Source of the DNA: Camelus ferus | Taxonomy: Eukaryota | Direction of reading: 5' to 3' | Length of the DNA stretch: 64,000 bases | NCBI RefSeq assembly: GCF_009834535.1 | Contig: NC_045696.1 | Coordinates: forward strand, 39,372,001-39,436,000 | Shown here: in pieces, positions 1 through 64,000 of the stretch | Numbering within the stretch: position 1 is the stretch's first letter | Layout: the number at the start of each line of letters is the position of its first letter | The notes under the pieces: generated by a model | Databases searched by the model: none | Seen by the model: only the letters and a program-made list of their open reading frames with translations | What the model was told of the DNA's origin: nothing | Program-made: the position numbers and the translations under genes

Positions 1-87
1 AATGCATCATTTCTTTTAATTATTAGGTATATGCTTTATTATTTGTGTGAGATGTATCACCTTGCTAATTTTCCATACAATCATACT

Positions 88-505
88 CTTTTTTACTTTT
101 TAATTATATTTAATTTACAATATTATATTAGTTTCATGATACAACATATTAAATATTTTTTAGATTATGCACCATTTAAAGTTGTTATAAAATATCCCTG
201 TGTTGTACAATGTATCCTTGAAGCTTACCTCTTTTATACACAGTAGTTTGTATCTCTTAATCTTTATCCACTTACTTCTTCCCACTGGTAACCACAGTTT
301 GATCTCTGCATCTGTGAATCTGTTTATATTTTGTTATATTCATGTGTTTATTTATTAGATTCCACATATAACTGGTAACATACAGTATCTCTCTTTCTCT
401 GTCTGGCTTATTTCACTAAGTATAATATCCTCTAGGTCCATCCATGTTGCAAAAGGCAGAATTTCATTCCCCTTTGTAGCTGAGTAATACTCCATTGTAT
501 GTATG

Positions 506-538
<33 letters not shown>

Positions 539-3500
539 CACACCCTTTTAACCATTCATATGTGGATGGGCACTTAAGAGGCTTCCGTATCTTGGCTACT
601 GTAAATAATGCTGCTATGAACATTGGAGTACACAGAGCTTTTCTAATTAGTATTTGTGTTTTTCTCAGATACATACCCAGAAGTTGAATTGCTCGATCAT
701 ATGGTAGTTCTATTTTTAGTTTTTTGAGGACTCTCCATACCATTTTCCATAGCAGCTACACCAATTTACATTCACACCAATAATGTACAAAGCTTCCCTT
801 TTCTCCTCATCCTTACCAACATTTATTATTTGTAGACTTTTTGATGACAGCATTCTGACAGGTGTGAGGTGATATCTCATTGTGGTTTTGAACTGCATTT
901 CCTGGTAATTAGTGATACTGAGCATATTTTCTAGTGCTTCCTGGCCATTTGTACACCATCTTTGAAAAATTGTCCATTCATATCTTTTGCCCATTTTTTT
1001 AACTGTGTTGTTTTGCTGTTGCTGTTGTTGTTGAGTTTTATGAGCTATTTATATATTCTGCATATCAAATTTTTACCAGCATATCACTTACAAATATATT
1101 CTTTCACTCAGTAAATTGTCTTTTGTTTTGTTGACTGCTTTGCTATGTAAAAGCTTTTAAGTTTAATTAGGTACCATGTGTTTATTTTTTCTTTTGTTTC
1201 CTTTGCCTGAGAAGACAGACCCAAAAATATATTGCTATGATCTATGTACAAGAGCATTCTTTCTGTGTTATCTTCCAGAAGTTTTATGGTTTCCAGTTTT
1301 ACATTTAGGCCTTTAATCCATTTTCAGTTATTTTTGTATATGGTGTGAAAAAATGTTCTAATTTCTTATACATGTAGCTTTCCAGTTTTCCCAGCACCAC
1401 TACCTGAAAAGACTATTTATATCCTGTGTATTCTTGCCTTGTTTTTCATAGATTATTTTACCATAAGTGTGTGGGTTTATTTTGGGCTCTAATTTATTTT
1501 GCTCATAGATCCATTGATCTATGTGTCTATTTTTGTGCCAGACCACACTATCTTGAGTACTGTAGCTTTATAGTGTAGTCTGAAGTCAGGGAGTTTGATA
1601 CTTCCAACTTTGTTCTCTTTTCTTAAGATTGCTTTGGCTATTCAGGGTCTTTTCAGTTCCAATACATTTTATGATTATATGTCCTATTACTGTGAGATAT
1701 CTCATCAGTATTTTAATAGAGATTAAATCTGTAGTTTGCTTTGGGTAGTATGGCCACTTTAACAATGTTAATTCTTCCTATCCATGAACACAGGATATCA
1801 TTCCACTTGTCTGAATCATCTACAATTTCTTTCAACAATGTTTAATAGTTTTTAGAGTATAGATCTTTGACATCCTTGATTATGTTTATTATTTTTGATG
1901 TGATTTTAAATAAGATTTTTTTTTTTACTTCCTCTGATAGTTTGTTATTAGTGTTAGAAAAGCATCCAGTTTCTATACATTAAACTTGTATCCTCCAACA
2001 TCGCTGAATTCATTTACTAGTTCTAATAGATTTTTGGTGAAGACTTTTTTTTTTCCATATAGTATCATGTCATCTGCAAATAGTGACAGTTTTACTTCTT
2101 CCTTTCCTATCCGGATGCCTTTTATTTCTTTTTCTTCTCTGATTGCTGTGGCTAGGACTTCCAATACTATGTTAACTAGAAGTGGTGAGAGTGGGCATTC
2201 TTTCGCCTTTTTCCTAAATTTAAAGGAAAGGCTTTCAGCTTTACACCAATGAATATGATATTATCTGTGGGTTTGTCATATATGGCCTTTATGATGTTGA
2301 GGTATGTTCTTTCTATGCTAACTTTGATGAGTTTTTATCACAAATGGATGTTGAATTTTGTCAAATGATTTCTTCTGCATCTATTGAGATGATCATGTAA
2401 TTTTTATCCTTCATTTTCTTAACATGAGGTATCAAATTGATTTACAGATACCATCCTTGCATCCCTCATAAATCCCACTTTTTCATAGTATATGATCCTT
2501 TTTATATATTATTGAATTTGGTTTGCTAATATTTTGCAGATTTTTGCATCTATATTCACAGGACATATTGGTCTGTAATTTTCTTTCTCTGTAGGGTCTT
2601 TGTCTGGTTTTGATATCAGGGAAATGGTGACCTCATAGAATGAATTTGGGAGTACTCCCTCCACTTTAAACTTCTGGAATAGTTTGAGAAGAATAAGTAT
2701 TACCTCTTCTTTATATATGTTTGGTAGAATTCCTCTGTGAAGCCCTCCAATTCTGGACTTTTGTTTGCTTGGAGCTGCTTTTTTTTTTTTTTAATTACAA
2801 GTTCAATTTCACTTCTATTGATCTATCTGTTCAGACTGTGTATTTCTTCTTGATTGAGTCTTGGTAGATTATTTGCTTCTAGAAATTTATTTATATCTTC
2901 TAAGTTGTCCAATTTGTTAGCATATAACTATTCTTAACACTTTCTTATGATTTTATTGTATTTCTGTGATATTTGCTTTAGTTTCTCCACTTTAATTTCT
3001 TATTTTGCTTATTTGGGTATGCTCTCTCTCTCTCTTTTTTTTTTTTTTTTCTGTCAGCTTAACTAAAGTTTTACCAATTTTGTGCTTTTTCAAGAAAACA
3101 GCTCTTGGTTTCTTTGGTCTTTATTGGGCTTTTTTGATCCCTATTTTATTTATTTCCTGTCTGATCTTGATTATTTGCCTCTGTCTGCTGACTTTGGGCT
3201 CTGTTTTCTCTCCTTCTTCTAATTGCTTTAGATTTTCAGTATTTGAGGTTGTTTTCTTGAAATTTTTCTTGTTTCTTGAGGTAGGCCTGTATTATTACAA
3301 ATTTCCATCTTAGAAATTCTTTCACTGTGTGCTAGAGATCTTGGAAAGTTGTGTTTTTATTTAATTTTTTCCTAGGTTTTAAAAAATTTCCTTTTTGATT
3401 TCTTGATTGGTGCATTGTTTTCTTAGCAGCATGTTTTTCAGTCTCCGTGTATTTTGTTTTTCTCATTTTTCTTCCTGTAATTGATTTCTAGATTCATATC

Positions 3501-6500
3501 ATTATGGTTGGAAAGAAAGCTTGTTATAATTTCTGTCCTCTCAGATTTCTTGAGACTTATTTTATGGCCTACTGTGTGTCTGATCCTAGAGAATATTCCA
3601 TGTGCACTTGAAAACAATGTGTATTCTGCTGTTGGGAATATAATGCCCCGTAGATATCTGTTAAGTCTAAGTGGACTATTGTGTAATTTATAACCACAGT
3701 TGCCGTATTGGTTGACAGTCTGAATCAAATGTAAGTTGGACGATAAAGCCCATTACTATTATTGCATTACTGTCAATTTTTCCATTTTTGTCTGTTAGAA
3801 TTTGCCTTATATATTTAGGTGGTCCTGTATTGGATGCATATATGTTAACAAGTGTAATATCCTCTTCTTGTATTGATCCCTTACTCACTGTATAATGCAT
3901 TTTTCTTTTGTCATTGACTTTTTTTTAAAGTCTATTTTGTCTAAAATAAGTATTGCTATCCCCAGCTTTCTTGGCATTTCTGTTTGTATGAAATATCTTT
4001 TTCTATCTCTCTTTTTCAGTCTGTGTATATATTTAGCCCTAAAGTAAGTCTCTTGAACAAAGTGTACTGAAGGATTCCATTGTCGTTTTGGGGGTTTTTA
4101 ATCTAATCAGCCACCCTATGTCGTTTGACTGGAGAATTTATTCCATTTACATTTAAAGTGAATACTGATATGTGCTTATTCCCATTTCATTATTTGTTTT
4201 CTGGTTCTCTGCTCTTTTTTCCATCCTTTAGTTTCTTCTCTTGCGGTTTGATAATTTTCTTTAGTGGTATACTTGCACTCATTTTTCTCTAGTTTTATGT
4301 ATTTATTGTAGGTTTTGATTAGTGGTTACCATGGGACTCATATATGTTGACCTATATATATCTACTTGTTTAAAAATGATAGCCATTTAAATTCAAACCC
4401 CAATCTAAAAGATCTACTTTTTCTCCACTTCCCCACATTTTGTGTTTTGGATACCATATTTTACATCCTCATGTCTATTTCTGCTTGTTGTAGTTATAAT
4501 TTTGTAATTTTTTGCCCTTAACTCTTCATCCTAGCTCATTTAAGTGGTTGATCCTAGCTTTCACTATATAGTTGTCTTCACTATTGGGATTTCTCTTTTC
4601 CTATAAATTTTTCTTGCTTTATTTGTTCCTTTTCCATTTAGGGAAAACCCTTTCCCATTTTCTGTTAAGATCCATTTAGTATTGATGAATTCTTTTTGTT
4701 TTTGCTTGTGTCAGAATTTCTTTATCTATCCTTCAATTCTAAATGTTAATCTTGCTGGGTAGAGTATCCTAAGTTGTAGGTTTTTCCTTTCAGCACTTTA
4801 AATGTATCATGCCATTTCCTCCTGACCTGCAAAGTTTCTGCAGAAAAATTAGCTGATAGACTTATGGGTGTTCCTTTGTTGTGACTCTTTGTTTTTCTCT
4901 TGCTGCCTTCAGGATTCTCTACTTTTAATTTTGGCATTTTAATTATAATGTGTCTTGCTGTGGGTCTCCGAGTTCATCCTGTTTGGGACTCCCTGTGCTC
5001 CCTGTATCTGTTTCCTTCTTCAGGCTCAGGAAGCTCTCAGCCATAATTTCATCAATCAAATACATTTTTGACACCTTTCTTTCTCTCTTCTTCTAGGATC
5101 CCTATAATGTAATTGTTGGTACACTTGATTTGTCCCAAAGGTCCACAAACTCTCATTTTAAAATTGATTATTCTCTTTGCTATTCTAATTGGGTTATGTC
5201 CATTCTTACATCTTCTGGATTGTTTGTGCATTCTTCTTTATCACCTCATCTACTGTTAATTTCTTTTAGTTTGGTTTTCATTTCATTTATTGTATTTTAA
5301 GCTCTGACTGGGTCTTTTTTATATTTTATAGTTCCTTGTTAAAATTCTCTCTGTATTCTTTTCCATAGTTCAGTTAACACTTATTACTAATGCTTTGAAC
5401 TCTTTATCTGGTAAATTATTTATCTTTGTTTCATTAGTTGTTTTTCAGTTTTCTTGTTCTATCATTTGAAACAAATTCCTCTTCTAATTTTGCTTAATTT
5501 ACTCTGTCTCTATGTAATTAGGTGGGACCATTACCTATCCCAGTCTTGAAGAGGTGTCCTTCTGTGGGATCACCCCTATGCAGCCTATGTGAGCCTGATT
5601 TGAAGTGGGCATGGATCACGTCTTCCCCCAGGGTGTGCTGGCAAATATCACTGCTGGAAGGAGGACTGAAGACTGAGGCACCAAAGCCAAAGCCATGTGT
5701 GAGCTGGGGCTTCTCTTATGCTCAGTGGCTGACAGATCCTTATGAGGGAGTGGAGAAGAGCAGTAATGAAGTTCTGGGGGAAAGCCCTGAAGGTCAGTTC
5801 TGAGCAGGTTCCATTCCCTCTAAGTGTGCACTCTTCATACTCTCAGAATCAACATCTTCACCTCAGAGTGGAGCAGCACTGGACAAACAGGATAGAGCCA
5901 GCATTCAGCATGGGCCAGGGCATGTGTTGGGCCAGTCCTAGAACACCATCACAAACTGCTCCTGATATGCCACCTCCATGATGCCAGTAATGGCCATCCT
6001 TGACCCATGTTGATGCAGTGCCCTGCCCAAGCTGGTTATGTCAACCACAACTGTGCATTCTTCTCAGCAATGGCAGTCTTCAACCTAGCGGAAAGCTGCA
6101 CCAGGCCTGAGGGGACCAGAGTGGATGCTTGGTGTTTGCCAGTGCATGTCCTGGGGAGGTAGCAGGTCATTTTCAATCTGCTTTATCTGTCTTGTGACTA
6201 GGAGTAAGTAAGCATGTGCAGAGTCTTCATGAGTGGAATCTTGGTTTCTTACAGCCCTTTTCTTAGTCTTACTGATTTTCAAACTGGCTAAAAGAACTTG
6301 TCTTCCTGGTATTGAACTACAGGCCTGGGGTGTCCAATATGTGGTTAGAAAATGTCACTCCTCAGGCAGGATCTCTGAGTCCATGAAACTGCCTTCGCTT
6401 CTCTGTCCCCTTCCAGGGTCACAAACCCTGACATGATCACGTCTCCTCATTTTCTACTCAACTCTGTTCATTTTTCTTTAGTCTTGGTAATATAAGAGTA

Positions 6501-6625
6501 TTTCTACCTGTCCCAAGTTTGTGTTCAATGAAATTGTTCCACATGTAGATGTATTTTTAATGTCTTCATGGGAGGAGATGAGCTTAGAGTCCCACTCCAC
6601 TATCACTATCTTAATCTCCTCCTCT
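88..6625 (-). mobile_element. Near full-length, decayed LINE-1 (3'UTR about 88-450, ORF2 about 450-4200, ORF1 about 4600-5450, 5'UTR to about 6625)
   Basis: Minus-strand ORF fragments match L1 ORF2 ([47 protein letters not shown]; endonuclease GSIQEEDITLVNIYASN) and ORF1 (KGTPISLSANFSAETLQVRRKW) in the correct order. GC-richer 5'UTR-like segment at about 5520-6620. Many stops and frameshifts. Confidence 0.92.
509..537 (+). repeat. (AC)n microsatellite inside the L1
   Basis: Uninterrupted AC run seen directly. Confidence 0.95.
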
Positions 6626-7254
6626 AATTCTTTTTACCCCTTTGTTTCACTTTCATTCTCTTCATATTTCCTTTCCTGTCTTCAATGACACATACAGATA
6701 ATAGAATCTCCTACATTTTCAGAATCTCATAATTTAATGTTTATTTCTAATGTGACTATGTCTTTTAATCCAATCCAATTTCTTTTGTACCCATAGTTCT
6801 CATCTTATACATTTTCTTTTTGTCCAGCTCTCATTTTTATTTATGAATTTTTGATAAAAGATGTTTTTCCATATATGCAAATGCTATTTAAAGATAGTAA
6901 GTTCAGACTGAGGTATTGTGTAAGAGTTCTTTGTCTATGGTTATTTATTCTGGAAAGAATTTTCATCAAATTAAATATTTCTGTTCATATTTTCTAATTT
7001 GTTCTTATATAAGTTTCATTCTGATGAAGCCTATCATTTTGTATTTTGTATTCTATTTCTAATGTCTACTTCATTCTGGGTCAGCAAGGATAAACGATTC
7101 TATTCAAGGGGCGGTGAGGGGATGCTATAGTTTGGGACTAATAGGTAGGTACAGGAATACACTATTTCTTTAATAGATGGTTTATCTATGATGGATAGAT
7201 GCAGATGTGTCTTCCAAACTTGTGATACTCTTTCATTTATGTAGAAACTTGTTT

Positions 7255-7655
7255 AAGTTGAGGTACCCAAGAAAATGACTCAAGATGGAGATTCGCATCT
7301 AAGAAGTTTGTTGAGGAAGGCCCTCAGCTTCATACATACTGAGGGGGTGAAGGGATTAAACTGGGCAGAAGAGTCAGTTGAATGTAGTCACAAAAAGACT
7401 TTGCCCAGTCACATGTGAAGCTGGAATGTCTCGTCATAGTTTTCATGCATTAAGCAGAAGGCTGGAATTTGTGCCTCTATGAATAGTAACTGGATGCAGG
7501 CTTCACTCTAGAAAGGTTATATAACCTTCAAAATTGAGTTCTCTTCAGCTAAAGACATTTCCTGGAAAGGAACTTAGTTGAGAGCTGTCACCTACTAGCA
7601 TTCTACTGGACAATTAAGGTGAGATCTGGATTGTGAACCACAGGCCTATTAGCAA
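7255..7655 (-). mobile_element. Ancient ERVL-class LTR (LTR16-like), probable 3' LTR of the adjacent internal segment
   Basis: Segments such as gatggagattcgcatctaagaagtttgttgagg, ctgggcagaagagtcagttgaa and gagagctgtcacc resemble recalled ERVL LTR consensus. A related fragment occurs at 60510-60715. Confidence 0.6.
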
Positions 7656-9890
7656 CCACCTCTTATATTACTGTTATTTACTATAACAATTTCCAGGGAA
7701 AGCCTCACCATGATTTGGGTCTTTCTCTTTTCCTAGAAAATCTTACAAGATGAAGATTAATGGGTCACCTGTAGTTCCCACTGTCGCAACTAGTCTCAAG
7801 GCTACACTAATACTCACCTTCTCCCTCCACCTGATTCATTTAACCTCTGCTGGTCCAGGTGACTAACATAGTGGGATGATCCAGAATCAGATCCCTGGGG
7901 GGTGTGAGCCTGGATGCCTGAACCATTTCAGGATATTGTTATAGTATTTGTCTACTTATTGTCAAATCTGAGTAAGAGAGTAACAACATATGCCTATGAA
8001 TCAGCTGAATGCCAAACATATTTTTTCCTTCTCCAATTGCATCACAATAGCTCTACCTCCTCCTGATAACCTGGGTTAATTACCCCAAAATGCTTGTGAT
8101 CCTTCCCTTTCCTGGTGGAATCTTGGGACAAGTAGCCCAAAAAGACTGAATGGCAGTTGTTGCTTTACGTATAATGGGCCCCTTTCTACATCCCCTGTTC
8201 AGAGCATTTTCACTCTGAGAACCAACACATATGTACCCATATAATCCACGGATATAGGGACATAGAGTCCAAATTCCCCAAGAGTTTATGGACACTTTTT
8301 GGTATTCATTTGCTGAAAACATGGCAACAAATAATGGTCACTCTTCCTGGTTGATCCTGCACCCTGGAGTACTGCAGTCCTAATACCTCAATTATATTTT
8401 CATTAGGCCATTCCATACATCAGTTACTAAACCAGTAACTTCTGGGTGAATATAATAGAATAGAACCAAATGACAAGCCACTAACCAATACCACATCATC
8501 CTTACTGCAAACTAGATTTCTTGATCCAATGCAATGTTATGCAACAGTCTATCAGCCTCAGTGGTGCTTCCTGAGGCTTTGCACATAGGAAAGATAAAAA
8601 CTTACTGGGGTTATGCTGATTCTATTCAACATGAACTTCTTCCCACTTTAGAGTGGAAAAGGTTCACAGCAGCACTCTTGCCACCAAGTGGCTGACTGAT
8701 CTCCTGGAGGGGTGTTGCCAAACTGGGGACACTGCAGTGATCTCTGTTGGACAATTTGAACACTTGGCAGGAACAGTTGCTAGATCAGCCTGGAAAATTT
8801 GGAGCCTATGCCATTAGGTACATGGATGGCTCCATACTGGTCATATAGCCAGTTTTCAAGTGTCCATAATCCAGCTATGGGGTGGCAGATGAACAAAGTA
8901 AGATGATCTCAACTGGCTGAGTCATTACCTCTACTTGGTTGTTTAGTAGCCCTTCCATGGTAGATGCTCTCTGCTGGACATTTACATGAATATGAGGATC
9001 TCCACACTTCATATTTACTCCAGGAGATCCATTCATAAGTCTCTTCCTCGTGTATCCTGGTCCCTGATCTTCTCATCTTTCTCCTCACAGGCCAATGACC
9101 AATATTCAAATCATTCACCTCTACCTTGAATCTATATATTCTTAGCTTGGACCATTTTTCTGTCTATACAATGACAATGGATGATCACTCCACTGTCTAA
9201 AGGAGAATTTTCCCTTATTGGTGCCTTTCAAGGTCACCCTGGGTGGAGCTATAGCTCAACAGCAATACATTTTGGTTTGCATCAACATACCAAGTTAACT
9301 GTCCAAGAGCCAACTTGGCCTTTTAAGGCAAGACATGTGAGCTGAGGGAAAAATATCAGTGCAGTGGTAGTTGATGACAAGGAGTTGTGGGTAACCTACT
9401 TGAGTGGCTTACTCTATTCTCTCACCCTGCTCATGCCTGATTCTGAAATGTGGCATCTTCATCTTCCAAAGAATTGGTCTTGGGTCTGCTCAACCTTATA
9501 CTTTTTAGTCTGATACAGTCCAGTTCATGTAGTCAGTTCTGGCCTCTTGGTCATTTGATGTTTCAAAGTCAAGAACTCTTTATCAGGGTTCATAGCATAC
9601 TAGGCAGTTATTTTTTTGAGTAGTTCATAATTCTCTGCTGCAGAGAACAAAGCCTTGCTCCAAAACCATAAGCAATTCTCCTATTAGAGTTTTCCATAAA
9701 CTTTCCACTCCCATCTCTTCCTACCTCAGATACCTCTAGTAACATTGGCCTGTTGAGTCATTTGGCCCATCGAGGCTATTTACCCCACAACATGATCTGC
9801 TAAAAAGCCCTCTCCTGTTTTGGGATGCTATTAAAACTTGCAATCTTCTCCATTTGGATAGATTTATCTGTGTGTAGGATCTTTTCAACT
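7656..9890 (-). mobile_element. Decayed ERVL (class III) internal pol region (RNase H/integrase area)
   Basis: Hand translation of the minus strand at about 8988-8905 gives HVNVQQRASTMEGLLNNQVEVMTQPVEI, resembling the ERVL RNase H C-terminal motif (HVNAHQR...NNQVD.MT). No long ORF. Confidence 0.72.
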
Positions 9891-10229
9891 GTGTCAGACA
9901 TTAAGATATATTTGGAAATAAATTCAAACAAGATCTTGAATTGCTGTATCACAGCCCTAAGATTTTATTAATACGCCACATAATATTACATTTCATTCTC
10001 TGAATGTAAGATTATGATTATTTAATTAATAATAGTGTTAGTGGGAACAACATTGTTTTTATAGCATTAATATAAAAATTAAACTTTTAATACCATTTCT
10101 TTAATTCTTATTCTTTTTATGTTATCTTTTCTTATTTTATAACATACATAGTATCTTAGCACAGTGGTACATTTACCTATTCATAAATAAAAATGTATAT
10201 ATCTAGAATATACTCCCAATGAATTCAGT

Positions 10230-11860
10230 GATATGAATATACACCAAAAATAGCTTGGAACTCTCCTCTAGTCATGCCACCAAAGGATGGAATATAGTGG
10301 AGATACATAATTAGATGAAATAATCTGGGGGAAACTCTAGAATTAAAGAATAAGGTCAAGTGTAGAACCAAGGGGAACACACGCATCATTAAAGGAAAAG
10401 TGAGAAAAAAAAGATAAAGATCTAACACTCAGGAAGACAGGAGCAGTAAGCGTTATCACAGAACCAGAGGTGAAGAATTTCTATACCCAACACCACGGCT
10501 TGGTTAGGAAGAGAATTAGATGTTTTTTGAAGGTGGCATTTAGAGATGGTTGTGATCTCACTGAGAAAGAAGGTTTAGTGAACTGATAGGGGCAGAAAAA
10601 ATAAATGGGAAGGAACCAAGTAGAACTATTTCCAATCTATTTTCCCATTTTCCTTATACTACCTATAAGTATCTCCTATATCACATATGAGTAAGCTTCA
10701 GCCACCCCAGTTTAAGATCCATATTCTAATTAGGTCTTACTCTTTCAACCTTCCAGGCTTTTATTACATGCTTCCATTAGGCTTCTTTTCCTCATGTGTA
10801 TTGCTTATTATAATCCTACTTATCCTGCAAAGTTTATCTTAAATGAGACTTCCAATGAAAAATCTTTCTTTTTCCTTCTGGGTCTTCATTCACATCATTC
10901 ACCATATTTTTAAATAGAATTTTACTCTTTTTACTATCACAGCTTGAATTACCTGCTAGTTAGCAATGTAAGTGTCTTTCTCCCCACTCGATTATGAGCC
11001 TCTTGTCAGGAGCCATTTCTAAAATCAAAGAACTTCTTATCCTGTTCCCATTATACTCATCATCTCTTCCAATATCCTTTATAATGTAAGTATTTGATTT
11101 TAAGTATCAATACAGTGTGTCCTGAGGATCTAGCTCAGTTTGTTGTCAGAAACCCAAAATACAGATGACATGATTGGTCACTTAAGGATGATTAGCAATA
11201 CTTTTACAATCAACAAATAACGAGTCAAACATGATAAAGTGGCAAATGCAGTATAATATCAGGTAATTATCAAGTAGATTAGGAAAAGGAAAATCAATTT
11301 AATTTAAAGGACCTAGGGATGTATTCATGCAGATCTGATTCAAGATAAGAATGAATAGCGGAAGAATGAAAAGAGAAGTTGAAGAAGGTGTTTTTAAAGT
11401 TGAAGGAAACTTTATGAATAAATGAATGAAGCAGGTACACACAGGAACAATGAAGGAATAAACATGGCCAAGTGTCCGATGTTGAGAGGAAGAAAGCAAG
11501 TTCATAGTTAAGATACAGAGAGACTATGGTGCATCTGGAATACCAAAATAAAGAAAACTGATTTGTTTGAAAACTAATCGAATATCACTTCAAATTCTCG
11601 AGCAGGAGAGTATAATTTTTTCACTTATCTGAAATACTAGCTGAGTACTACAAAGTGTCACATACTATCAAGGTGTTGTAAATACAGGAATGAACATAAC
11701 AGAGAAACCCTTTTCCTTTTAAGTCTATATAATGATGGGGGTGAGTGGAATTAGGGAAGGAGTAACCTATTACAGATGTACTAACAAATATGTAGTGCAT
11801 TAAAGAGTGATTAGTGAATGAAGGGGGAAAAGGCAAGGTAAGAAAGATAAAGACAGCTGA
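10230..11860. mobile_element. Several old L2 fragments in both orientations
   Basis: L2-like purine-rich tracts (about 10230-10620 and 11300-11860) and a pyrimidine-rich 3'-end-like tract (tccccactcgattatgagcctcttgtcagg near 10981). Confidence 0.5.
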
Positions 11861-12099
11861 GTAAACTTAAAAAGAAAGAAGAACCATCTTAGTAATTCAT
11901 ATGCGAGACTATATAATAATACTAGAGTTTACAGTGAGGTTTTTGTAAGACATTGGGATAAATCAACTCACAAGTGAATTTGCTGACCCTGGCTCAACCT
12001 ATCACAACTTTCAGTCTCCTCTCAAAATTCTAATCATCTTTCATAAGCCATATTAACTCCTTCAGTAAAAGTTCAAGTCAACATGAAACTCTTTCCTGC

Positions 12100-12477
12100 T
12101 CATTTTACATTTATGTAGAATAATTAACAGAATTAAAAATGAGGTCAGTTACATAATAACCAGCAGGTGATCATCAAATGAATGACCTTAGTGAAGGTAG
12201 TTTGCTTTAACCTGTCTCATGGGGCATCCTTATGTGTGCTGGTGACTAAATCCCCACACAGAAATATAGTGATGTCAGTGCAGGAAAATCCCTTAGGACT
12301 TAACAGTGATTTTTAACTTTGCATTGAGAGGAACAGAGTTATTGACTCTGACCTATTTGTCCATGTTTTCAAAAATTCTTTTAATCCCAAATGCTTTAGA
12401 GACCAAGGTTTATATCTGAAATTCTATGAGATCTAACACAATAAAGCAAACATGAGGTGTTACAAATCTAGGTAAGG
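12100..12477 (+). promoter_or_regulatory. Putative promoter and non-coding exon 1 of the OR5K3-like gene, ending at splice donor CTAG|GTAAGG (intron starts 12472)
   Basis: TAATTA homeodomain site (12121) and O/E-like TCTCATGGGG and TCCCTTAGGA. The block TGATGTCAGTGCAGGAAAATCCCTTAGG (12270) is paralogous to 48435 upstream of the second OR, with a donor about 200 nt downstream in both. Confidence 0.6.
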
Positions 12478-13154
12478 GAAGTATCCTAATCTATTTTTAC
12501 TCTTAATGTAAGTATTCATTAATACTTATTTATATGAAGTATTAAGCATTGTTTGCTGTTGTTAGATTTCAACTACTCAGTTATCTTTCTAGCTCTTCCC
12601 AAAACTGAAGGCTATGGAGAAACTAGGGTAAGACTGAAAATTCAATTCATATTGACCTTTTCTGATTGAGGTAGAACATCAAAATATACAGGTAAGAAAA
12701 TAAAGTAAATCTGTTAAATAATTCAGGAACTTAACAGTGAATGTTTTTTCTAAGCTTAGCTGAATAATTAATGGGCTAATATTTAATATTTTAAACAAAT
12801 AAAATTTTCAACCAAGGTCTTTATTTTAATATGTGATTATGGAAAAATAAACTCATTTTATACATAGAATTCTTATGATTAGACACATCAGTCAATATTC
12901 CTATGGATTACTAAATAATGGTAGAAGACAGCCATTTAAAGCAAAATGGAATTTGTACACAAAAATTTTATTAAGATTTAAAGGATTTTCTCTTTTTCTA
13001 AGTGTTAGAAAACTAAGGTATAATGGTAAGTTTACTTTTATTAGCTTTTAATCTACTGTGAAATACTTCAGAAACTCGCATAATTTTCTTAGAAACAGAA
13101 AAATAGTAGATGAGACAACTCAGATAAAAGAAAGATAATTAAATTTTGTATTAA

Positions 13155-14178
13155 AATATATATTATAGAAATATATTTGACATATAACACTGTGTAAGTT
13201 TAAGATACATAACATGTTGATGTTATACATTTGTATAAAGTAATAGGATTGCCATTGTAGCATGAGTTGGCATTCTATCACATCATGTAATTGTCACTTC
13301 TTTTTTGTGGTGGGAACAATTAAAACTGGTAGTTTCTTACCAGTTATAATGACTATAATAAAATGTTGTTTATATTCACTTTGTGTGCATTAGGTCTTCA
13401 AGACTTATTTATCTACCTGTTGCAGGTTTGTACCCTTAAACAGTCTCTCTCTTACTTCCCTACCACCCAGCCCCTGGTAACCACTATTTTATTATATTTT
13501 AATGAGTTTGGCTTTTTCAGATGTACACGTAAGTCGTATCTTATCTTACAGTATTTGTCTTTCTCTGACATCTCTCTTAGCATAATGTCCTCAAGGTTAA
13601 TCCATGTTGTTGCAAATGTTAGGATATCCTTTCTGAAGGCTGAATGTCCATTCCCTTTTATCCATTCATCCTTTGACAGGCACTGAGGTGTTTCTATATC
13701 TTAACTATTGTAAATAATGCTGCTATAAATATACAGGAGTGCATACATCCCATTGATAATCTGTTTTCATTTCCTTTGAGTATTGCAGAAGTGGACCTTG
13801 CAGGATCATATGCTAGTACTATTTTTAGCTATTTGAGAAAACTCCAGTATTGTTATCCATAGTGGCTAAACCAATTTACATTCCCACCAACAGTATTTTC
13901 TTCACATTCTCTATTCATCACATTCTTGGCAATATTTATCTCTTACCTTCTTGAGGATAGGCATTCTGACACATGTGAGGTGATATCTCATGGTTTTGAT
14001 TTGCATTTCCCTAATGATTAGGGATGTTGAACATCTTTTCATGTGTCTGTTGGCCATTTGGAGGTCTTTTGGGAAAATGTCCCTTTAGTTCCTTAGCCCA
14101 TTTTTTAATCTGAATGTTTTGTACTTTTATTATTGAGTTGTATGTGTTCCTTACATATTTGGATACTAATCCTTAAAT
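13155..14178 (-). mobile_element. 5'-truncated L1 3' end (L1MA-like) in the predicted OR 5'UTR intron
   Basis: Typical antisense L1 3'UTR/ORF2-end text (gtgaggtgatatctcatggttttgatttgcatttccctaatgattag). Confidence 0.85.
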
Positions 14179-15304
14179 TTTTAATGATGAGTTTTGAATA
14201 ATTATCTTTGCAGACTCTTATTCAAAATTAAAAGACTCAGTTTGCAGAAGAGGTCACTAAGGATCACTGGTAGGACCACCAAAGTCATTAACAGTCATTG
14301 GTATGACCCTGAAAACAAGCTCATCCATCCCAGGTCACTTGGGGGGAAGGTAAGACTGGAATCAATACTGCTTTTTCTCCAGAGCATGTACAGCTGTTAT
14401 AAGTTATAGCTAAGCTCAAAAATGCCTAATGTACAATAAGGAAATTGTGTCCATGTATGAAAAAAATGCAATGTAGATTAGACATAAGTCATGGTAGATT
14501 GTGTTGGGTATATAAGATGAGAGTCTAGAAAGTGGAAATCAGTGTAATCAGAGGCATACAGTTAATTTCATTAAGTAGCATTATTATACAATGCTTTAGA
14601 TAAAGGAGGAAAGAATTCACATATATGGGCAAGAAATCAACAGGAATAATGATGTGAACAGAGTCAGTGTTTATAGAAATGGGTATGACAATAAGGATAA
14701 AGAGGTCATGATCAAATATTCAATTACTTAGCTTTCTGAGTTTACTCTCCTTAAAACTGAATAGCCCTTTCATTAATCCTTAGTAATCTTCAAACAAGTC
14801 TTGATATAAATTTAACATATCTATTGTATGCTATTTTTAAATAGTCACTCAACTGGGAAAGTATATGAGAACTTATTGTTCAATGAAAAAGTTTATATGT
14901 ATGAAAAGTTGACTTTAAGTTCATTTTAAGGATCTTTAAAATAAAAATTGACACTGAAATTATGTGGGCAACTGAAATAAACATAAGTATCCTAAATTTA
15001 TTCACAAATATGTCAAATATATTTATATAAATTCATAAAACAAACCTTTTCCACTGCAAGCATCCTCCCTGTAATTATCGAAACAGTCTTGGGAATTCAG
15101 TTTCAGACTTGAAGTCATAGAAGCCCTTATGTTATAACGAATGTCCCCTAGAAGTCTGTGTGCCTGTATCAGAGAGAGTAGTAGAAGAAGCTTGATAACA
15201 ATCTCCCTTCTTATTTAAAAAGGAAATTTTAAAGGAAAAGTTAACTACATTCTAAATTAGAACCTTATGTCTCCATAATTCCTATCTCAACAGACAAGAC
15301 AGAG

Positions 15305-16231
15305 ATGACAGAGGATAACCACTCCTTGACAACAGAGTTTATCCTCACAGGATTCACAGATCACCCAGAGCTGAAGACTCTTCTGTTTCTGGTGTTCCTT
15401 ACCATCTATCTGATCACCATGTTGGGGAATCTTGGCCTGGTCGCATTGATATTTATGGAAAGTCGTCTTCACACACCAATGTATATCTTTCTCGGTAACC
15501 TTGCTCTGATGGATTCCTGCTGTTCCTGTGCCATTACTCCCAAGATGTTAGAGAACTTCTTTTCCAAGAACAGAATGATTTCTCTCTATGAATGCATGGC
15601 ACAATTTTACTTTCTCTGCCTTGCTGAAACTGCAGATTGCTTTCTCCTGGCATCAATGGCCTATGATCGTTTTGTGGCTATATGTAACCCACTGCAGTAC
15701 CACATTATGATGTCAAAGAAACTCTGCATTCAGATGACCACAGGGGCCTACTTAGCTGGAAACCTGCACTCCATAATTCACATAGGCCTTCTATTTAGGT
15801 TAAGGTTCTGTGGGTCTCATCAAATCAATCACTTTTTTTGTGATGTTCTTCCATTATACAGACTCTCCTGTGTTGATCCTTATATCAATGAATTGATGAT
15901 ATTTATCTTTTCAGGATCTGTTCAAACCTTCTCTATTACTATAGTAATAATTTCTTACCTTTTCATCCTTTTCACAATTTTCAAAATGAAATCCAAAGAG
16001 GGAAAAGGGAAAGCCTTATCTACTTGTGCATCTCACTTTCTCTCTGTCTCAATATTCTATGGTTCACTTCTCTTCGTGTACATTCGACCAAATTCAGTTA
16101 ATGAAGATGATAAAGATACACCCGTTGCTATTTTTTATACTCTAGTGATTCCTTTATTGAACCCTTTTATTTATAGCCTAAGGAATAAGGAAGTAATAAA
16201 TGTTATGAAAAAAATTAGGAAGAAGTTATAA
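15305..16231 (+). CDS. OR5K3: Olfactory receptor family 5 subfamily K, OR5K3-like, 308 aa, single coding exon
   Basis: Intact ORF with N-glycosylation site NHS and OR motifs [36 protein letters not shown] and [14 protein letters not shown]5K-type [18 protein letters not shown] and LCLAET. Acceptor ctcaacag ends at 15293. K3 versus K4 orthology is from recalled sequence only. Confidence 0.93.
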
Positions 16232-16609
16232 GATTCTGAAACAAATGTCAAGCCTTGTAGTCAAATGATTTTAATTTGATTAAAATTTTTCAAAATCAAG
16301 GAATACTGAGAAAGTGGAAAATGGCCACTATGTGTATAAAGTATTAAATTACTAAAACATAATGGTGTATGAGTCAAATAAACAAGTCCAGAAAGGAGAG
16401 ATTCTGCTAAAATGTAAAATGCATTCTAAAATCTAAGCTACTAGGTCTATCAAGAGTGAACTAAATAATTACTCTTGAGGTCACATTGTGTCAGGGTATA
16501 TTTAGTTACACTAGTAACATTTGATTCAGTCTTAGTGTCATTATCATCACCAAGAAATTTAACAATAATCAATATGAAGTTCACATTAAAAATTTTCCCA
16601 ATTAGCCCA

Positions 16610-17535
16610 CCTAAACATTCTCCCATGTTTTCTTCTAGGTTGATAGTTTTGAGTTTTACATTTAGATCTGTAACCTATTTTGGTTATTTTCTGCAAAATG
16701 TCTATGTCTAGGTTTTTTGCATATGGACACAAATTTGTTCCAGGACATATTTTTTGAAAGTCCATTCTTTATTGAATTGCCTTTGCTCCTTTGTCAAAGA
16801 TCAAATACATTTGTGTGGCTTTATTCTGGGCTCTTTATTCTTTCTTTGACCTCTGTGTCTATTCTTTCAGAAATACCATGCTGTTTTGATTTCTGTAGTT
16901 CTGTAATAAGTCTTGAAATCATGTAGTTTGAGTCCTCCAACTTTATTCTTCTTATTCATTGTTTTGTTGGCTATTCAAGTCTTGTGCCTTTCCACATAAA
17001 CTTTAGAAACAGTTTGCCAAATATAAATGGTACTGTTTGCACATTCATGTAGATTCGTGCTTGTGCATATTTTTTCATTACTCTTTAGATTTTAGCTAGG
17101 AGAGGAATTCTTGAATCATACTGGTAACTCTGTTTTGTCTTTGAAGAACTACTAGACTGTTTTCCAAAGTAGCTGTATTATTTTAATACTCCCAACAGCA
17201 GTGCATGAGTGTTCCAATTTGCTACAGCAGCAGCAGCACTTGTTATTGTCTATCTTTTTTTATTACAGCCATTATAGTTTATGCAAAGTGGAATGTCATT
17301 GTCATTTAGACTGATTTCCTGAATGGCTACTAATGTGGAGCATCTTGTCACGTACTATTAGACTCTATCTTATTTGGAGAAATGACTCTTCAGGATCCTT
17401 TGCCTTTTTACAACGGAGTAATTTGTTACTTTATTATTAAGTTGTAATTGTTCTTTATATTTGCTTGATACTGGATCATTTTCAAATATTGATTTCCATA
17501 TATTTTCTCCCATTCTATTGCTTATCTTTCACTTT
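16610..17535 (-). mobile_element. Old L1 fragments (two ORF2 pieces joined at about 17020)
   Basis: Antisense L1 ORF2 text, with an abrupt jump at about 17020 to the ORF2 C-terminal region. Confidence 0.75.
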
Positions 17536-17536
17536 C

Positions 17537-20500
17537 TTTTTTTTTAACTGAAGTATACTTGATTTACAATGTTCTGTTAGTTTCAGTGTATAGCAGAGAT
17601 TCAGATTTATAAATATGTATTTTTTTCAGATTTGCTTCCTTTATAGGTTATTACAAGATATTGAATACAATTCCCTGTACTACACAGTAGATTCTTGTTG
17701 TTGAACTATTTTATATATGGTAGTGTGCATATATTAATCCCAAACTCCTAATTTATCCCTTGACCACATTTTCCCCTTTGGTAATCATAAGTTTGTTTTT
17801 GGTGTCTGTGGGCTTATTTCTGGTTTGTAAATAAGTTCATTTGTATAATTTTTTAAGATTCTGCATAGAAGGGATATCATATGATATTTGTCTTTCTCTG
17901 TCTGACTGAATTCATTTAATATGATAATCTGTAGTTCCATCCACATTGTTGCAAGGGGATTTTTGCATTCTTTTCGTGGCTGAGTAATATTCCATTGTAT
18001 ATAAATATACCACATTTTCTTTATCCATTCATCTCCCATGTGGACATTTAGGTTGCTTCTATGTCTTGGTTATTGTAAACAGTGCTGCTGTTAACATTGG
18101 GGTGAATGTTCTTTTTGAATTAGAGATTTCGCCATATATATGCCCAGGAGTGGGTTTGCTGGGTCATATGGTAACTCTATTTTTAGTTTTTTAAGAAACT
18201 TCTGTAGTGCTCTCCATAGTGGCTGCACAAACTTACATCCTGACCAAGAGTGTAGGAGGGTTCCTTTTTCTCCACACCCTCTCCAGCATTTATCATTTGT
18301 GGACTTTTGAATGATGGCTATTTTGACTGGTGTGAGGTGATACCTCATTGTAGTTTTGATTTCCATGTCTCTAATAATGAGCAATGTTGAGCATCTTTTA
18401 ACGTGCCTGTTGGCATCTGTATGTCATTGATGGAGAAATGTTTATTTAGTCCTCTGCACATTTTTTGATTCGGTTGTTCGGTTTTTTTGGTATTAAACTA
18501 TATGACTTGTTTGTATATTTTGGAAATTAACCCCATGTCAGTCTCATTGCAAGTATTTTCTCCCATTCCTTCAGGTTGTCTTTTCATTTTGTTTATGGTT
18601 TCCTTTGCTGTGCAAAAGCTTTTAAGTTTAATCAGGTCCCATTTGCTTATTTTTGCTTTTATTTCCATTACTCTAGTAGATGGATCAAAAACAAAATATT
18701 GCTTTGATTTATTTTTGTCAAAAAGTGTTCTGCCTATGTTTTTCTCTAGGAGTTTTAGAGTATCCAGTGTTACATTTAGATATGTAATTTATTTTCAGTT
18801 TATTTTTGTATATCATGTTAGAGATAATTCTAAGTTCATCCTTTTACCTGTAGCTGTCTAGTTTTTTCAGCACCACTTATTGAAAAGACTGTCTTTTCTT
18901 CATTGTATATTCTTACCTTCTTTATCATAGATTGACTGTAAGTGCTTGGGTTTGTTTTTGGGCTTTCTATCTTGTTCCATGTATCTGTTTTTGTGCCACT
19001 ACCATACTGGTTTTGATTACTGTAACTTTGTAGTAGAATCTGAAGTCAGGAAGCATGCTTTCTCCAGCTTCATTCTTCTTTCTCAGGGTTGTTTTGGCTA
19101 TCCAGGGTCCTCTAAGTTTCCATACAAATTTTAAATTTTTCTTTTCTAGTTCTGTGAAAAATGCCACTGATAATTTGATAAGGATTACACTGAATCTATA
19201 GATTGCCCTAGGCAGTATGGTAATTTAAATGATATTGATTCTCCCAATCCAAGAACATGGTATATCTCTCCATCTGTTTCCATCATCTTCAATTTCCTTC
19301 ACCAGTGTCTTACCATTTTTGGAGTATAGGTCTCTTGACTCCTTAGGTAGGATTACTCCTAGGCATTTGTTTTTTGGGGGGGTTTTTTTTGGGGGGGGGG
19401 GTTATGTGATGGTAACTGGAATTGTTTCCATAATTTCTTTGTCTGATATTTTGTTGTTAGTGCATAGAATGCAACTGATTTCTGTAGATCAATTTTGTAT
19501 CCTGCAACTTTACCAAATTCATTGATGAGCTCTAGTAGTTCTCTGGTAGTGTCCTTAGGATTTTCTATGTATAGTATCATGTCATCTACCAACAGTGACA
19601 GTTTTACTTCTTTTCTAATTTGGATTTTAAAAAACTTCTCTTTCTCTTCCAATTGTGATGTATAGGACTGCCAAAATTATGTTGAATATAAGTCGTGAGA
19701 GTGAGCATCCTTGTCTTGTTCCTGATCTTAGAAGAAAGGCTTTCAGCTTTCCCCACTGAGTATGATGTTACCTGTGGGTTTGTCATGTATGGCCTTTATT
19801 ACGTTGAAGTCTGTTCCCTCTATGCAGTTTCTGGAGAGTTTTTATCATAAATGGAGGTTGAATTTTATCAAAAGCCTTTTCTGCATCTATTGAGATGACC
19901 ATGTGGTTTTTATTCTTCAATTTGTTAATGTGGTATATCACATTGTTTGTTTTGAAGATATTGAGAAATTCTTACATCTGTCGGCTAAATCCCAATTTGT
20001 CATGGTGTATATTCATTTTACTGTATTGTTGGATTGAGTTTGCTAGTATTTTGCTGAAGATTTTTGCATCTATGTTCATCAGTGATACTGACCTGTAATT
20101 TTGTCTAATTTTGGTATGAGGGTGATGGTGGTCTCATAGAATGAGTTTGGAAGTGTTCATTCCTTTGCAATTTTTTTGGAATACTTTAGAAGGATGGGCA
20201 TTAAGTCTCCTCTAATTGTTTGGATGAATTCACTCATGAAGCTGTCTGGTCCTGGACTTTTGTTTGTTGGGCGTTTTTTAAATTACTGGTTCAGTTTCAG
20301 TACTGGTAATTGATATGTTCCTATTTTCTATTTCTTCTTGGTTCAGTCTTAGGAGACTGTACCCAAGGGCCAGGGGCCAGCTGGTCCCAGGGTAGAGTCT
20401 GGCCTGCTTTTGTGGACTCATTCCACAGGCTGCAGGATTGTTCTTTTCTTGATTCTGGTGTCTGCCTTCCAGTGGGTGAGGCTGGTCTAGAGGCTTGCAC

Positions 20501-21358
20501 AGGTTTCCTGGCAGGAGAGGCTGATAGCTTCCTGCTGGAGGGTGGAGCTGATATTGGCCATCTGGTGGGCAGGGCTGTGTCTAGGGGCATATCTGGAGGC
20601 AGTCATGGGCTCAGGAAGTCTCTAGGCAGCCTGTCTACTGATTGGTGGGGCTCTGTCCCCATCTAGTTAGTTGTTTGGCCTGAGGCATCTCTCTATTGTA
20701 TCCTACAGGCTTTTGGGTAGGGTCAGGGCTTGGTGCTAATGATCCAAGCAATGTCTGCCTCCAGAAAGCAGGGCTTCATGCAGATGAATACTCCCTGATA
20801 TATCCTCTGCCAGTTTTTATGTCCCCAGGGTGAGCCACAGCTTGCCCCCTCCAACCGCTCCAGGAGACCCTCCAAGACCAGCAGGTAGATCTGGCCCAGA
20901 CTCCTACGAAATTACTGCTTTTGCCCTTGATCCCAGTGAGCATGAGATTTTGCATGCATCCTTTAAGAGGGAAATCTCTTTTTCCCCCAGTCCTGTGGAG
21001 CTCTTGCAATTAAGCCCTGCTGGACTTCAAAGCCAAATACTCTAGAGGCTCCCTTCCTGGTGCTAGCCCCCTAAGCTGGGGAGCCTGATGTGGGGCTCAG
21101 AACTCTCACTTCTGTGGGACACTCTCTGCAATACATTCTCCAATTTGTGGGTCACCCATCTGGGGTGAATAAGATTTGATTGAGTTTGCCTCTCCTACCC
21201 CTTTTGTTGTGTTTTCTTCTTTATGTCTTTAGTTATGGAAGAACTTTTCTGGTAGGTTCCAGTCTTTTTGTCAATAGTTGTTCTGCAATTAGTTATGATT
21301 TTGGTATGTTCATGAGAGGAGGTGAGCTCCAGCTCCTTCTACTCTGACATCTTGGCTT
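17537..21358 (-). mobile_element. Younger L1 with 5'UTR (about 20364-21358) joined directly to mid-ORF2; ORF1 and the endonuclease region are missing
   Basis: Poly-T at about 17537 and ORF2 fragments ([30 protein letters not shown]). Switch to GC-rich 5'UTR at about 20363, ending in the L1 5'-end signature ttctactctgacatcttgg. Confidence 0.88.
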
Positions 21359-21369
21359 CCACACACATT

Positions 21370-21980
21370 GTATTTCTTATAATCCATGGTATTTCTGTAC
21401 ATTTGACACAGTAAAGTCCTCTCATTTCTGAATTTATTAATTTGTCTTCTCTGTTTTGTTCTTGGTAGTTTAATTAAAGGCTGTTATTAAGCTTCTTAAA
21501 GAGCTAGTCTTTGGGCATGTTACTTTTCACTACTGTTTTCTATTCTCTGTTTCATTATTTTCGTCTCTAATATTTATAATTTCTTTCTCTTTCTTGCTTT
21601 ATTTTTAGTTTCCTCTTATATTCCTTTAGGTAGAGTTTTAAGCTATTTATTTCAGATCTTTGTCTCTATAAAATAGATGCTTGAATACTATAAATTTCCC
21701 TCTGGCACTGCTTTAGCTTCATACCATGTACTTAGATATGTTGTGACATTATTTCCACTTATCTCAAACTATTTTATACTTTCCTTGTGCTTTCTTCTCT
21801 GAACCATTGATTAATTGAGAGTGCATTGTGAAATCTTCATTTACTTGTGAGTTGCTCAAATTTTTGAGGTTTTTACCATAAATGAGTGTTGGAATTTTTG
21901 AAATGAAAATATTTGCTATGATCAGTTGATATGATTACAAGATTTCTTTTTTAGTCTACTGATGTAAAGGATTATATTTG
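21370..21980 (-). mobile_element. Old L1 ORF2 fragments
   Basis: Antisense L1 text (ataaatttccctctggcactgctttagct). Confidence 0.6.
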
Positions 21981-22109
21981 TTTCTCTGTAGTCAATTTAA
22001 ATAGTATAAATAGGAATTAGACTTTTGGTTGGGTACCAAATTAATAAATACACCTCATGAATTTCTAATTATTTTAATTCTCATATGTTTTCCTTTATTA
22101 TACAAAAAT

Positions 22110-23330
22110 ATCCTAAGAATCATCTGGAAAAATAAATGCTTGCTGAGCTTTTAAATACTGTAGAATGAGTGAAAATAAAGCAACATGGTATATTATCAAG
22201 ATATACTAGGAGATATAAGAAACCAAATAAAAGTACAGAAATAAACACAAACTACCTAAAAATTCAGAATATGACAAAGGTATAATTTCAAATCAATAGA
22301 GAATGGTGGTGTTTTGAAAACTGAAATGTCATTGAAAAATAAGATTCGATCTTTATATACACCTTATACCAAAATATATTTCATGTGAACTGAAAATATA
22401 AGAATCAATACAGAATATAAATAATAGAAGTAATCTTCAGAGAGGAAAGGACTTATTACAAAAACACCAAATCTAGAAATCATAACATAATAATTGATGT
22501 ATACAATTCTCTTAATTATTGTCTGTTTGCCCTCAATCCATTTCCCTACTTCCTCTCCTGTATTGTGTTTCACAATCTATGAACACTGTAAACTCTATTT
22601 CTCAGATTTCCAAATATTTCTGGCTAGACTTGGAAAATTGGAGGCACTGATAAGCTGGAGAGTGGGAGACAAGAAACCACAATATTTCTCCCTCTTTCTC
22701 TGCTATACACAGTGTTTCCAACACAAGCTGCATCTTCTTACTGAGTACAGTTTCTGCAGGAAAACTGCTCAGGTGGCTGAAATCATGGGATCTGTTAACA
22801 CCACTCATTCCTGTTGGAGCTTCCCATCATTAGTAATATTTGGGTTGCTTTACTATACCCTATTTGACTTTTTGCTTTTACCACCTTTTTGAATTGTTTA
22901 TTAAATTAAAATTTTCTCTTTTTAACTAGTGGCCAAGGTCTCAATTCTCCCTGACTTGATCCTCTTACAGTGACTATGTAAATTTTTTTAACTTTTATAT
23001 AATAATAAACAGAGTTAACAGTCAAATAAAAATGTAAGGAAAAAATATTTAAGACATTTATGAGGGGAAGAAAAAGTTTAACACATTTACTCTACAAAGA
23101 GCTCTTACTCCATGAATAACTGAAAAATTGTGCTGAACACTGGAATTTGACGCAACATTGTAAAATGATTATATATCAATAAAAAATGTTTAAAAAAAAG
23201 AGCTCTTACAATTAGTATAATAAAGCAAACAACTGAATAGAAAGAAGGATCAATGGATATTCAAATAATAAAGAAATTAAAATGGCCAGTAAGAAAATAC
23301 ATTTATTTCAATTTAAAATAAAGAAATTCT
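22110..23330 (+). mobile_element. Very old L1 (L1ME-like) ORF2 3' fragment, interrupted by an LTR at about 22498-22969
   Basis: Degenerate sense L1 text (cagaaataaacac...atatgacaaagg...accttataccaaaat) resumes after the LTR. Confidence 0.55.
22498..22969 (+). mobile_element. Ancient ERVL-type solo LTR (LTR33-like)
   Basis: TG...CA ends. Motifs such as ctctatttctcagatt, ggaggcactg...ggagagtgggag and ctccctctttctctg resemble recalled LTR33-type consensus. Confidence 0.5.
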
Positions 23331-23340
23331 GCTCTTTCTA

Positions 23341-26300
23341 AAATACCATGATGTATTTATTACTGTAGTTCTACAGTCTGGCTTGCATTCAAGTAATGTG
23401 AGTCCTTCAACTGTATTCTTCTTCTTCAGTATTTTGTTGAATCTTTCTGTCTTATGCTTTTCCATACAAATGTTAGAACCAGTTTTTCAATTATGAATAA
23501 TGCTGCTCTGAAGATTTGTATAAGTTTGTATATGGACATATGTTTTCATTTCTCTTGTGTACATACCTTCGGGTGGAAATGCTGGCTCATATAAATGGCA
23601 AATCTTTGTGTAGCATTTTCAGAAACTGCTATACTGTTTTCCAAAGTAGCTCCACCATTTTACATTCCCAACATCAGAGCGTGAGGCTTCCAATAACGCC
23701 ACATCAGCAACAGTACTTGTTACTGTTGGCCTTTTTATGAGAACTTTATATTTCATGTAAAGCAGTATCTTACTGTGGGTTTCACTGATTTCCTTGGCTA
23801 ATAATGTTGAGCATCTTGTCATGAACTGTTGACCTGCATCTTCTTTGGAGAAATGACAATTCAGAATTCTTTGCCATTTTTATAATGGGGTAATTTATGA
23901 TTTTATTACTATTTTCTATTTTCTACATACAAGTTCATTTTCAATTTTAAGATTTCCATATATTTTCTCTCACTCTATTGGTTGTCTTTCTTGATGCCGG
24001 CCTCTAAAGCAAAAAGAGTTTAATGTTGATGAAGTCTAGTTTGTTTAACATATTGCCTGTGTTCTTGGTGTCATATTTAAGCAACAATTGCACAATACAA
24101 TGTCACAAATATTTACACCTATGCTTTTCCTAAGAGTTTTAAAGCTTTAGCTTTCACTCTTTAGCTATTTAATCTAACATACGTTAACTTCTGTTTCTGT
24201 TTGGAGCAGGGGTTCGAAATCATTATTTTGCATGTGGATATCTCACTGCCATAGCACCATTTGTTGAAGAGACTATTCTTTCCCCCATTTAAATTACCTG
24301 GCTTTCTTGTTAAAAAATCAACTGCCCACAATTAGAGGGTACATTTCAGGAACCTCATCTGTTTTCCATTGATCTATAATGTTGAGCTTTGTGCTGGTAA
24401 CAAGTTGTTGTGATTATTGTAGTTTTTAAATAGGTTTTGAAATCCAAAGTATGAGTTCCCCTGCTTTATTCTTCTTATTCAAGACTATATTGGCTGTTTT
24501 GAGCCCCTGTGAGTTTTAGGATCAACCTGCCAGTTTCTACAAAGAACCAAGCTGAGATTTTCATAGTTATTACCTTGCATTTTTAGATCAATTTGAGGTG
24601 CACTGCTATTTTAACAATATTAAGACATCTGATCCATAAACACAAGATGTCTTTCCATTTACTTCTACCTTCTTGAATTTCTTTCAACAATGTATTTTAG
24701 TTTTCAGTATAAGTATTGTACTTCTTTTCTTAAATGTGTTCCTAAGTATTTTCTTTTTGATGCTACTAAAATGAGATTGTTTTCAAAATTTCCCTTTTGC
24801 GTTGTTCATTGCAAAGGTACAAAACAAATTCAATGTACATGTATTAATCTTATTTCCTGAAAGCTTGCCAACTTATTAGTTCTAACAGTTTTTTTAAGTT
24901 GCCTCTTTAAGATTTTTTATATACAAGATTATGTCATCTGCAGAAACAGGTACATTTTTCACTTCTTCCTTTCCATACTTAATGCCTTTCATTCCATATC
25001 TTGCCTAGTTGATCTGACTAGAACTTTCAGTACAATGTTGATTAGTAATAGCAAGAGCAGATATTCTCATCTATATCTCAATTTAGGAAGAAAATTTTCT
25101 GTCTTTCACCAATGAGTATAATGTTAGCTGTGACTTTTTTTTTTCATAAGTGTCTTTTATTGAGTTTCATAAGTTCTCTTATATACCTAATCTCTCTCAT
25201 GTTTTTCTCATCATAAAATGGTGCAAAATTTTGTGAAACATTTTTCTTTCTCTTTTGATACATTATGGTTTTTGTCATTTTGTCTATTGATATGATTTTT
25301 ACTTAATGCCTTTTTTGAAGGTTAAACCAACCTTGCATTCATGAAGTAAAATTCATTTGGTTATTATGTATAATTCTTTTTATATGTTGCTGGATTAAAT
25401 AAATTTTGAGAATTTTGCATGTATATTCTAACACATATTGGTTCTGGTGATTTATTTGTCTGGTTTGGGAATCAGAACAAATTTGTATTTATTTCTGTGG
25501 TAACAGTTTTACTTCTCCTCTTTAATTTCTTATTTCACTTATTTGGGTTCTGTCTCTTCTCAGTGAACCTTGGGAACATAATTGTTTGTCAATTTTGTTT
25601 TCTTTAAAAAAAAAAAAAAACAGCTTTTGGTTTTCCTGATCTTTTCTATTCTGTTTTCCTTCTCTATTTTAATTATTTCCTCTCTGATTTTTATCATTTC
25701 TTTCCTTCTGCTGACTTTCAGGTTTATTCTTCTTTTCTAATTTTTTTAGATGGTAGGTTAGGTTGTTTGAGTTTTCCTTGATTCTGGGAGGCCTGTATTG
25801 CTATGAACTTCCCTCTTAGATCTGGTTTTACAGCACTTCAGACTTTTTTTTAAAGCTGTGTTTTTATTTTGATTTGTCTTGAGGTATTTTCTGATTTCTC
25901 TTTTGATTTCATCATTAATTTTTGCGTTTTGTGTAGCATGTTATTTAGTCTCCATTTGTTTCTTCTTTTCCTGTTTTTGTTAATGTGGATGATTTCTCAT
26001 TTTAAAACATTTTGGTCAGAAAACATGCTTGAAATAATCTGTATCCTCTTAAACTTGTTGAAGCTTGTTTTGTAACCTAGTATTTGGCCTATCTTAGAGG
26101 ATGGTCCATGCAACTTGAAATGAATGTGTATTCAGCTTTTTTAGATGTAGTGTCCTGTAGATATGAATTAGGTCCAATCTGTCTATTGTGTCATTTAGGA
26201 TCTCTGTTGCATTACTTATTTTCTGTCTAGATGATCTGTCCATTGATGTCAATGGGGTGTTTAAAGCCTCCTACTATTATGTTATTGCCAATTTCTCCCT

Positions 26301-28600
26301 TTATACCTGTTATATTTGTTTTATATATTTAGGGTCCTATACTGGGTGCATATGTGCTAACAAGTGTAATATCCTCTTCTTGTATTGATCCATTTATCAT
26401 TATATAATGCTCTTCATTGTCTTTCATCATGGCCTTTGTTTTAAAGGACTGTTCACTTTTAAGCTATTGAGTTATATGTATATTTGGATATTTTGGATTT
26501 TAGCTCCTTATCAGATATATTATTTTCAATTATCTTCTCCCATTCAGTAGGTTGCCTTTTCATTTTGTTCATGGTTTCCTTTGCTGTGCAGAAGCTTTTC
26601 AATTTGATATAGTCTCACTTGCTTATTTTTACTTTTGTTGCTTTTGCTTTTGGTGTCAGATTAAAAAATCTTTGCCATGACTTATGTCATGGAGCTTATG
26701 ACCTATGTTTTCATCTAGGAGTTTTGTGTTGTCAGGTCCTATGTTCAAGTCTTTAATTCACTTAGAGTTAATTTTTCTATATGATACAAAATAGTGCTCC
26801 AATTTTATTCTCTTCTATGTGGCTGTCCAGGTTTCTCAGTGACAGTAATTAAAAAAAAACTGTCCTTTCCCCATTCTATATTCTTGGCTCCTTCATCATA
26901 AATTAATTATAACATATATGCATAGGTTTATTTCTGGGCTCTCTATTCAGTTCCATTGATTTATGTGTCTCTTTTATGCCAATATGCTGTTTTAATTACC
27001 ATAGCTTTGTAATACAGTTTGAAATTAGGGAGAGCGATGCCCCTGGCTTTATTGTGTTTTCACAATATTGCTTTGAGAAATACTGCTTTTTTCCTTTTTG
27101 TTTTCTGTATATCTCATGTATTTCTGTTCATCTAATTTTCTAATGCTTCATTAAGCGAGTATTTCCTAATGTAACATTTTAATTTCTTTAATAATTCACT
27201 CTTTCTAAATATCATATTATATCATATTATATCTTATCACATTTATATTGTATAGTTTTCTGTGATTGCTCTAGGGTTTAAACATACATCCTACAAGAAT
27301 CATCATCCAATTTATACTAGCTTAACTCTAGCAATATATAAAAATGTTACAACTATATAACTCTTTTTACTTTGTTTCATTTTGTGGTATTAGTATTATA
27401 TCATATTACAGGTATTAATGTTTCAAACACATATACATTGTTATAATTTTCACTTTGCAATCTGTTATCATTTCCTTAGCCCAATAAATTTTATTATGAC
27501 TCACCTTCTTTGTGAGTTACTGGTAATATATTACACACGTATAACATTTCTATAAGTTACAGGTCTGAGATTTTATTACATACATATTATTTTAGAAAAA
27601 TTGATATTTAAATCAATTATTAGGGAAAAAACATAAAAATGGGCATTTAAGTGGGGGAGGGTATGGCTCAAGTGGTAGAGTGCATGCTTAGCATGCATGA
27701 AGTCCTGGATTCAATGCCCAGTACCTTCTCTAAAACTACATAAATCTAATTACTTCCCCACCCTGCCCTGCCAGAATGAAAAAAGAAATAGGCATTTAAA
27801 CTGTTACAATTGCCTAGTTATTTTACTAATGCTCTTTGGCTTTCTGCATGGATTTGAATTCCTTCCTAAGCTACTTGCTTTTGGCTTGTAAATTTTCTTT
27901 AAATGTTCTTTTAATGTTCCTATAAGATACATCTACTAGCAACAGATTCTCTGTTTTTGTTTATTTGGGTGAACCCTTAATTTGCATTTACTTTTGAAAT
28001 ATAGCTTTACTGGAAATGAGATTCTTATCTGATGGGGTTATTTTCCCCCTGAGCACTATATATATGTTATCCAACTGCTTTTGGTCTAAATCATTTCTAC
28101 TGAGAAGTCAGCATTAAACTTCTTGGGGTTCCCCAATAAGTGATGGGTGATCTTCCTTTTGCTGTCTTCAAGATTTTCTATCTTTGAGTTTCAGCAGTAG
28201 TACTACGTAATACCTTTTTATTAATGTCCTTCCATTTTTTACTTTCTACTGTCTTTGAGTTTCAGAAGTATTAATATTATGTATCTCTTTATTAATGTCC
28301 TTGCATTTTTTACATTTTGAATACCTTAAACACCCTGGATGTGTAAGTCACTGTTCTGCAATAAACTTGGGAAGCTTTATCCCATTATTTCTTCAAATAT
28401 TTTTTCTGCTTCTTTCTCACTTTCTTCTCTTCCTGGTACTCCTATATGCATATGCTGATGCATTTAGTGGTATCCCTAATTTCTCTGACACTCTGTTGGT
28501 TTTTCTCCATTCTTCTCTCTCTGTATCTTTTGAAATGCATATTCCCTATAGATATAGCTTCAAGTTAACTCATTCTACCTTTTGTCAGTTCAAATCTATG
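23341..28600 (-). mobile_element. Series of antisense L1 fragments of several ages (ORF2 pieces to about 27080, then older ORF1/inter-ORF sequence)
   Basis: Continuous antisense L1 text with junctions near 23490, 25480, 26447 and 27080. Confidence 0.75.
27653..27785 (+). mobile_element. tRNA-derived SINE (camelid vic-1-like) with target-site duplication
   Basis: gggggagggtatggctcaagtggtagagtgcatgcttagcatgcatgaagtcctggattcaatgccc carries A and B boxes. TSD aaat(g/a)ggcatttaa at 27637-27650 and 27786-27799. Confidence 0.85.
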
Positions 28601-30894
28601 CATGAGAAGTTGGTTGCCAAGATGGTGGAGTAGGAAGACCCTAAACCCACCTCATCCCATGGGCACACCAAAACTATAACCATGTAAAGATAAACTGTTC
28701 ATGAAAATGGCCAGAAGACTAGAAGAAAAGGCATTCTAAAGCTAAGGACATGAAGAAGGAATCACACTGAAATGGATATAAGAGGAGGAAATGCAGTATA
28801 GTCAAGACCCATACCCTAGGTAAGTGACTCTTACATGGGAGGATAATTACAATCATACAGGTTGTCTCTGAGAGAGAGGAGTCTCAGTTCCACATTGGGC
28901 TCACCAGCCTTGGGAATCCTGTACCAGGAAGATGAGCAGATCTGAAGTCACACACAGGATGAAAATGAAGGGATAGGAAAAGGGTATTCCATACCAATGG
29001 AAATGAAAAGAAAGCAAAGGAAGCAAAGCTTGAATCACACAAAATAGACTTTAAAACAAAGACCATAATAAGGGAGAAAGAACATTTCACAATGATCAAG
29101 GCATCAATTATATAACAACATATAATAATTGTAAATAAATATACACCCAACAAAGGAACATCTGTATATACAAAGCATACATTAACATATAAAGGGAGAA
29201 ATTGACAGTAACATAATAATAGTAGGGGACTTAAACAATCCTGTTACATCAATGTACAGATCATCCAGATAAATGATCAATAAGGAAAAGACTGACCTTA
29301 AATGATATATTAGACCAAATAGATTTAACATATCTATATAGAACATCTCATCTAAAAGTAGCAGAAGACACAATCTTTTCAAGTGTACATGAAACATTTT
29401 CCTGAATAGATCACATGCTAGACCATAAAATGAGTCTTGGTACATTTAAGAAAATTAGAATCATATCAAGCATCTTTTCCTAACATAAGGCAATGGGATG
29501 AGAAATCAACTACAGGAAAAAACTGCAAAACACAGACAGAAGAGGCTAAACAATATACTACTAAAAAATGAAAAAACTAAAGAAAAAGTGAAAAAAATCT
29601 AGATACACATGAAAGTGAAAACACAATGATCCATAATCTATGGTATTCAGCAAAAGCAGCTTAGAGGAACATTTATACTGATACAAGCCTACCTCAGGAA
29701 ACAGGAAAAATATCTCAAATAAATAATCTAATCTCACATTGCAGAAATTAGAAAACGAAGAACAAACAAGTCCAAAATGAGTAGAAGGAACTAAATTATA
29801 AAGATCAGAGCAGAAAGTAATGAAATAGAGACTAAAAAACAATGGAGAAGATCAATAAAATTGAGATCTGGCTTACTGAAAAGATGAACAAAATTGATGA
29901 AACTTAGTCAGAGTCATAAAGAAAAAACTAAAGCCAAAATCAATAAAATCAAAAATGAAAAAAGAAAAGTTAACATCAACACCACAGAAATACAAAAGAT
30001 AATAAAAAATATTATGAACAATTATATACCAATCAAATGGACAACCAAGAATAAATGGACAAGGCTAGAAATATACAATCTACCAATACTGAACTATGAA
30101 AAATATGAATAGAGAAATAACTAGTAATGAAATTGAATCAGTAATTTAAGAATTCCCAGCAACAAGAGTAGGAACAGAGGGCTTCATGGATGAATTCTAA
30201 ACAACATTTAGAGAAGACTTCGCATCAATTCTCAAACCACTCCCAATTACTTGCAGGGGAAGAAATGCTTCCAAACTCTTTCCTTGATACCAGCCCCATC
30301 CTAATACCAAAACCAGACAAAGATACCATATAAAATGAAAAATTACAGGTCAATATCACTGATGAACATAGATGCTAATAATCCTCAATAAAACATTAGT
30401 ACATCATGTTTCAGTCTATATGATTACTAGTCTAAAGCAAAGAGATTTAGTAATGGGTTAATACATTTGAAAAACAAGGTAACCACAAATCAAAAGCATA
30501 AAATAGAATCACAAATACCAAAAAGAAAGGAAATAAAGCTTATACAAAAGAAAATTATCAAGCCAGACACACACACACAAAAGAAAGGAATAAAAAAGAA
30601 ATACAAAATCAACTGGAAAACAAAGTATAAAATGGCAATAAACACACATCTATCAATAATAACCATAAATACAGTGGACTAAATGATCCAAACAAAAGAC
30701 ATAAAGTAGTAGATTGGATAATAAAACAAAACTCTACAATATACTCCATACAAGAGACCCACTTTAGGGCAAAGGATACACACAGATTGAATGTGAGAGG
30801 ACAGAAAAAGATATAGCATGCAAATGGAAACGACAAGAAAGTGGGGGTAGCAATACTCATATCAGACAAAACAGACTAAAACAAAGGCCATACA

Positions 30895-31281
30895 AGACAG
30901 AAAGAGAAAGAAAAATACCATATGATATCACTTGTATGTGGAATCAAAAAAGAAAAAAAAAGATGAAATTATTTACAAAACAGAAACAGACTTACAGACA
31001 TAGAAAACAAACTTACGGTTACCAGGGGAGGAAGGGGGGGGTGGGAAGGAATAAATTGGGAGTTCAAGATTTGTAGATACTAATATATAAAAAATAGACA
31101 AACAACAAAAATATACTGTATAGCACAGGAAACTATATTCAATATCTTGTAGTAACTTATGGTGAAATGAGAATATGAAAACAAATATATGTATGTTCCT
31201 ATATAACTGAAGTATTATACTGTACATCAGAAATTGACACAACACTGTAAACTGACTATACTTCTACAAATATATGTGAAA
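30895..31281 (+). mobile_element. Short L1 3'-end insertion within the nested L1
   Basis: Perfect 17-bp TSD aaaacaaaggccataca at 30878-30894 and 31282-31298. Sequence parallels the 3'UTR at about 34478-34960. Confidence 0.92.
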
Positions 31282-34200
31282 AAAACAAAGGCCATACAGA
31301 AAGATAAATAAGGACACCATATAATGACAAAAGCAGCAATAAAAGAAGAGGCTATTATACTCATTAACATATATGCACCCAATATAGGAGTATCTAAATA
31401 TAGAAGACAAATACTAACAGACATAAAGGGACAAACTGGTGGGAATACAGTAATAGTAAGAGACTTTAACATCCTACATCATTGGACAGGACTTCCACAC
31501 AGAAAATCAGTAAGGCAATGAATGGCAACATTAGATGACACAACAGAACAATTAGATTTAATTGATATTTTTTAGAACATACATCCCCCAAAAACAGAAT
31601 ATACATTCCTTTCAACTGCACATGGAACATTCTCTAAGATATACCACATATTCAGACATAAAAGAATCCTCAAAAAATTTAGGAAGATAGAAATTATTTC
31701 AAACATCTTTTCTGATCACAATGGTATGAAACTAAAAATCCACCACAGAAAGAAAAACAAGAAAATGACTGCATAGAGACAAAACAACATGCTACTAAAA
31801 AAACAATGGATCAATGATGAAATAAAATTAAAAATTAAAAAATACTTTGAGACCAATGACAATGAAAATACAACCATGCACAATCTATGGGATGCAGCAA
31901 AAGCAGTACTAAGAGGGAAGTTCATAGTGATACAGGCCTTCCACAAAAAATAAGAACAACCTCAAACACCCTAACCTACCACCTAAAAAATTAGAGAAAG
32001 AAGAATAAATAAAACCCAAAGTCAGCAGATGGAAATAATAATAAAGATCAGAGAGGAAATAAATAAAATAGAAATTTTTTTAAATAGGAAAAATCAATCA
32101 AACCAAGAACTATTTTTTTGAAACAGGGGAATTCTACTAAATGTACAAACAAAAACTCATACCAATCCTTCTGAAACTCTTCCAGGAGATCGAAGAGGAG
32201 GGATCACTCCCAAACTCATTCTATGAAGCCACCATCACCCTGATACCAAAACCAGACAAAGACACTACCAAAAAAGAAAATTGTAGGCCAGTATCTCTGA
32301 TGAACGTAGATGCAAAAATTCTCAACAAAATATTTGCAAACAAAATTCAACAACACATGAAAAAGATCATACACTATGATCAAGTTGGATTCTCCCAGGG
32401 ACACAAAAATGGTTCAACATACTCAGCAATCAATGTGATATACCACATCAATAAAAGAAAGAACAAAAATCACGTGATCATCTCAATAGATGTAGAAAAA
32501 GCATTTGCTAAAATTCAACACCTGTTTATGATAAAAAAAAAAAAACTCTTACCAAAGTGAGTATAGAGGGAACATATCAAAATATAATAGAAGCTTATTT
32601 ATGACAAATCCACAAGCAACATAATATTCAACAGTGTAAAATTGAAAGCCTTCCCACTAAAATCTGACACAAGACAAGGATGTTCACTCTCAGCACTTCT
32701 ATTCAACATAGTATTAGAAATCCTAACCATAGCAATCATGCAAGAAAGATAAAAGGGATCCAAATTGGAAGACAATAGGTAAAAGTGCCACTATATGCAG
32801 ATGACATGATCCTCTGCATAGGAAACCTCAGAGGTTCCACATAAAAACTACTAGAGCTGATAAAAGAATTTGGCAAAGTATCAGGATACAAGATTAACAA
32901 ACAGAAATCAGTTGCATTTCTTTACACTAACAATGAAATATCAGAAAAGGAAAGTAAAGAAATAATCCCTTCTAAAATCACATCAAAATCATAAAATAAA
33001 ATACTTAGGAATAAACCTGACCAAGGAGGTGAAAGACTTATACGCAGAGAACTACAAAACACTGATAAAAGAAATTAAAAATGATTTAAAGAAATGGAAA
33101 GGTATCTGATGCTCTTGGACTGGAAGAATCAATATTGTTATAATGGCCATACTTCCCAAGGTAATCTACAGACTTAATGTGATCCCTATCATATTACCCA
33201 GGGTATTTTTCACAGAACTAGAACAAATAATCCTAAAATTTATACGGGATCACAAAAGACCCAGAATTGCCAAAGTAATACTGAAGACAAAGAATGAAGA
33301 AGGAGGAATAACCCTCCCTGACCTCAGACAATACTACAGAGCTACAGTAATCAAAACAGCAAGGTACTGGCACAAAAACAGATCTATGGATCAATGGAAC
33401 AGAATAAAGAGCCTGGAAATAAACCCACACACCTATGGTCAATTAATCTTTGGCAAAGGAGGCAAGAATATATGATGGAGAAAAGAAAGTCTCTTCAGCA
33501 AGTGGTGTTGGGAAAGGTGGACAGCTGCATGCAAATCAATGAATTTAGAGCACTTCCTCACACCATACTCAAAAATAAACTCAAAATGCTTTAAAGACTA
33601 AACATAAGACACTATAAACCTCCTAGAAGAAAACATAGACAAAACATTCTCCGACATAAATCTTACCAATATTCTCCTAGGGCAGTCTACCCAGGCAATA
33701 GAAATAAAAACCAAGAAACAAACAACAAAAAAAAACCCCCAAATGGAACCTAGTTAAACTTATATGCTTTTGCACAGCAAAGAAAATCATAAACAAAATC
33801 AAAAGCCTATGGAATGGAAAAAACTATTTGCAAATGATGCAACTGACAAGGGCTTAATCTCCAGAATATACAAATAATTCATATAACTGAATAACAAAAA
33901 ACAAACAACCCAGTCCAAAATGGGCAGAAGACCTAAACAAGCAATTTTCCAATGAAGACATTCAGATGGCTAATAGGCACATAAAAAGATGCTCAACATC
34001 GCTAAGTATCAGAGAGATGCAAATCAAAACTACAATGAGGTATCTCCTCACAGCAATAAGAATGGCCATAATGAAAAAGTCCACAAACAGTAAATTCTGG
34101 AGAGGGTGTGGAGATAAGGGAACCCTCCTATACTGTTGGTGGGAATGTAATTTGGTGTAGCCACTACGGAAAACAGTATGGAGATTTCTTAAAAAAACTA

Positions 34201-34772
34201 AAAATAGCTTTACCCTTTGATCCAGTAATCAACTCCTGGGTATATATCTGGAGAAAAGTCCAGTTTGAAAAGATACATGCCCTCGATGGTGATAGCAGCA
34301 CTATTTACAATAGCCAAGACATGGAAGAAACATAAATGTCCATTGACAGATGACTGGATAAAGAAGTTGTGGTATATTTATACAATGGAATACTACTCAG
34401 CCATAAAAAAATAATAAAATAATGCTATTTTCAGCAACATGGATGGCCCTGGAGAATGTCATTCTAAGTGAAGTAAGCCAGAAAGAGAAAGAAAAATACT
34501 ATATGATATCACTCATATGTGGGATCTAAAAAAAAAAAAAAAACGACAAATGAACTTATTTACAAAACAGAAACAGACTCACAAACACAGAAAACAAATT
34601 TATGGTTACCAAGGGGAAAGGAAGAGGATGGGACAAATTGAGAGTTCGAGATTTGCAGTTACTGACTGGTATATATAAAAGAGATAAACAAGTTTATACT
34701 GTACAGCACAAGAAACTATATTTGATATCTTGTAGTAGCTTAAAGTGAAAAAGAACATGAAAACAAACATAT

Positions 34773-34865
34773 GGGGTGTGGGTATAGCTCATTGGTAGAG
34801 TGCATGCTTAGTATTCATGAGGTCCTGGGTTCAATCCCCCAGCACTGCCATTAAAAAAAAAATAA
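34773..34865 (+). mobile_element. tRNA-derived SINE (vic-1-like, short form) in the L1 3'UTR
   Basis: ggggtgtgggtatagctcattggtagagtgcatgcttag...gggttcaatccccc plus A tail. TSD gaaaacaaacatat (34759-34772) and gaaaacgaatatat (34866-34879). Confidence 0.88.
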
Positions 34866-36339
34866 GAAAACGAATATATGTATATTCATGTATGACTGAA
34901 GCATTGTGCTGTACACCAGGAATTGACACAACATTGTAAACTGACTATACTTCAAAAAAAAGAATAAGAAAAGACTTTTTTTTAAAACCATTAGCACATC
35001 AAATTCAAAAATGCATTAAAAGAATCATATACCATGATCAACTGGGATTTATCCAGGGATGAAAAGGTTTATTATCCACAAACCAATCAACCATTAATAA
35101 ATTGAAAAAGAATCATATCTCAAAAAAGGAAGAAAACGAATATCTGTATATTCATGTATGACTGAAGCATTGTGCTATACACCAGGAATTGACAAAGCAA
35201 AAGCAAAAATAAACAAGTGGGACTACATAAAACTAAAAATATTCTGCACAGCAGAAGAAACCATTACCAAAGGGAATGGGAGAAAATATTGACAATACAT
35301 GTATTTGAAAAGGGGTTAATATCCAAAATACATAAGAAACTCATATAAATCAACAGAATAATAATAATAATAATATTAAAAGTGGGCAGAGAATGTTAAT
35401 AGACATTTTTCCAAAGAAGACATATACAAGGTATAAGAAAAAAGCTCAACATTACTATCCATCAAGGAAACACAAATCAAAACCATACTGAAATATTGTC
35501 TCACACCTGTTAGAAGAACTGTCATTTAGGAGACAAGAGATAAGTGTTTGCAATGATCAGAAGAAAAAGGAACCCTCATGTACTGTTGGTGGGAACGTAA
35601 ATTGGTACTATGAAAAACAACATTAAGGTTTTTCCAAAAATTAAAATAGGACTACCATATAATCCAGCAATCTCATTTCTGGTTATAGATCTTAAGAAAA
35701 TGAAATTATTATCTAGAAGCAATATCTGCACCCTCAAGTTCATTATAGCATTATTCACAACAGCCAAAACAAGAAACAATGTAAGGGTCCGTGGTGGAAT
35801 GAATAGATACAGAGAATGTGATGCACGCACACACAATGGAATATTATTCAGCCATAAAAAGAACGAAATCCTGCCATTTGAAACAATATGGATGAACTTT
35901 GAGGACATTATGCTAAACCTAAAAAAAAAAAAACCAATTCATAGAAACAGAGTAGGATGGTGGTAGTCAAGGGCTGAGGACCAGGGAAATGGCGCGCTGT
36001 TGGTCAAACGGTAAAAACTCCCAGTTATAAGATGACAATATAACTGTAGTTACAGTTAACGATACTGTTTTATACACTTGAAACCTACTGAAATAATAAA
36101 TAGTAAAAGTTCTCACCACACACCCAAAAAAAGGGTAATTATGTAACGTAAGTAACTAAACTCATGTCGCAATCACTTCACAATATACACCTGTATCAAA
36201 TCATTACACTGTACCGTTTAAGCTCACACAATGTTGTATGTCAATTATATCTCAAAAAGACAGCAAAAAAAAGAAGAAAAAAAAAGAAGAACAAGAAAGA
36301 AAGGTACTTACCACTATGCATGTACCTGAGGCTGTTCCT

Positions 36340-36800
36340 CAGGGGAAAAGCTCCGAGAACCGGCAGCAGCCGCCTCCTGAGATGAACTCTAGACTCGCGC
36401 CAGGAGGAACTGGCCCTGAGGGTATGCACTGCAACAGGGTGCTTGGGTGGCTGTGGCCTGGGACCTTGGCCGACCTCGGTGCGGTGCCCCAGTGCCCACT
36501 CAGAAGCTGGCACAGCTGCGCGGGACTTGCCGCCTCCGCCTCGGGAAGCAGACAGACCACGGGTCCCCTGCGCATGCGCACTTCACTCCCCCGTGCTGGC
36601 CTCGGGCGGTCGCGCGCCTGCTGTCTTTCTGCCAGGAGCGCAGTCGTCAGTGCCCCACACCTGGCGGGGCTCCTGGAGTGAGGTGCTTCTGCGTTGTGAC
36701 TCTGACCTGGGCGCTGGGGGAGGCTTCCGTCAGGCTTCAGTCAAGATTAGGATTTGCTTCATAGGTTGCATTGGCCAGACTGCTCACAAACGGGTCCGAG
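36340..36800. promoter_or_regulatory. Small CpG island / candidate promoter with a perfect NRF1 site
   Basis: About 30 CpGs counted by hand in about 450 bp of GC-rich sequence, in an otherwise CpG-depleted window. TGCGCATGCGCA at 36569-36580. Confidence 0.7.
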
Positions 36801-38077
36801 AGGAGGAGCACCCTGGTGTTTCTCATCCCAGGCATTTAATTTTGATGTATATTTTTGCTTATGGATAGGGAGATATTTCAGCTTAATATTTTTAAGTTAA
36901 AATGCTCTTTCCAATATGATCTCACTTTCTTAAAGGAATATGAGAAACATTCTGAAAGAATATATTTAAAATGACAGTAGTAACTTCACGTAGCCACCAA
37001 GGGTGTCTATTTCTTTAAATTTTAGCTTCCTTTTATACATTTCTGATTTTATGTCTTCGTTTCATTTTTTTCTATGAGTATGTATGAAAGTAATCATTTT
37101 ATAGTAATAACTTTTCATTCTAATGAATGTAAATTTATAAAGAACTGGTGGACATTGGCATTCTTTTCTGCCGTAAAAGTTACCTTCACTTACTGTTTTT
37201 AATGCCTGTGTCAGATTGACATGTCCAAGTCAGGTTGGCTTGATGCAGAATCTACTCCTCAGGTTGGAAAGCCACCTTAAGTCAGTGATGGAGTCAGTGT
37301 ATTGCTCATTTACTAAAAGAGAAAAGCCAGCCTGTTTCTCCCAAACACTAGGGCTTGAAGGGACCAATCATAGTAATCTCACTTCACCCTCCCTGGAAGT
37401 GCTCTGATTATGGGCTGATTCAGAGCCCCAGCAGGAACCCAGAATAGAGAGTGATGAGGTTGAGCAACCAGCTATAATGAGCCCAGGAACCTGCACATAC
37501 ACTTACACAAGTGGAAGGGAGACCAGATAGGAGAACCAAGGGGAGAATGGAACCAGAGAGAGCTGCTCTAAGTAAACAGATCTGGAGAAGATGAGGAAGC
37601 AGACAGCAATAGGGATAGACACAGACTGGAGTAAGGAAAATGGAAAAGAGAGTGAGGTAGAAGAAAGGGAGCTACACAATGAAGGGAAATACTGTAGAGG
37701 CTACTCCAGAGTGTGTGTCACTCACTTAAGGAGAAATGAAATGACACCGAGCTTGATCTAGTGGTGATTACATTAGATGAGTATATTAACAGGTAAAAAT
37801 GCATTGGACTGCACACATAAGACAAATATATATATTACATGTGCATTATATCTTAATTTTTTAAAATACATCAAACTTCAATGGTGAACTCAGATTCTGA
37901 TAGCTGAAAGGCCCCTGGTAATTGAGGAAGGAAGTCAAGAAGAATCCATTCACACTAACAGGGAGCAAAGTAAAAACAAAAACTTGAAGAAAAAAATTAT
38001 GATTTTCCAAAAAAGTACCAAATGGCAATTCCTTTTCTTTCCTTCAACTCAAGCTGCACCGCTATCTTAATCGTCAA

Positions 38078-38230
38078 GATTATAAATATAAATAACTTGA
38101 TATATATATATATCAATATAAATTTATAATATCAATAACTGATATTTATGTTTAATATAAATAACTTGATATTTATATCAATTATACAAATATATCAAAA
38201 TATTGATATGTATATAATATTAATATAAAT
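38078..38230. repeat. AT-rich low-complexity tract with internal direct and inverted repeats
   Basis: aatataaataacttgatat occurs twice; (TA)n run; ttgata/tatcaa inverted units. Confidence 0.8.
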
Positions 38231-38739
38231 GAGATTCTGATATAGGGCACCAAAATGAAACAACTTAAAGATGCTTCTTTTTTTTCAGCTCCAGATTAGA
38301 AAATACTTAAGATTCTTTTGGATAAAGAAGTCATATTCGCTAAAAATCATTAATACCTCCTTGAAGATGAAACTTTTGTCTTTTGAGGTTTTGTTGTTGG
38401 TACTAAGTTATATTTGTATAAGGCTTCTGTTCTCAATCAAAGCAGCCATTGTTATTGTTACTAAGTGCTTTTGTAGTTGGCAGGCCTCACATCTTACAAG
38501 AGAAGGAGGGCAAGAAATATTTATTGACTAAATTACTGTGGTTTAATGGTGCTAGGAATTCAAGCCAATAACAATTCAAGGTACCATTTTAAAGCTGAAG
38601 ACAAGAGTGCAGAGGTCCTTTATGAAACAAACCTTTGATACAGACTATCTAGGGACCAGGAACTAGAGTAATTTGCCTGAGATTGGATTGTTGTCATTTC
38701 CTTAATAATAAGAATTGGTTATCAGCTTGCTGGAGAGAT

Positions 38740-39100
38740 TTTCTAGGGCTCTTTGTTTTACATAATGAAAGTGTGATTCTTGAAGGATAGTCTTAGCCCT
38801 CCTTGCTAATGATGTCTCTGGCTCAAAGGGCTGCCTCAATACAAACTGTTTCTCATTCTGTCACCCCTTTACCAGAAATCCCTACCGGTTTTCTAATAAT
38901 GTCCATTGTGCATTGTTTGCAAATGAAACAAAACTTATTTGCAACTGTGTAACTTATCCAACTCCCAGTCTCTAAGGGCCAAACTTTTAATAAAGTCTCC
39001 AGTGAGGACAGTCAGGTTTACTACACATTTCACTGGATATCATTAATTCGTGCAAATCTCCTCCAGCTAACTAGTTGCAGTTATAATTAAGTATGTCATA
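38740..39100. promoter_or_regulatory. Candidate olfactory receptor enhancer (homeodomain and O/E motif cluster)
   Basis: TAATGA (38763), TAATGATGTCTCTGG (38807), TCTCTAAGGG (38969), AAACTTTTAATAAAGTCTCC (38981-39000), TCATTA (39040) and TAATTA (39084), in sequence not recognised as a repeat. Confidence 0.4.
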
Positions 39101-39539
39101 CACAGACATAAGTAATTTTAGTGGCATGCTCTAATAAATGAAAAGACACAAGCATTAAACAAGACAGCAGTATTTAATAAAATTACTACTCTAGTAATAT
39201 TAAGTTTCATAGTGTCTGCAAAAGTATCCACTATTAATGAAAGCTTGTCTTGGCTCCCCTTCATACAGTGTTTCTGTGTTAAAAGAACTGTTCACTGGTT
39301 TGACCAAGCTCTCTTACGTATCCGTAAGACAAAATTTCCACATTTTCCTGTGGGACCAGCTCAGTGTTATGGTGTACTTCTGACCACCTGTTTGCTGCAA
39401 GCAACACCCTGCTCTACACTTCTCAGGACCCACTCAATGAATACACCATTTGACAGATAGTACCATCTCAGTATATAGAGTCAGTTTTAGAAAAAGCAAA
39501 TTTTACCTATTAGTCAAAATAACTTGATCAAAATTGATC

Positions 39540-41000
39540 TAATTGATCTCAAGTTTGTGGCCGACTTGTGCAGAGGCTGAAACATAGGAGCTGAGAATCA
39601 TGGGATCCAGGCCTGAGCAAGCCTAGTAGAAGTAACTGACATCAGAGATGTTATAAAGGAAGAATCCATGGGACTTGATGGCAACTTGATAACAGGTTGG
39701 ATATGAGCAGTGAGGATAATAGCACTGTCTTAGGTGACCCTGAATGTTTCAAGGGGACGTCAAATGTCTTCCTGTTGCTTTTAAGATACACTTGAGAATC
39801 TTGAGCCTGGACCACAAAGCCCTGTGATATCTGACCCCCTGACTCCCGTTCTAGCGTCACTGACCACCACTATCCCTCTAATTTGCTGTGCTACAAGTGC
39901 ACTGACCTCTCAATTCCCTGAACCCCCAGGCTACTTCCCAACTCAATGCTTCCAAATGCTACCTACGGCATAAATGCCCTTTGTCTTGCTTCTTCCCCAA
40001 TTTTGTGGTTAATTCATGTACTCTCAAGGCTTCAATTTATGGGCTGTTCAGTCTGAGAATTTTTTCCTGCCTCCATCCCCAGATGAATGAGTCACCTATT
40101 ATATGCACCTGTACTTTTCTGTACTTTTCTTCATGGCACTAAATACAATTGTAATCATTCGTTTAATGTGTCTCTCCACCACTAGATGATAAGCTCCATG
40201 AGGGCAGGGACCAAGTTTAACTTGCTCATTGCTTATCCCAAAGACTAGCACAGAGCATGTCATGTAATAGTCAGATGACACTGCTGACAAAGACATGAAA
40301 GGGTATTTGAGTGAACAAACGGCATCTACAACCTGGATTACTGTTTCCCTTAGTCTTCCCCTGTTATCTGGTTAACGCTTATGTACTTCCAGCCCCCAGC
40401 TAAGAGGATGCTTTTCCAGGGATGCTTTTCCTGACCAATCTCTGTCACATGCTGTGATAGCCTAGGGGAATTTGGAGGGAAAAGTCCCTCCTGGTAGAAG
40501 ATAATTCTCCTTTCAAGTATGGCGAGTTTGAGGGGATGATTAGATATTATGGAAATATCCCATAGGTATCAGTTAGGTGGAGTTATTAGGGCTGCAAATA
40601 AAAATTTGGGAATCAGCTGCATTCAGTGGTGAGTCACTAATTTCTACGTGAAAAGAAATGCTCAGACTTGGAACTTCAAAAAATGCTTATGATGAAATGG
40701 AAAGTAACAGTTTTAAGAATGAGAGAATATTTAATCTTTCAAATATTTTAGAGAGGTCAAGGAGAACAAAGGTCCAAGAAAGATAATAGGACTTGATGGA
40801 CAGGTAGCTGGAGCAGTGTGATTTTCACAAAATAATGGGAATGAAAACTCTAGGTTGCAGATGATTAAAGAGAGTTAATGAAAACAGCAGGGGTAGAACA
40901 CTTTTTAAGAAGTTTGGTGGTAAAAATAGAAAGAGGTGAGACAGGAACTGAAGAGTTGACAATGAGGTCAGTTAATGTTTTCCAAAATAGGGCAGAACAA
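39540..41000. mobile_element. L2 fragments in both orientations
   Basis: Clear L2 3' end ccaccactagatgataagctccatgagggcagggacc (about 40176-40212), with purine-rich antisense tracts on either side. Confidence 0.75.
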
Positions 41001-41189
41001 TGACGCTTTCGGGGGGGAAAAAAAACCAACTTTGATAGCGGCAAAGTCTGAAGTCAGTTGAATCTTTTGACCACTAACTTTTTGGGGAAATATTGTCCCC
41101 TTGACTTTTACTGCATTATCCTACGTCTCTTCCTCTCCCTCTTGCTCTCTCTTTTGCTTTTCTCCTCCCTTTTCTCCCTACCCCTAGAC

Positions 41190-41504
41190 TTGTGCCAGCC
41201 AATAGGCACCAAGCAGATAGCTATTGATTACTTGAACTGTGTGTATTCTGAATTACAGTGTGCTGTAAGTATAAAGAAACACACCAGATTTTGAAAATTT
41301 GGTATAAAAAAGTAATGTAAAATCTTATTAATAATTTTGTATTGATTACATGTTGAAATGATAATATTTTATACTTATATAATTAAATAAAATGTTTATT
41401 ATTAAAATTAAATTCATGTTTCTTTTTACTATCTTCTAATGTAATTACTAGAAAATTCTCCATTACATATGTGACTCACAGGATATTTCAAATGGACAGC
41501 ATTG
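41190..41504 (-). mobile_element. MER33-like hAT-Charlie non-autonomous DNA transposon
   Basis: tgtgctgtaagtataaa...acaccagatttt...gattacatgttgaaatgataatatttt...ttacatatgtgactcaca...tggacagcattg matches recalled MER33 in reverse. Confidence 0.8.
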
Positions 41505-41509
41505 CTCTA

Positions 41510-42910
41510 GGCTTTCTTACCTGTATCCTCTCTCTCGGCTTCAGAAACCACTTCTAGACTGTTGGCTCTTACATCTTCACAGAAACGTACGATCAGACTG
41601 CTCCTCTGAACCTCAAACCCTTGTATTCAACTGCCAATTAGACATCTTCTTAACGTCTCAAAGGTACCTCATACCAAGTGTCTGTGAAATCTTACCTCCT
41701 TCTTGCCTCTTTCTCCTTCTTGCCTCTTTCCCCAAGCCTGATCCTCTCCCAGGGTTTCCAGGCTCAGTGAGTCATCATCACCCTGTTGCATAAGCCAGAA
41801 ATTCAGATTCTTCCTCTCTGAACCCTACAATCTACCACAAAACCCTGCTCATTCTACATCCTAAAAATTTCTCCAGTTTGTCCATTCCAGTCATCACCAC
41901 CACCTAGTCCATGCTACCATAATCTCTTTCCTGTGCAGTTTGTCCACATCTAATTTTTCCAGCTTGCAAACTAGTCTTCATGCTTCATCCAGAATTAGTT
42001 ATAAAATATAAATCTGACCATGTCATCCTTCTATATAAAAACTTACAATGTGTTTTTATTGCTATCAGAATGAAGTCCCAGATTCTTAATATTGTTTAGA
42101 AAACCCCCACATTATCTGTACCCTGCCCACAGCTCCTTTTTCCCTTAAACCATTTTGCCCTTAACTCTCTTTGCCTCAATGTTTCTTTCAGACCTTGAAA
42201 TTATAATGTTCACTCCAGAAATAAGGCCTTCGTATATGTTATTCTCACAACTCACCCACTCCACTTTTCCCTAGTAAATTGTGTTCAACCTCCAAATTTC
42301 AGCTCAGTCATCACTTTTTCAGGAAATCTTTCTGTCACCTCCCCTAGCACCCCATCTACCTCAAGTAATAATGATGGTGGTGGTGGTGGTGGTAACAGCA
42401 TTTAGCATTTATTGAACATTTACTACATATTAGACTCCTTCCTATGTTTTACAAATAATTCACTAGGTCTTCAAAACCACCTTTTTAGTCTCCATTTTCA
42501 GAGTATAATCCATGATAATATCCATTTTTCTGATAAGGAAGTTGACTAACAGAGAGGTTAAGTGATCTTCCCATAATCAGCAACGAAGTGGCGTAGCCAG
42601 GATTTAAAATTAGGTCCTGTTTCCAGCCAGAACCCACAGGGTTAACTACTACATTATAATACCTTTTCAGATCAGGCCAAACCTCTCTATTATAGGCTCT
42701 GTCTCCAATAGCCTGGCCTTCATAATAGTGAAGTCATAATTTTAAATTCATTTAAATGATTGTTTGGTTAATACCTGTCTCCTGTAACTTTTTTCAATTC
42801 TATAAGAGGAGAGGAAGCAGATACCATGTCTGCATTTGCTTATTGCTTAACTGTAGTGCCTAGTATTGTGGCTGACATAAAATAGACACAAAATGCATGT
42901 GAGTAAAATT
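41510..42910 (+). mobile_element. L2 interrupted by a MIR
   Basis: Pyrimidine-rich L2 text (aaatctgaccatgtcatcc; tagtgcctagtattgtggctgacata) on both sides of the MIR. Confidence 0.75.
42365..42660 (-). mobile_element. MIR SINE
   Basis: Antisense MIR core tccatttttctgataaggaa...acagagaggttaagtgatcttccc...agccaggatttaaa. Confidence 0.75.
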
Positions 42911-43476
42911 ATACCAAATAACTGTGTGTATATATGAAGAAGAAAGTAAGGGAGGAAGACAAGGGGCCAGGGAGGAGGAAGGGGAGGAGAGAGGAAGAAA
43001 AAGAAAGCAAGCTCCATGTCTCCAGTTAGGAATTTCTGTACTGAGCACAACTTAGTCTAACACTTTCTGTCTCTTAATTCCTACATCTGTCTTAGGAAGT
43101 CTTCTGACTATGACAACAACAGATTCGGGGATTTTTGTCTGGCAGGTACTGAATGACTTTAGAACTTCTCCTTAGTAATCACTTGATCATGAATAGCTAG
43201 TTTATTTGATATTATTTTGGCAGAGGACCTCAAAACTGGATCAGTCATTAAGCAATCTACCTATAAGATAATTACGGTTTCTCTAATACACCTTACACTC
43301 TGGCCAGACTGGGGGCTGCTTTCTGTTCCTCCAACAATCCACGAGCTTTCATGCCTTTGATACTTTGCTTAGCATTCACTTTCCAATCTTCTCTGCTGAG
43401 AAAATATCTGCATATTTTCAAGGCCAGTGTCAAATATCCTCTCCTGGGTAATCTATAATAAAACACGCCCCACCCC

Positions 43477-43494
43477 TGTGTGTGTGTGTGTGTG
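43477..43494 (+). repeat. (TG)n microsatellite
   Basis: Seen directly. Confidence 0.9.
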
Positions 43495-45019
43495 TATTTC
43501 TTATAGAGATGCTGGGCCTAATGGTAGGATATGTTAACATGATTTCTTTGTTAGGGATATTGGGTCTGTTCTGTGGTTAAGGTTGGAAGCTCCCCTGAAG
43601 GTTTGGGCGTTTGTGGTAGTGTCAGTCTCAAGGGGAAGAGCTCAGCCCTTAGGCAAAATACCAGAAGGGGAGCCCCTGCCCACTCTCCTGTCTCTCACAT
43701 TCTTGGAAATAGATCTTCTGTGGCTGAGCCAGGCCTAAACTTCCAGGTGACTGGGAAAAGACGGCATCTCCCTCTCAAGGGCTGACTTAGAGATAAGTAA
43801 GGACGCCCTGCTGTAAGGAACCTTAAGTACAAGATGACTGACTCACTCATCTAAACCAGATTATCAAGATCAGCAGCATTCAGGCCATTTCAACACCTGG
43901 ATCTGTCACAATCGGTTATGAGATGCATCACAATTAATGTGTTTCTAACAACAAAGTGCCATAGATTAACATGATTTACTTTTTTATAAAACTAGAGTTG
44001 ATTCCAAACTAACTCAGTAATACCTTCCTCACTCCTTTACATTACAGTACACTATCTTGAATGGGAGCAAATGAAGAGGCATCATGGCTAGCCAGTGGGC
44101 AATTATTCATTACCTGACAAACCCCATAGGAGTGTGCCAGGCAGTCAAAATCTTCTGCTGACGCTGCCTTCTCAGTGGGGGAAGGTTTGGGACTTACTCT
44201 TCTACTTGTACATTACCACATTTTGTTTCCCAATGGTTATCTCCAAGTCTAGTCAGGGCATGTACAAATGATCCTTCTTAAACTGTCCTACAGGAAATCA
44301 CTTGGACCAGAGTGCAATGGGAGAGAAATGCCTTCTTGTGGTCACCATGGTTTTGGCAACAGTGGTGACTACTTCCCCAGGGGAGACATGAGAATCTGGG
44401 GAAAGGTTTGGAGAATCTGTTTTGCCCCTCCCACATGGAGATTTGCTCTCTACTGCCAAACTAGAATGTTTTTTTATTATGGAAACTAGAGTTTTCTTCC
44501 AGAAAGCTTTTTTAACACTCCCAGGCAAATTAAGTCACTCCCATCTGTTCTCCCATAGTTCCCAATGTATGATTATACTATAGATTCCTGTCACTTTGCA
44601 TTCTAATTATTTGTTTACATGACTGCCTCCCCAGTACATTGAGAAGTCACTGCAAACAGGGATTGAGCCTTATATGGCTTTGAATTTACTATTGTTTATT
44701 AGCACTATGCTTGGCACTGCCCACTCTTGAACAATGGGTGAAACACGACCAGAAGAGTAAACCAATATTCATCACATTAAGTTTGGAGTCTTTTTTTTTT
44801 GTTATCTTAAGTTTTTTAAAATACCAACCTTAAAGTCATATTTATCCCACAGCTTTAATCTAAAATGGTTTGTGACGGGCACCCAAACACTTGTTTATTA
44901 ATCTGTCATTTATGCCACATCAAACATGCAAAATGTAGCAGAGAAAAAGCAATGAGTCATACACAGAATTGTTTTTCTGAAACTCAGATTTGATAGACTC
45001 AGTCCCTTGACAAATTTAT

Positions 45020-46590
45020 TCAGGACCTACTAAATAGAATTCAAGCTCCTTGATTTGGCACTCTGACCTTATCCTTTTCAGGATACATCCTGTAATTTCT
45101 ACAGCACTGTATTCTGTCCCCTCCAGACATTCTGTATCCCAGATAATCTGGTATAATCTAAACCAGAGAGTCCCAGAAGGCGCTCTCTCAGGCACCCTTC
45201 TCTTTTCTGCCTTGTCACTCTCCCTAAATGATCTCACTCAGTTCCAAGTCTTTAAATATAAATGCTGATGACTCCGAATCTCCAGCTTTGTCTTTTATAT
45301 TCAATTACCTGTTTGACATCTCCACTTAGATAACTGATAAGCACCTCAAATATTCTCAAATATTTCTAGCTTTATACTCCCCCCAAAAATGTATTCCTCC
45401 TCCAGTCTCCTTTAACCCAATAAATGCTACCTTGTTCCCCTCAGATGCTCAAGACAAAAAAAATCTAGGCATTTTCCTTATTCTTTTAACCTCGATTCAA
45501 ACAGAAATCATTAGCAAATCCTGTTGACTCATCCTCCAAAACATAATGCAATCATCTGCATTCTCCATGTCCACGGCTATCACCCTTATTCTGGACCACT
45601 GCAATATCCTCCCAGCTGCTCTCCCTACTTTCATCCTCACCCTGCATGATCCATTTTCTGAGAAAATGTGAAAAGGTAATGCCATTTCTCTGCTTTAAAA
45701 AACTCTGGTTTGGTAGGCAGAATAATGCTCCACCCCAAAAATGTCCACATCCTAATCCTCAGAAATGGTGCGTATGTTATGTTACATGACAAGGGGGAAT
45801 TAAATACTCCTAGTAACCTTCAGGTGGGCCCAGTGTAATTTTTTAAATGTTGAAAACAGAAGCAGAGGAGTCAGAATCGGAGTGGTACAGTGTGAGAAAG
45901 ATTTAACTGGCTATCTCAGGCTTTGAAGATGGAAAGCAGTCGTGAGCCAAGGAATGCAGTCAGACCCCAGAGGCTGAAAAAGACAAAGAAGCGGATTCTC
46001 CTCCGCAGCCTCCAGAAAGGATGTTGACACCTTAATTTTAGCCCAGTGAGAATCATTTCAGATTTCTAACCTCCAGAATTGTGAAAGAATAAATGTGTTG
46101 TTTCAAGCTACTGAGTTTGTAGCAATTTGTTAGAGAGGCAATAGGAAACTAATACACCCTCCCAAGGCTTCTCATTGAGCTGAAAATAAAATGCAAACTC
46201 CATACCCTGTGTTACAAACCCTGCAAGATCAACTGTTCAATCCCATCATCAACCACTTTCCACTGCCTTTTATGGGTTCCGCAAACACGCAGAACTTATT
46301 TCTGCCTTAAAGAGTTTTCACTATTGCCTCTGTACCTAACATGCTCCTCCCCAAACTGCCATGACTGGCTTCTTGCTACTCATGTCTGAGCCTGCCTGTT
46401 CACCTTTCCTATAGACGTTTTCCAAATCACCTGATCTGAAGTAACTCCCAGTCATTCTTTATCACATAACTCCGTTTTACTCTCAGCAAAGCACTTACTA
46501 GTTAGTTACTTTTCTTATTTATGTATTTGTTTACATTTGCTTCCCCAGTCTCCTCAATGAGCATGGAAGCTCCATGAGAATAGAATTTAT
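45020..46590 (+). mobile_element. L2 interrupted by an MLT1 LTR
   Basis: L2 text (tgtttgacatctccacttagataactgataagcacctcaaa; ggaagctccatgagaatag) on both sides of the LTR. Confidence 0.8.
45708..46156 (+). mobile_element. MaLR solo LTR, MLT1D-like
   Basis: Starts tggtaggcagaataatg and ends aataaatgtgttgtttcaagc...gcaataggaaactaataca. Confidence 0.88.
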
Positions 46591-46595
46591 AATAG

Positions 46596-47009
46596 TGATA
46601 ACACAGAGTTGCTGATTTGCAAACTGGCCCCTGGACACAGAGGGCAAGGAGAGATCAAAGAAAGGCAGACCACTGCGGATTGGTAGGTGATAGTTTTAAT
46701 AAGCAAGAGAACTTACATACAAGGCTTGTCTTGGGCAGCTACAAGACAAGTAGATCTCCACTTCCACTTGTCAGAATCTTAAAAGTTTATACAGAGGCCT
46801 TAACTGGGCTTAGTCTACGTATACCGCTCAGATGGTCTCAACACCACCTTGCTCTCTCAAGACTGTGCCCTTGGAACAAGTCCCACTGTGGGAAAAGTGG
46901 GCAAGAAGTACATTCGAAGGACAGGGGAGAGGGTGACTACCCAATTGCCCAGGTCCAGGTTTCAGGTCAACCAGCAGTCATGTCTTCTTGATGACCTCCT
47001 CCTCTAACA
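46596..47009 (-). mobile_element. Solo ERV LTR (ERV1-like), 414 bp
   Basis: TG...CA termini and 4-bp TSD ATAG (46592-46595 and 47010-47013). Minus-strand TATAAA and ATTAAA occur in the expected order. Confidence 0.75.
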
Positions 47010-47459
47010 ATAGTATTTATTGCATGAATGTATGAAACAATGGTGCAAGAAATGGCAGCTGTTTTGTGGATACTGAATGTAAGGACTTTTCAAAATGTTC
47101 AAGTAAGCCTAAAAATTTTCATAAATTTGTAAGAAAGTCAAAATAACAAGAAATGAGCTACATGATCCTTTTCACCAACTCCATGAGTCTTTCACTGAGC
47201 TCACATGGTTTCATGGGTAAGAGCTGAGCTAGGAGCAACATTCATCCTTCTCCCACAGTTCCTTTGGTAGAGCCTTGTGCCCAGGAAATCTTAAGCTCTC
47301 CTTGTAGGAGAAAGTCTCCCCATTGTGCTATATCAACACACTTGGTCCTGCATCTATATAGTAATGTGGCCCTCCTCTGAAATAATCACACTGCTCAAGA
47401 GTTAAATTCTGAGGGAAATTCTTTATTTCTGCCTTTTTTTTTTTTTTTTTTTTGCTGTG

Positions 47460-48110
47460 TCTTCAGGGTACATCTCAGAAATATATATAATCCTGATATA
47501 AATGAGGTTGTAATCACACTGAGGGAAATAAGACCTACACCCATGAAGTTCCAGAGGATCACACAAGGCAAATACTGAAACCTGAGAAGGTGTTATATGG
47601 TAATATGAGTTGGGAAGTGAGAAGGAGATAGATGAGCTTGTCCTACATAGATCTTGATTTGACCATTAAGGGAGGGGTAGGATTTAGACAGATGGGGGGA
47701 AATGGTGAAGGTAATATGGTTAAGGCAAAAGGCACCAAATGAAGAATGAAAGTGACTTACTCAAAAGGCCATGAAGAGAAGGGCTTGGCTTAGGGATGGT
47801 AAATGGGAGTGCAGAATACAAGGAGGTAAAGTGAACTCAGATGAGGTAGGGTTAGGAAAATCAAGATATATAATTAACCAAACAAATTAAGAGTTGAGTT
47901 TGATGGGCAACAGGGATTCATTACACTATAAATGATGGGAAAGTTCTAAATTAGGGAATATTTTGAAGAAAGAAATCTTTTCAGAAGCAGCTTCTGGATT
48001 TGCAAGAAAAATGTAAAGGTTATTCTAGTAACTAAAGTTTAAGATTAAAGACATTATATATGTAATTTCAAAAGAAGATTCTAGAAATTGTATATTGACA
48101 TTAAAAGAGA
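47460..48110 (-). mobile_element. Degenerate L2 fragment
   Basis: Purine-rich L2-like text (gggtaggatttagacagatgggg; gagtttgatgggcaacagggattcatt). Confidence 0.5.
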
Positions 48111-48279
48111 TGGGAAATGTGCTACTTTAAGACGTCTGCTCACACAACTTCTCCCCTCAGAGTCAGTAAATCCTAGCTCAGTTCCCACTTCCTCTATGAA
48201 GCCTTTTCTCACCAATCCAGTGGGAATTTTTTCTTCCAATTAGAATTTTATATTGAGATTGGTAATAAGGATAAACAGT

Positions 48280-48646
48280 ATAAACTCGCATGAATTAAAA
48301 ATCAAAACATGGCCTTTAAAATTTGCTTAGAAATGGGCATTTTACTTACTCTTTAGGTCTCAAAGGATACACTTAATTATCCCAGTTTAGGATGTTTGTA
48401 ATGTTTAGGAGATTAGGTCTCTCAGGCTATACTCTGATGTCAATGCCAAGTAAATCCCTTTAGAATTATCTAAAATATTTGAACCATTCTCTACCAATGA
48501 CATAAATATCATCATTGACTTGTTGGTAGAAATATTCTCCTAAATAATCAGAAGGATAGAATTTTATTTCTGGATTTACTTTAAAAGCCATCATCAGGTA
48601 ACCAACTAGCCTTTATAAAACTCTTACTGGGGAAATCCAGGTGAGA
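48280..48646 (+). promoter_or_regulatory. Putative promoter and non-coding exon 1 of the OR5K1-like gene, donor CCAG|GTGAGA (intron starts 48641)
   Basis: TAATTA and O/E-like TCTCAAAGGA sites. TGATGTCAATGCCAAGTAAATCCCTT (48435) is paralogous to 12270, and the donor context aaatcYag|gtRag is shared. Confidence 0.58.
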
Positions 48647-49202
48647 AAGCATTTAACTTTTTTTCGGTAGAAATATTAACCTCCAGAAACATTTAAGTTC
48701 TTTAAGGTTTTTTCCTTACAATTCTTAGAGGTTTTTTTAAATTTTTAAGTTCCTTGAAGTCTCTCCTCTTCCTTAAGATCCATTGTGTAAAAACTGCACA
48801 AATGACTATAGTTTGTTTGCATCACTTCTGAATTTAGAGAAGCCTAAATTTACCTATAATAAATAAGCAAAGGCATACATTTATAGTAATAACAGAAAAC
48901 CCTAGCAAAGCTTTTGGGTTTTTTTTTTTTTTTTTAATAATGTGGTTTGCCGTATAACTTACAATTTAACAGATGAAATGGATTATTAACCTGTATGATG
49001 AAATGATGTTTAAAATTGTGTCAGACATTCCCTATGTATTAAATAAATTATATGAAGAATAATATATTTTAACCCCCTGATGTAATTTTAGGGAGCTTTT
49101 TAGTTTATGTTTTGATTTTTAGAGAAATAAAATATCAATGTAAAACTTATTTCTGTCCGATTAATTATCAACTGGGAAAAGTGAAAGTAAACTATGTTAT
49201 GT

Positions 49203-49358
49203 GACTTCAAGTTGGCAAGTGCAAGGCATTTAATGAAAAAACTCATTCAAATTATATAGCTTTAAAATGTTCATTTTTTAGACCTCAGGTTACCAAGAGT
49301 AAGGCATTTAATGAAAAAATAACAATTCAAATCATATAGATGTCAAATGTTCATTTTG
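49203..49358 (+). repeat. Diverged 78-bp tandem duplication
   Basis: gacttcaagttggcaag...aaggcatttaatgaaaaaa...aaatgttcatttt recurs at 49281. Confidence 0.85.
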
Positions 49359-50079
49359 AATTTTGTTTCTAAAGGTATCAGTCACAAATAGTCTGAGATT
49401 TAAAAGTTAGTAACTGTTTCAGTAACAGCCAAAAGGAAAGAGATCTCCTCTCCAAAATGTTTTCCCTCTGTTCCAGGAATGTAGAGTGTAGTTATGGTTG
49501 ATACATATCCAGTAAATTATCAATGTGGAAATGTCCAGGAGAGTCAACTGATCTTCTAAGAAAGGATGTAGCACAGAGCAGACATTTACTAAATAACAAA
49601 TCAATGAATAAGTCATTCTTGAGTTAACTAAAATAAATGAAGGTAGGTTGAAATAAAGCATTCCCCAACAGATTAGAATTCTTGGTCTATAAGGAAAAAT
49701 ATAAGGGATAAATGAGGTTTAAAAATACACTGGAAGTTTAATAAACGTGAGCATCATAGAATCAGAATATTGTGAAAACACTTGACGTTCAAAAGAGTAA
49801 AACTTAACACTGAAGAATTATTGCTTTAGAGGCAAGTGGTCTCAAGAATGCATCACCACAAGAGGTGAATATATTCCTGAATGGTCTGAGATACCTGCAA
49901 GATTGTCAGCAAACTCTTACTATTTATAACCATGAATGTCATTATCACCAGAACGGAGCAGACACTTCCTCAACAGATCCATTGTGATTTAGCCACTACA
50001 GAATTGTAAAGTGCAGAAAACATTAGTTGGATCTCCAATAATTATTTGGGGGTTATCAAGTTTTAAACTAAGAGCATGT

Positions 50080-51010
50080 CATTTTATTTATTTAATTAAA
50101 AAAGTGCTTTCTGATTGTTAAAATAACACTTGTTGTAGACAATTTGAAATAGAAGAAAATTAAAAAATGACAATTTCCATTGCACAGAGAAAACTAGTGT
50201 TAAAATTTTGATATGTTTCTGTGCTGCCTTTCCTTTTCATTCATATGTAAGTATTTATTTGAAAAATTAAGATTATTCTCCATATAAAATTTTATATTTT
50301 ATTTTTCACATACTGTTTTACTGTATTTTGTCATTACATTGAACATTCTAAATAAACACTGTTTTTAATCATTGCACAATATACTATTATATGGATGACT
50401 CACATTGACTTATTCATGTTGACCAAATGTTTTCCATTTGAATTTTTCACTATTACACTATAACTATTACAATTACATGAGAATGGGCATCATTTTATGT
50501 CAATCTTTGTCTGAGATTTTAAATATTTCTTTCTGCTAGATTCATGGTTACTTGTCACAGGTCTGAACATTTAAGACTTTCCTTAATCTATTATCAAATT
50601 ATTTTCCAGTGATTGCACCCATTTATACTTTTACCAGGAATGCAAATAGGTTTCCACTGTACTGTATGTTAGATAACACTATATAGTATCGCTTTAAAAA
50701 TCTTGTTATTTTGATAGGCAAAATAAATATGCCCTCATAACTTTCAAATTATGCTTCTCTGATTAGTAATGAGGTCAAACATTTTTAATGTGTTAAAATT
50801 GTATTTCTTTTGAGGTTTTTCTGTTTCTGTCCTTTATCCATTTTCTACTGATTATTCCTACTGATTTGTAGAAGCTCCTTATGGAATAAAATCACAGAAA
50901 TGGTATAATATTTATTGCAATAATTTCCCTATTTGTGTCTGACGTTTGATGTTACTCATGATGTTTTTGACAGATAGTTATATAGTTGAACTTATCAATT
51001 GTTTAACCCT
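50080..51010 (-). mobile_element. Old L1 3' end (L1ME-like)
   Basis: Degenerate antisense L1 3'-end text (ttgcacccatttatacttttaccagg; ctctgattagtaatgaggtcaaacatttt). Confidence 0.6.
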
Positions 51011-51149
51011 TAGGAATGCTTTAATTTCTTTTAACAGCATTTAAATTTCTTTAGATTTCTTTATGCACATGTGCACATGGGCAACTTTATGTTGCATGCA
51101 TAAGTGATATAATAAGGCCATAAAGGCCATGAAAATAGTTTGTAAAATC

Positions 51150-51612
51150 TTTTATAGTAGAAAAATATACGTAACATAAAATTTATCATTTTAGTTATAT
51201 TTAAGCATACACATTTCAGGAGCATTAAGTAAATTTATATTGTTGTAGCACCATCATCACAATCCAACTCTAGAACTTTTTGATCTTCCCAAACACAAAC
51301 TCCGTACCCACTAAACAACAACTCCCCATTTCTTCCCTCCCCTAAAAACTGCTATTCTACTTTCTGTATGTGTTTGACTACTTTGTTCATGTTAAGTGGA
51401 ATCACAGAATATTTGTCCTTTTGCATCTAGTTTATTTCACTTAGCATAATGTCATAAAATTTCATCCATATTTGAACATACGTCAGAATTTCACTTTAAG
51501 ACTGAATAATATTCCATATTCTGTCTATACCACATTTTGTTCATTCATTCATCCAGTTGAGGTGTTTCCACCTTTGGTTATCCTGAATAATGCTTCTATG
51601 AACATGGGTATG
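51150..51612 (-). mobile_element. L1 3'UTR fragment (L1MA/L1MB-like)
   Basis: aacataaaatttatcatttt...agtggaatcacagaatatttgtccttttg...aataatgcttctatgaacatggg. Confidence 0.85.
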
Positions 51613-52031
51613 AAAATAGTCTTTCAAACAACCTTGTTAATGTGAACAGATGCAGTCATTGAAATTGTTTGCAAACACTGAAACCAATTGCTAACACCGA
51701 AATTATGGGTCAGTTTTCCCTAATCCATACAGAGAAGTTTTTTGCACTGATTTTTCCTCTCAAGACCTGAAAAGCCATCCTTGTGAATCTAATCTGATGT
51801 CTTTCTTGAAAAGATTCTGGGAAAATGTTAAGCAACTAGCTTAAAAGTTAACAGCTCCAGGAGATTGATACTCCCCAGAAACGAGCATGCACCAAAATCC
51901 ATGTGAGTTGTGAAAGCATTATGGAAGATGCTCTTTGTCCTTCTGAGTCAGAGAGAGCTCAGTAGTTGAACTGGGCATATTATAAACTACCTCATTTCTC
52001 TACAATTTTTTTCTCAACAGAGGAGTCAGGA

Positions 52032-53000
52032 ATGGCTAAAGAAAATCATACCACAAAAAATGAGTTTATACTCACAGGATTTACAGACCATCCAGAGCTG
52101 AAGACCATGCTGTTTCTGGTGTTCTTTGCCACCTACCTGATCACCATGGTGGGGAATCTTAGCCTGGTGATACTGATTTCAAAAGAGCATCGTCTTCACA
52201 CACCAATGTACATCTTTCTGGGCAACCTTGCTCTTGTGGACTCTTGCTGTGCCTGTGCCATTACTCCTAAGATGTTAGCAAATTTCTTTTCTGAAAACAG
52301 AATGATTTCCCTCTATGAATGCATGGCACAATTTTATTTTCTTTGCAGTGTTGAAACTGCAGACTGCTTTCTCCTGGCAGCAATGGCCTATGATCGCTAT
52401 GTGGCCATATGTAACCCACTGCAGTACCACACAATGATGTCAAAGAAACTCTGCATTCAGATGACCACAGGGGCCTACACAGCTGGAAACCTGCACTCCA
52501 CGATCCATGTAGGACTTTTATTTAGGTTAGCTTTCTGTGGATCTAATCACATCAACCACTCTTATTGTGATATTCTCCCTTTATACAGACTCTCCTGTGT
52601 TGACCCGTATGTCAACGAACTGGTACTATTTATCTTTTCAGGCTCAATTCAAGTCTTCACAATTGGTAGTGTCTTAATATCTTATCTCCACATTCTCTTT
52701 ACCATTTTCAAAATGAAATCCAAACAGGGAAGGGTCAAAGCCTTTTCTACCTGTGCATCTCACTTTTTGTCTGTTTCATTATTCTATGGATCTCTTTTCT
52801 TCATGTACATTAGACCAAATTTGCTTGAAGAAGGGGATAAAGATATACCAGCTGCTATTCTGTTTACAGAAGTAGTTCCCTTACTAAATCCTTTCATTTA
52901 TAGCCTAAGAAATAAGGAAGTAATAACTGTCTTGAGAAAAATTTTGAAGGAAAAAAAATCTCAAAAGAATTTGAAACAAATGACCCCTACTGTAGCTTAA
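52032..53000 (+). CDS. OR5K1: Olfactory receptor family 5 subfamily K, OR5K1-like (OR5K1/OR5K2 group), 322 aa
   Basis: Start ATG at 52032 ([14 protein letters not shown]), 11 nt after acceptor ctcaacag (52020). Motifs [31 protein letters not shown] and [14 protein letters not shown]5K1-type [19 protein letters not shown]. Confidence 0.93.
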
Positions 53001-53012
53001 TGACTTTAATGC

Positions 53013-53040
53013 AAAAAAAAAAAAAAAAAAAAAAAAAAAA
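53013..53040 (+). repeat. Poly-A tract (28 nt) 12 nt after the OR stop codon
   Basis: Seen directly. Confidence 0.95.
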
Positions 53041-56000
53041 CTTCCAAGTGAAATTACACAGAGAAAAAGGCACAAATTGTATGTAAAATATTAAAATATG
53101 CCAAAATATAATCAACTTAAACAGCAATATGTAAAGTAGAAAATACACAGGAAGGAGTAAACTGTGCTAAATCTTAATTCAAAATAACAAAAATCAAAAC
53201 CAAACTTTGAATTCATTCAAGAAACAGTACAGTAGGTTGTCAAGGTCATGGATTGTGTCAGAATCAGGGATTATCAGCACACAAAAGATAAACAACAATT
53301 ATATCTCAATAAAACTGGAAAAAAATATAATTTGTCAGGCTGAGAAAAAAAGGAAGAGAAACAACAAAACTAGCAGTTACAAATATAAAGGATAAATCTA
53401 TTAAAAATTAATAGCTAGCCTACATTAATAGATTGGAGCATGAGCACTCCAGTTAAGCTCAAAGGGTTTAAGGGTATGTGAACCTTCAACCAATGAAATC
53501 ACTTACAATCATGAGTGACAAAACTGAGGCAAGTAAATTTTGAGGAGTCACTTTTAATAGCATTTTGAGGGAGATTGTAGGTAGAATAGAGGTAGTGAGG
53601 AAATAAAAGCATCAAATAAAAATGAGTAGTATATTTCCAAGTTCCTATGGAGTTGAATAATTAAAGATGGAACATCAATTTTCGAGAGTAGTTATCTTCA
53701 CAGACATTTATTTATGCTCATATGTACATGCATAAAAATGTCATGACACAAAGTTCCAGCCAAGCAGTAAAACCTCATTTAGGATTTGAAGAGGTGATTG
53801 TCAGTGAGCTAGGGAAAACTCTATCCACCTTTTCAAGAGGTTAGGAAGGGGTTCAAAAATGGGGACACTATTATATTATATGTAGAGGTGAAGAAAAGTA
53901 TGCTTGTTGAGCTATGGATAGAACTTACTTAAAACATTTTTTTTCTTTTCATTATTGCAAAACCTGAAGTTGTGGGATGTAGGTAGTACTGCATGATCTT
54001 AATGTGACATATTCAAAGAATTACTTTCAACATAGATCTGAGAGCCTGCTATTGTGGAAACACTACTCTAGGGGGTGGGATATACCGTTACCAATATCGG
54101 GTCTTCCAGCTTCTTAAATAATAGAACATTGCCATGATTTTAATGACTAACTTCTAGATCAAGAAGGATCCCTATCAAGTAAAATAAAAATTCCCCCTTC
54201 CACTTCTCTTGATGTTCTGGGGTCACATCTAAATTCCCAGAAGGCAATTGTCAGGTTGCAACTATGGTCCAGTCCACTCAAGGCTGACCTCACATGGAAA
54301 GTCAACATGTTGAGTCTGTTTAGAAAATGTAGTAGGAATGCGGATACAGTATTTCCAATTCCTTAATTCATGAGTACAAAATTATAACCACTTAGTTTAT
54401 CTTATGACCTTCAAAAAAAATCTAATCCAGCTCATTCTATATATTCAGACATTTCAAGATTTTAAATGGAGACATTTCAAGATATCCTAGGTTGTTTCAA
54501 ATTCAAATCCCATGATTTAGGATTGGCTCAACCCTACCTCCATTCTTTCTTGGTTGCATCTAAATGCAGAAGTATTTGCCTGATAAGACATTAAAGACAG
54601 GTGTCATGTTACAGATGGAGCTTTGTCCATGCTGCAGTCTTCTAAGATGTTTGGTCCTTTTGGACCTTCTGATTATCTCTTCGGGCCACCATCAGTTTTG
54701 GTTTCTGCATTCATGTCTAGTCCCCAGGCTACACATGAAAGCATTTCAGCAAAAGCACCTAGTTGAAGGAAAAGTTCAAGGGCTCCATTTTTGTACTTCT
54801 GATGACTTGCTGTACCAGTATGACACAGGGTTTTGAAGGTTTTCATGGGTCCCTCTGGAAGGTCCCTTTTGCCCATAAATCTCCAAATTCTATGGGCATT
54901 TGATTGTCTCCCCATCTCATGCCCAGGACAACCTTGGGAATTTAAGCCACAGACCCCCATCTTAGAAAATACAAATTATTCCCCTCTGACTTTTCTTTTT
55001 CCCCCTCAATTCACTGAATCTTTATTTCTAGGGTATATCTAGCTATTACATCATTACAAATGCTTCCAAAAATCTACTTTTACAGAATACATTTTCATTT
55101 TGGAACAGTCCTCAAAAGTGAGGCTTTCTCAAATTATTCTCTCTAGGTTTTCAAAGGTACGTTTAGGGGGAAAAAAAGAATGTGAGATTGACATTGCTGT
55201 GCTCTGGTCTCCTTCTCTTACAGCAATCAATCTGACTTCACAAGCTGCTATCTAAAGTGGCAGGAATGATCATTGGGCAAAATAGAATTATAGACAGACT
55301 TCATCTAAGTGTTGCCTATTATAGAGAGAAAAATCCCATAAAATGAATCCTTTTATAATCTTGACCAATATTTCATAGTAAGCAGAGAAAAAAGAGATTT
55401 ATTTAGGACTTCACTTTGAAAAACAAAGCAAACTTACAGAAATACTTTATCTCATATTTAACCAAAATTTAGTTATAATCATAAATGTGTACTAATTTTA
55501 CAAAGAATGAATCAAGTGTCAAGTGTTTTTCTCGGTATTATTTTCCAAAAGAATAAAGAATGCTAACTAGATATAATCTTAACTTTTCAATTCAGGGAAT
55601 AATAGTAATGAATGATAATAATGGAGCAAATTAGTAGCATACCCAAAGGACCCTCAACCAAGGGTCCCTCATAGTTCTTATTGTACAAATTCTTAGCTAA
55701 TGAATCTGTTGTCGTTTTTCTCATTTATTATTCACTTTTCAGTTGTTCTAACTTTACTAGGCCCACTTGTCAATGGGATTTCACATTTCCTTCAGGCAGT
55801 TCCCCAACACCACTTTTATTAACTTTATGAAGCCTACTGCATCTTTCTCAAAATCATTTCACACTGAGTTTGAATAATGCTACCACAATCAGAAAATCGG
55901 TGAGCAAGTAAGATGTCAGTACAATGGATGAAGGTAGTAGTCTTAAGCGGGGAGGGATGTTTAAGGGGAAATTAATTCTATAAGTGGTTAGTTCACTCAA

Positions 56001-56684
56001 GAATATTTGTATGTCATGACAATTCTTACTTCCCTAAGAAAGCTTTGTCACTTCTGGGACATGAAGATTGATCCCATGATAATGAGAACCTCTGTGTTGC
56101 TTCATCAGCTTATATCAAAATTTTACCTCATTATATAAACAAAGATTAATGTTTCGACTAATCTGTAGATTTTTTAATGCCAGAAATACTTTCTTTTTAC
56201 ATTTTAATTATTGAGCTCTTACTAAACCCTCATAAACTATCTCTGTTACCAGGATGAACTGTGAAGTATCTGAGTATCCAGAGTTTGGTGGACTGAAAAG
56301 TATTTATTATACCTCTGTGAATGCCATTTACCTCCCCTTTACAGATCATTCTTCTTTAGGATCACATTACTCCTCATTTCCAGTTCCCCACAAATTGCTC
56401 TGAAGTTGGCTTTGCTTGCTGGTGCAAATCTGCTATATCAGTGAACCAATTCACCACATGGTTTCCAGTATCGGCTCATAACTGATATACCACGGATCTT
56501 GTAGTTAATGGATAAACAACTTTCAAAACTTTAGAAAACTGAATTTTAAAGATAATTTTAAAAATACATGCAACAATTTTCTTTATGACTCTATAATGAC
56601 AAAGATAATATGTTCTAAAATATTTCTTCTGGGACTACTTAGTGGTTAACTATTCAGACTCTTAAAAACCAAACATCTCTTGGA

Positions 56685-59633
56685 CGTTAAAAGGATAATA
56701 AAGGAATATTATAAATAACTCTGTGTCTATAAATTTGCTAACCTAGATGAAATGGACCAATTTCTTGAAAGACACATATTGTGCCAAAACTCACACAAAA
56801 TTAATAGATAATATGAATATGCTTATATCTATTAAAGAAATTGAATTATTAACTAATAACTTCAAAAACAAAAAGCACTGGGCCCAGATAGGTTCAAGTG
56901 ATAAATTCTACAAAATACTTAAGGAAGAAATTATACCAATTTCCTACAATCTCTTTCCAAAGATGGAAGCAAAGGGAATACTTTCTAACTCATCTATAAA
57001 GCCAGCATTACTCCAATACCAAAACCAGACAGAGACATCACAGGAAAACAAGAGTTAATATCTTTCATAAACACAGAAGCAAAAATTCTCTACAAAATAT
57101 TAGCAAGGTGAATCTAACAATATATAAAAAGATTATACACCATGACCAAGTGGGATTTATCCCATGTGTGAAATGCTGGCTCAATACTAAAAAAACAATG
57201 GAATCTATTACATTAATTGGCTAAAGGAAAAAAATTACATAATCACATGACTAATGCGTAAAGAACTTTTGACAAAACTTGAATACCCACTCATACAGAA
57301 ACTCTCAGTAAACCAAGAATGGAGGAAAACTTCCTCAACTGCATAAATAATATCTATGTAAAATCTACAGTTAACTTCAAATCTACTGGTAAGAAACTTG
57401 AAGCTTGCCCACTAAGATCAGGAACAAAGAAGGAAGCAAAGAAAATCACAGCTTTTCAACATTGTAATGGAAGTGTTAGTTAATGCAATGAAACAAGGAA
57501 AGAAAATAAAAAGGATATGGATTGAGAAGAAAGAAATAAAACTGTTCACAGATGACATGATTGTCTATGTAGAAAATATGAAAGAATCAACAAAAAAACT
57601 CTTGGAACTAATAGGCAATTATAGAAAAGTTTCAGGATACAAGGTTATACAAAAGTACATTTAAAAGCATTGCTTTCCTATATAATAGCATGGACAAGTG
57701 GAATTTGAAATTAAAAAACATAGTACCATTTACATTAGCATCCATAAAAATGAAATGCTTAGGTATAAATATAACAAGGTATATATAAGATCTAAATGAA
57801 GAAAATTATCAAACTTTGATAAAAGAAACCAAAGAAGAATAAAATCAACAGAGAGATTTTCTATGTTTATGGGTAGAAAGGCTCAATATTGTAAAGATGC
57901 CCCAACTTGATCTACAGATTCAGTGCAATCTCAATCAAAATCCAGGCAAGTTATTTCGTGAATATTGACAAACTAATTCTAAAGTTTATGTGGCGAGGCA
58001 AAAGACCCAGAATAGCTGACACAATATTTAAGGAGAACAAAGTTGGAGAACTGACACTACCTAACTTCAAGACATACAATAGAGCTACAGCAATCAAGAC
58101 AGTGTGGCATTGGCACAAGAATAGATGAATAGATCAATGGATAGAAGAGAGACCAGAAATAGACTCACATTTATATAATCATAAGATCTTTGACAAAGGA
58201 GCAAAAGCAATGCAATGAAGCCAACATAGTCATTTCAACAAACGGTGCTGGAACAACTCAACACATGTACGTGCAAAAATAATGATAATAAGTCTAACAG
58301 ACCTTACACCCTTCACAAAAATTAACTTAAAATGTATCACAGACTTAAAGGGAAAAATTCAGTATTAAGAAATTCCTAGAAGATAACAGATGAGAAAAAC
58401 TAGATTACTTTTGGATATACAACAACTTTTTAGATATAACACCGAAGGCATATTCATAGGAGAAAAAATTGATAAGCTGGACTTCATTAAAATTAAAATT
58501 TTCTGCTTGCAAAAGACATTACAAGACAAGAGAATGAAAAGACAAGCCCACAGATCGGGAGAAAATATTTGCATAAGACACATCTGATAAAGTACTGTTT
58601 TCCAAAATATATTAAGAACTCTTAAAACTCAACAATAAGAAAACAACCTAGCAGATTAAAAACTAGGCCAAAGATCTTAGCAGCTATCTCTACCAAGAAG
58701 ATGTATAGATGGTAAATAAACATATGAAGAGGTTCTCGGCATCTTATGCCATCAATAAAAATGAAAATTAAAACGAGACACCATTATACATCTAGTAGAA
58801 TGGCCAAAATCTAGAATAACACCACCACCAAATGCTGGCAAAGATGTGGACCAACAGGAATTCCCATTCTAGATGGAAATGCAAAATGGTATAGCCACTG
58901 TGGAAGAGAGTTTGGCAGTTTCTTACAAAACTAACGATATTCTTATCATATCATCCAGCAATTACATTCCTTGGTATTTACCCAAAGGAGTTGAAAACAT
59001 ATGCCCACCCAAAACCTGCATATGTTTATAGTAGCTTTATTCATAATTGTCATAACTTGAAAGCAACCAAGTTGTCCTTCAGCAGTTGAATGGATAAACT
59101 GTGGTATGTTTAAAATGAAATATTATTCAGAAATGAGCTATCAAGCCATGAAAAGGCATGAGGGAAACTGTTATGCATTTCACTAAGTGAAAAAAGCCAA
59201 TCTGACAAGGCTATATACTGTGTGATTCTAAATTTATAACATTCTGGAAAAGGCAAAAAAACTACGGAGACAGTAAAAAGATCAGTGGTTTTCAGAGACT
59301 GGGGAGAAAGAAGGGTGAATAAGGGGAACACAGAAGATTATTAGGACAGTGACAATACTCTGTATGATACTGCAAGTGGTGGATACTTGTCATCATAAAT
59401 TTGTCCAAGCTAATAAAACATACAACACCAAAAGTGAACCATAGTATAAACTATGGACTTTGGGTGATAACGATGCATCAACAAATATATTAAATGTACC
59501 ACTCTGGTGGGGATGTTTATAATGGAGGAGGCTATGCATATGTGGAAACAAGGGGTATAAGGGAAATCTCTGTACCCTCTTCTCAACTTTGCTGTGAAAC
59601 TAAAGCTGTTCTAATAAATAAAGTCTATTAAAC
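56685..59633 (+). mobile_element. 5'-truncated L1, ORF2 3' part plus L1MC1-like 3'UTR
   Basis: ORF2 fragments ([27 protein letters not shown]). 3'UTR aaactatggactttgggtgata...ggaaatctctgtaccc...aataaagtctatt. Confidence 0.88.
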
Positions 59634-60163
59634 ATGAGGAAAAAAATCAAACATACAGTCTGTAGCTCACACAAGAATCTTCTCATCTCAGCTCTGCCTA
59701 ACCAAGCACTTTGTGGTTTAGCAGTTACTAGCAAAGATCAGTCTCTTTTTATTCCTTCAAAGTCTCCATTTGTTTTCTGCTACTTTTTTGCCGTCTATAC
59801 TCATTACAATGTTGAGCTGAAAAAGTTCAGATTTTTATGATACAAATTCTCCTGTGGCTTCTTCTCATCTTCTCTGTAGAATAACAAGTAAATGACAATT
59901 CCAATTTTCACCTAAAACTGACTGTAAAATAGAGCTTGTTTTTCTGTTTCCCTATTTCCTACTTGTCTCTAGTTGAATAAAACCAGAAGGTTTTTTCTTT
60001 CATTTTGTTTTTTTCCAGATGCACAAGACCTGTCCTTCCACTTAGCCAAACTATTTTTGAGGCTTATAGTATGTGAAGCACAAAAGTAGATCCTGAGTGA
60101 AAATAAAAAGACCCAGTTATCAACTTGAAAAAATAGAACTTGTTCTCAAGAAGCAAAGATATT

Positions 60164-60238
60164 TTAGGTTAACCCTTGTAAAATCTTTTTGTAGGACAAA
60201 AACTGGTAGAATACTGACAATTTCATGGTTCATTTTAA
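60164..60238. mobile_element. MADE2-like mariner MITE
   Basis: ttaggtt...tttttgtaggacaaaaa...gaatactgacaatttcatggttca resembles the recalled ~80-bp MADE2 consensus. Confidence 0.6.
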
Positions 60239-60509
60239 TATATATTCACAAATACTTCCAATAGTGGCATGACCATCAGGCATCTTCTCTTATACTCAGA
60301 ATCTCATTAAAATCTCAGTTTGTCATACCATAAGTAGACTGGCCCTCAGTCCTTGCCCACCATCTCAGCAGGTACTTCATGCAAGTGTGACCTTCTGACT
60401 CTCACAGTTTTCTTTAGAGGGGCCCAAATCCACTACAAGGGACCAGATCAGGAATGAAAAACATATTCTCCCCCTCATGCTAAAGTCACTTCTCTCAAAA
60501 CAATAGTCA

Positions 60510-60715
60510 CAGATTAGATTTCCAGAGAAACAGTCTGTGGGATGGAGTTTAGAGTGCAGGACATTTTTTAGAGGATGCCCTTGGGGTCAACTCTTGTGGA
60601 ATAAAGAGGTGAAAAGGGTTTGACAAGGGGAGAGACTCAGTACAATACAGACCCCTGACAGTGTGGTCCAATCCCACCAATGCCCTGGAGCTAAAAGGGC
60701 TCCAGAGTTCTCTTG
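60510..60715 (-). mobile_element. Partial ERVL LTR of the same family as 7255-7655
   Basis: gatggagtttagagtgcagg...gcccttggggtcaactcttgtgga...ctggagct. Confidence 0.6.
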
Positions 60716-61302
60716 AGAAAACAGAATAGGAAAAAAAAAAAAAAAAAAAAGAAAGAAAGAAAAAAGAAAACTGAAGAAAGGGACAAATCAGGTAACAAAA
60801 GAAAATTTTAAAAAATAATAATTCATGTCATCAAATAAATTAAAAAGATATGACATCCAAAGTACAAGAACAGAAGCTATTTAAAAGACATTCAACCTTT
60901 TGTATACATTCAGAATGAATTTTGTATTCTGAATGAATACAAAACGATCATGAAAAATTTAAATTACAATAGCAGACATTTTAAAAGTCAATTTAAGTTA
61001 AAGCTGGCCTAATATTTTAGAAAGTAGAACAAAAAGATTTAAAACTAAAGAAGAAAAGAAAAGCAGTTTATATTCAGGAGATCCAACATTCAAAGAATAG
61101 GAGTTATCATTATCCTATCAAATAACAGGAGAAAAACTATTAAAGAAATAATTCCTTCTTGGGAAATATTTATGTATTAATAAATACAAGAGAAATTCCC
61201 AGGGTAATTATAAAGTGAAACCTCAAGACAAAAGAAAATGATGATTAAAACTGGATTAGAGTGACAGAGTGTTCCAGAGAGGTGTTTCAATTTAAATATT
61301 TA

Positions 61303-62389
61303 ATGTTCCTGTTGGTCATTCTGATGTCCTCTTTAGAAAAACAAAAATGCCTAGGTAGCTCTTCTGTTCATTTTAAAATCAGACTGTTTTTTTTTTGTTA
61401 TTAAGTTGCATGAGTTCTTTACATATTTTAGATATTAACCCTTTATTGGATATATGGGTTGCAAAAATGTTTTCCCATTCTGTAGGTTGTCCTTTCATTT
61501 TGTTAATTATTTCTTTTGTGTGCAGAAGCTTTTGAAAAGATGCTCAACAGCACTAATCATCAGGGAAATGCAAATCAAAACCACAATGAGCTATCATCTC
61601 ACACCTGTTAGAATGGCCATCATCAAGAACACAAAAGACAACAGGTGCTGGCATGCATGATGTGAAAGGGAATCCTTTTATACTATTGGAAATATAAATC
61701 CTTCCAACCACTGTGGAAGACAATATGGAAGCTCCTCAAAAAATTAGAAAAAGATCTACCAATTCAGCAATTTCACTTCTGTGTATATACCCAAAGGGAA
61801 TGAAAACAGGATTTTGATGAGGTATTTGTGCTGCAATGCAATGTTTATTGCAGCATTATTCACAAAAGCCAAGATAGGGAAATAATTCAAATGCCCATCA
61901 ATGGATGAATGGATAAAAAAGATATGGTACACATACACAATACGATATTATTCAGTCAGAAGAAAGGAGGATATCCTGCCATTTGCAACAAAAGAAATGG
62001 ACCTTGAGCACGTTATGCTAAATAAGTCGGATAGAGAGACAAATACTGCATGATTTCACTTATATGTAGTATCTAAAAAAGTCAATCCTGTAAAAAATGG
62101 AGAGTAAAATGACAGTTACTAGGGGATTGGCATGGCAGCTGGGGGGCAGCGATTCTAATTAAGGGTACAAACTTGTAACAAGCAGAGATCTAACGCACAT
62201 AGAGACCTAACGCACAGTATATTGAATATAGACAATAATATTGTAGTATAATTATGTAATGTGATAAATACTGTTACAATGGCAATCATTTAAAAATACA
62301 TAGATGTATTGAAGTAATACACTCTACATATTAAACATTTGACAATGTTACATATCAAATTTATTAATAAAAATAAATAAATAAAAAAA
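61303..62389 (+). mobile_element. 5'-truncated L1 with a 5' inversion (61303-61533 inverted)
   Basis: Antisense ORF2 piece joined at about 61533 to sense gaaaagatgctcaac, followed by 3'UTR and A tail. TSD taaatattta at 61293-61302 and 62390-62399. Confidence 0.88.
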
Positions 62390-63334
62390 TAAATATTTAT
62401 ACTTCCAGACAATTTTGGATCAAAATGGTAGAAAAAAGGCCTTATCAATCTATGGGGAAATTTTTTGAATAAGAAAAAAAGTGACATCATGGTACATTTC
62501 ATGTCATAGCTATAAGCAAAAAATACATATTCATATAAATAGAAACAATGACTATTGATTTAACCAAAGCAGTGATTTAACTTTTCGAGAGGGTAAGGGG
62601 AGTGAAAGAGCATTCTTTGAGGAGGGGTGTGGTATAGTGAGAGAGCTCTCTGTTCCTCTCTAGAAACATCTGTACCTGAGAAACTATGAAAGTATAAGCA
62701 CATGGCTTATAAGTGTAAGAGCGAACCCAGAAAAAAAGTTAGGAGGGTTGAAAATGGCTGAGGGTTGGAAAGGCAGAAACTGAGGTGAAGGTATAGATGT
62801 TATTTTTCATTTTAAGCCATTTAAAATGATCTGAGTTTCCAAAATTCTGTATACAAATCACTTTGATAAAAGTAAAAGATAAATTCTAAAATGCTGGTAA
62901 CATTATCTTAAGCTTGAACCTTTTGCTTCTTTCCACTTCCAATGCTTATGATAGAAAATTAAATTAGCATTTTTGAGGAAAGCTATGTTAGTTTCAAACA
63001 TTTGAAATTTCAAGCTTCTTTTGGTCTCTGCATTCATCAAAAATGACAGAAACTCCTTGAGAAAAGTGTATTATTACAAGAAGGGGTAAGAGAATATGCA
63101 CCATAAGTACTAAAGCAGGACCTAAAGAAAAGGTGTGTAATAACTGCTGCATACAAGGAATGAGAGAATTGTTGGCAAAAGATGAAAAATGAGACTTTAG
63201 GCAATGAGAAATGGTAAGACTTTGAAAAATGCCAGAGCTGGCCTGATCCAGCCACTGGTCCTAAGATATTTGCAACTGTAGGTTATACTGGGCCCCTGTG
63301 TGAACAAAACTTATTAACTATCTCACCACAACTT

Positions 63335-63585
63335 ATACTCAGTTATTCATCATTGTATGGCTCCAAAACTTAAAACAACAATCACTATGTTATTATCTCC
63401 CATGGTTTGGAGGGTTGATTGTGCTCACATAGGCAAATTCTTACTCAGTACATGTCATGTAGTTGCAGTCACTTGGTGGCTGGGGCTGGACTCATCTCAA
63501 AGGCTTCTTCACTTGCATGACTGGCCATAGATGCTGGCTGTCAGATGGAATCTAAGCCAACATGTGGCCTCTCCTTGTGATCTGG
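63335..63585 (-). mobile_element. Older MLT1 (MaLR) LTR fragment
   Basis: ccaaaacttaaaacaacaa...gttgcagtca...ggctggggctgga...catgtggcctctcc. Confidence 0.7.
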
Positions 63586-64000
63586 TGTTAAGGGTTGAAT
63601 TGTGCCCCCTAAAAGGATATTTGTAGTATCCCAGAATGTGGATATATTTGGAAATAGGATCTTAACAGAAGTAATCAAGTTAGAATGAGGTTATTAGAGT
63701 GAGCCCTAATCCAATATGACCAGTGCTCTTTATAAAAAAGGGACACAGGGACAGACGTGCAGAGGGAAGACAATGTAGAGAGATGGGGAGAATGCCATGT
63801 GATGATGGAGAATTGGAGGGACACATCTAAGCCAAGGAACATCAAGGAGTGCTAGAAAACCAGGAGACGGGAAGAGGCAAAGAATGATTCTTTTGTACAG
63901 GTTTCAGAGGGAGTGTTGCTCTGCCAACACCTTGATTTCAAACTTCTAGCCTCCAGATCTGTGAGATGATACATTTCTGTTGTTTTAAGCTACCCTTCTG
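63586..64000 (+). mobile_element. MLT1B/C-like MaLR LTR, runs off the window end
   Basis: tgttaagggttgaattgtgcccc...tatttggaaatagg...ccctaatccaatatgac...ctgccaacaccttgatttc. Confidence 0.88.

Follow-up and report, generated by a model that had tools for sequence, protein, structure and literature searches.

An orphan CpG island with a perfect NRF1 palindrome in a camel olfactory receptor cluster, a candidate promoter of a leftward non-coding RNA

About half of all CpG islands (CGIs) are orphans, and 42–60 % of the human orphan CGIs show signs of promoter function, often tissue-restricted and non-coding, in the datasets reported by Illingworth et al. 2010 (PMC2944787). For olfactory receptor (OR) genes, the data given in PMC3247239 for 314 start sites in the mouse place no CGI closer than 2 kb, and OR promoters are described as being without CpG islands, islands as such being found in all isochore types (PMC10463633). 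The transcription factor NRF1 is sensitive to methylation and is found in the nuclei of male germ cells (PMC12420836), and its motifs are enriched at the island-type promoters of expressed retrocopies (PMC4772013). OR transcripts in testis can, moreover, share exons with lncRNAs, as reported for OR4N4 (PMC3566163).

Here we describe an island of this kind within an OR cluster of Camelus ferus, in a 64-kb stretch of DNA that is referred to as the window. In a maximal-scoring CpG scan of the window, the sole segment recovered was 36354–36797. The island (36354–36798) holds 30 CpGs at a GC content of 0.65, as the original prediction of about 30 CpGs in about 450 bp had it, and its CpG observed/expected ratio (o/e) was computed as 0.62–0.64. 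Over the slightly wider interval 36340–36800 (461 bp), the 30 CpGs correspond to a GC content of 0.649 and a CpG o/e of 0.619, compared with 0.35 and 0.13 for the window as a whole, and all other 461-bp windows (step 50) contain at most nine CpGs, with a mean of 1.6. The island is single-copy, i.e. blastn found no second copy within the 64-kb window. By the definition of Gardiner-Garden and Frommer (at least 200 bp, GC >50 % and CpG o/e >0.6), the segment is a CpG island (445 bp, GC 0.652, o/e 0.635). By that of Takai and Jones (at least 500 bp, GC at least 55 % and o/e at least 0.65), it is borderline, with an o/e of 0.58–0.60 in three 501-bp windows centred on the island, while a 500-bp window that starts at 36461, and so includes AT-rich flank, attains 0.66. 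TpG and CpA are both in excess (o/e 1.39 and 1.33, respectively), as in an island of intermediate density, which suggests that the island was partly methylated at one time or in one lineage.

The nearest coding exons lie 15 and 20 kb from the island, which is therefore remote from any coding promoter in the window and an orphan in this sense, as judged from the window's coding exons and Pfam. On the right, the plus-strand coding exon of OR5K1 (52032–53000; 320 of 322 residues identical to dromedary OR5K1) begins 15.4 kb from the NRF1 site and is preceded by a splice acceptor just before 52021, i.e. 11 nt ahead of the ATG. A run of 28 A bases at 53013–53040, starting 12 bases past the OR5K1 stop, is likely a retro-element tail. 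On the left, 20 kb away, a second plus-strand OR coding exon (15305–16231) is identical to a Bactrian camel OR5K1-like protein at 303 of 306 residues and groups with OR5K3-like proteins. A Bactrian camel gene model of 368 aa (P0014) combines this OR (15305–16222) with a distant piece (22664–22889) as a C-terminal extension, a fusion that is probably a prediction artefact.

The two sides of the island differ in their repeats: L1 copies cover 0.88 of 16232–36305, to its left, whereas the cover by the window's own L1 copies is 0.00 in 36306–50000, to its right. The island thus lies where an L1-free block begins, 15.4 kb ahead of OR5K1. This block of 13.7 kb, headed by the island, is unlike the typical L1-dense OR spacer; its GC content (0.39 over 36861–47500) is somewhat above the 0.35 of the window, and the repeats seen in it by eye are presumably old ones of MIR, L2 and LTR type. 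The surroundings of the island are therefore less odd than had been implied. The block lies upstream of OR5K1 and may hold the OR5K1 promoter or an enhancer; a search of 36306–50000 with one strict pattern for a Lhx2–Ebf composite gave no match.

Among the sequence motifs of the island, one stands out. The perfect NRF1 palindrome TGCGCATGCGCA, with two CpGs, is present at 36569–36580 as predicted and occurs nowhere else in the window; when the island was shuffled 20,000 times with its dinucleotides preserved, the 12-mer arose only twice and a looser NRF1 pattern eight times. At the sequence level, 36569–36580 matches the NRF1 consensus palindrome. The two GC-box-like words on the plus strand (GGGCGG at 36604 and GGCGGGG at 36663, together spanning 36604–36669) are likewise where they had been reported, yet are at chance level, the hexamer being found in 45 % of the shuffles. 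On the minus strand, upstream of the putative leftward start, there are an ETS-like CGGAAG (36724–36729) and a CCAAT word (36770–36776), each of which is also at chance level (24 and 50 % of shuffles, respectively). Because words of these three kinds are common in shuffles, they carry no weight. Three CCT(C/G)AGG words at 36325, 36337 and 36415 (36325–36421), which we take to be AP-2-like, were noticed post hoc and recur in 50 of 20,000 shuffles.

One of these three words underlies the site that had been labelled O/E-like. The sequence TCCTCAGGGGA is indeed present at 36336, but it has two mismatches to TCCCNNGGGA and one to the consensus YCCCNNGGGR, and 31 sites in the window match the consensus equally well; the label is therefore unsupported and the site is at chance level. 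A Lhx2-type site was not found in the island. OR promoters and enhancers are characterized by AT-rich DNA that is poor in CpG and carries sites of the O/E and homeodomain types, features that this island, with a GC content of 0.65, does not share. The island is not an OR promoter or enhancer. The alternative role that had been suggested for it, that of a boundary element, found no support either, since the one crude CTCF pattern that was tried had no match and the O/E-like site is at chance level.

That the CpGs of the island were retained through germline hypomethylation, as originally proposed, is supported by two sets of internal controls, i.e. the decayed L1 promoters of the window and the tails of sister L1 copies. 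The three L1 5′UTRs in the window, with a GC content of 0.44–0.54, have a CpG o/e of 0.04, 0.04 and 0.0. The first, on the minus strand at 5540–6630 (o/e 0.04 in 5540–6300), is alone in having a weak likeness to the island, and the second, on the same strand at 20345–21370 (o/e 0.04 in 20345–21100), has none. The left edge of the island is sharp and is formed by the decayed poly(A) tail (36255–36303) of an old plus-strand L1 that extends from a 5′ start near 28605 to 36305, antisense to the inferred transcript, and differs from its sister copies by about 28 %. A younger L1, at about 30410–34990, interrupts this element and is flanked by a near-identical 12-bp repeat at 30394–30410 and 34989–35001. 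In the 3′ end of the old L1 (35780–36262, plus strand), which abuts the island as a CpG ‘shore’, CpG o/e climbs towards the island through 0.09, 0.13, 0.60 and 0.84. The abutting tail holds 11 CpGs, compared with two and six in two sister copies, at a constant GC content (0.344, 0.341 and 0.342, respectively). Several of the shore CpGs are absent from the sisters and thus look like new CpGs that survived. Relative to the sister tails, the excess has a one-sided p of 0.02–0.03, which we use in place of the p of 2e-5 obtained against the window background. The effect of the shore is modest, as a sister L1 3′ end (61881–62400) likewise reaches an o/e of 0.52.

Private changes in 35780–36260 number 28 in the island-adjacent tail and 74 and 72 in the sisters; further left, the counts are 35, 37 and 39, with no deficit in the island-adjacent copy. 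This deficit may reflect a lower mutation rate near the island or be an artefact, this copy having served as the pivot of the alignment. In the L1 fragment at 61324–62400, the 5′ part (61324–61533) is inverted relative to the 3′ part, presumably as in twin priming. Two tRNA-derived SINE heads (27657–27729 and 34778–34850) were recognized as Rfam tRNA matches and belong, we assume, to a camelid SINE family.

If the island is a promoter, its surroundings favour transcription to the left. A strong 5′ splice donor on the minus strand (GTG/GTAAGT, 36306–36314, first intron base 36311) lies at the left edge of the island, 264 nt from the NRF1 site, and is the predicted end of a leftward first exon. 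It ranks among the top 22 of 6,294 GT sites when scored with an approximate matrix; a donor as strong has a chance of about 3 % in any given 200 bp, and this one was spotted post hoc. A weaker alternative (CAG/GTACAT, 36320–36328, minus strand) has its first intron base at 36325. Plus-strand donors within the island are weak, with scores of 4.4–5.9, and donors scoring at least 6 within 2.5 kb number five leftward versus two rightward, the first rightward one at 1.2 kb. The first poly(A) signals occur at 1.5 and 2.4 kb, with none early on the rightward strand to enforce a direction, so that the leftward asymmetry is one of donors alone. The putative non-coding first exon would cover about 250 nt of the minus strand (36312–36560), its right end being a guess, just downstream of the NRF1 site.

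Searches for a coding or structured product were negative. No Pfam family scored above the cut-off in three frames of the island and 58 frames of 36306–52000; a LAP1_N match in one of the 58 frames (E 0.0068, 16.5 bits against a cut-off of 25) is expected by chance and was dismissed. Protein homologue searches with the open frames of the island gave no coding homologue, a phmmer match to a repetitive protein (P0001) falling from E 1e-4 to E 0.21 in pairwise comparison. The putative exon has no Rfam match, the only matches in the window being the two SINE heads, located elsewhere, and no stable fold is predicted for it (z 0.54; 136 of 200 shuffles as good).

Public sequencing data add nothing to the case for expression. 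Of the 24 sequencing runs listed, 20 hold part of the island's words. The best three RNA rows contain 0.50–0.70 of them and come from one study, labelled reproductive system, a fourth run of which holds 0.07; the contig totals of these best rows amount to about 0.4 of a genome. For the seven runs labelled or guessed as RNA that hold 0.24–0.70 of the island, contig totals (the figure given in ‘million letters’ being taken by inference as the contig total) are 0.25–0.46 of those of genome-wide DNA runs. Across 14 contig rows labelled or guessed as RNA, the mean share of the island is 0.27, compared with 0.30 for the contig total divided by 1,990 M, and the remaining seven rows, with small shares, count as no evidence. 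As the share is no higher than expected from carry-over, genomic carry-over or pervasive transcription suffices to explain it, and the RNA matches were rejected as support. Hence, of the predicted active non-OR promoter, a promoter of non-OR type is the likeliest reading of the anatomy, i.e. the NRF1 site and the donor at the left edge, while the word ‘active’ is unsupported by RNA matches at carry-over level.

Relatives of the island were also sought in other DNA collections. An 18-mer over the NRF1 site hit 34 metagenome loci, none of which (0 of 34) matches the island beyond 24 bp; with matches this short and a CpG o/e of at least 0.9 in all of them, these loci are chance microbial matches. 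Viral contigs and prokaryote genomes yielded no match, and a piece of L1 ORF1 compared with viral contigs gave no mammalian L1 among 37 candidates.

Taken together, we favour the reading, at a probability of about 0.5, that the sequence represents an orphan CpG-island promoter of intermediate density with a predicted leftward non-coding RNA. Germline methylation has very probably spared the island over a long period, with protection reaching about 500 bp into the L1 tail, and its CpGs would have escaped deamination as a result. In germ cells or in the early embryo, the palindrome would be occupied by NRF1, which binds only unmethylated sites and would help keep the patch open. RNA polymerase II would then start just left of the NRF1 site and elongate leftward, a step for which the odds are about even, and a first exon of about 250 nt ending at the 36311 donor would yield a spliced non-coding RNA, running antisense through the L1s towards the OR5K3-like gene. 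Expression would probably be limited to testis or a few cell types, and elsewhere the island may be partly methylated.

A different origin, which could still leave the island acting as a promoter, is that it is repeat-derived, i.e. the surviving middle of an old minus-strand L1 5′UTR, or of the promoter of another TE, which was spared methylation in the germ line, perhaps thanks to its NRF1 site. We consider such an origin possible, if unlikely. It is encouraged by a likeness, in the expected orientation, to the L1 5′UTR at 5450–6700, with a z of 2.0–2.3 under plain scoring (1–7 of 100 shuffles) and of 3.8 under CpG-aware scoring (1 of 200 shuffles; the best of 18 comparisons), but the alignment register shifts by about 120 bp between the two schemes and the second L1 UTR, in the same orientation, gives a z of only 0.0–0.4. 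An initial z of 5.1 from a lenient shuffle fell to about 2.2 with di- and trinucleotide shuffles. Comparison of the island with the L1s by nhmmer gave no match and the best blastn match had an E of 0.27, so that the claim that the island does not resemble the L1 5′UTRs of the window stands for both programs and has to be qualified only by this one weak and unstable likeness. A profile of three L1 5′ starts had no match near the island, where the pattern for a YY1-type start motif was also without a match, and the right flank, with z of 0.0, 1.0 and 2.5 against the three UTRs, is at null level against two of them; a match of this flank to an L1 5′ start was discarded, as 47 of 100 shuffles did as well. 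The arrangement of the neighbouring elements speaks for an L1 origin, an older minus-strand L1 piece ending at 28593, where the plus-strand L1 begins. A 9-mer at both ends of the old plus-strand L1 (28596–28604 and 36314–36322), such as 0.2 % of random 36-mers share, is possibly a worn target-site duplication, with 10 non-A bases between it and the tail. If so, the older minus-strand piece and the island were neighbours before the insertion, and the strong donor at 36311 is younger than the insertion. NRF1 is, in addition, reported on unmethylated L1 and LTR promoters in mouse germ cells (PMC12420836). The repeat-derived reading and that of a leftward promoter differ mainly in origin and can overlap. 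Somewhat less plausible still is a promoter-like but unproductive island, where a small patch is kept free of germline methylation by NRF1 and short, unstable two-way RNAs arise on which nothing downstream depends. The lack of enrichment in RNA runs, the intermediate CpG density and the TpG and CpA excess are in line with this, as is the share of about 40–58 % of human orphan CGIs without a promoter sign in the datasets of PMC2944787; against it, a perfect 12-bp site and a strong donor have been kept beside an L1 that is about 28 % diverged, which may hint at selection.

CGI promoters are often two-way, and the island might serve as an alternative, non-olfactory promoter of OR5K1, from which a rightward RNA would be spliced over 15 kb into the OR5K1 acceptor. 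OR5K1 does lie on the same strand with its acceptor 11 nt before the ATG, and long-distance OR leader exons, like those of the OR4N4 transcripts, are known in testis (PMC3566163), but this reading is very unlikely in view of the weak plus-strand donors of the island (4.4–5.9), the annotated first exon of human OR5K1, which is 6.3 kb and not 12–15 kb upstream of the coding exon (PMC7055050), and the tblastn comparison with five annotated relatives, none of which has a segment on the island, the models showing coding parts only. Even less probable is the 5′ end of a retrocopy or TE that is still too young for its CpGs to have been lost. An A-rich tail is a favoured L1 target, and the island begins right behind one; yet the stretch from the island to 53013 has no poly(A) run of at least 9, a search for a matching target duplication was negative and the open frames of the island have no protein homologue, although protein searches would miss a purely non-coding parent. 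By its parent homology, poly(A) and target-site duplication, the island thus does not qualify as a processed retrocopy, and the match to a young TE or retrocopy that the original prediction had named as speaking against it did not appear within the window. The gradient in the L1 tail, moreover, includes CpGs absent from the sisters, which takes time, and TpG and CpA are already in excess. The most improbable reading of all is that the island has no part in regulation and owes its composition to a recombination hotspot with GC-biased gene conversion, which would account for a local GC peak in AT-rich DNA. The abutting L1 tail gained CpG and not GC, and its ratio of AT-to-GC to GC-to-AT changes (25:22, compared with 44:37 and 45:35 in the sisters) shows no AT-to-GC excess, so that biased gene conversion is not indicated; the NRF1 site would also be left unexplained.

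It is tempting to speculate further that the island is conserved throughout the mammals as an NRF1-driven promoter, from which a long antisense RNA equivalent to human RP11-325B23.2 would run leftward, in germ cells or in the early embryo, over the entire OR5K/OR5H cluster; the island would then mark the edge of the L1-free 14-kb domain before OR5K1 and help set the chromatin state of the cluster. We regard this as a long shot. The human lincRNA (RP11-325B23.2, ENSG00000251088) has a clone name in common with human OR5K1 (RP11-325B23.1); we take AC117473.1 to be the same gene and assume its end to lie some 12.5 kb ahead of the coding exon of OR5K1. The lncRNA AC117473.1 overlaps hg38 chr3 positions 98,328,069, 98,333,424 and 98,452,415 according to a fusion paper that disregards strand (PMC9434886), and the last of these positions, which the RNA reaches at least, is between OR5K3 and OR5K1 (PMC7055050, also the source of the OR5K1 clone name). 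Reported expression of RP11-325B23.2 amounts to about 290–630 counts in a B-cell line (PMC9586123) and to 0 TPM in 28 of 29 GTEx tissue groups, a list without testis (PMC10236148); the supplements of PMC12963367 yielded no match for it. Orthology between the putative camel RNA and a human lincRNA spanning the cluster is thus a lead only. In 12 human nasal samples, OR5K1 reached 32–435 counts and its neighbours at most 15 (PMC7055050), and a conserved antisense RNA, if real, could bear on this expression of OR5K1 far above its neighbours.

Orphan CpG islands number in the thousands per mammalian genome, and a camel island by itself matters little. This one nevertheless offers a clean within-locus case in which CpGs were protected in the germ line, the controls being the decayed L1 promoters and the tails of the sister L1s. 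Depending on conservation and activity, its single, editable NRF1 site could also be a route to ask whether a non-OR promoter and antisense transcription within an OR cluster affect OR silencing or choice. In the literature searched, from which subscription papers were mostly absent, we found no paper on the island.

Several known systems bear comparison with it. Grandi et al. 2015 reportedly described ‘sloping shores’ of CpG retention in repeats beside islands, and CpG in the abutting L1 tail climbs towards the island in the same way, the camel case differing in that it consists of one L1 set against two sister copies (p about 0.02) at the level of sequence. With the OR enhancers known as ‘Greek islands’ and with OR promoters, it shares a position among OR genes, the receptor 15 kb away being highly expressed in the human nose. 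Those elements are, however, AT-rich and free of CpG islands and carry O/E and homeodomain sites, while the camel island is without a good O/E or Lhx2-type site, and a CGI inside an OR cluster is atypical of OR promoters as described (PMC3247239, PMC10463633). The NRF1-bound germline promoters, including unmethylated L1 and IAP copies (PMC12420836), resemble it in the perfect NRF1 site with its CpGs and in the intermediate density of the island; the promoters in that report belong to young retrotransposons of the mouse that are released when DNMT3C is lost, whereas no young repeat is evident in the camel island and NRF1 binding is predicted. Finally, while the camel island was recognized from its sequence and the orphan CGIs of Illingworth et al. 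2010 (PMC2944787) by experiments that captured unmethylated DNA, the camel island, like those CGIs, lies far from an annotated coding start and has the makings of a tissue-restricted, non-coding promoter, as predicted here.
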